Assembly (NCBI GenBank): GCA_002269645.1 | Contig: NIVC01001524.1 | Location: 62,001 to 126,000 of the forward strand | Direction of reading: 5' to 3' | DNA: 64,000 nt | Source of the DNA: Macrostomum lignano | Taxonomy: Eukaryota | In this document: piece by piece, positions 1 through 64,000 of the stretch | Numbering within the stretch: the stretch's first letter is position 1 | Layout of the letters: each line of letters opens with the position of its first letter | Made by a program: the position numbers and the translations under genes | The notes under the pieces: generated by a model | Databases searched by the model: none | The model's input: the letters and a program-made list of their open reading frames with translations, nothing else | Told to the model about the DNA's origin: nothing

Positions 1-136
1 ACTCTGATTTAAGTGCTAATTTGCAGGATGTATTACGAATCTGGGTAGCAGCACTAATCGGGGAGAGCAGTGCTAATCTGACGTACAATAAAGTAATAAA
101 TATGTAATAGGATTGCAAATCAATTTCAAATGGAAC

Positions 137-250
137 CATTGCTAAACTGCTGGTGAAGCATTGCTAACCTGCTGGCGAAGCATTGCTAAACTGCTGGTGA
201 AGCATTACGAAACTGCTGGTGAAGCATTGCTAAACTGCTGGTAAACAATT
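137..250. repeat. 22-bp tandem minisatellite (CATTGCTAAACTGCTGGTGAAG), about 5 copies
   Basis: Unit read directly, recurring every 22 bp. Confidence 0.85.
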
Positions 251-375
251 TCTAAGGTTATTAATTTTTTAATAAAAACTTATTTTAAAGAGAAGAAAAC
301 TCAACGCAAGAAAAAGCGAAAAATAATCACCATGTCAACCATAAGAGAAGCAGCCTGTCGAGCATAAAATAATCA

Positions 376-1212
376 TTGGGAATTACTAAGATGTCAAGGC
401 TGGTATGGGAAATTGCTTTGATGTCAAGACTCACGGGAGAATTTCTGAGATGTCAAGACTTACTGAGGGACTTGCTGAGATGTCAAGGCTTATTGGGCTG
501 GGAGAATTGCGCAGATGCCTAGACTCGAGTTAAATTACTGCGATGTCAAGGCTTACTGAGGAAATTTCTGAGATGTCAAAGCTTACTGGAGGAATTGCTG
601 AGATGTCAAGGCTCGAGTTTAACTGCTGCGATGTCAAGGCTTACTGGGGGAATTTATGAGATGTCAAAGCTCAAGTATAATTGCTGCAATGTCAAGGCTT
701 ACTGGGGGGAATTTCTGAAATGTCAAGGCTTACTGGGGGAATTGCTGAGATGTCAAGGCTTAAGCATAATTGCTGCGTTGTCAAAGCTTACTGGAGGAAT
801 TTCTGAGATGTCAAGGCTTACTGGGGGGAATTGCTGAGTTGTCAAGGCTTACTGGGGGAATTGTTGAGATGTCAAGGCTTACTGGGGGAATTACTGAGAT
901 GCCGAGGCTTACTAGGGGGAATTGCTGAGATGTCAAGGCTAACTGGGGGAATTGCTGAGATGTCAAGGCTAACTGGGGGAATTGCTGAGATGTCAAGGCT
1001 TACTGGGGGAATTGCTGAGATGTCAAGGCTTACTGGGGGAATTACTGAGATTGCGAGGCTTACTGGGGGGGGATTTGCTGAGATGACAAGGTTTACTGCG
1101 GGAAATTGCTGAGATGTCAAGGCTTACTGGGGGAATTATGAGATGTCAAGGCTTACTGGGGGAATTATGAGATATCAAGACTTACTGGGGGAATTATGAG
1201 ATGTCAAGGCTC
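376..1212. repeat. About 30-bp tandem minisatellite (GAGATGTCAAGGCTTACTGGGGGAATTGCT)
   Basis: Roughly 27 copies, more degenerate at the 5' end; the ORFs at 595-1120 are translations of this repeat. Confidence 0.9.
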
Positions 1213-1800
1213 ATGGGGGATGGCTTAATTGTTGAGGGAGGGGGTAGATTTCTGGGTGATTGTCAGATAGTCAAGTAGTACGGCTTAAGTAGCTTATTTA
1301 ATTCAGATAATGAAAAAAGTATATGTAAGTGATGCTAATTTCTGCTAAAAGGAAATACCAGCGTATTTATTAAAGGTTTGATTCTAATAAAGAGGGGTCT
1401 AAGGCCGTCAGGGATTGGCATATTGAGCTCCTGCGGACCAGAATATAACTAGGCCAATGACAATACGCACTAAGAGTTTTTGATTGAAAGGATAAGCACT
1501 ATTTGCTAATTGAGAAAGGGAAACACAAGCGCTAAACTGCTAAAAAGCCACCCTGAGGGGGGCTAAATGGCTAGTCCAAATATACTGAATCTCTAAGGTT
1601 TGTATGCTTGAATGAATGCTTGTTAACGCACTATAGAGATTGCAATTTTTGACCAATTTTGATCGCGTTTTTGCCAAAAGATTCAAAATTGTCTTTCAAA
1701 ATTCTTTGCACCATCTATATACTAAATATGGTATTTTGTACTAAAATCTCTGAGTAGCTAAATAAATTTATTTTAAAATAATTTTTAGTTTCTTTACACC

Positions 1801-2360
1801 GATGGCGTCAAGGGAACGCGATTTTCAAGTCGTTTTGGAACCCGAGTTCGAAGAAATACTGAAAAAAGCAACAAATGACGGCGATCTACAAAGCGTTGAC
1901 CATAAGATAGAAGAAATACGAGACGTAAAAAAGAGGGATGTGATATGCAGGACTGCAGCTTTACATTCATCAAGTGCAGATTTTTCTTCGCCGATGGCGT
2001 CAAGGGAACGCGATTTTCAAGTCGTTTTGGAACCCGAGTTCGAAGAAATACTGAAAAAAGCAACAAATGACGGCGATCTACAAAGCGTTGACCATAAGAT
2101 AGAAGAAATACGAGACGTAAAAAAGAGGGATGTGATATACAGGATTGCAGCTTTACATTCATCAAGTGCAGATTTTTCTTCGCCGATGGCGTCAAGGGAA
2201 CGCGATTTTCAAGTCGTTCTGGAACTTGAGTTCAAAGAAATACTGAAAAAAGCAACAAATGACGGCGATCTAAAGAGCGTTGAGCATATGGTAGAAGAAA
2301 TACGAGACGTAAAGATGAGGGATGATGTATGCAGGACTGCAGCTTTACATGCGTCAAGTG
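1801..2360 (+). repeat. Coding tandem triplication, 192-bp (64-aa) unit at the protein N-terminus
   Basis: GATGGCGTCAAGGGAACG starts at 1801, 1993 and 2185; copies 1 and 2 nearly identical. Confidence 0.9.
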
Positions 2361-5300
2361 AATGTATGCATAACCACTTTTCATGGAAAATATTGCAAAT
2401 ATTGCTGCAACGTATTTGTGATGAGCGTTTAAAAAGTCAGTGCTACATACAAGTAGCTGAAAATCTATGTCAGTTGAATGACAAAAGCTTTCACGAACCG
2501 CAAGACTCAGACAGAAGTTCAAGAGACCAATTTTACTTCGACATGGTGAAGACTGCTGCTAATTGGCAGAAATGGAAGCTTCTGGATACGTTGATTGAAA
2601 AAAGTACAGAGCAATTGAAAATTATTTGCTGCGAGGTGTCTGCAAAAGCTGCTGCAGATAATCAACAGTGGAAACGCGTGAGGTCGTATATCGAGAAGAT
2701 CGCCGACAACATAGTTAGGGCTCGTTGTTGCTTAGAGCTGGCTGAAGTTGCAGCTGGTTGCAGCCAGTCGGATGTGGCAACAGAGCTGAAAGCACTGGCT
2801 AATCAAAGCGCTAAAGCAAGGAAGAGTATGGCCGAGGATAATTTTATTGAAATCATAAAAATATTGCAGAGTAAATCGAACGAAAATGTTAAAGCCATTT
2901 GCTTTCATATATTAGAGGTCTATGAGAACGAAAAACTTGAGATGGAAAAAGCACTCGAGCTACTCAAAGGCACGACTACCACTGGCCGGCAGGCAGCAAG
3001 ATACGCTGGCCGAAAGGGGTACTTAGAAGTTTTGCGGCTAGTACTGATAAATCTATCCGATAAGTTTGAAATGCACGCCTGCGGTATGGTTGCTGCACAG
3101 TCAGCTGCTGAAGCCGATATGTTTAATGTCGTCAAGTTTCTTTTAGACAGCTGCACTGACAAAAGATTCAAGCATGCGCGCTGTCTGAAAGTTGCTGAAA
3201 TCGCTGCCGAGAGAACTCACTGCGAAATGGCTAAATATTGCGTTTGTGCCATCGATGATCCCGAGGCCAGAAATGATTGTTGCATGAGAGCGGCAGAAAA
3301 ATTCGCCTCGAATCGAGAAATATCAACAATGTGGTTCTTTGTCGAATCGATTGCAGATGAGCTGAAAGACCAGTGCTGTAGCGAGGCCACTGAGCCAGCT
3401 TCAAGAAATGGCGATCTGGAGACGGTAACTGATCTGGTGAACAGAATCAAAGACGAACGACGCAAAGATCTGTGCTGCAAGAATGCTGTAAAGGCTGCGT
3501 CAGATAACCAAAAATGGTCTGTAGTTAAATTTCTGGCAGAATCTGTCAGCTCAGATGACGGTAAAGATGACTGCTACGAAACCGCTGCAGAACGAGCCGC
3601 ATGGAGCGGAGAGGCAGAAGAAACGAAATTCTTTGTGTCAAAAATCGCTAATCCGCACCGGAAGGGTCAGAGCTATCTTAAGTCAGTTGAGTCAGCGGCC
3701 AGTAATCTGAAATTCAACGTCGTCAAATCATTAGTTCAGATGGAGTCAGTTACTCAGGTCCTGCGAAATGAAGGCTGTGAAAGAGCGATGAAGCACGCGT
3801 CCAAAGACAATTACCTTAATTTTGTTGAATTTCTCATTACAACCGTGTCTGACGATCGAGTTCGAGACAAGTGCTGCTTGACTGCCGTGGAGCACGCTGC
3901 ATTCAACGGTCACTCCAGAGTGGTGGACTACTTAAGGCGATCAATAAGTCCGTCTGCCGAGCAAGAATTCCTCCTGAAAGCGGTGATAGGTTCAGGAAGC
4001 GGCGGCCACCCTGAAGTGTTTCATATCGTATCCAGAGATTTTAATTACGACTTAGCAAAAATGGCCGCTGAATCAGCAGCCCAGTCCGGAAAAAAGGATA
4101 GCATGCTACATTTTTTGGACCAAATTAAAAATAAAAATGGCGACGTTGAAGAATGCAACCACATATGTGCAAGGGCAGGAGCTTCCTTTCATCACGAACA
4201 CATCGTAAACTACTTCGATATTCAGCCCCAATGGCTTAAGGAAGACAAAGACTTCGTGGATTTCTTTTCGAAGTTGGCGAGGGAAGGAAAGAATTCAATT
4301 CTTAAAAAACTTTTGCCTCGTATGAGTAAAGCTGAAACTCATCATCTTTTAACGGAATCAATTTCAAAAGGCTACGTCGCACTTGCCTTAGCGCTAGTGC
4401 CTTTTGTCTGCAAACAGCAAGTCGATCTGTCTGACAAAGATGGATCCACTGCTCTCATGCTGGCAGCTGATGCAGGTCACCACGAACTCATCGAGAAACT
4501 GATAAAGCACGATGCTTCAGTAAATGCTCAAGATAGTCTCGGTCGAACCGCTTTGACTCGAGCGTGCAACGCAGGTCACGTGCGTGTGGCCAAGTCTTTA
4601 ATAGACTCTGGGCGAATGCAAGCCATCGAGACAATCAGGGTCTGACTTGCGCGCAGCTTGCAGAGAATCGAGGACACACCGAGGTGCTGCGATTGCTGGA
4701 ATCGACCAGCCTCAGGTAATTTCAATATTACATTTAAATAGAAGTTTATTTATTAGAGAACAAACTGCATTAATGACTCTAAGCTACTGTTAATTTCCAA
4801 AATAATTGTCGATTGAGTCAAAATATTCTTTTCAGAAGCAACGACTGCAACAAAAAAAGCCTAAAACTACACGATTTGCTGAAAAAGTCCGGATTCACGA
4901 GTTCCAGAGCTCAGAGCGTGCAGGCAATGGCCGACTGCCTTCAAAGAGTTGCAATTTCTATTGTTCAAGGCGAAATAGAAATTACGGGTAGCTTCGCAGA
5001 GGGATGGGCTAATAGCCTAATGCAAGTAAATGGCAGAACAGCAGCTGAGTCAGACATCGACTGGACTGTGTTCATTGCTGGACTGATAATGCATTTGAAT
5101 AACCACTGCCATTGTCCACCCGGCACCAAGTTACGTGTGACAAACGGACACGCCCAAGTGAATGAAGGGTCCGGTAAGTTAAGAATATTTAGTGTAAAAC
5201 CGTACATGACACGCTAGTTAGTCAGACTAAAGTAATATAAAATGTTGGCCCCTCCGAGAGAAAAGAGTGGTTTGTGTGGTAGGTTCGTTGAAATAAAGCA

Positions 5301-7138
5301 TAATTATGAGGAGGCCATTTTATTCAAATAATATAGATATTACAGGTGCTTCTTTGAAACTGATCCCAGAAAAAATCCTGACAAATTTTAAATACGAGCT
5401 AAAAATCCTTTGACCGCTAAAAAGTTACCGTAAAGAGAATATCACTTCCGACGTTTTTAAGCCCGCATTCCTACTCATGCAGTCCAGAATTTTTTACTCA
5501 ACTATTATCCACCATATAGGAAGCCAGCCAGCAGTCACGACACCAGCAGGCGGTGTTCGACCAACACAGGACCTGTGCTATGCCATAAAGTGCTGCAGTA
5601 GCTATTGTACAGAAAACAGAAAATTGCTCAAAAAATTGGTTATACGCCCCAACGCTGACGATCCAGGACTACATGTTCATCTCGTCAGTGCTACCCGACC
5701 TACAAGGCAAACTCGTAACGAGCTCAGGGTGAGCTTCAGCTTACACGAAAAGAGGATCATGAGAAGCCTCTCTGATGTCCAGGGTCAACTCTTCACAGTA
5801 ATCAAGTTTATCTTCAAAAGATACTTACCCATCACACTGAAAACACCTGGACTCAAGACTTACCACGCAAAGACTCTGCTCTTCTTCATGCTCGAGAAGC
5901 ACGGAACCGAGGATTTTAATCTGGCTTGGCAACCGGAAAATCTGATTTCTCTTGTGAAAGAAGCTCTTGAAATGATGCTGAGCTTCATCGACTCGAGCAG
6001 CTCGCCCGATGAGTGCATGCCGCACTTCTTCATGTCAGACGCTCCGCTCTACTTCAAGAACGCTGGAATCGGCGGCGACTTCGACAACACGAAGTCGAGG
6101 GTTCGACTCCGACTGAGTGAGTTGAGATTCGGCATCGAAGGAGTAATTGAGCAATTCATGGAACAGCTGAGACCACTGCAGTCACAGAACTTCTATTTCC
6201 ATCCGTTCACCATTCTACCACTTACGCATCCAGCTAGAGTGAAAGAAGTCACGTCAAAGTACACTGATCAGTACCTACACCTAGCGGATGCTTACTGCGT
6301 AGTGCATCACTGCTTGCAGCTTCTCCAGTCAGACGACACTAATCAAGATGACCTCGTGATCCAAATCAGTCTGTTGGACCCGCTGAATTGGTGTAAATGC
6401 GCCTTTTTGTGTCTCACTGCCATGGCTCACCTCAAGTTTGGTGAGGCTAAGAAGGCTGAGATAACACTAACTGGACTTCAGAGTCACTCCATACATACTG
6501 CTTGGGACCCAGAGCTGTTCTCAAATCGTAGATTCAAGGACCGGAGTACGTGGGAAGTACCTCTCGACTTAGACTGGGCGTGGAGGTTCTGCTTTCCGTG
6601 CGACACTCCGCCTCGCTTTCCTTTTCTTCCTGAGTTCACGCAGTCTCTGCTCACTGCCAGACTGTCGCAGCCTCGGTGCTCACACCTGTACGTGAACTTC
6701 CGCTGCCTGAGCTGGAGTCTCCAAGCTGAGCTGCTCCGCGATCGAACACCCGAAAATGAAATCTCATTCGATGCTTGGAAGACTCAGCTGCAAGAGGACC
6801 TGGACTTGGAGGAGCTGCTCACCCTGGCTCACTACAGCAACAGTCGCGAGCATGTGGAGATCTGCTTGCGGCAGATGGAGATAGTAAAAGATGAGAGGCG
6901 CGTTGCCATGGAGAGGGTTGATAAAGATAAGCTTCAATTGGTCAAGAAAATATGGATGAGTGAGCTTTCCGACTTTGGTGCCGTGATAGAAGCCACTGAT
7001 TTGCTTCTCATTCAGTCAGGAATAGTGTCACGGGTCAAGAAAATTGGCAGTGTTCTCAGAATACTAGCGTCGCACTTCTTGATAGTTGTCGTGCTGATTG
7101 TTATTGTCATTTTCGTATCCTATCTTCCCGCTGTTTGA
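1802..7138 (+). CDS. Ankyrin-like repeat + Mab-21/cGAS-like nucleotidyltransferase (cGLR-type) protein with C-terminal TM helix; exons 1802-4715, 4836-5173, 5520-7138; about 1623 aa after one frameshift correction
   Basis: ANK repeats (DKDGSTALMLAADAGHHELIEKLI; DSLGRTALTRACNAGHVRVAKSLI; after the frameshift DNQGLTCAQLAENRGHTEVLRLL). GT-AG introns with matching phases 2 and 1. NTase motif GSFAEGW...SDID, third acidic residue in QDLCYAI, Mab-21 motifs LRVSFSLHEKRIM, LKTYHAKTLLFF, MPHFF. Hydrophobic tail HFLIVVVLIVIVIFVSYL. Confidence 0.85.
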
Positions 7139-8775
7139 GTGCCCTATATTTTCGAGCGGCAAATTGAATGGAAACTCGATTTCTACGATTCAGCACACGA
7201 AGTACAGAACTAAAATATTAATTAAAAGTTTTTTAAAATGAAAAAGAATATACATTGGAAAAAAAGTAAAAATTAAATTTAAAAAGTTAATCTTACAGAT
7301 GATAAAAGTCAGATTGAAGACATGAGGATACGGTTGGATAAATTTGGAAAATATTGATCTATTTCGTGTCGAAAAGTGTGCTTTTTTTACTGTATAACTC
7401 GTAAATGACTTTGAAATTTCCACTTAAACTTTTTAGCACTGTCATCTTTGCCTAGCTTTGGTGACAATTATTTTTGTTTAGAATTTTGGTACGAATTATG
7501 TAGAACAGAAAGCGTATAACTTTTACATTCGTCGGGCTAAAACAGGTATATTATGAGCGAATAACTTTTTGTGCTTTTGCGTGTATTTTGCTCTAAATTT
7601 AGTTATCACGTTTTTGCTGTTTTTCGCGCACGAATTTAGCAGTTTTTTCTGTATGTATTAATCCTATGTTCTAATATTACTTGTTTTCCGGGAATTTTCC
7701 ACGCGACATGGCTATACGCATTTCTATTGATCATTTTAACAGTCAGACCGGAGATCACGTGGTAGTCAAACTTTGACCTTTGAGTACGAGCGTAGATCCC
7801 TGGTGAACTGACTTTCCAAGTTTGACTCGGTACGACGCCCCTAACCAAGCGGAAATACTTTAACGTAGCTTTAGCCTTTAACGTTGACCACTCTAGCTGG
7901 CCTAACGATCCAAATTGTTAACTTTAAAAAACCTTCGCATTTGAAGCTCAACCTCCACCACTATTCCCCAGCCTCCACATGCGCTGAGCTCTGTTCTTTG
8001 GGTCATTTAGGAATTGAGCTGCTTAAGCATAACACGATGAATAGAATATTGTTGAGCCATCACAGAACACCTGTTGTATAAGAGTTTACCGTAGTGCAAC
8101 AGTAGCAAGATTAAGATGTTGTATTTAGGGAATCGAATCACTGCGAGGTTAAATGAAGTTAAACTATATTGTGAGATTTTTAGAATCAGAATGCAAAGTT
8201 TTTTTAAGAATGGTAATACTTTTATAACCTTCATATTTTTCCTTTTAACTTACGTATTCTGAAGCTTAGATGGTTGCTAATTGATTTGTACATGCATTGT
8301 CTTAATCCGTAATTTTCGAAGCCTTCATTAATTTTGTTTAAGGAATTGATTCTTTAATTGCTGATTTTTGCATTGCTGTTGCAGTAGTTTGAAACCTAGT
8401 AGTTGCTTGTATATGTTCTAGTTGCAGAAATGCTTTAATTATTATTTTGACATTAAAATTGTATCAGTTCTGCCGTGAAACTGAGTGTGAGTTTATTAGT
8501 AGTGACCACTACTGGACGCTAATTCTGAATGCTATAACTGTTAAATGTTTTTGTGATTGTATGAGTAAACGAAATGCCTAATAGAGAACTTTCGAGCACT
8601 GCTAAAGGATCCATCTAATTAACTGCTAACCAACATGTACTTTAACTTTCACTATATTTTACCTTTAGCCTCTTGCTACCTTCATCGTCAGATTCATTTG
8701 ATCAGATCTTCATTCGTTCCTGGAACTGATTTTAAGTGTTAAAAGACCCCTACCTATGTTGTAAACTAGTTATTT

Positions 8776-8940
8776 GAGCATAGGACTCACAACTGAAGGT
8801 CGGGGGTTGGATTCACGACCCAATCGGAAAAATCTGTGCCTTTGAGAAAGACACTTGCATTTGCTTCAGTTCACGCAGCTATAAAATGGGTGCCAGCCTT
8901 AGCTGGGGTAATTGAGGGTGCATGTGGCGACCACCTGTCG
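8776..8940 (+). mobile_element. tRNA-derived SINE with CORE-like domain (5'-truncated copy)
   Basis: Aligns by eye to 49291-49470: GGACTCAC..GAAGGTCGGGGGTT...TTGCTTCAGTTCAC.CAGCT.TAAAATGGGTGCCAGC. Confidence 0.75.
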
Positions 8941-10114
8941 GTTGCACAATATCTGTCTACTATTAGAGTAGGTGTAATTTAAAGAGGCTAATTTCTGCCT
9001 GTAATTGTGGAATAATATCCGTAATTGTATCTTAATGAATGAAAAGCATAAGAAGCGAAAAAAGCGATTGCTGTGCTTTTCTCTCCGAAAAATAACTTAA
9101 ATACCGTCACATTCTAAACTAATACATTAAATTAGAAAGCGCTCAAACGCGTCTTTAAAGTCGCCTGTGTGCCACCGGTTTCTGCGGAGTTGGGTCGCTC
9201 TGCCAGACAGGCAGCGATTTTTGCGCTGGCCGCATCAGCGGGACCGTCTAACGGCGGTGCTGATGTCGGAATACTCCGCCTCGCGCTGTTCTCCAAGCGC
9301 GGCGACGAAGGCACCCGCGAATTGACGCTTCACGCGGGTGTCCAACAGAGCACGATAGTAGTCACGGCCGCTGCTTTGGCGGTTGGTAGAGCTGGTCGCG
9401 GAGCCGCAAGTCGCAGCTCAGGAGTGGGTGGTCTTACCGGCGAGCCAGTGGACCCACCCGGTGTCAAAAAAATGGTCCAAATGACGTCCTGAAATCAGAG
9501 TCCTCTCGCACCCATTATGTACAAAGTTTTATAGTCGAAATGACGTCCGTTCGCTACTGACGCGGGACTATTTTAGTACTGTGAAATTTGTCTTCTATTC
9601 TACTATTAGTAGAATATGAAACATTTTTTTCGTTACAATACCCACATTTGCATTCAGGATTTTATAGGTCCAATTAAAAGATGACTTGGGATATTGATGT
9701 CTAGAAATATTTTCTTCCCTAGTACGGTACGTGTTTAGGGTTGTTGCTGAAATTTACTTTTTTATTTTTATTTCAATTTTTAGATGCCAGCAAAGGTTAA
9801 CCACTTCTGGCCAACAGAAAATATTTTACGGTATAAAAATATTAATACGAGTACAAATTTTTACGAGCAAACGTACTTATTACCAGGAAAGTAAATAGGC
9901 AACATTTTTAATGTTAGGAAATAAGATTTAGTATATTGTGATCGAATAAAACGCAGATTAAAGGTTATTAAAAAAGTTACTAAACTCACTAGAAATACGC
10001 TACAGCTACAGTAAAATTTAAGCATATCGCCCAACAAGTCGTTACTAAGCAAAATACATGAAAAAACTGGAAAGAAACGAAGCAAAAGCATGGTTTTTAA
10101 CATCTCTCTGTCTT

Positions 10115-12361
10115 CTAATCATCGTCGCTACTGGAACTATCAATAATTATTCTTCGACGCCGTTGCTGCTGATGCCGAGCCGCATCTGGCTGTTGGTGCC
10201 CAGTCGGCTGTTGATGCGCAGTAGCATACGGCTGCTGATGATGATGCCCAGCCGGCTGCTGATGCGCAGTAGCATACGGCTGCTGATGATGATGCCCAGC
10301 CAGCTGCTGATGCCCAGTCACCTCAGGTCCTACTGTCCGGCGGCGCTTAACCTTGGCGGCTTCTCTTTCTGAAGCGTGCTTTAGTAGATCTCGAATCGCA
10401 CCCTCTACATCAGCCTCGGATGGCCTCTGTCTCTCATCAGGGTAGAGATCCTCAACTGCATCTGCAGGTTATGATTGGATGAATGGATTTGGTTTGTTAA
10501 TTTGCCAACAGACCTCCAAGGAAAACAGCGACGATATTCAAGAAAAGAGAACAAGAAGGGATACAGAAAAGAATAAAATCATAGGTTGGGAAGCATCAAG
10601 AAACTGTCTGTGTAATTAGAAGTCCATTAATTTGATGTTGCGAGCCGATGGTAACTCACCAATAAAAACTTTGATCGCATTTCGGAACGCCAAGGCAGAG
10701 TCACTTAAATGCAGGTGAGGGTGCTGCGCAGTTACTCGCGCCGACATGTTTCGGCCCGACCAATTTACGAGGCATTGCATCGACGCAGAAAGGCACTTCT
10801 CCAGCATGCGCTTGCAGGTGTCGTGCACTGACGAACCTCGACATCCACTTAGACTCGGGGCCTGGTAAGTAAAGTTTTGGTTGTCGGTAGTTGACATTGA
10901 AAGATTTTGCTAATTTTTTAAAGTGTTTTAAGATTAAAAAAGCGCTCAAAAATTTACAAAAAATAATTATAAAATAATTCAAATTTCCTTCGCTTTTCGC
11001 ACACTACTATTTTTAGTAGTTTACGTAGTATATACCGTATTCCTGTCAATAGCTGAAAATCATTGCAGTCATTAGTTCAAGTCTATTTATCCAAGAATTA
11101 AGTGTCTCACCAGACGGCTCTGCTCAAGTTGAGATCCAGAGATGAAGCGGATGTAGTCCTGCCAAGAGTTTATTTGCTCAAAGACTCTTCGAGAACCCGC
11201 GTCTGCAGCTGCAGCAGTCAATGACCTGTTATCGGACAGCTGGCGAAGTAACCGCCCCTGAGCCGCGACTTGCGCCGAGAGGCCTTCGATCTGAGCTGAA
11301 AGCTCATTCGTCAGTCTTGTGACGGCGTCATATGTATCGCATGCCCGGCGTGCGGCCAGATTTGAAAGAAACGAGGCAGCCCTTGACGAGTCAGGATCCA
11401 TGCCCAAGCTTGTAAGCTGCGCCATAGTGCTGCGCAAAAGCGTTGGGTGAAATCCAAGCGGCTCAGTCGAGTTATCTGTTGCTGTCTTTGGGATGGTGCT
11501 CGCCTCCCGGTCCGACTGCATAGATTTATCTGCAGCTCCATCAGCAGACAAAGTGGAAGCTGCCGAGGGCGGTTGACACAGCAGTTCCTGAGACATCGGA
11601 CTTTGTCTTCCTGTTTCGGCTGCGAAGACTCTGACCTCCTCCCGCTGCGGCTGTGGACTGTCATGCATAGCAGAGGGTCGCAGGCCTGTAGATTGTCTGT
11701 TGGGTAGCACTGGTCGCCCTTCTTCTCTCTGGGGTGTTAGAGTCACATCACCTCGGTCTTGGCCTTGAGCATCATCAGTGACATCGATTTCGCTTTCTGA
11801 CGTTGTCCACTGCTGTTGTAAGAAAAATAGGAAAATCTAATTATTTTTCTTCATCGCCCATCGGCAATCACCTGCGCTCATTTTGTCGCTCATCCACCCA
11901 TTTACTTCACTAATCACCTACTCACTCATTCCCCTCCCTCACTTTGAAGTTTGTTTCTAACTTTCTTTTAGGATTCTCGTTTAAAAAATACTTACTTCGA
12001 TGGGCCGAATTGCGTTGCGTCGGCCGATATTGACTCTTCGTATTGCCCTTAACAGGCTCTGCGGCGTCTTCCTTTTTTCACTTCTGAGTCTTCGGAGAGC
12101 TCGAATCGTCGGCGTGTTGTCGGTCTCTGGGCTTAAGACAACTTGCAAAAGTATAGCATCGAACCAGTCGCCTTGATACTCAGCACGCACTTCTATGGGC
12201 ACCTGAGAAAACAATTCTGGTGTGCTCATAGCCCGCCAGTCAGCCTCTGTATAGCTCTGGTAGTCTCCGAGCAAGATCTCGTTCTCTTGAACTTCGATTA
12301 TTTCCCCATCTAAATGGAAAAATACTATATACCTAATTCTTGAATCGGATGGCTCAAACAT
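10115..12361 (-). CDS. Transposon accessory protein with DUF4806/BEN-like domain; exons 12361-11996, 11812-11111, 10861-10660, 10461-10115 (538 aa)
   Basis: Canonical GT-AG junctions give one continuous frame. Motif GSSVHDTCKRMLEKCLSASMQCLVNWSGR...AIRDLLKHASERE; C-terminal H/Q-rich repeats and acidic tail SSSSDDD. Confidence 0.7.
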
Positions 12362-12718
12362 GTTGGGACAGTGCTTGCTTGCAGGGATAAGAAAATTCTG
12401 TGGTTAACTGAGGAGCACGGGATTACGAGCTAGATATTTAACTATAGTGGGGGTGCACTCTTCTCAAATATTCCTTTTTCCGTGTGCCTTAATTTCTATT
12501 GGCTGTGACAGGGAAGCCTCTATGGTCGCTACCTTGCGGGCCGGGCCGGCAGCGAGCCAATACGATTCCCTGGCCGTTCGATTGTTGGAGAAAACAGAGC
12601 CCTGATTCGATATTCGGGCATAACATAATGGTGTCATGAATAATAGTTTCATTAAAAATAAATCAATCAAATGCACTGTGCATACACTTCAAACTAGATA
12701 TTCATAACAAGCACAGAG

Positions 12719-14999
12719 ATGTCAAAAAGACGCCGTACCGAAGGCGATACGAATAAATCGCGACTTTTCCGCAACTGGCTTCATAAAAACTTACTGGACG
12801 AAGGTCCCGAACCAGAATCATCCCCCTCTACAGACCCAATTACTGCTAAAGAGGCTGTTTTGGAATCGCTCTCAGCTGTTCCCATCGAAAAATCTACTAC
12901 GACTGATGACTTTTTAAGAGAGCTGACTGAGGTAAACAGTTTTGATGACAGTCTTGTTTGGCAAGCTGTCAAGATTTTAAAACTCATGCCCACCCCACTA
13001 TTACTCACCTAAGCATGCATTTTTCCTCCCTTACTTCAGCCCGAGGAGCAACGTGGCATGGCGTGTGACCATGTAGAGTTTGACGACGTTTCGGCTGACA
13101 TGGATAACGAATCTGACTCCGAGAAGCTGTCCAATTATGACGATGATGAAGGGGAGGAAAATCAGAAGCCTACGATGGATACTTTGAATGAAGAGCTTCT
13201 TGTTTTTTTCTTCACGTTTAACATTTCAAACCGAGCCATGCAATTTCTTCTAAATGCGCTGGTCAGCCGCGGCCTTCCTGTTGCAAAAACACTTTACCGA
13301 CTTACTAAATCGACCCGTGAGTCAGTAAAGAAGTTCAACATGGGGAATGGCCACTTCTCCTATCTCGGAATTGCTTCGAACCTTGCTTTCTTACACCGGA
13401 GCGGAATGTTGGCTCTGATCAATCCAACGACAACTTCCGATGGAAGACAAGGGTACGAGGTTGATGCCGATTTTGGTATTGATGGCATGCCAATGTACAA
13501 CTCCTCCAATTATGCCGCTTGGCCGATTCTGGCAAAATTTTCTTGTTTTTCTCGCCCTCTTCCTGTCGCTGTGTACGCTGGTTTGGGCAAGCCCCCTCTC
13601 AATGAATATCTGGCCGATTTCTGCAAGGAGCTGGAGTCCTTCATGGCTGGTTTCATCGAAGTCGAGGGAGTCCTTATCCGCATCCGACGAGTCACTTTTA
13701 TCTGTGATTCACCAGCTCGGGCCTTCATTACTTCTACATTGGGTCATACCGCGCACCATGGATGCCCTTATTGTAGGGCGGTCGCCAAGACAGTCGACCG
13801 GCGAATTGTCTACCCGAAACAAGCTGGAGAATGTCGCACAGCCGAATTCTACCGAGCTAAAATGTAAGTCCTCCTTTTATGCTTCTTTATAAAGGCAGGG
13901 TAGACATGATAGATAGTAGACTGGGGAGCTTAAATAGAAAGGTGATTCGGTAGAAAGGGTAGATTTGGTGTAGATAATCTTGGTACATTAGGTAACACCA
14001 TCTTTCTTTGACCATTTAAATTTTTTTATTTGCAGGGAGTCAAATCAGCGGAAAGATTTGAGTCCTTTGCTGTTGCTTCCAGGCATCCAGCTGCCTGAAG
14101 CTTGCCCACCTGAGCCGATGCACCTGCTATTCCTTGGCGTGGCCAGGCGACTGTTTCACTTTTTGTTCGCCGTTGACGACGGTCGGCGTCGCAAAATTCG
14201 GCCTGATGCGATCACAAGCTTGTCTGATTATACCGAAGCGCGCCAGTCCTTCACGCCGACAAACTTTCAGCGGCGCCCGCGCAGAATTGACCAGGAACTG
14301 AGTCATTTCAAGGCAACTGAATTCCGCACTTGGGTGCTCTACGTAGGCCCCTACTTTCTGCGTAAATTTCTGCCGAGTGAACTGTACAGGCATTTTCTAT
14401 TATTCCACTTCGCCTGCTATATTCTATGCTCAGACCTCCTCCGAGATGCTGAGCTTTTTGAGATGGCTGAAGCCGCCATTCGTCTATTCGTCTACGATGC
14501 CTACCAACTGTACGGTGATAGTTTTTTAACACACAATGCCCATGTACTTTTACACCTGCCCGCATTTGCCAAGCAACGTGGAAACGTCTCTAATTTTTCA
14601 GCTTTTCCATTCGAAAATTATCTGTCTCACCTTAAGCGTCGGCTCCGTGTAACGCGTTTTGCTTCCGCTCACTTATTGAATCAAATGCTATGTATTCGCG
14701 AGTTGCTAACTACTGACCAAATTGCCCCTGTAAGGTATTCAGCTAAAAGTCCAGACAACTGCTGCATTGTGGATAGCAAGGTCATTCGCATAACTAGTGT
14801 ACTTGGCCACAAAGTGAGTGGTGCTGTTTTAACTTTTAAATCCAACTTGTATGATTATCCATACGAGTCTTCCAGATTAGGAATCGGAATTTTTGTTGAG
14901 ACGCGATCTGTAATTGTAGGCGTTCCCCAGAAGAAGTGTTTCTTGTTCCCCCGAAGTTCTGGAGCTTGGCTAGTCATTCCTCTTGCCGAAGCTGAGTAG
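12719..14999 (+). CDS. EnSpm/CACTA-type DDE transposase; exons 12719-12931, 13040-13863, 14036-14999 (666 aa, uninterrupted)
   Basis: Motifs FGIDGMP, WPIL, FICDSPARAF, GHTAHHGCPYC, EPMHLLFLGV, FKATEFR, HVLLHL, SAFPFENY; splice phases consistent. Confidence 0.8.
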
Positions 15000-15382
15000 C
15001 TGAGTAGCTCGCTGAATAAACTATGGCTACTCAGCTTCATCGTTATTTCTACACGAGTACATGTAAATACATGACAGCTGACTCAAACTGTAGCTGAGTT
15101 CTTCTCTGGCTTTGTCTAATGCTATTAGAATTTTACTGCTCTTTAACAGAATCAAACCGTTCTTTTTTTAATTTACTTTGAATACATTAATACGACAAAT
15201 ATTAGTACAAATGCTTAGCTAATGAGCTAATGCTTCCATGGCTGTCTTTTGGGAGGGATAGGAGCTTGATAGGGGCAATATCTATAGCAATAAAAAACGA
15301 AAGCTTTGGAAAGCTTTTACGGACAGGTGTTTCTCCCGAAAATTGTTTGTGTCAAATTTGAAGGATTGATAAAACTGAAGCG

Positions 15383-15402
15383 ACACACACACACACACAC
15401 AC
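15383..15402. repeat. (CA)n microsatellite
   Basis: Read directly. Confidence 0.9.
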
Positions 15403-15957
15403 AGTTTAGATTTTTTATAGTTATAGAAGATAGAGAAAAAGAAAGCCCTGTGGGCTGGAGGGAACAACGAAAAGATTGGACTAAATGATATATGATTCAA
15501 AGACCCATTGAGGAATTGTAAGGGAGAACTGGAAAGGTAGAAGGGGTTCATCTAACCCCGGCTTTTGGCATTTTTTAAGATGAATGAATTCACTGTATCA
15601 TAAGCGTCCGATGCGTCTCTGCATTCAAATGACAGTTTTATTGTCAAATCGATCCTTCCATTCTGAATTCCAAGTCAGTGGAAACTGCAGCTGAACACCC
15701 ACATCCGCCCGCTTGAATATTCTTATTACATTGTTTTTTGTTTGCGGTCGTACAGCTCCATGCGTCTATGAATTGGTTTCTACTGACTGACAGAAAAATA
15801 GACTTTGGACAAAATATCTAAGTCACCGTTTTTATCATTTTTACCGTGCAGGGGTTGGCAAACTTTGTACGCGGGCCTCTCTATCCGGCCCTCGGGTCCT
15901 TTGAAACTTCACAATAGCAATTCGGCTCGCTCAAGTTTTGTCTTTTCTCAGATCGCT

Positions 15958-16255
15958 TTCTCTTTCCCCCTTCTCTTCTCTCCCTTCTCTCCTCTCTCCT
16001 ATTCTCTCCATTTTTCTCTTCTCTCCCCTTCCCCTCTCTCCCCCTTCTTCCCTCTCCTCTTCTTTCCCTTCTTTCTCATTTCTCTCTTCTTTTCCCTTAT
16101 TTTCTCCTCTCTTCTCTTCTTTTCCTTTTCGATCCTCTCTCCCCTCTCTCTTCTCCCTCCCCTCTCTCCTTTTTTTTCTGTCTCGTTTCTCCTCATATCT
16201 CATATCTCTTCTCTCGTCCTATTTCTCGCATCTCCTCTCTTCTCTCATCTCTAAT
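15958..16255. repeat. CT-rich polypyrimidine low-complexity tract
   Basis: Almost only C and T for about 300 bp. Confidence 0.9.
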
Positions 16256-17073
16256 TTTCTGTTTCTTATCCTTTCCAGTCTCATCTGGCTTACCGCCAAG
16301 AGCTGGATCCTTCTTTACCTGGTCCTTAGGGTAAAAGTTTGCCGGCCCTTGGACTAGACTAGAGGTTATTGCTTCTAATCTGGAAAGAGTGCCGGTAAGC
16401 AAAATCAGAGACCGATAAAATAGGGGAAGCCTGTGTGTTTGCTAGAAATGCCCTGGGAGGAGATAAGAGACGAAGAAAAGCATAAACAGTCGTTTGTTTT
16501 TCATTGTGAAAAGAATGAAGGGAGCGATAACGATCAACGAAGGCAATATTCAAAGTTAGTTCAATCTGGGCGGGACTGAGAACCAGAGCAGTCATACCAT
16601 TCATATTTGGGACTGAGAAGCACTGTAGCATTCAATTCATATTCGAGTTATCACATAAATCATTCGTATTGGGTACAATCATGCCCAAGCTAGTTTCTTT
16701 TACAAGCTTGTATTCGAGTGTGTTTTTTTCCTCTCTTTCCTCCCCCCCCCCTCAAGCCTCCTGCAAGTTGGCCACAACCCCCCACTCAGCCCCCAGTTTG
16801 TTGTGTGTGCTCGTTTTAGCAGTATAAATATCATAAAGCTCTTCCTCCACTTTACTTGCGAGCTTGGCTAGAGATAACATCTGCCCAACGGAAAAAAAAT
16901 TACTATGGGATACCCTTAGTATAAAGTTTCTTACAATGCCCCCTTCCCCAGTCTGCCTCTTTGTTCAATCCACCTAGGCTTTCTTCCCTGCGACAGGGCT
17001 AGTACAAGCTAGTATAAGATAAAAATAAAATACTAGCACATAGCACAGTCTCTAAGTCATAGTCATAGCATCC

Positions 17074-17126
17074 CTTTAAGTCAGAGGCAGTCTAGTACAT
17101 ACAACTAGACTGCCTCTGACTTAAAG
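17074..17126. other. Perfect 23-bp inverted repeat with 7-nt loop
   Basis: CTTTAAGTCAGAGGCAGTCTAGT / ACATACA / ACTAGACTGCCTCTGACTTAAAG. Confidence 0.9.
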
Positions 17127-17636
17127 AATTGTAAAGCTTCTGCTTTGATAAATTTTGCCACTTGGTGCTCATACTTATGAGGGCAGATAGATACAGGGGG
17201 CAGGGCAGATGTCATGGGAATGGCAACTATCAACTTGGATTTGGGCCCCAGAGAAAAGGAGTTCTAAAGATATCATCTATAGTATCAGTTAGGAACTTGT
17301 GAGTCCCACGAGGTTCAGTAATGCAAAATTATATTTCAAGTAGAAGTATACTGCAAATGTTGTGTATACGCTCCTACTTGTGCTAGCTAGCTATACGAGT
17401 AGACAAATTACTGCTCTCGAACGCAATACACTAAAAAACGCGAGCGCATGTATATTGATTGCAATGCCACTGTAAAACAGCACTTACATAAATGCTTCAT
17501 TTTCATAGTATATTCACTATTCTCACCATATTGTTTGTGTATTTTACAACCGGACATCAAAAAAACCTTTGTGGGCATGCGAAGAGACAGTAAATTGTTA
17601 ACTCAAATGTACAAAAAATCAAATCTAGCTATATGA

Positions 17637-18135
17637 AGCATAGGCGTAGGAACTGGGGGAGGAGAGTAGTGCCATGCCCCCCCCCCCACTTTTGAAGTGG
17701 GAAGCCAGTAATGGTATCTGGCCCCTCCACATTTTAAATGCAAAATGTAGACTTTGTTTATATTTTTTACTCTTATTTTTTGTTTTTACTGCTTTGCATG
17801 AATGTATTTTGCTGCAGGGCAACAAAACATAGCGCCTGCAGCGCCAAAATGAGTGGCGACACTGCCGAGTGTCTGCTGCGCCCAAAAGGAGTACAGTGCC
17901 TATGGCGCCAAAATGACTTCTAAGGATGTTATATTGTATTTCGTCAGATTTTCTAGGCAGTTGCCGAACCTAATAAAATCATTATGGAATCACTTGAAGA
18001 CAACACAGCAACTCTGCAGTCAGCTGGAGAATGTATTCTAGCTTGTTTGCCGCGTCAACAAGTACAAAAGGGCTTCTAAAGATTTTATAATGTACTTCGT
18101 CAGATCTTCTGGACAGCCGCCAGACTCATTAAAAT
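17637..18135. mobile_element. Probable non-autonomous (MITE-like) repeat remnant carrying degenerate copies of the 21-bp minisatellite unit
   Basis: Starts CATAGGCGTAGG followed by G and C runs; GCCTGCAGCGCCAAAATGAGT is the reverse complement of the unit at 44260-46718. Confidence 0.45.
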
Positions 18136-18355
18136 CATTAGAAACTATTAAACTAAATCATTAAAAATAAAGTTACTAGATACATTCATAAAGTTACTAC
18201 ATGTAGGTCCATAAAAGAAAATACTAGGTTCATAGAAAAAGTGGGGAGAATGGGGGGGGGGGTTTCACCAGGCCGAAATTTCACATTGCCGAAAAATCAT
18301 TTTAGCAGCCTCTTTCACTAGGCCGAAACTAACAAAATTAATTTAATTCACTTGA

Positions 18356-19130
18356 TATCACCCGCCGAAAGAATCGTGTCTCTAGATTAATCCGCTTTCC
18401 AGATATTCGAAGGCGGCGATTCGGGAAAATTCTAATGCATTCAAATGGGCAAATCCGGGAAAATCAATCAGGAATTGCCAAGCTGTATCAGTAGCCTCAG
18501 CTTTGGGATTCTACACATCATTAGAGTGTGCCAGTCGGTATCACCCGCCGAAAGAATCGTGTCTCTAGATTAATCCGCTTTCCAGATATTCGAAGGCGGC
18601 GATTCGGGAAAATTCTAATGCATTCAAATGGGCAAATCCGGGAAAATCAATCAGGAATTGCCAAGCTGTATCAGTAGCCTCAGCTTTGGGATTCTACACA
18701 TCATTAGAGTGTGCCAGTCGGTATCACCCGCCGAAAGAATCGTGTCTCTAGATTAATCCGCTTTCCAGATATTCGAAGGCGGCGATTCGGGAAAATTCTA
18801 ATGCATTCAAATGGGCAAATCCGGGAAAATCAATCAGGAATTGCCAAGCTGTATCAGTAGCCTCAGCTTTAGGATTCTACACATCATTAGAGTGTGCCAG
18901 TCGGTATCACCCGCCGAAAGAATCGTGTCTCTAGATTAATCTGCTTTCCAGATATTCGAAGGCGGCGATTCGGGAAAATTCTAATGCATTCAAATGGGCA
19001 AATCCGGGAAAATCAATCAGGAATTGCCAAGCTGTATCAGTAGCCTCAGCTTTGGGATTCTACACATCATTAGAGTGTGCCAGTCGGTATCACCCGCCGA
19101 AAGAATCGTGTCTCTAGATTAATCCGCTTT
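18356..19130. repeat. 183-bp tandem repeat, about 4.2 near-identical copies
   Basis: TATCACCCGCCGAAAG starts at 18356, 18539, 18722, 18905 and 19088. Confidence 0.95.
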
Positions 19131-19989
19131 AATCTAATTAAACAGTAAACAGTAAACAGTTTTTCAAAAAAATTCAGGCCAATTCGTCTATTTTGTACAG
19201 GAATACAAACATGCATATTATGCTACTAAAAGTAAATGTGCCGCAAATGTGCGGTATTTTCCTTCGTTGAATGTCCCACATTGTTCCAACGTTTTTTCAA
19301 CAGCCCATACGACTATTCACTTTGCCCAAATATCCTTTTCGTTGGACGAACGTTTTTTGGCAGCCCGGGATATTAAATAAGGACTAAAAATATGACTAAT
19401 ACTAAAACCTGATAAGATGTTGTTCATCAGATAAATTTAAATTCATTAACATATACGAGCGTACGCTCGTACTGTACTGACAACAAAAAACTTGTACAAT
19501 TTCTACTGAATAACCAGAAAATTAACGAAACTCCAATTTGGAAAATTTGCAACTCTAATCTGCTTTCTTATGTGCTTAACTTCTTTTAAAAACAATTTTG
19601 CTACCTGCTCTACTGTTGTAAGTAGCAAAATTAGCTACAGAAATGAAAGGGTCATTCTTGGCAGTACATGTCAGTTTAAAACGGACTATCGAAGTGATAT
19701 CAATATGTGTATAATATTCAGAAATAAACCGTAAACTAAGCGAATTTTCGACAAATTATCAGCATTATTACAGCGATAAAACTGATTTTTTAAAATTAGG
19801 TAGGATCTAAACGGACGATAGTAGACTGAAAACGGACCCTCAAAAGTCCATCAGTAATAAACCTTCTAACCATTTGGTAACTGCAATTTGACCTTTTGCA
19901 GTGGTTTGACAAAAAAAATGCGTTTTTTCTCCTAAAGCTGACGCGACCCTTTGAGGACCCACCATGGTCCTAAAGACGTCCGCTAGACT

Positions 19990-20560
19990 CAGCTTTTTAC
20001 ACCGGGCATGCCGACCGACATCCCAGCGGACCTGACATGCCGCGGCGCAGACGGGCAGACGACCAAGCTCGCACCCTGCCAGCGGTTCACTTGCCACGGC
20101 GGTCTGGTGTCTCACGTGGAAGAGGATCTCCGGCGGCGCAGAGGACTTGCCTGGGCGCCCTTTCGTTCGATCCGAGCCATCCTCCAGTCCGAAGCGCTGC
20201 CCGACCGCCAGAGGGCTCGGCTGTGACAGACGGTGGTCGAAACCGTCTTACTATACAACGCCGAGACGTGGACGCTGACGGCTATGCTAGAGTGGCAGCT
20301 GGACTCGGCGCAGTCAGGGCTGCTGCGTGGGGGCCTTTCGAGCTGACGAGAGCGTCGGGACGGAGGCCCTGTACGATCGGGCCAAGCTGCAGCGCCCGTT
20401 CATCATCCTGCGCCAGCGGTGACTTCAACTGAGCCGGCCGCACGTGATCCGGGCCGAGGGCTACTGCCCCCAACCTGTTCAGGACGTCCTGCTGCTCACC
20501 TTGCAGGGCCCGTTCAGGCAGGGTCAGGCCCGAACCCGTCGATACGTGGACTGCCACAGT
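19990..20560 (+). mobile_element. 3' fragment of an RTE-clade LINE (degenerate RT C-terminus)
   Basis: RRGLAWAPFRSIRAILQSEALPDRQRARL*QTVVETVLLYNAETWTLT...LDSAQSGLLR, with stops and frameshifts. Confidence 0.7.
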
Positions 20561-21404
20561 CAAAGTCAAAGTCCGTAATCTTTAATTAAAGGGAGTTACC
20601 AGCGTACCAGCGTACATTATATTTTATCCCGCAGCCGCCATTTTTTTCTCTTTTATTCACGGCTTATTAAGAGCACTCAAGTCAAGCACATAGACATGAG
20701 CACTGCAATGCATAACACAAAATTTATTGATAAAGCAATAGTCTGCAGCAAAGCAGACTTAGCAAAGCTCTACAGGCCATAGCTCATGGTTTATGGCTTG
20801 TGAATCATTCGATGCTGTTTGTAGACGACACGCTCGTAATGCATGGTTTTTAGGGTTGTATTTCTTTTAATCCCGAGAGCCGAAGGATGGACTAGCAAGC
20901 ATCTTCCAGACAAGCATTCAAACTCCAAACACGTCACTGTACTCCTTGAATACGTTTTCCTTAGTCAACGATGGTGCGGTTTCTGTCTTCACACTTGAAA
21001 CATTCATTACTTAAATCAGTCCCAAACTCTCTAAAGTTTCAGCATTCAGCAATTGAAACAATTTATAGTCCCTTCTCGAAGTTGCAACGTGACGTGTTTG
21101 CAACGGAGTGCCGACGCGGAATCGGGATTATTACCACTGCACGTGAGAGTGGCTGCGGGATTTGCAGGCCCTTGGCTACACTGCGCCCTGCCTGACACTT
21201 GACTTGCCCGCCTGTTCCTGCTCACCCTGAATCGTCGAGGCTTTGGGAGTGCTGGATGGGGGAGGGGTGAACGTATAGCATACGTAGAGACAAAATACAA
21301 CTGGTGTATCGAGCTGCTGGTCAGTGAGGAGTGCAGTGAGCGTAGTTCTAGTGTTTATGGACAGTGCTTATGGATAAATGCATTAATGAGTATACATTAG
21401 GCAT

Positions 21405-22268
<864 letters not shown>

Positions 22269-24459
22269 TTTGTCGAGAAAAGCTTTAATAGCCGAATGAA
22301 AAGGGGCTTTTTTAGCTGCTTAATTTTTTTTGACTCGGGTCATTCCATAAAAGAGAAACAGTAACGTAAATTGCTCTCGCACACAGATGGAAGCCTCATG
22401 GTGGCATTTTTGCGCTTCTGGAGAAGCTTAAAAGGCTAGTAATTAACCAAGTATACTACTGAACTAATTTTTAAGTAGTTACAACCTATTAAACTCATAG
22501 AAATGTAAACTTCTAATTACAACTCATTTCATATTGGTTTTCGAATCTATTCTGGAAAAAAATATTATAACTAAGTATCGTTTGTAGATAGACTAAAAAG
22601 CGGCATCACAATTTTACTACACTTCCTACTAAACTATTTTTTTCTGAGAAATTTTCTATTTTGAAAATTTCACGTTTTTGGACGCCATACAGGCTACAGC
22701 TACAATATTGCTAGTTTACTTCTCAAACAAAACTCAGTCTCAAATAAAGTACATCGTTTTAAGCATTTGCTATATGTCAATTCTCTACCATAGAACTTAA
22801 TTGTCGATAATCGGTGCTTTTTAATTTGAAAAGAAAACTTTACTGCACACTTTTGTAAACATGGAGGTAAAAGTTATTATATCGGTAAAGATCACAAGAA
22901 AATTTCTACGCACGAATCCAAGCACCGTTTAACAATGTGCGAAGATGATCTGACTTCTGCAGGAAAATATACTTCTGTCGTAACAGATCCTCACGCAGAA
23001 CACGGCCAATAAAACTCTAAAAGTTTAATTTCGGGTTTTTTTCTCTCTCTATCTCTCTCGCGAAATTCTGCATCCATCTCAGTTCTTTCTTTTGACTTAG
23101 CCGAATACGTAATTTTAATTCCTTAACTTGTTTCATAGTGTAGTATGACTATTTTTTTAGCCATAATAACTTTGTTGATTGAGTATAGCTATTGTCCCAG
23201 GGTATACGCGTCCTTCTCTGGGGCCTTTGAGTTGGTGTTCTCACTTTCTTGCGGTAGATGTCTAGCGGTCTAAGGTTCTTACAGCTCTTAGTCTCTCCTA
23301 TCAGGCCGTCAGAGAAGACCGTATAAACTGACGGGATCTCCTAGTATCTAAGCTGAGTTTGATTCTCTCTAAGAGTTGCTCTAAGTCACAGTTAAGGCAA
23401 ATGATCGATTTGAGACTCGGGTTTCTGCCAACTGGATAATCCAGAAACTAATTCAAATGGAGCAATTCAAGATCGAAAACTGCGCAGGAAAAAAACGAAG
23501 CGCCGCTCCAGTTTGAGATGAGCGTCTATTTGTACCAATTAGCATGTTTGGCCTCCCCCGCCGCCGGTGGGGTGTCTTCGCGTTATTAGCAACGGCGGGG
23601 GGTTTTGAGCAATAACAAACTGGGACTCAGTCCCCTAATTGTACATGAATTTAGTTAGTTCTAGTAGGTTGCTAAGTGTGGAGGTTAGAGATTATTCGGG
23701 CTTTCGCAAATCTATGTGTTGAGTTGGATAAAATTTGGGATAGAAAGATTATAGAAAAAGTGCTTAGTTTTCCGTCTCTACACTCTGTCCATGAATGATT
23801 AAACAGTCCTCTGTTTCTCTCGGTTGTCAGGCAGCTTGGGGTTGATCTCGCCTTCTTGGGCAGCTTCGGGTTGGGTAGGAGTCTCTAGGTGGGCCTCACG
23901 TTTTCTCCCTCAGGGTGCGCCAGAAGATGCCGCGTGCCGCGTTGTTCTCTAAGTCAGGCTGCTGCTCAGTTTGCTTTTCCCGGCCGGTTTAGTCGCCATT
24001 GTGCCTGCGGCGGGGTGACGCTACTAACTGGAATGGAAGGAGGCTTTGTTAGATTCGGCTATTCAAATTGACTTGACAGTTGATTAATTATCTTAAAGCT
24101 GCTTCTGTTTGCTCTTCTAATAGCTATATAGGGGTTCCATTGTACTCTTCTGCCTCGCCCTTCACTGCGCCTGGGCTTTTCATAAATTTCTACCTATCTT
24201 CTAACTTGGGGTCAAAACTTCAGATTTCTAACTCTTATATGATTCCCCCTTTTTTCGAAATCCTTGTGCTAACAAGGATTTGATCAATCGACATCAGGGC
24301 TAAACGACATTGCAGGTACTGAAATTATCAAATATAAGACGTTAGAAATCTGTATACGAGTCAAGCGTCTGGAGACGTAGATAGTTAAAGGTGTAAAGAG
24401 GCGAAACCTGGGAAATTAATTGAGGGGAAACAGTTCACAGTCGTATCTATGGGCCGTAT

Positions 24460-24932
24460 TTAGTTATCTTCAAGTTGAACATTGCCGCTTCTGGCCCATA
24501 GGTACTGACGATATCCCTGCAGTGTGGGCCAGGGTCGAATGGTACTGGAGGCCGTGTAGTCGCCTCCCCTCCACGGTATCTCCGTGGGGGTCATCTCGCG
24601 TCCCCACTCGGCGTCGTTGTCAACTTGGGTGGCCACTGAATGGCCCCCATCTATGTCGCTCTCGGCGACTTGCGTCTGCGCATCCTTTTTGATGCACTTG
24701 TGGACGTGGAGATTTACGTCCACAAAGGCTTCGCCGGGTCGCCGAGCATAAGCGTCTTCGGGTGAGTAAGTGGCCATGGGAATGCTCTGAAATTAAGCAA
24801 GAGTGTGCTATTGATTTTCCGTGTGGCGGTTTTAGTGTGTATCGTCCTTGGCCTAAAGCTTCGCTTAGCGGTTCGACTGTACATTAGATCTATCCCCTGC
24901 GTACATGGGGTGGTGGGTGTGGCGGGACGCAT
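24460..24932 (-). CDS. Small ORF of unknown function in the 3' region of the retroelement (two overlapping frames, possibly one frameshifted ORF)
   Basis: ORF-track frames 24714-24932 and 24460-24777 overlap at AGAGCATTCCCATGG; no recognisable domain. Confidence 0.3.
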
Positions 24933-25093
24933 GGGGGAGGGGTTTTGAATCTGGACTTGGAGCCGCAGGGGGGGTCCTTTCTTTTCTAATCGCCGGCTCC
25001 TTCCGTTTTTAAACGCGGCGCATGTGAGAGTAGCCCCTAAAGTTATCTATTCAGCTTGTTTTCCGATTGCCCTTAACGCTAACTGATCTCATT

Positions 25094-25300
25094 ATGTCTG
25101 AGTTTGCTATGCAACGTTTGATTCGCATTATTGGCGAGTTGAAGGAGCGTCTACACGCCGTGGAAGACCGGTCTGTCGGTCTCGAGCGGCGACTGCTTTA
25201 CTTGGAATCACGATCGGTTTCGCAAGATTATGGGCTACGTACACTACAAGGTTGGCTGGGCGGAGTGGGGGCGGCGGCCTCCTCCTGTGTCTACTCCTAG
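25094..25300 (+). CDS. 68-aa antisense ORF with coiled-coil heptads
   Basis: MSEFAMQRLIRIIGELKERLHAVEDRSVGLERRLLYLESR, hydrophobic residues at heptad spacing. Confidence 0.35.
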   Translation: MSEFAMQRLIRIIGELKERLHAVEDRSVGLERRLLYLESRSVSQDYGLRTLQGWLGGVGAAASSCVYS

Positions 25301-25455
25301 TTCTATTATTCTGCTGCCTCTACCGGCGTCGTTACCAGGCCCTACCTGCCTAGTAAGCAAAATGATTGCATTGATTAGATTATTTAATAACAATATATAT
25401 TCGGGAAGTCTATTTTGTATGTCATAAACATGGTTATCAATCGGGTGTATAAGTG

Positions 25456-26616
25456 TCAGTGGGCGTCGAATATCACGACGTTGAGAATAAAGAGTAACAT
25501 AGAGAATATATCGAGAGATACAATTCGGGTGCAAAAATTATCAGGATGAGCAATATTTGTGGATACAATTTGTTTCAAGGTTAATGTGGTTAGTGTTAGA
25601 TTATATAGCGTTGTAGCTCGCTTCAAAAATTCACTTTCGTTTGGTCTAGTCTTATCCCAAGAGTAGACCGCCCTGCTGTGAGGCTGCATTGAACAAAGGA
25701 GCGTACCTGTGGGTGAAGGTGCCTCAGGGATGAGGCGGATTGGTATCCCACCAATTCGCTACAACCCTAGGGCAGTATTTCATCCCTTGTATTATCCTTT
25801 TGTTCTCTTGCAACCGGGCCTTCCTATAGCACCTCAAGGGTCCAGGTTGGGGCCTTCTGCTGCTTTCAACGCTGTGAAAAGGTGGTGCCATTGTAGGTTG
25901 GCCGGTGAATACGCAATCGTGGCTATCGATTGCCGTTCCTTGGGTTTGATTTCGATGCCGTGATAATTTAAGGTGTTGAGTAGATAAGTGATAAGCATGT
26001 CGGCTTGGAGTGATAGTGTGCTGGTCGGTCCACGAGGATGGATTAGGGTTGTCGTCACCCTGCTGTTCCATACTATGATACGGAGACAAGAGAACGCAGC
26101 TGTGTCGTCGTAGAGGAAAAAGAGCGTCGTGTTGAAGTTCAAGATAGAATAGTCAGAGAGTAACCAGCGTGGGTCTTTAGGATCTGACAGGATGCGTCGC
26201 GTAGTAAGGTGTGTGACGATGTTAGCGGGTATTAGTGGCATGTCAAGCATCTGCTGGTGAATGTCAAACAGTTTCGTTTCATCATACCGCGCCGGCTTGC
26301 TTTGAACTACCGTCTGTGCCGCCAGAGCTGTTTGGAATCGCTCTGCGAGTGTTTTAGCCTGGCGGAAATCGTTGCTCGCCGATGTTGCCGTGCTTGCTTG
26401 TCGTGGGAGCGTAGGTCGGCGTCGTTGCCATTCCTGTCGTAGCTTGTCCAGCTGTTGTTCTGTCCATGTTGACATATCTTGCTCGGGCCACTTAGGGTCA
26501 TCAGTTTCGGTGTGAGATGTTGGCTTGAAGAGAGGTCGAACTATAGGACACGGTGTCTGGGTATCTTCGTCTCCCAGGGTACAGTCATCTAGCGTATCGA
26601 GCTGTCGGTCATACAT
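25456..26616 (-). CDS. ORF3 downstream of integrase (260 aa open; may extend to 25456 through frameshifts), unknown function
   Basis: Long open frame 26616-25834 begins exactly after a splice-acceptor-like CCCTTCTAAAATTACTCATTATACCAG. Confidence 0.6.
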
Positions 26617-26776
26617 CTGGTATAATGAGTAATTTTAGAAGGGTAAAATTAAGTATTGATATTTGAGTGAATAGTTAGTGTGGATATCTATATCTAGTGT
26701 GCACAGCACGCCAACGAATGAATACGTAAATCAAATAGTCTTTATAGTCTCTGTACTCTCCCCCCATCTCCTGACA

Positions 26777-29700
26777 TCATTTGTCTAGGAGTATGGGTTT
26801 GCTCCTCAGATTGTACTTCTTTCGAACTGTGTCCGCGAGCGTCTCGTCATCAGCTTGTACGCCCACTTCCTTGCTGAACAGTTGCCGGTGCTGGCGTTGC
26901 AGTCTTCGCGGATCACTCGGGCGCAGATCGGGGAGCAGTACCTTAGGTGTTGGCGATGCTATTGGCTTTAGCCTGTCCGTGTGCACCTGAAAGGGTTCTT
27001 GAGTCGGATCGTCAATTTTCCTTATCATGACGGACGTGACACTATTTCTTTTCACAATTTCGTATGGACCCGTGAACTTGGCTTGATGCTTTCCCTGTCT
27101 CATTGGGATCTGTAGCATAACTCTGGTGCCTATGGCTAATGTAGGGGCCATTCGGTTTTTGTTAGCTCTGCTTGTGTTCTTTTCCTGGGCCACTTTGAGA
27201 TGGTGTCTGGCTATGTCTCTAGCCAGGGTGATAGCTTCTTGCATTCGGGCTGCATAGGACGGTTCATCCATGTATCTTACTAGGTTCAGCTGAGTTGTGA
27301 GCTCCGTGGGCATCAGGGGTTTCCTCGCGAAAACCAATTCGAAAGGAGAATAGGTTGAAGAGGATTGCTTGGCTGTATTGTAGGCGTAGATTGTGGCTGA
27401 TAGATATTTATGCCATTCGTTTGGATTCTCCGCAGTGTAATGTCTAAGCATGTTATGTAGGGTAGAGTGTAGTCTCTCTACGTGGTTTGCTTGCGGATGG
27501 TAGGTAGACGAGAAGATGTGCTTGACTCCCAGAATTTCTAGAGCTTCAGCTAATAGCGATGCCGTGAAATTTTTTCCATTATCGGTGGAAATTTCTATCG
27601 GGATTCCAAACATACAGAAGACTTGGAACAAAGTTTCGGCTGTGGTTTCTGCTGATAGATCTGGAATCGGGAATGCAAAGGCGAATTTTGAAAAACAACA
27701 CAGGATAGTCAGGATGTGGGTGACGGTCTCGTTCCGGATTTTCGTGGGGACCATGGGTCCTACTAGGTCTACTGATAGCTTGTCCATTGGTTTCATCGGA
27801 ATTTCAGGCATTTGGATGAGTCCCTTATGCAGTTGGCCAGATTTGTTCTTAGCGCAATCCATGCAGTCTTGACAAAAGGTTCGAATATCGGAAACCATTG
27901 AGATCCAAAAATAGTGTCGCCTAATTCTTTCTAGGGTTTTGTCAAAGCCTAAGTGCGCTGCTAGTGGTAGTGCGTGTAACGAGTGACAGATTGTTTCACG
28001 GTACTTGAATGGGAGCACTATTTGTTGGGTGTGATCTGCTGTCCTGTGAATGATTCCGTGAATGTCCGCATATTCCGATAGATGTCGCTGGATGTGTCTT
28101 TTGTATCTCATAGCTAAGCTGTCATCCATGGGCTTTTGTTCCCATAGTGCTCGAATGCCTTGGCAGAATGGGTCTTCTGCTTGAGCCTCTTTTAGGGCTT
28201 GCAGGTGTGGTATCGGGTGCTTGATCGTGACAAAGTTAATGGGTGTCTCTTGGTCCTCATATAGTCTTGAGAGTGCATCTGGGACTGCGTGTTTGGTGGA
28301 TGCGCCTGGGACGTACTCAATTTGCATTTGAAACTGTTGTAAATATAGAAGCCATCTGAGTACCTGATTGTTCCGCAGGGTTTTCCCTGTGAGTAGACCT
28401 CTGAGCGGTGCGTGATCTATTCTTAGCAATGTGGGTATTTGTGCTGCGTACAGAAATTGTTCGAATGTCTTGAATGCGTAAAAGACGGCTAAGAGTTCTA
28501 AATGAGTGACCGCATATCTTGTCTCTGCCTCTCTCAGTTGTCGACTCGTGAATGCTATTGGTTTTTCTTTTCCTGTCTCATCTTTCTGTGAGAGCATTGC
28601 GCCTATACCTTTTGTAGAAGCGTCGCTGGAGACAATGAACTGTTTATTAAAGTCAGGGTGAGTGAGCCTGAGATCTTCTGCTATCCATTTTTTCATGTCT
28701 TCAAAGGTCTGGGTCGCTTCTTCTGTCCACTTTAGTGGGGTTTTGGATGCTTGAGCCTTAGTGTTCGGTGTGCCCTTAAGCAGGTCTGTGAGTGGCTTGG
28801 CTTTCTTGGCGTAGTTAGGTACGTGTTTGCGAAAGAAATTGCAGAGTCCTAGGAAACATCTGAGCTGTGTGACATTTTGTGGCTTTGGTACCTTCTGCAC
28901 TTTGTCGACTAAAGCTCTATCAATCTGTATTCCATTTTTGTCTATCTTATGTCCTAGGAATGTGATTGTGGGCTTAGCGAATTTGCACTTTGTAATTTCA
29001 ACTTCATGCCGTACTTTCCTAGAGCTTCTAGTGTAGCTTTCAATGTCTCGAGATGGTCTTCAAATGTCTCATTGAAGACAAGTAGGTCGTCTACGTATGT
29101 TGAGACTCTGTTAATCCCTTGAAGGATTAAGCTAGCTGCTCTAGAGAGGGCTGCTGGTGAGGTTTGTAGACCCATTGGGGCTCTGGTGAAACGTAAGTTT
29201 GTCCGTCGGGCGTGGAGATGCCACAATACTTCTGACTTTCTTCTTCTAGCGCCACTTGAAAAAATGCTTGCGCCATGTCGAGAGTAGTGAAATATTCTGA
29301 TCCCTTTAATTTGGCTAAGAGGTCTGGGATTCGGGGCATGCATTGCCTTTCTGGGACCAGGATTTGGTTGAGGTCCCGAAAATCAACACAGAGACGGTAC
29401 ACTGGTTTGGCTTGAGGCGATTCCGGTTTCTTCTTGACCAATAGAATTGGTGAGATGTACGGGGTGGCTGCTTTTCTAAGAATTCCTTGCATTTCCATTC
29501 TATCGATGATTTTCTGGAGTTCTCCCGTGAGTTGGTATGGGATTGGGTACCGTTTGTTGAGCTTAATCTCCACGTTAGGCTTAATGTGAAGCTCGTGTTT
29601 CGCTACATCTGTGTATCCTATTTCCTCCTCGGATAGGCAAAAGGCTTTCTTGTTGTCCCAGAGAACCTTAATGAGCTGTTCTTTCTGGGATTCTGTCAGG

Positions 29701-32700
29701 TTGGATCCTTTGAGATCAATGGCGTTCTTGAACTCTTGTTCCGTCATTGTTGGGGTTTCTGACTGGATTTCGGCAATTTCAAAGGCTTGGATTTCTGTAT
29801 CGAAAGATCCTATGTTGGTGTCTGGATATAGTGTCATTGGGGTTGCCGATTCGTTTGAAATGATGACTTGAACCTCTCCTGACTCGTCAGGGTATACCAA
29901 TTCGGGTGTAAGGCAAATGGGTTTCTTCTCTAGGATACGTTCGTTGGGTTCGAAAAGCATAGCTGGAGGTAGTTTCTCTCTGGCGATGGCTCTTGCGGAA
30001 ATTCGAGTTGTTTCCCATGGATTGAGATTGACTGTAGAGACTAATCTGATGCAGTTAACGGGTTCTTTTGTAGTGATAGCGAGGATGTCATAGCATTTCC
30101 CGTTGAGATGGATATTCTGTTGCTGATAGTTTACGAGCACGCCCTGATTTAGTTGAGATAAGTAATCGATGCCTAATAAGACTTGATAAGTTCCTGAACT
30201 CAAATTGGGAATAACGTGGAACTCAACGTCAGCCGTGGTGTCGCCAGCTTCCACAGGGAGGTTGATCATGCCGGATTGCTGTAGTCGTGAGCCTTGTACT
30301 CCTTGCAGTTCAACTGTGGCCGGCTTGAAGGTCCTGCCGTATCGCTTTGCTGTGGCTTCGTCGATTAAGGATCGTTCGGCTCCACTGTCGATCAGGGCTC
30401 GGCAGGATCGCGTTCCCACTTGAAGTCGGGTGATTGTGTACTTCTGCTTCTGGCCGTTGTTGACCGTCGCCACCATCGGAGGTGGCCAACTGGACTCTAT
30501 CTTCGGGTAGAGTCCTGTTGATGCTGGTGCTGGTGGCGTCCACGGTGGCGGGCGCTGTGGTGCCTGTCTGGTTGTCGTGGTCTCCTGCCGCGTGTTCTGG
30601 CTTGTCGAGTTCGCTACTAGCGGTGCTCGTAACTCCTGTAGCTCCTGCTGTTCTTGCTTTGCAGCAGCTTTGCGCTGGATCGTGCGGATGCCAGGACGTT
30701 GGTACTTCTGTTTGTTGAGTCTGTGGCAGATAAGGATCATTTGGTATAAAAGATATATGTAGAACCCAATGGCAGCTACTCCTACAGCGATATCGAAAAG
30801 ATTCACTCGCATGCCTAGCCATGGTAGCCAACTTGCTGGATCAAAGGTGCCTTCCGCTATGGTGGCATCTAACGGTGGAAGATGTATAGAGTGAGAGGTT
30901 TCTGACTTGGGCAGTTTGAAAACAGTTCTTAAGAACTCTCTCTGGTCATTTAGCTGGTTGTACAAGTCGTGTACTGTGACCGGGCTTTTGAGATCGGCTA
31001 TCCTGATGTCTCCATCAGGAGTGAATATGACATGCTGAATCTCTGGGGGTTTTATGAGGGTTACCCCCACGCTTCTCTTTCTAGCTTAGTGACCGTTTGC
31101 ACAGTAAATTTCGTAAAGTTGAGGTCTGTTTTGTAGATTTCGTCTCCTTTTGGTAGGAAATACGACGTTTGGTTAGAGCAATCGTGAAATGGCGGGTGTT
31201 CCTTTTGGATTTCCAGGGTTCTAACATCTAGAAAGCCTGTGTGGTTCATGTTGAATATCGTGAAGGCAATTGGTGGTTTGGTAAAGCAGATATTCTCATC
31301 CCATCTTGGTTGGTGAAAACGAAAGTTTCTGATGGGTAGGCACTTAGAAATGACTACATGCTGTGCTAGCGTGGTGGCTTTTAATTGGCTGTCTTTGAAC
31401 AAAGTGCGCGCTGCTAGGGTGGGCTGCATAAGAAAAAGATCTTTTATGTACCGAAACAGTGTTTGCTGATGCTTGCATTGTTGTAGTATCATGTTTCGAG
31501 TAAGGTCGCCTATTCTGTCTTCCATTGTGAGTTCTAGCCCTTGTAATTTTGCTGCTAGCGTTGTGTCCGATGTGAGGTCTCGTTTTGGTCTCTTAGCGGT
31601 GCTTGAATTGTTGAATGAACCTTCAATTATGCTGCGAAACTCTTGGTCTGAGCCGTGCACCTGGACTAGTTTACCTTGTTCCGACTTGTATAGCTTTACT
31701 GTCGTGTCTCCACATTGTAAGTCCTTAGTCTGAGGTGGATGTTTGAATGTGAGGGCAAACGTAGCGTCGTTAGACATGAACCATCCAGTGTGAATTTTGC
31801 CTTGAATGAATCTGTCTGTTTGATAGGGGCAGTCTATCTCTGCGCTGGGTGTCCATACTAGGCGGTATTGTCTATCTCCTCTCACTGTGTAGCTGAGATC
31901 ATAGTATTCCATTACGGCCCAGAGTCTGTCTGGTGCCTGTCGGTTCAGTGGCGAGTCCTTCTCTGCCGTGAGGCTAGTAGTCGTGGTACAGGTTCCTGTC
32001 TTGTAGTCGCATTGGCCTATAGGGAGGGCTAACGAAGACATCTTTTTCTCTTCCACAAAGAATGAGACCTGGGTGATTAGGACTGACACTGTTTGAGTAA
32101 AGGTTTGAGCTGTGCTGGCTGTAGGTTCCAATTCCTGGGTTGTCCACTTATGAGTAGTGAATCGTTTGGCTTGTCCCATAGTCTTAGCTCCTGCTTCTAA
32201 AGTCCCATCTTGGGTTCGGGTGTTTTCTTCCCATGTTTTACAATCGTCCTTCGAAACTGAATGTTGTTGCACAGTAACAGTCATGGCTGGACTTACCATC
32301 TCCGTTGAAAGACGGTTAAGAGCGGAATCTTTTGGCTTACTCGTGAACGTGTAGGTCTCTCGGTAACATATCTTCAGTGTAGACCGGTGTGATACCTGGT
32401 TCTCCTTGTAGACTGTGATGTTGATCGGTTGCCGATGCTGTTGAATGCTACTCGGGACTGTGCATTCGATGTCCGGAGGCAATTTGAAGGCTTGAAGGCT
32501 GTTCGCTTCTGGGCAGTAGAGTGGTGTGTCCACGTAGCTGCTGTGCTGTGCCGTTGTTGCGCTGCCAGCCGCGGTGCAGAACAGTATGAGCAGTAGTATT
32601 CGCAGCAGCCATCCTGTGGTTGAGGCTGTTCGTCGGCTTTGGCTCCATGTCGGTGTAGTTCTCGGCTGTCGAATCGCTATCTGTGGCTTGGGCTCGTCAG

Positions 32701-33037
32701 TGTCAGGACATTTCTCGATCTTCTGTGGTCGCTCTTGCTTCTCCGTCCGGTCGCTCTCGGAGCGCGGTGTTAGTGTCGCCGTCGTGATGTGGCCGATCTT
32801 GACCTTGACTGCCTTGCGAAGTTGTCGCTTGGCTTGAATGATGTCGTCGCGGGTTACCACTGGTTCCGTAACTGTCTCTTCTTGCTTGGTTGACTCTGCT
32901 GGAGTGTCCGTCGGTGGCTGTTGCTGAGGCTGCTCCTTGGTTACTTCTGCGGTTTGCCGTGGTTGCGGTGTTGGTGTCACCGCTGTATTGTAGCCAATCT
33001 TAATTATTCTTTTGCTAGCCGTACTAGCTGCCACCAC
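26777..33037 (-). CDS. Env(gB-like)-PR-RT-RNaseH-integrase polyprotein, about 2087 aa after three 1-nt corrections
   Basis: Signal-like WLLRILLLILFCTAAG, Cys-rich ectodomain, furin site KRPKR (31580-31594), TM AVGVAAIGFYIYLLYQMILIC, PR ALIDSGA, RT YRLCVDFRDLN and YVDD, RH SDASTKGIGAMLSQ, IN HHCC / DLVGP / TDNG / VERLH / GPY. Confidence 0.85.
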
Positions 33038-35644
33038 AGTTGTTACAGGGGGGATTCCTGTGCACCTAGAATACGACTAAATGCCACCAAAGTTGTAATA
33101 AAGCTATTTCTCCTTAACAAATCTACTGGTTATTAATTGTCTTTCTACTGGTAGCGCATGTACTTCTATTGGTAGCGTATGTACTTCTATTGTACTTTCT
33201 GGCCTGAGCGGTCTAATAGCACTGTCTATTCTATTCCTATACTTCCCCTAAAAATATTATTCTCTCAGTCCTGGGCGTTCCCTGGATCAGAGGGTCACAG
33301 CTTATGCTCTTTCTCTGCCCTGAGGCGATCTTTCCCTCGCTCTGAGGCGGTTCTCCTGCCCTGAGGCGAATTTACTATTACTGCCCTGAGGCGATTTCTC
33401 GCTTTTTAGCGGATCTCAATACTACTCCCGATTTGGGGGTTTTACTATAGAAATGAATAAGACACTCTGAACAATTTTCTGATCAAGTTTTAGCTACTGT
33501 TAGAACACACGAAAAGCACAAGTTGATTTCTTGGCCCACTCGGGGCTTCTATTTATACTAGAGTCTCTCATCAAGTCAAACAAATAATTGTGAAAAATAT
33601 TTTTGTAAATCACAACATTTAAACAAAAACACTAGTAATTTCTTTTTAGCGCGGATTTGAACTAAAGTTTCTAAGAAAACAAGTTACTATTAGCACTATC
33701 GTACAGTATCATACTATTATTAATGCACTGTCTCACTATGGCTTTAAATGAAGAGCAGATCGCGTCATCAATTAAAAAAATTGACATAATTGACAGACTG
33801 ACTATAAAATGTATGCTATATATATATGTATATCTATATATATATCTAGGCTTGTCTCCTACTCCCAGAGTCCCAGGCCTATAAGTATCAAAGTATGAAT
33901 AGGCCTAGGCCTATGACTTTGTTCTATGCTTTAATAGAAACAGAATGCATGTCTAGACCTAGTGATGTTGTCCATTAATAATTCATTAATCCATTAATAA
34001 TTCAGAAATTCAGTTACATACATAGAATATAGATCAGTATTTTTTGTTGTCTTTTGCATTTCATTATATTATATTTATATATACCTACCTAGTTCTAGCC
34101 CCTAGGCTAGGGCTAGGCTAGTTTTAGTGACCTAGCTAGTAAGTAAATCTTAATTAAATAGGTCTACTCTGTTTTTGTTTGTTTTATATATGCTTATCTA
34201 GATTTATAAATAGGTAGACTGACATATCTGTAAAACTTGGTTTTAATCCCTCCTTGATTTTAAACACTTAGGTTAAGAGTGTAATGTCTACTTCTAGTGA
34301 ATAGTGTTATAACTAGGCTTATCATTTTAATTTTAAAATAAAATAGGCCCTACTTTACTAAAAATTGTAATTGCTATATAGGGTATAGTTTTTATGAATT
34401 AGAATTAAACCTGGATGCTTAAATATAGGCTTATGGTTGTTAGAAAGTTATCTTAAGCCTTGAACTACTATTTGAAGAATATAGATAGGCATAGTAAAAT
34501 CTAAAAGTATTTATGCTAGATAGGCCTAGATGAATGATATGAAAAATATAGAATAGAAGAAAAACATAGGTCTAAATTTAATTAGACCATAGAACTTTTA
34601 CAAAAGTTATTACTCTGACTGTTTAAAAACATAACAACGATATTTGTGTTATATTTTAGTTATTTTGAATTAAATATTAATGTTTATAATCCTAGAACTT
34701 TATTACAATTTTCCCTTTCATTCATGCTACTTTACATGGTCAATATGGCATCGCTACTTATTGGTTCCAAGCTTGTCTTTATACCAAGTGGCAAAGTGGC
34801 AAGCATCCTATGATTGCTAAAAGAAAAAATGAAGCCAGCCTAAAGTAAAAATGCAACATGATAAAGAGCCCTAAAGTAGGCCCTATTACTAAAAGCTCTT
34901 ATAGACCTACTTTTATTGATAAGAAAGTAAGCTTAAGCTTTCTAGCAATATTGACTTTAAAATCTCAGTACTGGACTTTTTCAGTTTCAATTATTAGCAA
35001 ACCAATTTAATTGTACATTGTAGTAAAAGATGCACCTAGTTGTTTTCAGATGTTTCTGCTTCTATTTTTTGCTAAAAGTATTGTTCACCCTAATTTCATT
35101 TTTCCATTGTACCATTAGTATTTTTCTATTGAATGTGTGCTTAACTTTTGTTTTAAAGTTGACTTATTTTTTGCTTGTGCTATTTCCCTTGTGCATACAA
35201 GTTTTATTTCATGAGCATATATGTGTATTTGTTTACATTTTCACAAATAAATATGTCTACTTTATTTTGATTGTTCAATGACATTTGATTTTGTTCTGGC
35301 AGCTTACTAGCACAATACTAAAAGTGCAGAATCAAATAAGAAAGTCCTGTCATAACTCGTGTTCTTTATTGGAATTAGATTAGTGCATCGGGGTTTTATA
35401 AATGGATTACTAAACAGATCTGGGAAGATTTGATAAGACGGACAATGCATTCAATTGGTAAAGCTTAATACATCTTACAAGATCTGCCCAGATCTCCTAA
35501 GATCTGCTCGTGCAGACCGTGCAAGATCTTCCTGCAGATCTTGTAAGTTCTGCCTATATATTTAAATAGTGCAGATCTGTTACGTTCTTGCAAGAACGTA
35601 GCGAGAAGCTCCAGACAGATCTGCTAAGAAATGGCATGACGATT

Positions 35645-35986
35645 TCATCTACAGTAGCCGGGCCTACATGGCCATGGAAATCCACCTAAGACACGCTTTT
35701 CCCGGCCCGCGGATGCAGCACGCCGTTTGGTGGTTGAGCTCGGCATAAGAGGTTCCTCGATTGAGTCGTCGACAGCTCTGCTCGACGGATCCACAACGTC
35801 GTCATCCTCTGGAAGTGGAAATCAGGGATCAGAAGTCTTTGTAAGAGAGCACTCTAAGGCCTATCAGATCGGCATAACGCGCGTGATTTCAAACCTACCG
35901 ATCTCAGATTCGGCTTGTACAATGGCAGTTGAACAGAAGAGCAGCGCAAGAAGCGCAAGCTGCATCAGCGAGCTTCGGTTTGACAT
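35645..35986 (-). CDS. 83-aa secreted prepropeptide; coding exons 35986-35899 and 35808-35645
   Basis: MSNRSSLMQLALLALLFCSTAIVQA (signal) ESEIEDDDVVDPSSRAVDDSIEEPLMPSSTTKRRAASAGREKR VLGGFPWPCRPGYCR*; 90-bp GT-AG phase-1 intron; AATAAA at 35365-35370. Confidence 0.75.
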
Positions 35987-36278
35987 CACAAGGCGGTAGT
36001 TCGATGCAAGTTTGCACACAGTTTTGTACCTGTGAGTTGAGGCGATAAAGTGACACGAATTTACATGCCAATGGTGCGATATCGGTAAAGAATAATGTCA
36101 CTGAAAAGCGATTTCAATGCTACCTGGTTATTCAAAAGCAAACGCTCAAGTCCTCAAGACACGTAATATGTTTAATTCTCTTCAAAAGAATTAAAGTTTT
36201 AAACAAATAAAATGCGAGCTAGCTATTTAAAAGTCTGACGTGAGAAAGCTAAACGCTGCAGGGGCAAAAGCAGGCGCC

Positions 36279-36285
36279 TTTTATA
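36279..36285 (-). promoter_or_regulatory. TATA box (TATAAAA) of the prepropeptide gene
   Basis: Lies upstream of a putative untranslated exon ending at donor 36124 and an acceptor before 36029. Confidence 0.5.
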
Positions 36286-36864
36286 GCTGAATTTTGGGCT
36301 AGTAAGCAAAAAATGCATTGCTTTTAGCTTTTGCGATCCCTTAGCCCTTTTTGAGTGTGTTAGCGCAGCGTCTTTCTCCAAAAAAAATTGAAATAGCTAC
36401 CTGCTCAAAATTTAATATCAGTGTACCATTTTTCAAATAATGAGAAATTTCTCGGACTACTTTTTACTTCTTACTTTTTGTTTGGGCAAGTTTTCAAATT
36501 TATATGATTTTACCTTATTATTCCATTTAGAAAAAGGTATTCTCAGTGCATTAAAAAACCCTTGAAACATTTCGAATTTCGAAAACGAATTCCGATCTCT
36601 GACTCTTGTGGTTGAACCATAAATATTATAGAAAAAAATATTGAATTCATAAGTTTTTTTAACTTGAAACGAATTGCACAGGTTTGATTTTTATTTTCTG
36701 CAAAATATCAGTCGAAATTAAAAATGTAATTTTGCCTTTACGATCCACGGTGCTCATAAATACTTGAACTGCATTTTAGATAAACTTCTTTTCACCCTCG
36801 ACAGACACCCTCTGAAACACCTGTACACATTAAAGAAGCAATTGAGGCACCTTCCGTGTCCAGA

Positions 36865-37438
36865 TGCACAAGTGACTCATGGTTGGTGATCGGTGAGGTG
36901 CACAAGTGACTCATGGTTGGTGATCGGTGAGGTGCACAAGTGACTCATGGCTGGTGATCAGTGAGGGGCACAAGTGACTCATGGTTTGTGATCAGTGAGG
37001 GGCACAAGTGACTCATGGTTGCATGGTGATCGGTGAGGTGCACAAGTGACTCATGGTTGGTGATCGGTGAGGTGCACAAGTGACTCATGGTTGGTGATCG
37101 GTGAGGTGCACAAGTGACTCATGGCTGGTGATCAGTGAGGGGCACAAGTGACTCATGGTTTGTGATCAGTGAGGGGCACAAGTGACTCATGGTTGGTGAT
37201 CGGTGAGGTGCACAAGTGACGCATGGTTAGTGATCGGTGAGAGACACTTGTGACTCATGGTTGGTGATCGGTGAGGTGCACAAGTGACTCATGGCTGGTG
37301 ATCAGTGAGGGGCACAAGTGACTCATGGTTTGTGATCAGTGAGGGGCACAAGTGACTCATGGTTGGTGATCGGTGAGGTGCACAAGTGACGCATGGTTAG
37401 TGATCGGTGAGAGACACTTGTGACTCATGGTTGGTGAT
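36865..37438. repeat. 34-bp tandem minisatellite, about 17 copies, most containing TGACTCA
   Basis: CACAAGTGACTCATGGTTGGTGATCGGTGAGGTG recurs at 36867, 36901, 36935 and onward. Confidence 0.95.
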
Positions 37439-38344
37439 TATACCGGGATTTTTTATGATGTTAAAAACACCGGTTATTTTCTGCCTTTAGACAGTGATCG
37501 GTGAGAAAGCTAGCTTTCATGGCGATGCTTTTCCATTCGCTTCCATTCACAAGCAACAAAATTCAGAACTGGCTGAGATGCTGCTACTGTTCTCTTACTC
37601 CCTCACGGCTCGCTGTAGCCGATGTCTGTGGCACTCACCCATTCTTACAAAAGAGATTTCAGCCAGTTCTGAAGTTCTGTTTCAGTAGCTCATGACTCTT
37701 TTTTGGGTAACCGTCAGATCTGGGGCCACTGCATGCAATGTTTTAGAGTCGTTAAAAGAAAACTAAAAAGGAATTTCCGGCTGCAGCTTTGGCACTTTAT
37801 GCTAAACCCTCCACTCCGTAATAAAAAAATAGTCTGTTCTAAGCATGAATAATGAATTATGACTAAAAATTAATTTTATTTATCTATTTTATGAGCTGGA
37901 TGCAAGCATGTAGTAGAGTTTTACTTCTATATACTAAAAATTTTCAAACGGTCGGGTTGTGTCCAATCTGACGTTGGGCATCGCCAAGTACGTTCTCGAG
38001 CATATTTTCTAGATCCTCAATCTGTCGATTCAATCGTCCAGTTTGTTGACGATCAGATCGACCATCTTTTGAAAGTATTGCTGCAATTGGTCAAGCGGAT
38101 TCTGCAGGCAGGTGTTAATATCGGTTGCTGCGGCTTTGAGGCTTTGAGGTTTCAGCAGCCATGGTTAACCGCAGCAGTTGTGCGAGCTACTGCTGAGTTT
38201 ACATCTTTACTAATCGCATTTCTATTATAGAGAGAGTCTTGCGCACTATCAGCGTACGATTGAAAGTATGCGTTTTATTCCAGATTGAGAGTACATGCAT
38301 CAATTCAAGAGTTGAAATTACTGTAAAATACTTTAAGCTAAACC

Positions 38345-38359
38345 AGTAATAATAATAAT

Positions 38360-38408
<49 letters not shown>

Positions 38409-38449
38409 TTAACAATAATAATAATAATAATAACAATAATAATAATAAT

Positions 38450-38492
<43 letters not shown>

Positions 38493-38590
38493 TTAATAAT
38501 AATAATAACAATAATAATAATAATATTAATAATAATAATAATAATGATAATAATAATAATAATAATAATATTAACAATAATAATAATAAT
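38345..38590. repeat. (AAT)n microsatellite
   Basis: Read directly. Confidence 0.95.
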
Positions 38591-39069
38591 GTTGTCTAAC
38601 TGAAACAACTAATTATAATTAGAAACAACAAATCTCTTGCGGACCTTTACAAGCAAGCTACTCTAACAACCCATACACTGGTATATGCAGATTGTGATTC
38701 TTGTACTGCTAGTTGGCTTTCGAGTTTTTCGTCCTACTCAAACACAACCTACAAGTAATTCTCCGGGAAAACAAGCTACATGTACTAGCTGACAGTAAAG
38801 TGTAGTTGATTATAAAGCACTATTGCTGCTTCCAATTGCTGATTGGCGACTAGAGTGGAGTCGGGACAGCCCATGCATCCTCAACCTGTGATTTTTGCTG
38901 TCCGAATTTCATATACACACCTGATTGTCACGCATCAGAGAGAGACAATAAAGCTGAAGTTCTTTGACTTAGATAGCAGTTGCTCCGTATGTATTCCTCC
39001 GTAGTATGTCCGTAACTGTATGGAACTGGCATTACACACGTGTAGCTATATGATACGGCCGTTTTTTTC

Positions 39070-39125
39070 ACTACTAAAGTTCGAACCCAGGTTGCCGGAT
39101 TAGCAGTTCAGTGTGTTCACATCCA
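39070..39125 (-). mobile_element. Possible tRNA-derived SINE head remnant
   Basis: Minus strand TAGCCTGG...ACTGCTAATCC...GGGTTCGAAC (B-box-like); no full cloverleaf. Confidence 0.3.
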
Positions 39126-39309
39126 GGCTAGCTCTCATCGATTTGATAACATGAGTCGTAGCACTTATAATTCGACTCAAATCAAGTCGGTTTTCGTAAA
39201 AGTCACACGAAGCAGTTATAATGTACTCGATTTCTCAGTAAGTCAGTATCAGTCTCCAATAAAGTTACAATATGGTTACGCAATCTCAATCAAGTCTAAG
39301 TTACAATGC

Positions 39310-39464
39310 GAGTAACGCTGTCTGTGAGTAGGGATGCTCGATGTCACAGAGGCTGCGGCTGGCGCCGACGATCAGCCTGCTGGTCTAGCAGTTCTTATTG
39401 AAGAAGGCCAGCGTGGTGCTGTGTGCGATCGACTGCTTGATGGACTGGAAGGCTGAGGCTTGCT

Positions 39465-39465
<1 letters not shown>
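39310..39465 (-). pseudogene. Degenerate gypsy RT-RNaseH junction fragment
   Basis: QQASAFQSIKQSIAHSTTLAFFNKNC*TSRLIVGASRSL resembles the AFxxIKxxLxxxxxLAFFDxxxxTxLxVDAS consensus. Confidence 0.55.
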
Positions 39466-39516
<51 letters not shown>

Positions 39517-39547
39517 AGTAGTAGTAGAGTAGTAGTAGTAGTAGTAG
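39466..39547. repeat. (GTA)n microsatellite
   Basis: Read directly. Confidence 0.95.
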
Positions 39548-41305
39548 ACATGAAAGAGCTTCTGGACATTTTAAAACAATAATACATCTTCTAGGGCTAA
39601 CAGGTTATTCTTTAAATTTAACCAGATAAGGTCACCGACCGTTTCTAATGAATAAAGCTACAGCTACTGAGTACGAATATACTTGCAAGGGCCACTAGGA
39701 ACACTTCGTTATAGACACTTGTCTAGTAGTCCTTGTATACTACTAGTCCAAGTATTCCTAGTCGAAAAGACCTCAATAGGCACAGAGAGCACACAAATAC
39801 CGGTTCAATTACCGCTATTAGCTCTGTGGGTCCAAGACTGCCTAAATCAGTTTTGAAATATGTCTGAACCAATTGTATATTGGTAATGGTGTTAAGTGAT
39901 CTATTCAGCCCTCAGTGCGGGTGCACCCTTTCATTGCACCTTTCCTCACGTGTCCGCCAATTAACCCCCGCTTTGCTAAAGGTTAAGAAGTTTTCGCGCA
40001 TCGCCCCACCCCATTTCCGTGTGATTGGCTGAGCTACCCGCCTAGCGTCCCCCATTACTCAGTTGTGATTGGTTCTTTACGTACGCGCTCGTGCCGGCCA
40101 ATCGGCGGCCGAGAAATGGCTGTGGCTCCAAACCACAGGGGTTTAGGGGTGGGGTTGTGCGTGATAAATATAAATATGATTTGAAGTAGAGCGAGGAAGA
40201 GCGCACCCTTTTAGAACCTATCTCGACGACTCAATCTATGAACTTGGCACTAATACGAGTATTAGAAACCTCTCGGCCGCTCTGCTTCGCTTCCACCCGC
40301 TTTATTTGCGTGGGAATAACTGCCTTCGTAAACGCTCCATTTGTGGGATCTAGGGACGGACCGGCTCAGTGTTCGATGCGATCTCACGCTGAGATATTGG
40401 AGTCAGTCCGGCCAGAGGGCTGAAGCGACCCTTAGCTCGTCCGCTGTGTCACACTAGATCAGGCCAAGTCACAACAATGGTGTAATGTGGGCATCTTACG
40501 TGAATTACTCGTAATTGCTGAATTATTATAGTTATTGCTAAATTATTAATTGTTACATGTACTTTATTCTATTTTAGTCATACTTTTCAAAGTGCATTGT
40601 CAGTTCAGAGTTTTTTATTTCGAAATAGTTGGCCACAATTTCAGAACCAGTTGGCCAAGCAGAGGGGTTGACGCGACCTGCAACTCATCAACGTACCCCA
40701 GTTTTGCGCGGCCAGCCAATCAGAATCGGCCTGGACCCAATGTCACGTCTTACATGTAAAAAAATTCTGCGTTGTTTTATTCGGCTGAATGAAACAAGAC
40801 GACAAACGTATTTGGCCAAATACTTTTCAGTTATCCAAACTCATTCGGTCATCTTTAATTCTCTCACTCACTGAGCAGAAACTATCTTATGCTTTATTTA
40901 ATTCGTCCTAAAATATTCCGACAGCATTGCGAGTAGACAATAAATTATTACTGCAAAGCAAATTGCAACAAAAAGACAACAATCGAGAACTGAATGAATT
41001 GAATGAATGTATTGTATGAATTGTACAATATTAATTAATGCACTTTATAATACTCGTATTATAACGCTGGATGTGAAAAATACGAGTAAATTAACCACAA
41101 ATAGCTAATCTAGCCTGTCCTCAAGATAAATCCTGCACTGAGTCAAGTTAAAAACCTTTTTTAGTCTCTAGTTCAAACCAAGTACTTTAGATGACGCCAA
41201 TTTGAACTTGTGCAGCAATTATTTTAATATTATTTTACAAGAGCCTAAAATACTCTTAAAATATTAGAAATTCTTTAAATCACCAATTCGTGGTATTTCT
41301 TCAGG

Positions 41306-41818
41306 TCATTGATTGCTGTACATTTCCCTTTCGAGTCCGTACAGGTTGTTGTCTAGGACGACACGTTCGACCGTGTAAACCTTGGTACACCACGATGTAT
41401 TCAGTTCGCCGCCTTTCCGATCGTAACGGACAAAGTTCCGCAGCAGCACCTTGTCACCGACTTTAAAGCTGAGGCTGCTGGTAGACGCGTACTTCTGAAC
41501 GTACGAGCGCGATCTTGCAGATTTTGTCCTGTCGTCCCTGTGAAATCGCCCTGCAGCTTCGATGGGTTGGACTTTATCCCCTGATGAGCTCCTCCAGTAG
41601 CAGAGGTGCGATCTTCTTTGATCAATCGACAAATCTTTTTGATCTTTCGCCTCCAGGCGACGCTCCGTACGTTGACCGATGGAGCTTCTTCTAACATCAT
41701 AGAACAGCTGCTGGCCCTCGTACCTCAAGTTGCGCTCCTTTTGTCGAACCTTGCTTTTGAAGTTGTTCTTCTCCTTTGTTGTTGTCGAAGACGCAAAGAT
41801 GTCGTTCGTATGCACCAC
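41306..41818 (-). mobile_element. Internally deleted Ginger/GIN-like integrase-type transposase remnant
   Basis: N-terminal EKNNFKSKVRQKERNLRYEGQQLFY and GGAHQGI (Zn-binding start) joined almost directly to C-terminal FKVGDKVLLRNFVRYDRKGGELNTSW; no DDE core; frameshifted. Confidence 0.55.
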
Positions 41819-42402
41819 TAAGCAAGTAAAGTTTTATATCGGAATACGCGACAGACATACTTATGTCTGTCTAGTGTAGTCGATATGTTTAAACTTTCAG
41901 CTATTTATAGGCAACGTGTTGCGTAACAAAATTTACAATGGTACATATACTGTCTAGTTTAGATGTACTAAAAGTCAGAGAACTTTGAAATTTTGTTAAC
42001 AGCCCTGCAGACAAGAATGCGCGGCTGTAAAAAATTCGGCAGTATTCATTTCAAGGTGATATCAGATCACGGCTTAAACTGTGATTATTGACAGGTTTTT
42101 AATCTCGTAAACCCCAGAGAGAAATCAGCCTCTCAAGAAGTCATGCGCTTGGCATGACTTATGTCGTGCCATATCCAACCTGGGCCCAGATAAAATAACG
42201 CATCCAAAGTTGTTCAGCCAAATACTTTTCTGCCTAGAATAATGGCTGGCATAACACCTGACAAAAGTCTATCCGGCCTGAAAGCACGCCGCGGGCCCAG
42301 TGCAAACGGGATTACCAACCGGCCAGCCAGACCAAGGATGATAGATAACAACTGGATTGTCAAACTACTCCACCTAAAAGGGTTGAATGTAGGGGGGGGG
42401 GG

Positions 42403-42590
42403 CATCACAAACCCTAAATATCACATTCTCGAAAATCCAAAATGCAGGCTTCATCATAATCCCTCTTTATCATATGATGGGGCTTGTCACAGTTTTCGAG
42501 AATATGATATTTCGGAGTTGTGATATTCAGGGTTTATGATGGGAGGTGCGTTTCGAGGTTGTGATTTTTAGGGGTTTATGATGGCGCTTC
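42403..42590. repeat. Fold-back inverted repeat (MITE-like)
   Basis: CATCACAAACCCTAAATATCACATTCTCGAAAA is mirrored by TTTTCGAGAATATGATATTT and two GTGAT...AGGGTTTATGATG arms. Confidence 0.6.
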
Positions 42591-43090
42591 ATATCGGGTA
42601 ATGTTGTGATAGAAAACTGCAGTTGGATACAGTAGCTATATTTACAGTACTGCGCAATAATAATTTCATCACAAGTACCATTTGTGATGAGTCAAGGTAG
42701 GTTACATTGTTTAAGAAAAGTTAGGAGGATGAAAGCAAAAAAATCAAAGTCTAGGCTTACTAGACTTTAAAATTTACCATCTTTCTGCATCTAGATTATT
42801 GCCTTAAGATGCCGATTGTGTCGGCGAAACATGTCGCTTGAACATGAAAGAAATTGCGATTTGGTGTTATTTGATGCGATTTGATGTAATAGGAATAAAT
42901 TATAAATGATGACTATTTTGTTCCGTAACATTTAAGCTTCAGGAAAATTGCGAGTAAATCGACACAAAAACATTGGAATGGCCAGAGTTTTAGAAAAAAG
43001 TAGACTTGGTTTTATAAAGATGCGAATACCTTTTGCAACTACGTAAGCAATAAAAATATTTAAAATACGTCTGAAAATCAAACCAAAAAA

Positions 43091-43738
43091 ATGAGCGGCG
43101 ATGAAAATGAGGATACGAGATTGATGGAATTATTCACCCAGCAATTCGAACGTTTTGAAGACAGTGGATTGAAAAATGAATACCGTTTTGCGACTGTTAA
43201 ATATCCATCGATTCAAGGTCGCATAAAACTCGTTTTGTTCATAGTCAACAAGGTGGCCGGCCAAGATTCCCGGGATCAGTTTGCTGTCAGCTGTCACCAT
43301 TTAGAACTGGTGAAGTTTCTTGTGAAGACAGTCGCTGACCAAAGTGAGAGAGATCAGTGCTGCAAGGAAGCTGCGGAATCTGCTGCATCGAGTGGTTATT
43401 TAGAAGTGGTGAAGTATCTTGTGGGGACAGTCGCTGACCAAAGTGTGAGAGATCAGTGCTGCAAGGAAGCTGCGGAATCTGCTGCATCGAGTGGTTATTT
43501 AGAAGTGGTGACGTATCTTGTGGGGACAGTCGCTGACCAAAATCTGAGAGATCAGTGCTGCAAGGAAGCTGCGGAATCTGCTGCATCGAGTGGTTGTTTA
43601 GAAGTGGTGACGTATCTTGTGGGGACAGTCGCTGACCAAAGTGAGAGAGATGAGTGCTGCCGAGAGGCTGCTTTTTTTGCAAGCCAGCACACGGAAGTTT
43701 TGCGGTTACTACTGAAGACGAAAGCCAGAAATTTATGA
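43091..43738 (+). CDS. 215-aa protein of 33-aa Cys-Cys ankyrin-like repeats; paralog or fragment of the 1802 gene family
   Basis: 99-bp tandem unit encoding VGTVADQSVRDQCCKEAAESAASSGYLEVVTYL; same pattern as RDKCCLTAVEHAAFNGHSRVVDYL in the 1802 ORF; ends HTEVLRLL. Confidence 0.6.
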   Translation: MSGDENEDTRLMELFTQQFERFEDSGLKNEYRFATVKYPSIQGRIKLVLFIVNKVAGQDSRDQFAVSCHHLELVKFLVKTVADQSERDQCCKEAAESAASSGYLEVVKYLVGTVADQSVRDQCCKEAAESAASSGYLEVVTYLVGTVADQNLRDQCCKEAAESAASSGCLEVVTYLVGTVADQSERDECCREAAFFASQHTEVLRLLLKTKARNL

Positions 43739-44259
43739 TGGAGCTGTCAAAGAACTGTTGAATTGGAACTGTGGAAGGCAGGATCAAATTAAGTTAGAAA
43801 TGACTTCAGATGTACGAAAAGCGCGGTTCGGAGGTAGTTAATCATTTCGAATTCATGTTAGGTGTCGAAACGCTTGCTGTTATTCAAGAATTTGATGAGT
43901 TTTTGCTAATTTTGAGTTCTTGTCCAAAATTGTATTATTAATCATCAATTAAATATTGGATTATTTCAAGTGTTTGGATCTTTTAATAATGCCGTTCCTG
44001 CCACAGGAACAGGTTTAGCACCACAACACAATCTGAATTTGTTTGTACCTTTTCTTTTGCAGGGTATTTTTCACGAATATTCTGTGCAGAAGCAGCTTTG
44101 CCTTTACTTGTTGCAGCACCTCCAAACACAAACGGAAGTCCAAGATGCAAAAAATGAAAACTACTGCTCAGGGGCGTCGCCATGGATTTTATGGTGGGGG
44201 GACAAAGCCAAGAATTCGACATGTACATGTACATTATTTTCAGAATCGGTGTTGTCAGC

Positions 44260-46718
44260 GCTCATTTTGGCGCCGCAGGCACTTTTTTGAGCGGCGCAGG
44301 CACCATTTTGGCGCCGCAGGCATTTATTTTGGCGCCACATGAACTTATTTTAGCGCGGCAGACACTCATTTTAGCGCCGCAGGCACTCATTTTAGCGCCG
44401 ATGGCACTCATTTTAGCGCCGCAGGCACTCGTTTTGGCGCCACAGGCACTCATTTTAGCGCCACAGGCACTCATTTTAGCGCCGCAGGCACTCATTTTAG
44501 CGCCACAGGCACTCATTTTAGCGCCACAGGCACTCATTTTAGCGCCGCAGGCACTCATTTTAGCGCAAATGGCACTCAGTTTAGCGCCGCAGACACTCAT
44601 TTTGGCGCCTCAGGCATTTATTTTAGCGCCACAGGAACTCATTTTGGCACCACAGGAACTCATTTTGACGCCGCAGGCACTCAATTAAGCGAAAATGGCA
44701 CTCAGTTTAGCGCCGCAGACACTCATTTTGGCGCCGCAGGCATTTATTTTGGCGCCACAAGAACTCATTTTAGCGCCGATGGCACTCAGTTTAGCGCCGC
44801 AGGCACTCATTTTGACGCCGCAGGCACTCATTTTAGCGCCGATGGCACTCAGTTTAGCGCCGCAGGCACTCATTTTGACGCCGCAGGCACTCATTTTAGC
44901 GCCGATGGCACTCAGTTTAGCGCCGCAGGCACTCATTTTGACGCCGCAGGCACTCATTTTAGCGCCGCAGGCACTTATTTTGGCGCAGCAGGCACTTATT
45001 TTGGCGCCGCAGGCACTTATTTTGGCGCCGCAGGCACTCATTTTGTCGCCGCAGGCACTCGTTTTGGCGCCGCAGGCACTCGTTTTGGCGCCACAGGCAC
45101 TCATTTTAGCGCCACAGGCACTCATTTTAGCGCCACAGGCACTCATTTTGGCGCCGCAGGCACTCATTTTGTCGCCACAGGAACTCATTTTGGCACCGCA
45201 GGCACTCATTTTGACGCCGCAGGCACTCATTTTGGCGCCACAGGAACTCGTTTTAGCGCCGCAGGCACTCATTTTAGCCCCGATGGCACTCAGTTTAGCG
45301 CCGCAGGCACTCATTTTGGCGCCGCAGGCTTTTATTTTGGCGCCACAGGAACTCATTTTGTCGCCGCAGGCACTCGTTTTGGAGCCGCAGGCACTCGTTT
45401 TGGCGCCACAGGCACTCATTTTAGCGCCACAGGCACTCATTTTAGCGCCACAGGCACTCATTTTGGCGCCGCAGGCATTTATTTTGGCGCCACAGGAACT
45501 CATTTTGTCGCCGCAGGCACTCGTTTTGGCGCCGCAGGCACTCGTTTTGGCGCCACAGGCACTCATTTTAGCGCCACAGGCACTCATTTTAGCGCCACAG
45601 GCACTCATTTTAGCGCCACAGGCACTCATTTTAGCGCCGCAGACACTCATTTTGGCGCCGCAGGCACTCATTTTAGCGCCGCAGGCACTCATTTTGGCGC
45701 CGCAGGCACTCATTTTAGCGCCGCAGGCACTCATTTTGGCGCCACAGGCACTCATTTTAGCGCCACAGGCACTCATTTTAGCGCCGCAGGCACTCATTTT
45801 AGCGCAAATGGCACTCAGTTTAGCGCCGCAGACACTCATTTTGGCGCCGCAGGCATTTATTTTGGCGCCACAGGAACTCATTTTGGCGCCGCAGGCACTC
45901 ATTTTAGCGCCGCAGGCACTCATTTTAGCGCCGCAGGCACTCATTTTGGCGCCACAGGAACTCATTTTGGTGCCACAGGCACTCATTTTAGCGCCGCATG
46001 CACTCATTTTAGCACCGCAGGCACTCATTTTAGCGCCACAGGCACTCATTTTAGCGCCTCAGGCACTCATTTTAGCGCCGCAGGCACTCATTTTAGCACC
46101 GCAGGCACTCATTTTAGCGCCGCAGGCACTTATTTTAGCGCCACAGGCACTCATTTTAGCGCCTCAGGCACTCATTTTAGCGCCGCAGGCACTCATTTTA
46201 GCTCCGCAGGCACTCATTTTAGCGCCGCAGGCACTCATTTTAGCGCCGCAGGCACTCATTTTAGCGCCACAGGCACTCATTTTAGCGCCACAGGCACTCA
46301 TTTTAGCTCCGCAGGCACTCATTTTAGCGCCGCAGGCACTCATTTTAGCGCCACAGGCACACATTTTAGCACCGCAGGCACTCATTTTAGCGCCACAGGC
46401 ACACATTTTAGCACCGCAGGCACTCATTTTAGCGCCGCAGGCACTCATTTTAGCTCCGCAGGCACTCATTTTAGCGCCGCAGGCACTCATTTTGGCGCCG
46501 CAGGCACTCATTTCAGCGCCGCAGGCACTCATTTTAGCTCCGCAGGCACTCATTTTAGCGCCGCAGGCACTCATTTTGGCGCCGCAGGTACTCATTTCAG
46601 CGCCGCAGGCACTCATTTTAGCGCCGCAGGCACTCATTTTAGCTCCGCAGGCACTCATTTTAGCGCCGCAGGCACTCATTTTGGCGCCGCAGGCACTCAT
46701 TTTAGCGCCGCAGGCACT
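44260..46718. repeat. 21-bp minisatellite (GCACTCATTTTAGCGCCGCAG), more than 110 copies, inside MITE-like flanks
   Basis: Unit read directly; flanks CAGGGGCGTCGCC at 44168 and GGGGGGACAAAGC at both ends. Confidence 0.97.
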
Positions 46719-48173
46719 ATATTTTTTTCACCTTGAAGCAAAACTATTGATTTTCATAACGGGTCATAAGGTTGGGTGGGGGGGGGGACAAAGCATTGGC
46801 AGTCCCCCCCCACAAGTTTTACTGGGGGGACATGTCAGGGGGAGCAGAGCTTTAGCAGCATTGTAAATCTGAAAGAGTAAAATTAGTTAAGCATAGTACG
46901 ACAGGAGTTTAGAAGCTTTTTTCAATAGCTAATGGTTTGCCTTCAAGAAAACTCTCCGCGATTAAACTTTAGTTAAATTGATCTTGTAAGATATTTTAAC
47001 TGATTGCCCCGATTTTTTTACTTTGTTTTCGATCAAAATTTGAATATTTTACTCTAAATGCATGTACTGTATTGACTTTGCGAACTAAATCTATCTGTTT
47101 GGCTATTGGTAAATGATTAATGTCCGAAGATCTGTCTGATAATGCCAATTCAAGTTAACTTGCTCTAATCCTGCGTTTTTTTCGTATTTTGTCGTATTTT
47201 GAAAAGTACCCCAAAGCACAGAGGGTGTGCATGATTGATGATTAAAAAGTCAGGGCCGCTGTTCACCCTATGTGTGAAATTGATTTTTCTCCTTCGTTTA
47301 TAGGCCGAACTATCCAATCTTTTCTACTAGCTCGTACATGTATAATTAAGTAGTATATCTAGAACCGGTTTATCCATCTTTTTAGCGCAGCCACACGTGG
47401 ATCAATTAACGTATTTTGTTCACGAGTATCTCCTTCGAAAATGACCCGAAACTGTGGATTGGAAGATCGTCTTCATATTATCATATCACAAGTACAATGC
47501 GTAATTACATTTACATGTAGCTGTTGCGATAAAGTTTACAGGGTCGAAGCATAAAGAAATGCATGCATAACTGAACTTTTGAGTTAATTTTCTTATAAAA
47601 AAGCTTTTTTAAGACCTTTTGATTCTGTACCTGCGAGCTAGTTGAATGAAGAATTTTTTAAAAGTTTTTTAATACATCGGCTGAAGTAATCGCAAATATG
47701 CGGCAATGATTTTTAACACAGGATACATATTTTAGACACTTTTGAACAACTTTCTTGATACTTTTTTGAAGAAAGAAAGACAAATAACTGCTCCAAGTTC
47801 TCGCCATTGGCTCCGGAACAATTCTTCACTCCCCACGCACTGTCTGTCTGTCTGCTTCCTTCTCCCTTTCCTCAGCCCTCTTCTGTCTCTCATTCTCTTT
47901 GCCGTCCCGCTTCTCACAAGGCTGGGGGGTTCGGCGAATCCAAATGCCTCAGCAACCGACCCGGACAGCGCGCGGAGTTCAGCCAACCCCCGGTCCTGCC
48001 ATCGTCAAAAAACGCCCACTCAAGCACGAGCGCCGCCCTGAATCCTTCTGTCCTGCCTTCGTCTACACCAACCAGGAGCATCGGCTGCGCCACCTTGCGA
48101 TATAGAAAGTAAAAATTTGGTCAGAAATCAGCGGAGGTAATTGCAGCAATTTGTTAACTATATTTTTTATTAG

Positions 48174-49631
48174 GTCCTACTTCCTGGACGAGTCGAAGGT
48201 GAGTAAAACGGATTAGGATTCGTGAACTCTGGACTGCTTATCATTAGAGTAAAATGATTTCTTCAAATTGTTAAATTTTACCACAGGAACAACACGTCGC
48301 CGCGGGGCTTTTGAACCACTTTTACCTGAGGTATGTGATTTTTTGTCTTGGAATGTGTCTTGTGTCTCCACTTTTTAGTCGATAGTGACTTTTATTAGTA
48401 GAACATGTACTCACTTCATAGTTACGTATTGTTGAGTCGAATTAAACAAGTCAAGTTTCCACCTATGGCAATCATGAGCTGTTGCATTCTTTAAGTGTGA
48501 AGACGGCCATAATGCCCCCCCCTTCGTGAAACTCGACACCACGCAAAGGAATAAGGACTAATTCATAAAATTGATGCTTAGTAAGTTGATGAAGAATCCA
48601 CTATGAGGCAGATTTGAAGGAAGGCCGTAGCTGTGCCAATAGTGATTCGTGATTTTGAGCAGGGAACTTCAGGTTGAGCAACAGATGGATGTGAGCGAAA
48701 TAAGCCAAGACGCGTACAGATGACGATGACAAAAAGAAGAGGGCTTGCAGATTTTTCTAGTTTGACAAAGGAGACTTGTGCGATCCGTCCTCCTCCTGAA
48801 GGTTGAGCGTCGAAAAAAGAATGAGACAGAGAGAAAGGTTCCAATTTCTTTTGTACCTCCCCTCATCGGGCGGGGTCCCTCTGCTCAATGCATCCAAAGT
48901 CTCGCCCCACTTCAGTCTTCTCCGTTCCTCTTGTCTTCTTCCCCACTTGGCTTAAACTCTTTCACCGGTTCCCAACCCTGTCGCGCACTTCACCCAGGCG
49001 CCCTACCGGCTTTCCTGCCCTTGTCTTGCCCTGCCGTGCGCTGTCATTTTCATAAATGTGAGGCCTATTGATTTGCAAATGATGTGTTGTGTATCCATTC
49101 CCACCCACCTTAGGTCGTAGCAATGATGACTTCTCAATGAGCCCACCTGTGCAGACTGCTCTTGAGTAACTTTCTCTTCTCTTATTTTCTCAGTCTGTTT
49201 CATGTACTGTCTTAGAATTTAACACATTTAAATGATTTAACTGGTAGCTCTATTAAAACTACAGTACCATGTACCATTAAAAGTACCATTGTACCAGTGG
49301 TTAGAGCGTCGGACTCACGACCTGAAAGGTCGGGGGTTCGTTTCTTGACCAGCTCAAAACAATTTGTGTCCTTGAGCAAGATACTTAACTCTGCATTGCT
49401 TCAGTTCACCCAGCTGTAAAATGGGTGCCAGCATAACTGGGGAAATTGAGGTGTGTGTGGCGACCCCCCAGCCCATTGGGACAGGTGTAATCAATAATTA
49501 GTAGTATATTATTTTTATTTTAAATCATGAAAAGTAACGTCCGTATAATCTGTAAATCATATTTTTTAGATTCCAAGAGACTGGACGAGGATAAGTTTTT
49601 GGACCTAGGTCACGGAAGAAACTGGAGAAGC
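48174..49631 (+). other. Putative non-coding 5' exons of the cholinergic locus (48174-48198, 48287-48330, 49570-49631; acceptor before 49715)
   Basis: Short segments bounded by pyrimidine-AG and GTGAGT / GTATGT / GTAAGA sites upstream of the VAChT ATG. Confidence 0.4.
49291..49470 (+). mobile_element. tRNA-derived SINE with CORE-like domain
   Basis: A-box-like CAGTGGTTAGAGCG, B-box-like GGTTCGTTTC, then TGTCCTTGAGCAAGATACTTAAC...CAGCTGTAAAATGGG resembling the MIR/CORE segment. Confidence 0.8.
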
Positions 49632-49742
49632 GTAAGAAAGATTCTTATTGTTAAAATCTGACAGCATTCCGAGGCATTAGCTCTGTTCAACTTGCATTAA
49701 TTAGCTGTATTTAGCCGTGCCAAGATTTACACAGCAGCGAAA

Positions 49743-51449
49743 ATGTTGAGTTATCTTCAGTCGCTTATCGAAGACCCAAGGTCGCAGAGAAAGTTCGTTC
49801 TGGTCATTGTTTGTATCGCTCTGCTCCTAGACAACATGCTGTATATGGTGATCGTGCCCATCATTCCGCACTACCTGACCAACGTTACTAAGGAGTTGAG
49901 CGACCGTTACAGTCAGGTGTACATCTATAGCCAAAATGTCACTACTATGGTGAATGACACCGTAAGGCATCACATTAACAAAACCAGCATGACCAGATGG
50001 GGCATGCGGCGTTCCGAGTCAGCCGAGAGACAAATTGGCATGCTATTCGCTAGCAAAGCTTTTGTGCAGCTTCTCATTAACCCCATCAGCGGCACCATTA
50101 TTGACAAAGTCGGCTACGATCGACCCATGATGTTTGGACTGACGGTAATCTGCCTGTCAACAGTGGTGTTTGCCTTCGGGCACTCCTACGGGGTGATGAT
50201 GCTTGCTCGGAGTCTGCAAGGCGTTGGATCCGCGTTTGCCGATACCTCGGGACTGGCCATGATTGCCGATCGTTTCACCGAAGAATCCGAACGGACGAAA
50301 GCGCTCGGTATTGCACTGGCTTTCATCTCATTCGGATCTCTGGTTGCGCCGCCGTTTGGAGGTATCTTGTACGACCACTTCGGCAAGGTCCTGCCCTTCC
50401 TAGTGCTGTCCAGTATCGCTCTGATCGACGGCTGTCTCATGCTCATAGTGATGAAGCCAGTAAGAATTGAACGTCGTACCCAGAAGGCTACAGGAGACCT
50501 GCCGAAAGGTACGCCAATTTGGCGCCTTCTTAGAGACCCGTACATTGCCACCTGCGCTGGAGCCTTGGCCATGTCGAATGTCTCTCTGGCTTTTCTAGAG
50601 CCAACCATTTCAATGTGGATGGAAGAAAAACTGAAGACAACCAACACCGAGGAGGGCATGGTTTGGCTGCCATCATTTTTTCCACACGTGCTGGGCGTTT
50701 ACAGCACCGTTTATCTGGCTCGACGTTTTCCGAAATATCAATGGCTCATGGCTGCCGTTGGTTTGTCGCTTGAAGGCTTCTCCTGCTTGTGCGTACCATT
50801 CTGCAACAGCTTCGTGACGCTGATGATACCAATCTGTCTGCTGTGCTACGGCATCGCTCTGGTGGACACCGCCCTCCTGCCGACCCTCGCATTCGTCGTC
50901 GACCATCACTACTCCTCGGTGTACGGATCTGTGTACGCCATCGCCGATATTTCTTACAGCATGGCCTACGCGTTCGGGCCTGTGGTGGCGGCCGGTTTAG
51001 TTAAATCAATCAGCTTCACCGGAATGAATGTCGTCATCTTTCTGACTAACGTTCTCTACGCTCCGATTCTGCTGGTACTACGCAATGTCTACAAATACGA
51101 AGGTGAATTTATCGAGGGAGAAGGCGAGAACGTCGGCGGAGGCGGCGGCGGTGGCGAGGGCGTTTCGATTCAGAATGCGCCGAAGCCGCACATGCGGACC
51201 TACATGCTAAACGGTTCGGATTCAGTCGGGGCAAAACCACTGGACAGCAAAGACGACCCGTATGCTTCCATGCAGCCTCACGACGGCGGAAGCAACGTGC
51301 CGGCTTTTCAGACGGACTTCTCGAATGCATTCGGTCCTAACAGCGCAGGCAACGACTTTGCTCCGCCACGACCGCCGCCCCCGCCGCCCCCGCCGACCTA
51401 TACTCAGGCGCAGCAGCCGGGTTGGAAGAATCAGGGGCCGTTGGACTGA
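49743..51449 (+). CDS. VAChT: Vesicular acetylcholine transporter (SLC18A3 / unc-17 ortholog), intronless, 568 aa
   Basis: LVIVCIALLLDNMLYMVIVPIIP, GMLFASKAFVQL, ARSLQGVGSAFADTSGLAMIADRF, LEPTI, SVYGSVYAIADISYS; adjacent to ChAT. Confidence 0.97.
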   Translation: MLSYLQSLIEDPRSQRKFVLVIVCIALLLDNMLYMVIVPIIPHYLTNVTKELSDRYSQVYIYSQNVTTMVNDTVRHHINKTSMTRWGMRRSESAERQIGMLFASKAFVQLLINPISGTIIDKVGYDRPMMFGLTVICLSTVVFAFGHSYGVMMLARSLQGVGSAFADTSGLAMIADRFTEESERTKALGIALAFISFGSLVAPPFGGILYDHFGKVLPFLVLSSIALIDGCLMLIVMKPVRIERRTQKATGDLPKGTPIWRLLRDPYIATCAGALAMSNVSLAFLEPTISMWMEEKLKTTNTEEGMVWLPSFFPHVLGVYSTVYLARRFPKYQWLMAAVGLSLEGFSCLCVPFCNSFVTLMIPICLLCYGIALVDTALLPTLAFVVDHHYSSVYGSVYAIADISYSMAYAFGPVVAAGLVKSISFTGMNVVIFLTNVLYAPILLVLRNVYKYEGEFIEGEGENVGGGGGGGEGVSIQNAPKPHMRTYMLNGSDSVGAKPLDSKDDPYASMQPHDGGSNVPAFQTDFSNAFGPNSAGNDFAPPRPPPPPPPPTYTQAQQPGWKNQGPLD

Positions 51450-54400
51450 GAGAAACAGACTTGAAAGAGAAATTTGAGCTGCTATTGATCCGATGAGAGA
51501 GCATCGATCAGCGAGAACACATTGCTTTGCTTTGTTGTCGTTTTCAACACTGTTGTCGTGACAATATGACGAAAAAACCAGCGCCATATTATGAAAAGTT
51601 TCCAAGAACTAACCATTTCTTTGCCGTTCTCTTAGCAAAAATGTTTAAATGCAACAATATAGCATTGCACTTATTCTGATTGACTGTGTAAAATTTAATT
51701 TTGAATTCTTTTTTGTTTATCTGTCAGTAGTGAAACTTTTACTGTTGTATTCGGTGATCTATGAAATAATCTCACGCTTATTTAATTTAAACTTGCTTGC
51801 TAGCAAAAATGTTTAGCGCATATATTTTTTGTTTTGTTTAAAACGCATATTGTAATTAGTAGAGATACCCCTCATCTGTCAAAAATGGTTGTCAATTTTG
51901 AACAGATTACAATATTATCTTTGTTAACCCGTAAATCTTGATTATATTGTCGCTTGTCGCTATATTGTCGAAGTATTACAGCATGTCAACTTTGGTGTGT
52001 GTTTCAGTGTTAGTAACAATGCCTGCAATTTTTTTGCTTTTAATTTTGCTTCAATATGCTTTTTCGAAAAATATCCTCTAATTTGATAGTTAGCTCGTAT
52101 TAGCAACAGAACTGTAGCCTAAACAGAACTTTTTCATTAGATAATCTCTGAGTCGTAGCAGCTCTTTACGTTCGTATGTAGTTTTTTCAACGCACGCTTA
52201 ATAGATTCTTACCTTGCAAAATTATTATAATTAGCAATTTTTTTCTGCGGAAGATTTTTAGGCCAATTCGACAGCGTAAGTTTCAACGCTTCAACTGTGT
52301 TTTCTCTGTCTGATTAAACAATTATGTCTGAATGCTTTGGAACGCGATGAATGTTTTTGATTGGAAATAAAAACTACTCAAATCTTTTTAGGGGTGAAAA
52401 ATTGTTGAACTTGCTCATTTCTACATTAGAAAGCCTACTAATATCGTAGATGTGACTGTGACACACCATAGCAATCCCCAGTTCAGCATTCGCTAATCAG
52501 AGTCAGCATGGGAATTCCAGGGCCCAGTCGATGAAATTCAACCTTCCAAATCCCTACGGTGCGGCAATCCCATCGCGATAGGTATTTTCTGCCGAAAAGA
52601 GGGAAAATGAGAGATAATCGGACTGTCGGGATGAGAGCAGCATGGAGAAAAAGTCAAAAATATTCCCCAGCCGAGAGTTGCAGATCAGTGCTAGGATTGG
52701 GGAAGTGAAAATTTAATCTAATGACGCCGGGAGGGGACGGTCAAGAGCCATGCCGGGCTTATCAACTCGTTGGCGGAACGAGTCGAGGAGCAGCTCACCA
52801 GCCTCCCAAAAAGAATCCACGAATTCTTTCGCTCATCTGTCGTCGACCAGCCAGTCATTGCATATCCCGCCCCCATAGTTCTTCTCCTCTCACCGCTCGC
52901 ATTCTCGCCAATCCCCAAGGGGGAGATCGAGTGAGGGCCAGCCCCCTCGCACGAAGGCTTCTTGTCGACTGTGCGGGTGGGGGGGGCAGATCGTTCGTGA
53001 GGCGGCGCAAAATTGGGCTCATTTTCTCCCGAGCTGACGGGGAGGGGCGGCGGAGCAACTCGACAGCTATAGCGAGGGCCCGCATCTAAGGAGGCGGCGG
53101 AATGAGAGCTGCAGACAAGGATATACTGTCATCGAATGCCCAGACAGAGATATGTCTGAGCATCGACGGGGGGGCTGGCCATTTTATTGAGCCAATTTTC
53201 TGGTCCTTTGTACAAAAAGGCCCGCATAGAACTGAAGGTAGAGAGATTGCCTTCGAGCTAGGCGGGTAACTAAGTTTGCCGCAGCCCCTCCTCTGCATAG
53301 AACAGTCCCATATGAGCCACGGGCTCCCGGCTCTCGCTGAGAAGTGCGTCCGGTAGGACCCAAAGTGACGAATGCCTTCACGTGGCTGGCTGCTGCCTAA
53401 TGAGCGTAGATTGATGCAACAAGGGAGCGTTGATGAGTCTCTCTGGACTTGAAGGGGGGCGACTGTTGATGCGCCAGTGGAAGTCCATATTTTTTTCTTC
53501 GCGCAAGAGGCATTGATTTTTTCTCCATCTTTTTTCCGTCCATCTTTTCCACTCCGTCCTTCTCTCGCTCACTTTGCCTTATTTAGCCAATGATTTGGAT
53601 GAGGCGTTCAATTTGTTGGGGGACGGCACTTTCTCGGCTTTTTTTGAGGAAGCTTTGCAGCTTTTCCAACTTTGCGCTTTCTCACCAGCTATCCAGCCAA
53701 GCAGATTCCGCCATCACTCTCCCCCTCCCTGCAGAGTCCCGACGCGTTTTTTGGAGTGGTTTGTGGAGTCCCTCCCTGAGAGAGTGTTGCAGCTGGAAAG
53801 CCTTCCTCATCAACAACTTCCTTCTTTTAAAAGAGAAGGAGATTTTTGAATCAATCAATGTTTTCTTGGTGATGAGCTTCTTGGCTATGTCTTGTAGCCT
53901 CATGTCATAAAAATTTACTTGCCTGAAACTTTTCAAGGGCAAAACGATTGTGGGAATGTAGGAAATAAGCAACTAGAAAGGGACGAGAAAAAGAGATCTA
54001 TTTTATCAGATGAGCATTTTAGCGCCGATGCCTCTCAATGTCTGAGTACGCTATTTGTTTAGTGTCTGCAGCGCTCACCCATCATGTTAATCCTGTCCAA
54101 CCCAAGAGCTGCTGAGCTCCAAACTCTTGAATAGCAAAAAATAACTGGGGTCTATTGTAGGCTTTCAGAATAGACACACACACACAGATGTGAGAGTAGG
54201 GGCCGCTGTGTGCATGCCCACCGTCCTGCAAATATTCCATAAATATGCAATCGAGGCATCCAGCTGGCTGTCGGTGAGTCTCTCAACGCTCTGCACTGCT
54301 CAGGAGGAGGTTTTGCTAGCCGAAAGGCCTCAGTCCTTCAGGACAAGCAGCCTGCGAGTAGAGGCTGAGTAGAAATTATAGATTCCAAACTTTAACTAAC

Positions 54401-54773
54401 CAGTCACAGACTCATTTTTCGGCCCCGTTCGATTAAGTCACCATCATCAAGTTGAGCTTGGAAGTTTCTGGGGCAGCCAGAAGTGGGAGGTGAGGGGCAG
54501 AAGCTGGGGGAGAGTTTATGTAACCAAACTGAAGGAGCGCCAAGGCCAAAACTGGTCTCCACTCACTTAACTGCCTTCTCTTCTTACCCCTCTAAACTTT
54601 CCTTCTAAAAGTGTTTTAGTTAGTTTTGCCTGGCTAAAAATAGAGCGCGCTTGCTAGGCGGACCCAAGGACCAAACGACACTGAAAATCTTCCCACTCAG
54701 CAAATAATTTTTGCCTTTCCTTGCTGGTCACTTCAGCGAAGCTTCAGCAGCTCCAGCAGCATCCAAAACGAGA

Positions 54774-57700
54774 ATGCCGGTCCACCCAGTTAAAGAGTTT
54801 GTCCGTCGAATCTCGTCCAAAGACTTGGACGAGTACCCAAATTGGGATCTGTCGGTAAGTTCTTTTGGAAGACATTGATTTCTTTGTTAGTTACATTTGT
54901 GCTCAACTTCTCAACTATATGTTTCTGTTGGGTCCTTGGGACTAATGGGGCCGACTAGGTTGGAAAAGTTCCATAGGCAGCCCCTGTCGGCATGGAAGCA
55001 CTTGGAAAGTTTATTCAATCAAGAGCTTCATTTGGCCCCAGCATAATGCAATGACGGGGAAATGAATTACCGTAATGAGGATTAGTCAGATTTCGATTTT
55101 CTTCCACTGGTGGCTAAATTTGGACCACTTGTTAGCCAGTGCAAATGTGCTTCTTAAAGGCTGTAGAGGCACCTTCAATCGATCGCGTAAAATGAAAAAA
55201 TAAATCAACTTTTACTGCTGAATCTTTTAAAATAAAAGACTACTTAAGACAGACTCAAAAGCGTTTCAAGTTTTAGTAGTTTACTTTGGTAAAACAAGAA
55301 TAACAAACCCTACCTAGGGATTTATATATTGAAGAATTTGTTGAATATCCTGTCGGTATAGAGTGATGTCGCATTGTTGCTTGCTGTTAACGTGTTGCTG
55401 TTAACATAATGCTCAAACTGATGCTAAACTTGTTTCTTTTTCTATGAAGCGACCGCTACCGAAGCTGCCAGTGCCAGATCTGCACGCCACCCTCACCATG
55501 TACCTGAAACTGGTCGAGCCAGTTGTATCCGAGGAGAAGTACGCCAATACGGCTCGCATTGTGCAGGAATTTATTCGACCTGGTGGCGTTGGAGAACAGC
55601 TGCAGAAACAGCTGGTTGAAACTGCTAAGACCAAGGATAATTGGGTGAGACAAATAAGATTGTTTTGACTAAGGTTTATTTAGTCAACTAGCATCCAAGG
55701 ACAACAAAAGAATAACTCTACACTTTATCTTCTCGTAGAAATAAGGTGGAGGCCGCTAACGAACGTAGCCAGTATATTTGTCATATTTATTAGGGCATTA
55801 AGTACTCGTAGTTAAAAATAGGCGAAATAGTCTATGGTCAAACCCCGTTTAGCGTTATGCATTATTTAGGACATACTAAACCCACTAGCGATATAACAGA
55901 CACGTCCTTTACTGGCCTCCAGCACATTTCTAAAAAAATCCTGCCTAGGATGCTTCTTATTTTATAGTCTTTTGTTTATGCTGTTCATTATTTTTTTACC
56001 TCATGCAGAAACGCTTCGGCGACATCGAACCACAACTTGCTCTGACGGCAATTCTGCTCAATCCACTTACTCCTGATCACTCCTGTACTCCTGTACTCCT
56101 GTACACTCTATGTGACGTTTTGTCTCCCAGTCTGAAGCTTCCCTGCTAACTAATTCCTTTTCTCAATAATAAATGCCAATTTACCAAACCGTAGGAGCTC
56201 AAGATGGATTGCTAATAAAGGTAACTCAAGATAAATATCAAACCGAAACGGGGGCGCGGGGAGTAGCGCCGCATGAAATATTCGCCGTATCAACAATTGC
56301 TTGAGTAGAGTCGGGCAGCGACAGGGCAAACCCCTCACGGGGGCAGTGAAGAAACATGAGCATAGCTTCATGCTTTTCCTAGGCATTTCTCACCCTGCAG
56401 CCTCCCCCCTGTCCCAGTCTCTCTCGTTAATTATCCAAGCGAATATCGACCCTAGCAAATGCTGAATAAGTGCGCATTGGTAACTACGGTGCAGGCGTAC
56501 TGCCTCTTCTCTGCTTTCCCATTCTCTCTCCTTCCTCATCTTCTCCGTCGCTTGAGCTAGAATTTCTCAACAGAAAAGAAGTAGAAGAAAGGCGTTTGGA
56601 TGCTTCATTTGAGAGCTACGATAGTTTTTTGCTAGGCGCTTCTGGCAGGAAAAAGAAGTTTAAATAAGAAGTGGAGGCTTGCCAATCGACCAATTCCGAC
56701 AGAAGTCAATCTCGATCGTGTGCCACGAAATTTACTCCGTCTGTGCTGGCATCTGGGTCTCCGCCAAGAATTACTAATGGAGTGGGGGCGATCCTCATGT
56801 TTTCTTTAGCTGTTTCGCTATTTGCTTTTCTCATCTGTTTGTTGAGCGTTCGTGTCAAGGATGACCTCGCTTTTATTTTATTAGCCCCGGAACGCGACGC
56901 GAAAATTTGGCGAGTAAATATGAATAGTTCGGGTCCTTTCTTGTAGTTTTTCTTGTTCAGAATTGTTCAGGAACTGCCGCTCAAATTGTCAAGGGGATTA
57001 AATTACACATTGAGTGGTAAAAATCATCTGCGCGAGATTTAAGAGCATCCTCCTAATTGGGAAAGATGGCAGAGGGCGTTGTTCTTGACCTCTCGTCTCA
57101 CGTGCAAACTGCGTGTTTGACTCCGAAATTGCTATAGCAAACACAGGCTTGATGCTTTATAAAAAGGCTTACCATTTTTGCTCAAAAAATTATTAATTGA
57201 TTGGTTTTTCAGGTGAGCGATTGGTGGCTAGACGACATGTACCTGTGCAACCCGCTGCCGCTGCCAGTGAACTCTAATCCTGGACTCGTGTTCCCGCGCA
57301 CAAGTTTCGAAAGCGAACGGGAGCAGCTGCGGTAATCATATTTCGAACGGTAGAAGTTCATCATGTTTTTTTCATGCTTTTTTTTGTTGGCGTCAACGTT
57401 TGAGAACTGCGTGCAAAGTATTTATCTGTCATGGTTTACTGACTCAGCTGCAGTGGTTTATAAGCATCCGCATGTAGAGGACAGAAGTCACAACCGATGC
57501 CGCTAACCCCGGTGGACCCGGTGTCTGCAGCGCGGTCCCCCTTCGGAGAGTCCAGGGGGGGGGGGGTGAATGTCGCTCGCTTGCCTTAGGTAGCGAATGA
57601 AATGGCAGCCATTCTAGGGCTTAAAAACGTTGAAGAGTTCCAAGTTTGGGCTGAGGTAGGTAACCCTGTCTATCGAAGCAGCCATGACCTGAGAGGGTCA

Positions 57701-60700
57701 CGGTTACTATGGTTACCGCGCTGATGTCCCTGTGGTTGAGTGCAAGCAGGGCCCCGCGGAGGGCAGGGAAGGGCGGGGCAGTTTATGTGGCGATAAAATG
57801 GGGCGGCCCATTTTTTCTACGGAAGGCATCAATATAAGTGACATAGCTTATAATTTAGGTCTTTCTGCCACAGAAACTAAAGTAAGAACCATGAATCGTC
57901 CTTTAAAATTTACGAAGAAACGTAGTACTACTATATCGATAAGGCCGTATGAATAAAGTAATCAATTGCTCACTAGCTAAATCTTCCTGTTTTGAGTTGG
58001 AACAAGTGCTCAAAGGTGCGAAATGAATGAATAAAGAATTATCTCAAATTTGTAACAATTTAAACTTTGTTCTGTTGAGTCCAACCCCACATGCGACGAA
58101 AAAATCCGATTTTTCAATCAGCGAAAGACCGCAGAATGGATGGATAATTATACGACAAGACCGAAGTCTTTCTGAAAGTGGCTAGCCGACGAGAATGAAA
58201 GAACTCACACAGTCCAAAAATCGATTCTTGAAGGAAATGAGAATAGCAGGCGAACGCGGAAACTTTAGTCTATAATTTTCTTCTTCTTACCTGCTCTCGC
58301 CTTTACGTCTCTCAGGACCGACGCCCCCCCCCGCGTCTTGATCAGCCCCTCCCATGCAGGTGAAGTCTGAGAAAAGACACCTTGAATTCGGATGGCGAGG
58401 CCAAACCTGGAGGAGCAGGCACTCTCGCTCTCTCTCTGGGAAACTATCAGGTGTGCTGCATCAGGTAATTGACGAAGAATAAGAAAAAAAGGCAGCTCAC
58501 TAGCTCGCTTCGTGCTGACGTTGACAGAAGATCCTCGAGTTCGATTCTATTCGGTTTGATTCACCGCTGTCTCTCTCTCTCTCTCCTGCAGGAATCCGTG
58601 TCTTTTTCGAAAGCAGCACAGCTGCAGGGTTGATAAAAAGCGGAGCAAAGAACCGAGTGGAGGGGTAGTTTTGCAAGGAAAAAATTACAGGTTGCTAGAA
58701 GCACAAATCAAAGAGTGATTGCTGAAGCAGAGATCCACAGAAAATATTTACTTTCATCTGAGAGAGGGTCGTTTTTTGCTTCACTTTGCTTTCAAAACAA
58801 AGTCAATAACAGAGATTTTCAAAGCAAATATTGTTTTTTTTGTTTAAAATTTCCTTCACATGCAATAATTGATCATCAGTAATTAACATATTAGATGACT
58901 TTCAGCAACTGCTGCATGAGCATTCGAATCTGAACTGGATTTTTGACAAAGTTTGTGGCTTCACATCAGTCCGCTTGCTAGAAAGGTTGCTGCTACATCC
59001 TCATTTGGCTGGGTTTTTGGATATGAAACTCTGCGGGGCTCACGCGAAACTGAGGTAGCAACCGACTGATGTGTGATATTGAGCTCCTATCGCGAAGGAA
59101 CAGCGATAATGTTTACGCAACCTTTGCGTGCTGACTCTCCATAAAAACAGTATTTTTGTTTCCTAGCTCGTACTAACAGACATTTGAAAGTCTTAAAAAT
59201 TCGAAAACCTTTTAGAAAGACTTTTGATTCAACTCGCCCGTCGAGAGAAGAAAATCCTGCTCTTCTTATCGTGACGGGAAATCAATGGATTAAAACATTG
59301 GGAAAAATTTTCGATTGCATCTCGAGCGGCTATACGAAACACGCGGATGGGCTGCGTGGCCTCAACATCTACCTTAGTATCGCACCAAAATCAGTTAGAT
59401 TTTTTGTTAGCATTTGGCACGCTATAGGAATTTCCCGTATCGCCAGCATTTGCGTCTCGAGTTTCCTAGAAAACTTTATCGTAAATTCAAATCTTCCGTC
59501 GTGTGTAAAAACATCTGCAAGTAAAAAGCTTTAGGATCGTTAGTCGGGTGAAGGATAGCCAGGTAGATAGGTGTTGAACCTCGCCTCATAAGATTAAAGT
59601 CAGCTCAGTAACGAACAACTGGTTTGAGTAGTGAAAGAAGAAAAAGAAGCTAAATGAGGATCGGGCAATTGGTCGCTAGACACGACTCTCTCTGTCTTCT
59701 CCAACTTCACCAGCATCCATCTCTCTCCCCATAGCCAAGAAGTGCTTCTATACTTTCACTTTACTTACTTATTTCGATGTATCTCTTCGTTACACTGCCG
59801 AGCGCCTACAAAGTCAAGGATGGGCCTCTAGATACTCCCCGCTTCGTTGAGAGAGGACCTTCGAACCAAGTGTTAGGATAAGTGAATTAAGCTCTTTCTC
59901 GGGCTAAAAACCCGATAGAGTGAAGGAGGCTGGTTGAGGCCCGTCGACTGGGATGGCCCACCGGCCCGTGTTTTCTCGAGTCCTCGGACCGGCTCGGCCA
60001 ACCCCCTCCCACCCTCCTAGCAATAGCGGCGGCGCAACCGAACGCTCGAAATTAAATGCAAATGAAGTGGAACACACAGCGACAGCCCGAATGTATGATG
60101 CTAGTGCGCGGCACCGCCTCCCCAGCCCCTCGGTTCGGCCCATGGGCTAAATTGACCAACGGTAGCGAGCAGACACTGTGCCGCTAACTACCCGTCTCCC
60201 ACTTCTCGCGCACTCGAGTCCGAAACTCCTCCTGTAGCTACTTGGTTCGTCCCCAATCCATGCGCCGGCCCCTCCCCACCGACAACTTCATTAACCATTT
60301 GAGCGTGCGTTTTGGCGTTGATTGCTCCACTGTTCCAGGCCGAGGACTGCGCTGGCTGTCCTGTGCTCGCGCAACCGCATAAAAGTATATCCTAGGAGAC
60401 AAGTGTTGTTTTTTTGCTTTGCCCTCTATCCTTCTTCTCGAGTCCTGTCGAGCTCTCATCGATGAGGGCATCTCTTGCGTGACTAAGACGCCGGCATGCG
60501 GGCTGGTCGTTCGGGCCTTCTATCATCATATTTCTACTTTTTTCCTATGCTCCTTTTCTCTGTCGGCCTACCCTTCCTGCCAAGGAACATTTTCTGTCTT
60601 GCTGTGTCTCTCGTCTGCTCGTCGATATATCAGTGCTCTGGCAAAGTGTGGACGAAAATTGGAACTTGCATAGCGCCATATAGAATACAAGTGCAGATGC

Positions 60701-63288
60701 TCGAAAATTAAAAGCAAGGCTAAGTAAAGTAATGGGAAAGATTTCGTGACTTGTCAGGCAACTGAACTAATGACTGTGGCTGGCCCGCAATCGAGAAATG
60801 CGCTCTAAATTCGAATTCAAAAGACAGATGACTGCACGAAAGTCCAATAAGAGTTGCGAATAGAAGTCGAGGGTGGCACCACCAAAGATTCAAAAACTAC
60901 TTTCAAATTGACACACGTCAACACTTATACGCCAAAAAGGTCTTCATGCGCTTTGGCACAACATTGTTTCCTTGATTCCAAATCCCAAGACATCCTCAGA
61001 TCGTTTGTACACCCAGATGCCCCTTCGAGTTGCAAAAGGAAGACTGAATCAACAAACAGTCGTGATAAATTTGGTGGTAGGGCAATCAGTGCGGGTCGGA
61101 AGGGTTTATTAAGCAAACATTTCGGCCAAGATTAAAGAATCACGGAGAGGTTGCTACTACGGTATGCTCATACCAATTCAATCCTCTCTTGGTACTTTCG
61201 CTCAAGCCCTCCTTTGCGTATGCTATTTCTGAGGCGAAATTGCTCAGAGAATTCGACCAGACAAGTTGGAAGACTTGGGATGGAGCAACAAGTTAATATA
61301 TTGCTTCAGCTCAACCGACGTACTGGAGCGCGCGCCAGCAATTGCATGGCTTGAGTTCGACATTTCGAGGATATTCAGACTAGCCGTATCTGATTTTTAC
61401 TGCGAAAAGTCACTCAATCTTCGCAGTGCATGCGAGCAAAATCCCTTGGGGATTTCGGAGCAGGTTCTGTCTGATTTAACCCTCAACCCCATTTCTCCCT
61501 GCGCGATCGAATTGATGTTCCCACAGAATCGGCTGGATGTAGAATCAACTTAATTGCTACTTGGAAAGATTGCTTCCCCCAGCAAATTCGGGGAGTTGTT
61601 GCGGGCAGGAAAGAGATATGAGCACTTAGTGAACTCGCCGTCCGACTCAAAGTTTCTAACTGAACTTCTTTCTGATCCCTGCTAAGCATCAGTCCGACAA
61701 GTTCATGAGATTCTGACCTAGAACCTACAAGTTTGGCATTCGGGGAAGCCGTCCGTTCATAATAATTATGCAACACCTGAAGTCAATCTTCAGTTCGCTA
61801 GTACCTCAAATAAGCAGACAGATGGTTCTGTAAGCTTCTGTAAGCTGTCAAAAGGGTTTTATAAAACAGCAGCGTCCGGATGACTTGCTCGTTGCCAATC
61901 TTGAAGGCGGCGCACAGCAGTTCAGCAACTGTGAAACAACGTCACCCTTCAACGTTCAGGAAGAGCCTAAGACACCCCTAACAGGACAAAAGGTGACTTA
62001 GATGATGAAACCAACCTTCCATAAATAGAAGTCCGTGACATCGCACAACGACTCCGACTTTCTCCTTGTAAGAAAAGAAAAAAATATGCATATTTTTCTA
62101 TTGTATTAATTTATATTTACTTTGGGAATTGTGACGGGCGTTCTAAGATCTTTGTCGAGCAATGCCAACAAATATGGTTACTTCTCTAGCTAAAGGCAAA
62201 GAATAACCGAGTCAAGAAAACGCAGGAGTTTTCCACTTTATCGAAAGAAAACGGCGTTTGTATCAGGCATCTCTGACCCACTTAGCGGATGAAGGATTCC
62301 TAGTAGTCAGGACTGAGGATTCGCTTCTCCTTTGATCACGTTTTCTCCTGTAAACTGCCGTTGCAGGTTCGCCGCCCAGCTGATTACGGGAATCTTCGAC
62401 TACAAAACGATACTGGACGAGTAAGTTGCCCTCATTTTTTTACGGCAAAGTTTCCTTTTCGTCCAGACGAAAAAATTGTTCCATTGAAAGTTTCCATCGC
62501 ACGGACCCAATTAAGACCTCTCTCCCCTGTGGCAACTGGCCGTGGGCCTGTATTTCATTAATCCGCTCAATATAGGGGCCGCTGCCTCTCTGACAGTCGG
62601 GCACCGGAGTTGCTCATTTTCTCTTTTATTCCTGGCAATCAGAAATTCGCTCTCGGCCCACTAATTAACGGGAATGCAGCGGCAGGAACAGGTCCGAGTC
62701 CTGGGGAGGGGGGCTACCGGGGGGAGTTATTATTCTTCTCAACTTTCCCAGCCCTCCCAAATCCAGTTTGGAATGACGTGAATTCTCAACTTTTTATCCT
62801 CCTCAAGGAACTTCGCTTTTAATTTGAAATATTTCTTTTCTCTTAGTATAAACGAATGGCTCGATTTTTTTCCTATTCCTCTTTTATGCAGCTCTTTTTA
62901 CTTTTAGCTTAATTAGTGAAACACTTGCGCTTTTTCGGGGGGCTGGAAAGTTTTTATCGACTGTCAATTAAGGCCTAAGACTTTAGTCTCGAATGAGTCC
63001 TCAACATTCTTCTTAGTCAGTGGGTTCGGAGACTTTCAGAAAAGTTTTGCGTGATATCTGCCGTTGCTAATGGCTTCTTTTCACGACAGTTCCACTGCAC
63101 TTTTCAGTCGTAACCTGCCAGTTGAACGAGTGAGGCACCATCGCAAAGGTCAGCCGCTGTGCATGGAACAGTACTATCGTCTGTTCTCATCCTACAGGCG
63201 ACCGGGAACGGAGAAGGACCAACAGATTCTCAATATGAATCGCGACCCCTTTGATCCGGAGTACGTCATTGTCGCTTGCAATGACCAG
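54774..63288 (+). CDS. ChAT: Choline acetyltransferase, 5' part; exons 54774-54854, 55450-55644, 57213-57331, 62367-62420, 63108-63288; continues beyond the window
   Basis: [71 protein letters not shown]; GT-AG junctions with consistent phases 0,0,2,2. Confidence 0.93.
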
Positions 63289-63337
63289 GTGTGTGATGGA
63301 TCTGACTATCTAACTCGTATATCTATCTTTCAATATA

Positions 63338-64000
<663 letters not shown>

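Follow-up and report, generated by a model that had tools for sequence, protein, structure and literature searches.

A 5'-truncated Ty3/gypsy element of Macrostomum lignano and its probable origin from a GAG-ENV-POL endogenous virus with a gB-type envelope

Related elements and layout of the locus

The nematode endogenous retroviruses (NERV), reportedly described by Sacco in 2022, are said to carry gag, env, pro and pol in one continuous ORF, together with a Nyamiviridae-like glycoprotein and extra ORFs, and to form a monophyletic clade restricted to nematodes. According to the ICTV profile of Metaviridae (PMC7879559), env is located downstream of integrase, and in the Tor elements, as presented in the part of the source covered, it follows pol (PMC4402516). 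GAG-ENV-POL elements with a gB-type Env have been reported from Nematoda, Bryozoa and Platyhelminthes (Chary and Hayashi, eLife 2026; PMC13524379). In the sections covered, these are termed 'ancient errantiviruses' with HSV/gB-type Env, the ectodomains of which are flanked by two membrane segments. The main text of that article speaks of three ORFs, and the terms 'fused', 'single ORF', 'polyprotein' and 'frameshift' are absent from it, while the figures may show such an arrangement. Neither tail motifs nor accessory ORFs are mentioned in the sections covered, and no Macrostomum Env is found among the rows listed of its supplementary file 2.

The window, i.e., the whole stretch of 64,000 nucleotides of M. 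lignano contig NIVC01001524.1 that was analysed, contains an insertion at 23203–33001 with the following parts and borders:

23198..23202, no strand: lone surviving copy of the expected 5-bp target-site duplication, judged from the duplications in relatives and the C284 empty site
23203..24239, minus: 3' LTR, 1037 bp, TATA...TATA termini; borders the C1189 copy on both sides and also occurs as numerous solo LTRs
24241..24255, minus: polypurine tract (PPT) directly upstream of the 3' LTR; identical in C1189 and C368
24460..24777, minus: accessory ORF3, 105 aa, no family; acceptor ends at 24787, 9 nt before the ATG
25834..26616, minus: accessory ORF2, 260 aa, no family; a CAG acceptor abuts the ATG
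26777..29059, minus: RT end, RNase H (RH) and integrase (IN; HHCC, DDE, GPY module), from PF17919, PF17917, PF17921, PF00665 and motif positions
28954..29382, minus: RT middle, a separate frame in the window copy; YVDD at 29086-29097 (PF00078; E-value, 2.7e-9)
29127..31085, minus: Env stem, transmembrane helix (TM), spacer, protease (PR) and RT start in a single frame, 652 aa, stop to stop
30378..30398, minus: aspartic protease active site ALIDSGA (PF13975; E-value, 4.5e-9)
30414..30725, minus: cytoplasmic tail/spacer, ~100 aa, Pro/Thr/Gln-rich; LYPKI at 30498-30512
30726..30791, minus: Env TM, a hydropathy peak kept in all three families
31061..32557, minus: predicted class III (herpes gB/nyamivirus G type) fusogen ectodomain (PF24664, above cut-off); furin site RPKR at 31580-31591
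32558..32611, minus: putative internal signal peptide or first membrane segment, from sequence; equivalents in families B and C
32612..33001, minus: remnant of the Gag-Env spacer; the element stops here, gag and the 5' LTR are missing, and similarity to C1189 ends at 33001
32998..33001, no strand: truncation junction, 4-nt microhomology between element and host flank; empty site G000:C284:421870/421872

Three frame changes interrupt the window copy, one near 31061–31085 and two within RT (~28954–29190). The env ectodomain occupies its own frame (31061–33076, minus strand), where the first Met does not occur before residue 260, and the window copy is unable to make the full-length polyprotein. 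The single ORF that the original prediction had drawn from the glycoprotein through RT includes only the N-terminal part of RT (frame 29127–31085; PF00078; E-value, 1e-7); YVDD and the RT end are located in two other frames.

The Env-protease junction and the affinities of the element

The predicted stop-free fusion of TM, spacer and protease was confirmed in the frame 29127–31085, and it recurs in distinct genomic copies. The TM-PR junction gave 68 matches genome-wide. Thirty of these were fetched as loci, 28 of them with the protease motif, and in 27 of the 28 the TM helix lies in the same open frame, 126–132 residues upstream of the protease. Counted by distinct copies, the window included, the junction is present in 24 of 25, belonging to two families at 27–99% identity. 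The assembly copies show scattered frame breaks, and the contigs from sequencing runs lack the three breaks of the window copy, so local assembly errors may have contributed to them. Both observations would suit a misassembly or one-off rearrangement as the source of the junction itself. Such an explanation can practically be dismissed, however, given the distinct copies counted above, the same junction in a third family (C) and in proteins of other organisms, and the contigs that bridge it in all four sequencing runs examined (four studies; taken from 20 listed runs with matches, none of them on record as RNA). Neither a slippery heptamer nor a conserved programmed frameshift was found in the scanned gag-env and env-pol stretches of family A.

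Based on a structure model of a sister-copy ectodomain (pLDDT 78.6), which matches herpes gB (E-value, 4.6e-21) and, as the best viral fold match, Nyavirus G (E-value, 1.4e-26), the ectodomain is predicted to be of the HSV/gB type (class III). It lies between two hydrophobic segments. The furin site and 12–13 cysteines of Env are conserved. Comparison of family A with its subfamily A2 over env, spacer and PR yielded pN of 0.20–0.34 vs pS of 0.76–0.83, and all three appear to be under purifying selection.

Among solved structures, Pol is closest to that of Ty3 (E-value, 1.3e-63), followed by foamy virus Pol (5.9e-40), with weaker matches to other retroviral RTs. This, along with the PR-RT-RH-IN order, upholds the original assignment to Ty3/gypsy. 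The two LTRs of the C1189 copy, PBS and PPT, a gag with predicted CA-NC in sister copies, PR-RT-RH-IN and an RT nearest Ty3 all point to a member of Metaviridae (Ty3/gypsy). An RT tree of 19 rows, rooted at the midpoint and without an env-less outgroup, groups families A, B and C in one clade (99/98), while nematode sequences fall in another (100/99). With NERV, as reportedly described, the element has in common the single ORF, the Nyavirus G fold match, and the domain order found in Meloidogyne, Globodera and Caenorhabditis proteins. Since its host is a flatworm and its RT clade is separate, it may work like NERV but is not classed as one.

Canonical Metaviridae and the Drosophila errantiviruses (PMC7879559) share with it the LTRs, PBS, PPT, CA-NC and the PR-RT-RH-IN order; here, in contrast, env is in frame between gag and protease, and its product is of class III rather than F-type. 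Because env lies upstream of the protease, the element is not classed as an Errantivirus in the ICTV sense. Cer1 of C. elegans, as described in the part of the source covered (PMC3315495), also belongs to Ty3/gypsy, has a single long ORF and makes a subgenomic RNA bearing a host spliced leader, but no env is described there between its gag and pol, and in the present element the leader joins a separate downstream ORF. The elements of PMC13524379, as far as its covered sections describe them, agree in their LTRs, multiple copies and Ty3/gypsy Pol, in a gB-type Env encoded between gag and pol, and in occurring in flatworms. The order gag, env, pol was found in the families examined, which places them, by sequence, in this GAG-ENV-POL gB-type group. 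Family B has the same 12-nt PBS as the sole Macrostomum entry among the parts of that source covered. Family A, to which the window copy belongs, has a tRNA-Glu PBS and a 1037-bp LTR and is a different family from this entry, as the latter has another PBS and an LTR of ~864 bp.

Truncation of the window copy and the place of gag

Elsewhere in the genome, on C284, the two flanks of the window insertion adjoin at an empty site, and the right flank is 100% identical to this site over 3.8 kb. The copy on C1189 has two LTRs, 99.9% identical to each other, whereas the window copy retains the 3' LTR only. No LTR pair was found by self-comparison of window positions 19001–40000, and the LTR was identified via sister copies only. 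The window copy thus appears to be a 5'-truncated insertion that lost its 5' LTR and gag. None of the contigs listed bridges the truncation junction. In X9, a presumed DNA run, one contig stops exactly at 33001, which is a mere hint of a fork. Each of six solo LTRs is flanked by 5-bp duplications, as is the C1189 copy with its two LTRs, and in all three 5' LTRs examined the PBS is complementary, over 13 nt, to the 3' end of genomic tRNA-Glu(CTC) plus CCA. Because some copies are near-identical and one insertion is missing from the matching locus, the elements must have moved recently.

Fuller copies have the layout LTR, tRNA-Glu PBS, gag, signal peptide, gB-type env, TM, PR-RT-RH-IN, two accessory ORFs, PPT and LTR. 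In these copies, gag is in the same frame as env-pol, and the coding region forms a single ORF of about 2,500–2,860 codons. By hand count, 17 of the 68 TM-PR matches lie in one stop-free frame with a gag match. The genome holds three divergent families of this layout (RT ~40% identical between families). In families B and C, gag is likewise in frame upstream of env, with continuous frames of 2370–2538 aa and 2859–2866 aa, respectively. Four near-identical sister copies of family A were examined, and in each the frame is interrupted somewhere between the start of Gag and the end of integrase. For this family, the single ORF is a reconstruction from overlapping open frames of different copies, the complete frames being those of B and C. 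The frame of 1038 aa at L031, with gag upstream of env, contains three CCHC knuckles, with PF00098 above cut-off, and the A2 Gag is closest to Retrotrans_gag clusters (score 0.93). The capsid match by Pfam is weak, and matches to PDB profiles fall mostly on the knuckle. Among the best 150 of 300 matches of a profile search, a CCHC motif precedes env in 44 of the 53 proteins with room for it, a protease motif follows in 41 of 50, and both are present in 26; the gag-env-pol domain order was found in Caenorhabditis, Globodera and Meloidogyne proteins among the profile matches. An earlier word-based search of longer proteins with residues 1–340 of the fused ORF gave no match, which is weak evidence and has been overtaken by the profile search.

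These results bear directly on the proposal that Env stands in the position of Gag and carries Pol into particles without it. The absence of both gag and the 5' LTR from the window copy, the lack of a nearby gag match at the copy on C13, and the nine of 53 longer homologs without a CCHC motif before env are in agreement with it. However, the window copy breaks off abruptly at a 4-nt microhomology within the Gag-Env spacer, and it possesses no start codon before the signal peptide, no promoter LTR and no PBS. A gag match is found directly upstream in seven of the nine copies of the window's family group, and P0028, a seemingly gag-less database protein, has a longer cluster mate (P0163) with a knuckle before env. 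For the window's family, a Gag-less element is refuted by the two-LTR copy on C1189, and in general it is very unlikely. The window copy lacks gag because of its 5' truncation, and Env is not a substitute for Gag. The suggestion that a gag-less env-pol layout constitutes a possibly undescribed architecture was likewise not sustained, as the GAG-ENV-POL order is published in the sections covered of PMC13524379. The unusual gene order is genuine but not new, and gag is missing as an effect of truncation.

Accessory ORFs, tail motifs and a model of assembly

ORF3 has an open frame in subfamily A2 (39% identity) and no Pfam match. In contigs of two runs, the published Macrostomum spliced leader is joined at the ORF3 acceptor, and this junction shows both transcription of the element and its use of host RNA processing; a literature search found no earlier account of an accessory ORF that receives a host spliced leader. 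One genomic site matching the leader 23-mer was compared with Rfam and showed no spliced-leader family. ORF2 is open in A2 at 41–43% identity (pN 0.41 vs pS 0.78), and its acceptor is conserved in A and A2. A word search found no homolog of ORF2 outside the genome, and the ESM Atlas yielded no usable match. A candidate assignment of ORF2 to APP_E2 was rejected because the Pfam score was below cut-off. No homologs of ORF2 or ORF3 were found in the 5.5 kb after family B pol.

For the TM-protease spacers, the budding-type motifs P[T/S]AP, PPxY and YPx[L/I] were scored, as defined in the part of PMC12789967 covered. At least one of them is present in 14 of 36 outside spacers (shuffles: mean 2.5, maximum 8), the remaining 22 containing none of the three. 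Motif density is 0.44 per 100 aa in tail spacers vs 0.03 elsewhere, and none of the 15 post-knuckle spacers has a motif. The looser YPx(1-3)[LI] is weakly enriched (7 vs 3.1 in shuffles; reached by 28 of 1000 shuffles). All of the six subfamily spacers contain [LIM]YPx[IL], and five contain P[TS]AP, the exception being that of the window's subfamily, which has LYPKI only, without P[TS]AP and PPxY. The family C spacer, examined after the hypothesis was formed, contains PSAP and LYPTL. LYPKI (30498–30512) is a candidate late-domain or tyrosine sorting motif, and would also fit an ordinary YxxPhi endocytosis signal. No earlier description of budding-type motifs clustered in a TM-protease spacer was found in a literature search.

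Taken together, the locus is probably a copy, truncated at its 5' end and with broken frames, of a young Ty3/gypsy GAG-ENV-POL endogenous virus, the fuller copies of which would encode one double-pass membrane polyprotein. The order of its parts is capsid and CCHC nucleocapsid, low-complexity spacer, signal peptide, gB-like ectodomain with furin site, TM, ~100-aa spacer and PR-RT-RH-IN; Gag and Pol would be cytosolic and Env luminal. Gag would be split off from Env by signal peptidase, acting on the luminal side, and Env would be cleaved by furin. Gag would remain held at the membrane via the signal segment and Pol via the Env anchor, so that capsid, enzymes and fusogen may come together at one membrane in roughly equal amounts. 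Trimers of Env would bring the protease domains together, and the protease would then release Gag and RT/IN. Judging from the sequence, tRNA-Glu primes reverse transcription and integration generates the 5-bp duplications. The two accessory proteins would be made from spliced RNAs, at least one via host spliced-leader trans-splicing. As the frame of Pol continues from that of the Env anchor, the original idea that Pol is synthesised attached to the tail of the fusogen and freed by its own protease may well hold, unless splicing intervenes; the part of that idea that dispensed with Gag does not.

Splicing could indeed reduce the single ORF to a mere coding layout, with separate Gag-Pol and Env messages and Pol not normally tethered to Env. 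The accessory ORFs already use splice acceptors, and Cer1, with one long ORF, also has a spliced SL1-bearing RNA in the part of PMC3315495 covered. On the other hand, the joints listed for four runs include none that skips env, and one contig spans env and pol in each of two presumed RNA runs, both of these points being weak, as contigs drop rare forms. In addition, a hydrophobic segment immediately precedes env in 48 of 53 longer homologs among the best 150 of 300 profile matches (against 13 of 1060 control windows), as a polyprotein requires, and such splicing seems improbable. Somewhat less improbable, though still rather unlikely, is the same polyprotein with a tail that has no role in budding but carries sorting or turnover signals (YxxPhi, PY), Env serving for membrane anchorage or cell-cell fusion rather than for free particles. 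Every YPx[I/L] motif fits the YxxPhi sorting signals of glycoprotein tails, P[TS]AP and PPxY are missing from the window's subfamily, and the entry mechanism of gB-type elements is called unknown in the sections covered of PMC13524379. Against this stand the retention of P[TS]AP in five of six subfamily spacers with a mutual identity of only 23–55%, its presence in four of 36 outside spacers vs 0.4 expected, and the preserved furin site and cysteines of Env.

Recruitment of ESCRT or other budding machinery is the task of Gag in retroviruses. In the double-pass polyprotein preferred here, the motifs of the tail spacer would recruit host sorting or ESCRT budding machinery. We tentatively propose, as a possibility somewhat short of an even chance, that an enveloped particle is built from this one polyprotein and that the late (ESCRT-recruiting) domains have shifted from Gag to the protease-tethering Env tail, which would couple fusogen trimerisation, protease activation and budding within a single spacer of 100 residues, with trans-spliced accessory proteins of no known family in addition.

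The GAG-ENV-POL gB-type group is otherwise known from genome surveys only, and M. lignano offers three divergent single-ORF families in one genome, which have been recently mobile. The motif-rich Env tail provides a specific hypothesis for particle budding. If true, it would represent a third assembly mode of reverse-transcribing viruses, beside Gag-driven retroviral budding and the Env-dependent budding of foamy viruses.

The Env–protease junction and the state of the window copy

The window copy (23203–33001, minus strand) contains an open frame at 29127–31085 (minus strand, 652 aa), which encodes, in this order, a glycoprotein stem, a hydrophobic helix, a spacer rich in Pro, Thr and Gln, an aspartic protease and the N-terminal part of RT. 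The copy is broken at three places, since the following parts occupy frames separate from this one:

31061–33076, minus strand, env ectodomain
28954–29382, minus strand, middle of RT
26777–29059, minus strand, end of RT, RNase H and integrase

A genome search with the junction between the Env transmembrane helix (TM) and the protease returned 68 matches. The protease motif was found in 28 of 30 fetched loci, and the TM helix lies in the same open frame in 27 of these 28 (24 of 25 distinct copies, the window counted). The junction is also bridged by contigs of all four sequencing runs compared, which come from four studies. Both distinct genomic copies and run contigs bear out the original prediction that TM and protease are fused in one frame. 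The three frame breaks are absent from the bridging contigs of the four runs; these contigs may derive from sister copies, and therefore they do not tell mutation from assembly error at the breaks.

A two-LTR sister copy on contig C1189 is 99% identical to the window copy and carries a 1037-bp sequence (window 23203–24239) at both ends, 99.9% alike, within a 5-bp duplication; such duplications also surround 6/6 solo LTRs. Its 5′ LTR and env are separated by ~2.8 kb missing from the window copy, comprising a primer site complementary to genomic tRNA-Glu(CTC), a leader and, in frame with env, a capsid-like segment bearing three CCHC knuckles. Upstream gag was found in seven of nine copies of the window's family group, and one stop-free frame is common to the junction and the gag match in 17 of the 68 genome matches (counted by hand). 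Retrotrans_gag clusters are the nearest neighbours of subfamily A2 Gag (0.93). Its capsid portion is weakly supported by Pfam, and the predicted fold of the first 114 residues is uninformative. Gag is missing from the window copy, and the element itself has a gag; the gag of C1189 and of the other copies contradicts the claim that the envelope takes Gag's place.

The two flanks of the window copy adjoin on contig C284 (left 270 bp at 98.5%, right 3.8 kb at 100%). The insertion ends within the Gag–Env spacer, where element and flank share a 4-nt microhomology. This is consistent with either a post-insertional deletion that removed the 5′ LTR and gag or incorrect integration of one end; the truncated 5′ end may also be a misassembly. 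The spacer (window 32764–32969) contains an internal duplication of ~200 bp at 84% identity, inside which the truncation falls. The C368 copy, too, is without a 5′ LTR and the beginning of gag, and a short env variant segment (window 32299–32324) is common to it and the window copy, not C1189. Internally deleted or partial family A derivatives, keeping gag or the 3′ accessory region plus LTR, lie on G000:C1063, C1064, C255, C1205, C2712, C947, C1113 and C1567.

The insertion target (window 33000–35660) is a high-copy repeat with very high depth and ~40 copies at 92–95%. Elsewhere in the window, 1766–7138, 13992–14999, 43064–43738 and 49701–51449 hold ankyrin-repeat frames, a Mab-21-like domain, DUF4218 and an MFS transporter frame. 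Tandem repeats at 18356–19130, 21500–22260, 36862–37438, 44178–46900 and 63360–64000 include 183-bp units, ATAG microsatellites, a short-period array and a 21-bp minisatellite of >100 units.

Three families, their relatives and known elements

The window copy belongs to family A, whose subfamilies are 64–70% identical; families A, B and C of this genome are mutually 38–42% identical in RT and 22–26% in Env. All three have a one-frame layout: Gag, spacer, signal peptide, Env with furin site, TM, spacer, PR, RT, RH and IN. Frames reach 2538 aa in family B and 2859–2866 aa in family C. Among four close sister copies of family A no end-to-end open frame was found, and its single ORF is deduced from overlapping open frames of different copies (1436 aa on C1405, from the Gag start region into the protease; 2458 aa on C1189, from within the capsid region onward). 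No slippery site was present in the scanned stretches of family A, and the comparison of A with A2 indicates purifying selection (pN 0.20–0.34, pS 0.76–0.83). Family C is found at G000:C270:3300–11760 (L047) and on C247, C1672 and C4280, and its spacer recurs in database proteins annotated as Macrostomum lignano. On G000:C669, C2121, C1130 and C2447, several family B copies follow one another at intervals of 10–16 kb in the same orientation, possibly as tandem arrays.

The modelled Env ectodomain of the sister copy (pLDDT 78.6) matches herpesvirus gB (E-value, 4.6e-21; TM-score only 0.34–0.40) and Nyavirus G (E-value, 1.4e-26), and according to this model it is a class III fusogen. For Pol, Ty3 is closest among solved structures. 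When 1.84 billion proteins were searched with a profile, 300 matches were obtained, and domains were counted on the best 150 of these 300. Of the 53 relatives with at least 250 residues ahead of env, 44 have a CCHC knuckle before env, and 48 a hydrophobic segment just ahead of it (13/1060 control windows). A protease motif follows env in 41 of 50 relatives with at least 200 residues beyond it; knuckle, env and protease share one chain in 26 relatives, and an RT-like motif precedes env in two. Named sources among 20 relatives looked up were Macrostomum lignano (family C), Globodera, Caenorhabditis, Meloidogyne and one bacterial bin. Together with the spliced-leader match described below, these names point to M. 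lignano or a near relative as the host. The env-PR-RT protein P0051, labelled 'Gammaproteobacteria bacterium', probably stems from animal DNA that entered a metagenome bin. The gag-env-pol proteins P0018, P0071, P0080 and P0014 have at least two protease-like stretches after env, and P0014 also one before it.

Continuous gag-env-pro-pol ORFs, accompanied by extra ORFs and encoding a glycoprotein like that of Nyamiviridae, were reportedly described in nematodes by Sacco et al. in 2022 (nematode endogenous retroviruses, NERV). The present element works like NERV and belongs to the GAG-ENV-POL Metaviridae. Unlike NERV, it lies outside the nematode clade: in an RT tree of 19 rows without outgroup, A, B and C form one clade (99/98) separate from the nematode-containing one. 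It is not an errantivirus in the ICTV sense; ICTV places env of Metaviridae after the integrase (PMC7879559), in agreement with the premise that env is normally a separate ORF 3′ of pol. According to a survey that cites Sacco et al. 2022 (PMC13524379), GAG-ENV-POL order with gB-type Env occurs in Nematoda, Bryozoa and Platyhelminthes, is not monophyletic, and includes one listed Macrostomum element. The PBS of that entry equals that of family B, while family A differs from it in PBS and LTR length, and family A copies may be among the uncurated candidates of the survey. The words 'fused', 'single ORF' and 'polyprotein' do not appear in its main text. The original prediction holds in part: the junction is real, while the lack of Gag is confined to the window copy and the supposedly undescribed order is already published. 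The window carries a defective copy from a new family, itself of an already known kind.

Accessory ORFs and spliced leader

Two ORFs, ORF2 (260 aa) and ORF3 (105 aa), are located between integrase and 3′ LTR and are open in A2 at 41% and 39% identity; neither a protein family nor an outside homolog was found for them, and counterparts were not seen in family B. In A and A2, the ATG of ORF2 immediately follows a CAG acceptor, and ORF3 has TTTCAG 9 nt upstream of its ATG. At the ORF3 acceptor (window 24787), contigs of two presumed RNA runs from two studies (X4 and X5, one contig per run) carry, among the loose ends listed, a 23-nt end identical to the 3′ portion of the spliced leader (35 nt) published for Macrostomum lignano (PMC8629364). 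This joint suggests transcription and trans-splicing, for which Cer1 is a precedent (PMC3315495). It may instead be a DNA copy of the joined form, given the single contig per run and the 150 genomic matches of the leader 23-mer (at most one mismatch). The 3′ region also contains a short coiled-coil-like antisense frame (window 25034–25300, plus strand), and one low-depth X4 contig skips 241 bases (window 25352–25594) with GT..AG ends on the plus strand; an antisense transcript is possible.

The tail spacer and the proposed mechanism

The spacer between TM and protease contains [LIM]YPx[IL] in 6/6 subfamilies and nowhere else in the scanned frames, and P[TS]AP in 5/6 and once elsewhere, while these spacers are 23–55% identical to each other; PPxY occurs in the main B subfamily. 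The strict YP pattern was chosen after A and B were seen. The family C spacer, seen later, has both motifs, a result matched by 2 of 20,000 shuffles (32 of 20,000 with a looser pattern). From outside proteins 52 spacers were delimited and 36 kept, 16 being excluded because they came from the same host, were duplicates, had a weak TM or were of odd length. P[TS]AP, PPxY or YPx[LI], late-domain motifs found in Gag of retroviruses (PMC12789967), occur in 14 of the 36 (shuffles, mean 2.5, maximum 8; related proteins are not independent), at 0.44 per 100 aa in spacers vs. 0.03 elsewhere, and in 0/15 post-knuckle spacers. A budding role is weakened by the 22 of 36 outside spacers with none of the three motifs and by the spacer of the window's subfamily, which has LYPKI only. 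The tail YPx[I/L] motif also fits a plain endocytosis signal.

Gene order, single frame, two hydrophobic segments, furin site, PBS, PPT and TSD were observed on the element. By general knowledge of membrane polyproteins, Gag would be cytosolic, Env luminal and Pol cytosolic, and the parts, in roughly equal amounts, would be released by signal peptidase, furin and the element's own protease, which Env trimers might help to activate. The most specific pointer to this mechanism comes from the tail spacer, and it is conceivable, if somewhat improbable, that budding and maturation of a single-polyprotein enveloped retroelement are centred on the Env tail.

Follow-up and report, generated by a model that had tools for sequence, protein, structure and literature searches.

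Known elements with gB-type envelopes

The BEL/Pao elements Tas and Anakin carry a gB/chuvirus-like env, which in these elements follows integrase. The endogenous retroviruses described from nematodes by Sacco et al. 2022 (NERV) reportedly have a continuous gag-env-pro-pol ORF, a Nyamiviridae G-like env and extra small ORFs, and their clade is said to be monophyletic and confined to chromadorean nematodes. Envelopes of the HSV/gB type in the order GAG-ENV-POL are described by Chary and Hayashi (PMC13524379) from Nematoda, Bryozoa and Platyhelminthes; nine flatworm elements are catalogued there, BEL/Pao elements with a gB/chuvirus-like env are cited, and the entry route of gB-type errantiviruses, as well as its trigger, is stated in that text to be unknown.

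The env studied here lies in the window, that is, the whole 64,000-nucleotide stretch of DNA that was analysed. Like Tas and Anakin, its element is an LTR retroelement whose env is of class III; it differs from BEL/Pao in that its pol is of the Ty3/gypsy kind and its env stands ahead of protease. Like NERV as reported, elements of the window's own genome (G000) have a continuous gag-env-pro-pol ORF and an env whose best match among the BFVD viral models is Nyavirus G. Unlike NERV, the G000 env clade lies apart from nematode-labelled proteins in small unrooted trees, and the named close relatives come from the flatworm Macrostomum lignano.

The closest likeness was to the errantiviruses of PMC13524379. 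According to its text, these elements share with the window family a Ty3/gypsy pol, a gB-type env between gag and pol, two hydrophobic segments flanking the ectodomain, and multiple copies with near-identical LTRs. The first-pass annotation had remarked that gB-like env capture is known in some invertebrate LTR elements; an env of gB type and the order GAG-ENV-POL have already been published, so that the headline of the annotation is a rediscovery. The family has the features by which a Ty3/gypsy GAG-ENV-POL element is recognized: the order PR-RT-RH-IN, gag before env, env before pol, paired LTRs, PBS, PPT and near-identical copies. Only the window copy, with its 5' deletion and frame breaks, lacks an intact ORF, which is a trait of this copy and not of the family; its PPT and 3' LTR are retained.

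The window family is a new family of this already known kind. It has a 1,037-bp TATA-ended LTR, a length of 13.8 kb, a PBS of TGGTTCCCTGACC and a 5-bp duplication, and fits none of the nine Platyhelminthes rows of PMC13524379, eight of which give no LTR or PBS to compare. One flatworm row of that paper (863-bp LTR, approximately 10.6 kb, PBS GCGAGATCACCA) agrees in its dimensions with a distant family of G000, the C4296 type (855-bp LTR, 10.6 kb, PBS type as GCGAGATCACCA), to whose env that of the window family is 24-30% identical. The main text of PMC13524379 contains no mention of a fused or single-ORF polyprotein, of antisense or accessory ORFs or of splicing; the antisense ORF, the 260-aa orphan, the TATA-ended LTRs with 5-bp duplications and the loop 1 swap discussed below were not found in its text. 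Neither the antisense ORF nor the window family was found described in the literature searched, though the figures, GitHub repository or supplement of PMC13524379, Repbase or Sacco et al. 2022 could hold one. In the available text of PMC10309623 on the Cer1 CERV, no gB link was found.

Structure of the element and of the window copy

The window env is a module of one gag-env-pro-RT-RNaseH-integrase frame in a 13.8-kb Ty3/gypsy LTR element. It had been annotated as a captured fusogen; a gB-type env does lie inside an LTR element, as a module of a gag-env-pol polyprotein and not as a separate ORF. The gene occupies positions 32614-30729 of the minus strand, to which all coordinates below refer unless stated otherwise, and consists of two open frames read together across one frame break.

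Env begins with a hydrophobic segment at 32614-32558, whose best hydropathy over 11 residues is 2.96; it is the first such segment of the polyprotein and a putative internal signal sequence. Its last residues are small, as is usual where signal peptidase cuts, and the cleavage site was predicted by eye. A signal-like segment had been annotated, and it is present, but it is not N-terminal: no Met was found upstream of it within its frame in the window copy, and in full siblings gag continues into it. A hydrophobic segment also stands ahead of env in the C106, C4296, C717, C247 and C4628 polyproteins.

The gB-type class III ectodomain with domains I-IV (32557-31064) was delimited by profiles, Pfam, the structural model, fold searches and a motif scan. 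After the hydrophobic segment, frame 33076-31061 contains 494 codons (32545-31064) with six predicted N-glycosylation sequons and exactly 12 Cys, where about 12 had been claimed. The mid-protein furin site KRPKR was found at 31594-31580, and all eight motifs quoted by the annotation are present in the order claimed, at 31555 (AAKLQ), 31483 (QQCKHQ), 31426 (QPTLAAR), 31378 (ATTLAQHVVISKCLPI), 31288 (CFTKPPIAF), 31237 (GFL), 31186 (HDC) and 31162 (YF).

The reading frame of the window copy is broken at 31061-31085, a place across which four close siblings are open. Past the break, env resumes in frame 31085-29127, where frames and hydropathy delimit the C-terminal part of the ectodomain, a Trp-rich membrane-proximal region and a second TM helix (31085-30729, the helix at 30800-30729). 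The predicted TM helix is not the end of the protein, since the same frame goes on into an aspartic protease and the first part of RT. Behind the helix lie a putative cytoplasmic linker (approximately 100 aa, Pro-rich) and the in-frame protease (together 30728-30153; DSG at 30389; PF13975, E 4.5e-9). Signal, glycosylated ectodomain, furin site and C-terminal TM anchor are all predictions from hydropathy and motif scans.

Pfam placed RT (with breaks near 29190 and 28990), RNase H and integrase (H2C2, core and GPY/F-type tail) at 29432-26777, and the best PDB match of the window pol was Ty3-G Gag-Pol (E 2.4e-51). Comparison with siblings delimited the polypurine tract and the 3' LTR (24256-23203; the LTR of 1037 bp, with TATA...TATA ends, at 24239-23203). 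On the other side of env, a remnant of the low-complexity linker at the C-terminus of gag was found at 33001-32615; siblings match up to 33001 only and then continue into gag. The window copy starts abruptly at 33001, and its 5' LTR, PBS and gag are missing. An empty-site allele (C284 in G000) joins window position 32998 to 23202, and the four bases AAGA are common to flank and element at the junction. These observations fit the loss of the 5' LTR and gag by a later deletion, or a misjoin. An element devoid of gag by design was considered and rejected, as the siblings carry gag and the window copy lost it.

Because the 5' LTR was deleted, no LTR pair was found inside the window. With its 5' LTR and gag lost and its frames broken, this copy cannot work alone; it is a dead, 5'-deleted insertion of a young family. 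Since the window copy is truncated and broken, infectivity could at most belong to the family.

The env product is a class III, gB-type glycoprotein

When the single env sequence was compared with Pfam, PF24664 (Monjiviricetes_fusion) was matched at 32.1 bits (cut-off 27; E 4.1e-8), and PF00606 (Glycoprotein_B) at E 0.0017, under the family cut-off. PF24664 was matched by 10 of the 17 env family members. The same single sequence found no PDB chain at E<=10 by phmmer, so that the gB likeness needs a profile or a fold to be seen. Profile A1, built from 17 sequences, matched EBV gB in the PDB in three collinear stretches (E 4.9e-14), and its best 12 of 14 PDB matches were herpesvirus gB. With profile A2 (54 sequences), 52 matches were obtained, every one a herpesvirus gB; the best (E 5.2e-22) spans profile positions 10-464, nearly the whole ectodomain. 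In the 54-sequence alignment, C402 and C420 are invariant, and C278, C357 and C456 are nearly so. A word-index protein search with profile A1 gave one match, this type of search saying nothing on absence. In the ESM Atlas only weak leads were found for env (0.82), the second match being a PF24664 cluster.

An AlphaFold model of env had a pLDDT of 86.6 with an alignment and an unusable 31 without one. The model has the multi-domain fold of gB: an elongated beta domain I, a PH-like domain II, a central helix in domain III (residues 327-373) and a beta crown in domain IV. Foldseek against the PDB ranked herpesvirus gB first (KSHV gB, E 1.2e-18). Global TM-scores between the model and gB were low (0.27-0.39) and the rmsd was large because the domains are hinged differently. 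A fold search independent of Foldseek (VIA) was led by six gB chains (Z 8-11), followed by rabies and Chandipura G and, further down, by Thogoto and GP64; here, PRV gB domain IV was superposed on the model over 164 residues (Z 11.1, rmsd 4.0), and PH domains matched residues 33-320 at Z 5-6. Among the BFVD viral models, Nyavirus G was best (E 1.7e-25). The G protein of Beihai rhabdo-like virus 3, proteins of entomopoxviruses and gB also ranked at the top, and chu-like G came later in the list.

The annotation of env as a class III fusogen thus passed the profile and fold comparisons that had been proposed for it. The suggested kinship with gB and chuvirus G needs qualifying: by fold, the nearest viral proteins are nyamivirus G and gB, and chu-like G ranks lower. 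It may be concluded that sequence profiles and the predicted structure confirm env as a class III, gB-type fusion glycoprotein, and membrane fusion activity would be expected of it. Its likeness to the herpesvirus gB proteins (EBV, KSHV, HCMV, HSV, PRV) extends to the domain order, the Cys pattern of domains III-IV, the furin site before the central helix and the fold of domain IV. Unlike them, env is approximately 150 residues shorter, is 9-18% identical in sequence and is part of a retroelement polyprotein. Herpesvirus gB requires gH/gL, and the element contains no gH/gL partner.

Copies, recent activity and selection

At least 84 env matches were found in G000, where 83 of 293 candidates were scored; among those scored, four were 97-99% identical to the window env, three were 62% identical and dozens were 25-35% identical. 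Open frames of at least 2,450 aa contained 16 of the 84 matches. Three close siblings are complete 13.8-kb elements, and all three have LTR pairs that are 99.9% identical, together with 5-bp target duplications, TATA LTR ends, a polypurine tract and a PBS starting with TGGTTCCCTGACC, which we take to be of the tRNA-Glu type. In their long frame, gag with three CCHC zinc knuckles is followed by the hydrophobic segment, env, TM, protease, RT, RNase H and integrase. As assembled, all three are interrupted at some point, and none is unbroken end to end. Four more distant families have unbroken Met-to-stop polyproteins of 2,439-2,859 aa containing a zinc knuckle, TM, env, TM, protease, YxDD and integrase. 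Altogether, long open polyproteins occur in at least three young lineages of G000.

Contigs of 8.4-12.4 kb assembled from reads bridge gag, env and pol on one sibling (L057); these contigs are strandless and have lost rare forms, and of the runs used, X1, X3 and X10 (three studies) are only presumed to be RNA, while the kind of X16 is unstated. No env-skipping joint and no joint to the possible splice acceptor of ORF2 (see below) was listed in these contigs, which decides neither transcription nor splicing.

Compared with the sister family, env has a pN/pS of 0.27, synonymous sites being saturated, and RNaseH-integrase one of 0.14; sequence comparison thus shows env to be under purifying selection, though less constrained than RNaseH-integrase. 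In unrooted FastTree trees of 12-24 rows, from which rows with insufficient coverage were dropped, the G000 env families form one clade (support 1.0), and the env, RNase H and integrase trees give the same three subclades.

Beyond G000, 62 of 63 phmmer matches fit the env profile, and 11 of the 63 have a zinc knuckle before env and a protease motif after it in one chain, one of them being a 2,517-aa Globodera protein. The homologues that were named (20 of the 63 were looked up) are Macrostomum lignano proteins and nematode proteins from Globodera, Meloidogyne, Heterodera and Bursaphelenchus, which makes a free-living flatworm the most likely host. The G000 env has an extra stretch of approximately 40 residues between domains I and II, which most outside homologues skip. 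Because the nematode polyproteins share the layout, the capture of env is probably ancient.

These data bear on the idea that env is an endogenized RNA-virus glycoprotein (a chuvirus/nyamivirus-like EVE) lying within a retrotransposon, or a fusogen domesticated by the host. Its best Pfam family and best BFVD folds are indeed glycoproteins of negative-strand RNA viruses. Against this, many copies have env in frame with gag and protease, LTRs with target duplications flank the whole, env co-diverges with pol, and at the window locus an empty-site allele exists and env lacks a start codon of its own. The full siblings, the polyproteins and the empty site contradict this reading, which we consider extremely improbable.

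Predicted fusion loops and the possible role of env as an anchor

Fusion loop 1 is predicted at 32295-32335, at the tip of the strand pair 53-70/87-95; the strands are taken from the secondary structure of the model, and position suggests the identity of the loop. Proteins of the gB type carry two hydrophobic fusion loops at the tip of domain I, and the model has loops there. This block differs among copies that are otherwise 99% identical: loop 1 is longer and more polar in the window copy and in C368 than in C1189, C1405 and C1878. In the window copy, loop 1 is polar and loop 2 weakly hydrophobic; in siblings and other families, the same predicted loops are more hydrophobic or aromatic. An AlphaFold trimer of residues 200-485 scored 0.31, below the mark, which decides neither for nor against a trimer held by the central helices.

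The strong variability of loop 1 and its polarity in the window and C368 copies could mean that the gB-like module serves not in cell entry but as a membrane anchor or budding scaffold bringing Pol to capsid assembly (or in superinfection exclusion), with transposition confined to one cell. The tethering of Pol to the TM helix by design and the weaker constraint on env than on RNaseH-integrase would agree with such a role. A helix alone, however, would suffice as an anchor, whereas a full 500-aa ectodomain with 12 Cys, the furin site and all domains has been kept across families that are only 24-32% identical, and the same loops carry aromatic residues in other families. This main rival reading appears quite unlikely, and a fusion-competent envelope is the reading that we prefer.

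Candidate accessory ORFs between pol and the 3' LTR

Three ORFs were found between pol and the 3' LTR. ORF2 (26616-25834) encodes a 260-aa orphan whose ATG directly follows CAG, a possible splice acceptor. It is open in the sister family at 42-43% identity (pN/pS 0.49). No match to ORF2 was found in Pfam, the PDB, the ESM Atlas or the databases tried, nor by a word-index protein search with its alignment, which says nothing on absence. That ORF2 is a displaced gag was considered and rejected, since gag sits upstream in siblings. ORF3 (24777-24460), a 105-aa orphan, is less widely conserved: tblastn gave 65-69% identity in C947 and C1113 and 39% in C1674; of the 11 loci tried, one had a marginal match and 7 had no match. 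No Pfam match was found for ORF3.

The remaining ORF lies on the plus strand, antisense to the element (25094-25353; 86 aa in siblings), and is broken in the window copy by a frame break near 25270. Its product would have a heptad-like N-terminus, a Gly-rich hinge, one TM, a Cys-Cys pair and a basic tail. This coiled-coil/TM/Cys-Cys/basic plan recurs in five subfamilies at a length of 67-86 aa, with Cys-Cys invariant and basic residues after the TM. The ORF is stop-free in 30 of 31 genome matches at 41-100% identity, and its identity by codon position in a DNA-guided alignment (0.62/0.72/0.40) has a coding-type periodicity. Two of its versions are annotated as unnamed genes in public protein sets, and Pfam gave sub-threshold generic TM matches only. 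In other families, RING ORFs occupy the same slot. The antisense membrane ORF, ORF2 and the RING ORFs found in sister families may be regarded as candidates for accessory genes, and none of them was found described in the literature searched.

Rotifer LTR elements have extra ORFs, some with TM domains (PMC5408684). The sORF2/FAST-like proteins, as delimited in the available text of 10.1101/2025.03.14.642691, have 60-210 aa, one TM, at least three K/R within 15 residues after the TM, an N-terminal MGxxxS/T, an ectodomain of 10-50 aa, sense orientation and, in function, cell-cell fusion at the plasma membrane. The window-type small ORFs agree with these proteins in size, TM and basic patch, and the invariant Cys-Cys, the open frames and the codon periodicity described above would likewise suit a FAST/sORF2-like accessory protein that reshapes membranes to allow passage from cell to cell. 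The MGxxxS/T myristoylation motif, however, occurs in none of the five subfamily ORFs, and all five are antisense, whereas all sORF2/FAST-like candidates in that text are sense; the antisense ORF is not counted here as a member. Compared with MDG1-group sORF2 and reovirus FAST, the window-type ORF also lies 3' of pol, has Cys-Cys in place of a myristoylation motif and a longer N-terminal part, and belongs to an element that already has a fusogen. The Pfam matches are generic and sub-threshold, and the homology of the window-type and C247-type ORFs, which are 25-29% identical, rests on anatomy and position. We consider a FAST-like function unlikely; a viroporin, a Vpu-like antagonist of a host restriction factor and an exclusion factor are rival readings. 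At best, by analogy, the antisense ORF may work like a small viral membrane accessory.

Proposed route of expression and transfer

The reading that we favour, at a probability of approximately 0.8, is that env belongs, as the envelope module, to a recently active Ty3/gypsy GAG-ENV-POL element (an errantivirus in the wide sense) that buds enveloped, cell-fusing particles. The data show the gB-like fold, the module order, the single frame, the recent copying and the selection on env; from established membrane biology we infer the processing, budding and fusion steps as follows. In full elements, one frame would yield Gag-[signal]-Env-[TM]-PR-RT-RH-IN. Gag would be made in the cytosol, the internal signal would thread the ectodomain into the ER, and signal peptidase would cut at this signal, releasing Gag. 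The second helix would stop the transfer, so that Pol would hang on the cytoplasmic tail of Env. Such a topology of internal signal and stop-transfer segment is that of flavivirus and alphavirus polyproteins. Furin would then prime Env by cleavage at KRPKR, and the element protease would later free itself at the linker, detaching Pol from the tail of Env. Gag, trimeric Env and Pol would gather at one membrane and bud as enveloped particles, which would fuse with a neighbouring cell, probably of the germline or a stem cell, via the class III route of loop insertion and hairpin formation. By analogy with Drosophila gypsy, such particles would likely serve to carry the element from cell to cell within one animal.

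Since a 1:1:1 output of Gag, Env and Pol would be unusual in a retroelement, a splice or ribosomal event may have escaped detection.

A more far-reaching proposal, to which we give little credence, is that these flatworm-type elements, as enveloped retroviruses, follow the polyprotein strategy of flaviviruses (Gag-signal-gB-TM-Pol, with Pol packaged as the Env tail), and that in them an antisense FAST-like helper or trigger of gB replaces gH/gL, tropism is changed by swaps of the loop 1 cassette, and RING ORFs take the slot of the antisense ORF in sister families.

If true, the proposed system would be a minimal natural stand-alone gB fusion system in a tractable invertebrate. The single-frame layout predicts an unusual biogenesis, with Pol carried on the Env tail. 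With young lineages that have long open polyproteins in this genome, expression, topology and cell-to-cell spread would be observable in the native animal.

Variation of env between element copies

A block of approximately 40 nt at the predicted fusion loop 1 of env, the tip of a strand pair in the structure model, was found to vary between closely related copies of the element (window 32295-32335; element loci L001-L005). This block was entirely unlike between two groups of copies, the window copy and C368 versus the sibling copies on contigs C1189, C1405 and C1878, whose sequences were 99% identical outside it. The env of the C247 and C1884 families contained a 200-aa Thr-rich mucin-like insert with a furin-type site on either side (L043:6537-8633 and L061:4207-6396).

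LTR ends and genomic surroundings

The LTR of the window copy (23203-24239) and those on C1189, C1405, C1878 and C4628 of the same genome (G000) had TATA at both termini rather than TG...CA. Target duplications were 5 bp in the window family versus 4 bp in the C106, C4296 and C247 families.

The upstream flank of the element (33002-33740) possibly belongs to a second LTR element that served as the insertion site of the window element. The sole other occurrence of this flank found was on G000:C284. A purine tract, short repeats and a stretch resembling a primer-binding site, TGGTGGCAGC, were observed in it. Positions 33736-35500 comprised a high-copy repeat with approximately 45 matches (92-96%).

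Elsewhere in the window, a Mab-21 C-terminal domain of the cGAS-like family (E 1.2e-5) was detected in a frame of 574 codons (5414-7138, plus strand). Frames encoding ankyrin repeats, an MFS transporter and a frame resembling a DUF4218 transposase occupied 1766-4645, 43064-43738, 49701-51449 and 13992-14999, all on the plus strand. A 21-bp tandem array of >110 units and (ATCT)n microsatellites were located at 44178-46866, 21790-22204 and 63367-63997.

ORFs between pol and the 3' LTR

An antisense ORF for a small TM protein was located between pol and the 3' LTR (25094-25353, plus strand), and further copies were present at L031:7056, L049:2736, L087:5866, L044:4059 and L092:8948. In five subfamilies, this protein had 67-86 aa, a Cys-Cys motif and a basic tail; its reading frame was open in 30 of 31 matches.

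The orphan ORF2 (25834-26616, minus strand) was preceded by CAG immediately 5' of its ATG, an arrangement seen in two families. By analogy, ORF2 could encode a spliced accessory protein. In the sister families C4296, C717 and C391, ORF2 and the antisense ORF were replaced by one to three RING-finger-like ORFs 3' of pol (L041:8391; L046:1106 and 1839; L059:1467, 2160 and 2970), which are possibly captured ubiquitin ligases.

Follow-up and report, generated by a model that had tools for sequence, protein, structure and literature searches.

Does a textbook prohormone layout at a new locus mean that a new bioactive peptide has been found? The question is raised by the minus strand of a 64,000-nt stretch of the Macrostomum lignano genome (contig NIVC01001524.1, positions 62,001 to 126,000; hereafter the window), where a first-pass annotation, made from the letters alone, had proposed a hidden, intron-split gene for a secreted disulfide-loop peptide.

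Gene structure and public gene models

Each sequence element of that proposal, from the TATA box and leader through the exons and intron to the AATAAA, is confirmed base for base on the minus strand, to which the feature coordinates below refer. The TATA box, TATAAAAG, is read directly at 36285-36278, and its spacing places the putative transcription start at 36255. From there a putative non-coding first exon (5' UTR) extends to 36124, containing no ATG and ending at a CAG/GTAGCA boundary. It is followed by a putative 5' UTR intron of 94 nt (36123-36030) whose terminal GT and AG are both conserved in a paralogue described below. The acceptor AG at 36031-36030, which is also used in the UniProt model A0A1I8HF14, could alternatively be a trans-splice acceptor. 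No upstream ATG is present in the spliced leader; the unspliced leader has one, inside the putative intron.

The next exon (36029-35899) consists of 43 nt of leader, codons 1-29 and one further base, as defined by translation. Its coding part, CDS exon 1, begins with the ATG at 35986 and comprises 88 nt (35986-35899; MSNRSSLMQLALLALLFCSTAIVQAESEI plus 1 nt), 84 of which are identical in the paralogue. A phase 1 intron of 90 nt (35898-35809; GTAGGT...CTTCCAG) would introduce in-frame stops if retained. The remainder of the CDS lies in exon 2 (35808-35645) and terminates with TGA at 35647-35645. In the 345 nt 3' of the stop (35644-35300), a search for AATAAA and ATTAAA returns a single site, the AATAAA polyadenylation signal at 35370-35365.

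The first-pass annotation described the gene as absent from the open reading frame track. It is indeed missing from the six-frame ORF list, but it is present in public annotation as UniProt A0A1I8J6K9, an uncharacterised M. lignano protein of 83 aa that is 99% identical and uses the same splice junction. This model differs by one substitution, Leu70Phe, keeps the 83-codon frame and both cysteines, and represents either a second copy or an allele of the gene. Since the same junction recurs in A0A1I8J6K9, and since the annotated paralogue has an intron of the same position and phase, the gene stands beyond chance. What lies at this locus is a genuine gene, small and intact, whose 83-residue product is a predicted secreted peptide precursor. 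A second automated and uncharacterised M. lignano model, A0A1I8HF14, includes the exons of this gene, with Leu70, within a chimera that joins on an upstream ORF and, after KRVL, leaves the peptide by a splice into retroelement ORFs. Nine of its segments match the window at 97-100%, and the tenth, over the peptide gene, matches at 74% because the alignment there crosses the intron. The exact 83-aa and 76-aa products were not found in a 15-billion-protein collection that includes the NCBI M. lignano proteins.

Predicted precursor and its processing

Conceptual translation of the spliced exons gives the 83-aa product MSNRSSLMQLALLALLFCSTAIVQAESEIEDDDVVDPSSRAVDDSIEEPLMPSSTTKRRAASAGREKRVLGGFPWPCRPGYCR. 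By reading, residues M1-A25 (35986-35912) combine a basic n-region (Arg4) with a hydrophobic core of 14 residues, and V-Q-A precedes a predicted cut at VQA/ESE. The spacer that follows (residues 26-56, 31 residues) begins at 35911 in the preceding exon and contains 11 D/E and 1 K/R, with a pI of 4.05; in exon 2, the acidic pro-region occupies 35808-35723 and reaches to the first dibasic site (E30...T56-K57-R58). Basic sites occur as KRR at 57-59 and KR at 67-68, at positions that match KR sites of the paralogue. After KR68 comes a 15-residue C-terminal peptide, VLGGFPWPCRPGYCR, which together with the stop codon spans 35692-35645. It carries Cys77 (35668-35666) and Cys82 (35653-35651), the only cysteines after the signal peptide and the candidate partners in a disulfide. 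The first-pass reading of a signal peptide, then an acidic spacer, a dibasic site and a peptide at the C-terminus is thereby borne out, and homologues back it.

Processing would begin with cleavage of the conserved signal peptide after VQA25, followed by PC2-type convertase cleavage after KR68 and also at KRR57-59, and then by removal of Arg83 by a carboxypeptidase. A Cys77-Cys82 disulfide would close a six-residue ring, Cys-Arg-Pro-Gly-Tyr-Cys, in which Pro-Gly should favour a turn. The proposed end product is the non-amidated VLGGFPWPCRPGYC, with a predicted monoisotopic mass of 1548.70 Da when oxidised. M. lignano has a pan-neuronal PC2 homologue (PMC12435804), and the processing machinery for such a precursor exists in this species. 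A disulfide-looped product is plausible, and that the intact gene leads to a bioactive peptide is a step we can only infer.

Relationship to an FRW-amide precursor gene

The paralogue is M. lignano BOX15_Mlig026077g1/g2 (PAA47094.1, PAA62704.1; UniProt A0A267ENZ8), a multi-copy precursor of xSGVFRW-Gly-Lys-Arg units whose protein is 62% identical to the window product. Conceptual splicing of the genome gives it 149 aa and eight amidatable FRW units, whereas the NCBI model has six. Its copies at two loci, L001 and L002, are identical, and its 110-nt intron shares position and phase with the 90-nt intron of the window gene. By blastn, window positions 36291-35713 correspond to L001 4685-5297, and the alignment with both loci begins roughly 10 nt before the TATA box (TTCAGC/TTCAAC) and ends at the first KR. 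Along this stretch, DNA identity is 95.5% in exon 1, where 28 of 29 residues are common to the two genes, 87% in the pre-ATG leader, 80% in the pro-region, 76% in the 5' UTR and 73-74% in the introns (74% for the coding-region intron).

The likeness extends to the flanks. An upstream block at 38913-38741 is colinear with the paralogue locus (blastn to L001 4253-4429, 78% identity); its distance to the gene is 256 nt in L001 but 2.45 kb in the window, which holds 2.2 kb of extra DNA. Downstream, blastn and alignment place a displaced ancestral 3' flank at 23033-22800, matching sequence from about 25 nt after the paralogue stop. Order and orientation of both blocks match those in L001/L002, and the introns have been kept, which argues for locus duplication rather than a retrocopy; the whole locus was copied by segmental duplication. 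We are confident that the gene is a lineage-specific truncated paralogue of the FRW-amide precursor gene BOX15_Mlig026077g1/g2. The two are alike in TATA-proximal promoter, leader, signal peptide, intron position and phase, acidic spacer, first KR and colinear flanks. They differ in that the window gene has two degenerate units, no FRW-Gly, a non-amidated two-Cys end and an unrelated 3' UTR.

The first-pass annotation had named a lack of homologues as grounds for rejecting the gene. Homologues exist, namely the paralogue and A0A1I8J6K9. Outside M. lignano, 1.84 billion representatives and 5.8 billion clusters yielded none; an exhaustive HMMER search and two word-indexed searches returned only two M. 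lignano clusters and no wider family for either the gene or its parent. Pfam assigned no family to the 83-aa product, and a PDB sequence search with the tail gave nothing meaningful. The literature search produced no match for the peptide strings or the gene identifier; McVeigh et al. (2009) and Koziol et al. (2016), which lay outside its scope, may list the FRW-amide parent, and the text of Collins et al. (2010) contains neither FRW nor RWamide. The parent is apparently a neuropeptide precursor of eight copies that has not been described before, is restricted to this species and lacks two units in its public model. A comparable precursor is that for FRWamide in the echiuran Urechis unicinctus (GenBank MT162138), which has a signal peptide and seven FRW-amide copies, is expressed in neurons of the larval apical organ and is called Urechis-specific by its authors (PMC7737342). 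Its C-terminal motif and architecture resemble those of the parent gene, whereas the window gene has no such motif. Searches with the flatworm proteins did not retrieve it, and the resemblance is given here as one of form.

Origin of the two-cysteine tail

Beyond the first KR, an in-register codon alignment reveals what became of the repeats. Unit 1 (35722-35693) reads RAASAGRE-KR in place of GTTFRWG-KR and has lost its FRW motif, and unit 2 has changed from QSGVFRWGKR to VLGGFPWPCR. With GKR mutated to PCR, unit 2 has lost its amidation and cleavage signals, and the peptide therefore extends five more residues to a new stop, so that the C-terminal peptide equals degenerate unit 2 plus P-GYCR-stop. 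The window gene has no units 3-8, nor does it have the old stop or the first part of the old 3' UTR. Intact xSGVFRW-GKR or FRWG units occur in no frame of the window, including the DNA beside the displaced 3' flank.

In a fixed-register codon comparison, the tail is identical to repeat units 1-2 at 34 of 60 nt; codon shuffles yield 20.2±3.2 identical nt, and none of 20,000 reaches 34. A protein-level shuffle against the repeats is marginal (P≈0.05), a strict-scoring local DNA alignment of the tail with the repeat array is not significant, and a free-end global alignment of the two is uninformative. It is the fixed-register codon test that decides: judged by it, the tail is a degenerate remnant of FRW-amide units 1-2. 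Of the earlier claim of a novel bioactive cyclic peptide, the possibility survives, but the peptide is no free-standing novelty.

The 3' region and the extra DNA

How the tail acquired its last residues is a separate matter. In-register homology can be traced only to Pro79 (about 35660); beyond it, neither the adjoining 15 nt nor any part of the 3' UTR shows detectable resemblance to the paralogue's units, C-terminus or 3' UTR. Within this 3' UTR lies a palindrome-rich, strongly folding block (35641-35406) with a fold energy of -81.9 kcal/mol (z = -5.9). It holds 8 of the window's 23 AGATCT sites (Poisson P about 2e-14), nested inverted repeats and a perfect 20-nt palindrome at 35581-35600. 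An Rfam mir-92-like match in the 3' UTR hairpin is sub-threshold and was taken as chance.

Further downstream, the window offers no equivalent for some 245 nt of the paralogue, and 12.6 kb of extra DNA stand in their place. This segment contains retroelement ORFs (33037-24460) in which Pfam recognises a fusion glycoprotein, aspartyl protease, RT, RNase H and integrase; a search at E≤1e-20 returned no homologue for the glycoprotein ORF. The ancestral 3' flank lies beyond this segment, 12.6 kb from the gene.

Mobile DNA, either a foldback or MITE-like element or the edge of the retroelement segment, may have supplied GYCR-stop, the palindromic 3' UTR and the AATAAA. If the insertion brought the second cysteine, the loop is its by-product and did not arise by divergence within a repeat. 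Consistent with this are the halt of homology at Pro79, the replacement of 245 nt by the 12.6-kb segment, and the foldback-like character of the 3' UTR, with terminal inverted repeats starting 23 nt past the stop. However, neither the window nor L001/L002 contains the 3' UTR block a second time, which leaves its mobile nature unproven, and the search for an LTR pair or a target-site duplication gave nothing. Nor are there other copies of 33000-36000 in the window; with no LTRs and no second copies, the junction of the extra DNA cannot be placed. With one codon deleted, P-GYCR-stop also matches PSGVFRW at 7 of 15 nt (hand count), including TGA versus TGG, which leaves room for descent from unit 3 and neither supports nor excludes it. 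On balance, an end derived from mobile DNA seems to us somewhat unlikely. Such an end would concern the origin of the gene and fits either functional status.

Comparison with known disulfide-loop peptides

Prohormones of the urotensin II, somatostatin and allatostatin-C type carry one cyclic peptide with one disulfide at the extreme C-terminus, released at a dibasic site, and the ring of urotensin II has six residues. On paper, the window gene could be a diverged member of such a family: its C-terminal peptide follows KR68, and its C-x4-C ring has the size of that in urotensin II. The ring itself reads R-P-G-Y, however, and has no F-W-K-Y/T core as in urotensin II and somatostatin, and there is no sequence relationship, with neither a Pfam match nor HMMER relatives. 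A cysteine pair is also found at the C-terminus of flatworm luqin precursors, which are defined by a (W)RPxGRF/RY/RW-amide peptide and Cys-x10-Cys (PMC7041311). The window gene, in contrast, has no amide peptide of this kind, and its spacing is Cys-x4-Cys. Membership of the luqin and urotensin/somatostatin groups was thus rejected on their defining features. Moreover, since the tail descends from a linear amidated FRW-amide unit, its loop is secondary, which effectively refutes membership of a known disulfide-loop family; we give that reading almost no weight.

Selection, decay and function

There remains the question of whether the truncated paralogue still works as a gene. One indication is found at its 5' end. 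Relative to the paralogue, the signal-peptide exon has a dN of 0.016-0.018 and a dS of 0.11-0.15, and a single amino-acid change in 29 codons has P≈4e-4 under drift of this lineage since the duplication. The exon also exceeds the introns in identity to the paralogue (Fisher P=6e-6). On these comparisons, the signal peptide looks to be under selection. The high identity of exon 1 and the preceding 45 nt could alternatively reflect gene conversion over a short tract, with the intact paralogue as donor, an event that, if real, makes the selection argument void; dS in exon 1 is lower than the intron distance, by a difference that is not significant. Downstream, the pro-region has a dN of 0.19 and a dS of 0.27, and the tail a dN of 0.75 and a dS of 0.68. 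With a dN/dS of about 1, the tail is without sign of purifying selection, and its divergence (26/60) exceeds that of the introns (49/185; P=0.016), a result that fits decay, or a comparison of non-orthologous units, as well as it fits adaptation. The mature peptide is conserved neither between the paralogues nor across species, having no counterpart outside M. lignano.

The same tail would be expected of a decaying relic, that is, a redundant duplicate that lost its array to deletion and/or insertion and persists as a pseudogene or a functionless transcribed ORF with accidental cysteines. Against function stand the loss of all FRW-Gly motifs, along with units 3-8 and the stop, and the disruption of both gene flanks, by 2.2 kb upstream, where the promoter-distal block has shifted, and by 12.6 kb downstream, where the old 3' flank sits behind the retroelement. 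Decay is also in keeping with the restriction of the family to one species, with the absence of the gene from an NCBI protein set that includes the paralogue, and with the many redundant duplicates in this genome, of which the identical L001 and L002 copies are an example. Had function been lost when the tail began to diverge, however, decay would be expected in the signal peptide from that time on as well, yet its nonsynonymous sites are nearly unchanged against a 26% difference in the introns. In addition, the frame and the start are intact, as are the two splice sites and the two dibasic sites, both indels in exon 2 are whole codons whereas those in the introns are not, and the 83-codon ORF is preserved in two copies. 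We lean against decay while regarding it as a real possibility. If it is correct, a layout of signal, acidic spacer, KR, two-Cys peptide and AATAAA may be the residue of a broken paralogue, and comparison with paralogues should therefore precede the naming of a new bioactive peptide from such a layout.

The reading we prefer is that the truncated FRW-amide paralogue remains a working secretory gene with a looped peptide; taken as a whole, function included, this statement is in our judgement evenly poised between right and wrong. A stronger version, in which an amidated array gene was converted into one for a single non-amidated looped peptide, kept by selection and directed at a new target (a receptor, a microbe or a mating partner), strikes us as distinctly unlikely. 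The conversion would have taken three events: a point mutation that made GKR into Pro-Cys-Arg, a shortening of the array, and the acquisition of a new stop and 3' UTR, perhaps out of mobile DNA. If this version is true, the gene is a case in which a new type of peptide signal is being born of an old precursor. Because the RW-amide end of the parent peptides is lost, any signalling by the product should use a different mode of recognition. Should the peptide be produced and used, the passage from a linear, amidated repeat peptide to a cyclic, non-amidated one could be dated and followed base by base at this locus, with the signal peptide and promoter-proximal DNA kept and the tail and 3' end replaced. 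Methods for transgenesis, RNAi and in situ hybridisation are already established for M. lignano.

A parallel for such a pattern is offered by the preprodermaseptins of frog skin, with their C-terminal 'Rana box' loops, and by the conotoxin superfamilies, in which a conserved signal and pro-region precede a hypervariable mature peptide. In those families the members are numerous and diversifying selection has been demonstrated, whereas the present case comprises two gene types from a single species, with a fast-changing tail that may be decay. The gradient of conservation is nevertheless the same, falling steeply from the signal peptide to the pro-region and again to the mature peptide.

Structure and annotation of the peptide gene

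The gene was read on the minus strand over 35200-36450 and its two coding pieces were translated. A TATA box (TATAAAAG, 36285-36278) precedes a putative non-coding first exon that ends in CAG before GT at 36124/36123 and is directly followed by a 94-nt GT..AG interval. The start codon at 35986 opens an 88-nt coding exon 1 (35986-35899), and a 90-nt intron (GTAGGT...TTCCAG, 35898-35809), which would introduce in-frame stops if retained, separates it from a second exon (35808-35645) running to the TGA at 35647-35645. The spliced leader is free of upstream ATGs, the sole one sitting inside the 94-nt interval, and the sole AATAAA in the 3' region lies at 35370-35365. The spliced product has 83 residues, beginning with a signal-peptide-like N-terminus (MSNRSSLMQLALLALLFCSTAIVQA) and continuing with a 31-residue spacer (11 acidic residues and one basic, computed pI 4.05), KRR, AASAGRE, KR and the C-terminal VLGGFPWPCRPGYCR. 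Once the signal peptide is removed two cysteines are left, with four residues between them. The layout proposed in the first-pass annotation, comprising the TATA box, exons, 90-nt intron, KRR and KR sites, two-cysteine C-terminus and AATAAA, is thus reproduced exactly.

The 3' UTR contains a palindrome-rich block (35406-35641, minus strand) in which eight AGATCT palindromes, of 23 in the whole window, fall within 207 nt; inverted repeats are nested in the block, and positions 35581-35600 form a perfect 20-nt palindrome. Its RNA fold has a z-score of -5.9, and that of an inner 84-nt hairpin (35409-35492) is -4.2; the hairpin gives a sub-threshold Rfam match to ciona-mir-92 (26 vs 56 bits). Candidate explanations for the block are a foldback/MITE-like element, a hairpin-RNA locus and a regulatory cluster.

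The gene had been described as hidden. It is indeed missed by the ORF list, but gene predictors do see it, and homologues, on which the original reading had been made to depend, exist. UniProt A0A1I8J6K9, an 83-residue M. lignano "uncharacterized protein", is 99% identical, with the same junction and Leu70Phe as the sole difference, and NCBI protein BOX15_Mlig026077g1 is 62% identical. A0A1I8J6K9 clusters with A0A1I8HF14 (1150 aa), a chimeric model assembled from pieces of the window that lie between 41815 and 19966. Of its segments, nine match the window at 97-100%, and the tenth, over the peptide gene, at 74% only because the alignment passes through the intron. The model also contains the exons of the peptide gene with Leu70, and the window is therefore this very locus. 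Under the public name "Peptidase A2 domain-containing protein", A0A1I8HF14 fuses retroelement pieces to the peptide gene and to an ORF upstream of it (41818-41306), and should not be taken as one protein. The exact 83-residue sequence is absent from a large protein collection that does include the NCBI M. lignano proteins, and a literature search with the peptide strings and gene identifier gave no match, although the parent gene may feature in McVeigh et al. 2009 or Koziol et al. 2016. To date, nobody has characterised the window gene.

Relationship to an FRW-amide precursor

Assembly GCA_002269645.1 carries the paralogue, BOX15_Mlig026077, on two contigs, L001 and L002, in identical copies (5001-5560). 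Spliced at its single, homologous 110-nt intron, the genome sequence encodes a 149-residue protein that shares signal peptide and acidic spacer with the window product and then carries GTTFRWGKR, seven (Q/P)SGVFRWGKR repeats and a short acidic C-terminus; the NCBI model (129 aa, six FRWGKR units) is two units short of these eight. This arrangement is the usual one for a multi-copy amidated neuropeptide precursor, and since each unit closes with an amide-donor Gly and a dibasic site, eight FRW-amide peptides are expected.

At the DNA level the window gene and its paralogue align from a point some 10 nt ahead of the TATA box, through the leader, coding exon 1, intron and spacer, up to the first KR. 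Identity is highest in coding exon 1 (95.5%), followed by the 45 nt preceding the ATG (87%), the spacer (80%), the 5' UTR exon (76%) and both introns (73-74%); past the first KR, MAFFT finds no recognisable identity. By descent, the window gene is a degenerate member of the Mlig026077 gene pair, from which the FRW-Gly-Lys-Arg units, the functional hallmark of that family, are absent.

Flanking homology sets the register of the tail beyond the spacer, so identities to the paralogue array were counted codon by codon in that fixed register, with one codon gap allowed and the same optimisation applied to shuffled tails. The count was 34 of 60 nt, against 20.2±3.2 for codon shuffles, none of 20,000 reaching the observed value. 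A strict local DNA alignment of tail and array was not significant, and shuffling at the protein level gave only a marginal result (P≈0.05). The in-register count shows that the tail is made up of the first two array units. Unit 1 pairs RAAS-A-GRE-KR in the window with GTTF---RWG-KR, its FRW being gone. Unit 2 pairs VLGGFPWPCR with QSGVFRWGKR, each followed by P; Gly, Phe and Trp are kept and Gly-Lys-Arg has become Pro-Cys-Arg. This change alone takes away the amide donor and dibasic site and provides the first cysteine. Past Pro79 the peptide continues into Gly-Tyr-Cys-Arg-stop; these final codons may be either a decayed unit 3, with which they match at 7 of 15 nt by hand count (one codon deleted, TGA against TGG included), or foreign DNA.

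When the paralogue loci were compared with the window by blastn, colinear blocks in the same orientation were found. In L001, 256 nt separate the gene from an upstream block; in the window this block (38913-38741) is 2.45 kb away. The sequence starting about 25 nt past the paralogue stop codon lies at 23033-22800, 12.6 kb downstream of the window gene. About 245 nt of the paralogue (units 3-8, acidic C-terminus, stop and first 3' UTR bases) have no window counterpart and are replaced by a 12.6-kb segment holding the present stop codon, the palindrome-rich 3' UTR, AT-rich DNA and a retroelement. No LTR pair, second copy of 33000-36000 or leftover FRWGKR units were found in the window.

Processing and functional status

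The gene structure, homology and processing motifs are observed, and all biochemical steps of processing are inferred. The precursor would enter the secretory pathway co-translationally and be cut after Ala25, a convertase would cut after Arg68 and also at 57-59, and a carboxypeptidase would take off Arg83. Cys77-Cys82 would then close around Arg-Pro-Gly-Tyr, a closure made more likely by the turn-forming Pro-Gly and by the lack of any further cysteine. The predicted product is VLGGFPWPCRPGYC, 1548.70 Da when oxidised. Because the product no longer carries the RW-amide terminus characteristic of the parent peptides, it would need another mode of recognition to be active.

Chances appear even that this is a working secretory gene yielding the looped 14-mer. 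In favour, the signal-peptide exon differs from the paralogue at 4 of 88 nt, as against 49 of 185 positions in the introns (Fisher P=6e-6). A single one of these exon differences alters an amino acid (dN 0.016-0.018, dS 0.11-0.15), whereas drift since duplication would predict about 30% of 29 residues to differ (P≈4e-4). Gene conversion in a short tract covering exon 1 and the ATG region would look like such selection, and it is quite conceivable, if short of likely, that the gene is a relic. In keeping with a relic, its flanks are disrupted on both sides and the tail (dN 0.75, dS 0.68) has diverged beyond the introns (P=0.016), a pattern that decay or a comparison of non-orthologous units fits as well as adaptation. 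A working gene is further favoured by the intact start codon, splice sites and dibasic sites, by coding indels that are both whole codons, as those of the intron are not, and by a second copy or allele with the same frame and both cysteines. The M. lignano PC2 homologue, which could do the cutting, is pan-neuronal (PMC12435804).

Comparison with known peptide systems

A seven-copy "FRWamide" precursor of the echiuran Urechis has been called species-specific (PMC7737342); it was not retrieved in searches from the flatworm proteins, so any homology would be hypothetical. Urotensin II/somatostatin-type prohormones resemble the window gene in layout, and frog-skin and cone-snail peptide superfamilies in conservation gradient, in neither case with shared sequence. 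Luqin membership is ruled out by luqin's defining features. The window gene is best described as a new, species-restricted secretory peptide precursor that originated as a truncated paralogue. Of the secreted disulfide-loop peptide first proposed, the gene, layout and processing motifs stand, but the tail consists of remnant array units and cannot yet count as a new bioactive peptide. The origin of the gene is instructive.

Other features of the window

In the retroelement (about 24460-33037, minus strand), the ORF that comes first (33037-31061) resembles viral fusion glycoproteins of class III (Monjiviricetes_fusion 1.2e-7, herpes gB 3e-3) and had no relatives at E<=1e-20. It is placed 5' of the ORFs for protease-RT (31070-29127, RT going on in another frame at 29343-28954) and RNase H-integrase (28900-26777). 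Repeats include four copies of a 34-nt tandem unit 0.5 kb upstream of the peptide gene (36828-36997), a simple trinucleotide-type repeat (38333-38608) within the 2.2 kb between gene and upstream syntenic block, and long arrays of 8-nt period near 21.3-22 kb (21298 to about 22000). Dispersed copies of a repeat about 190 nt long, which is probably a short mobile element, occur at 8758-8935 and 49289-49479 and once per paralogue locus (L001 1037-1233) at 77-86% identity. Four other long ORFs, all on the plus strand, have Pfam matches: those at 1802-4645 and 43091-43738 to ankyrin-repeat proteins, the one at 5477-7138 to a Mab-21-like domain and the one at 49743-51449 to a major-facilitator transporter.
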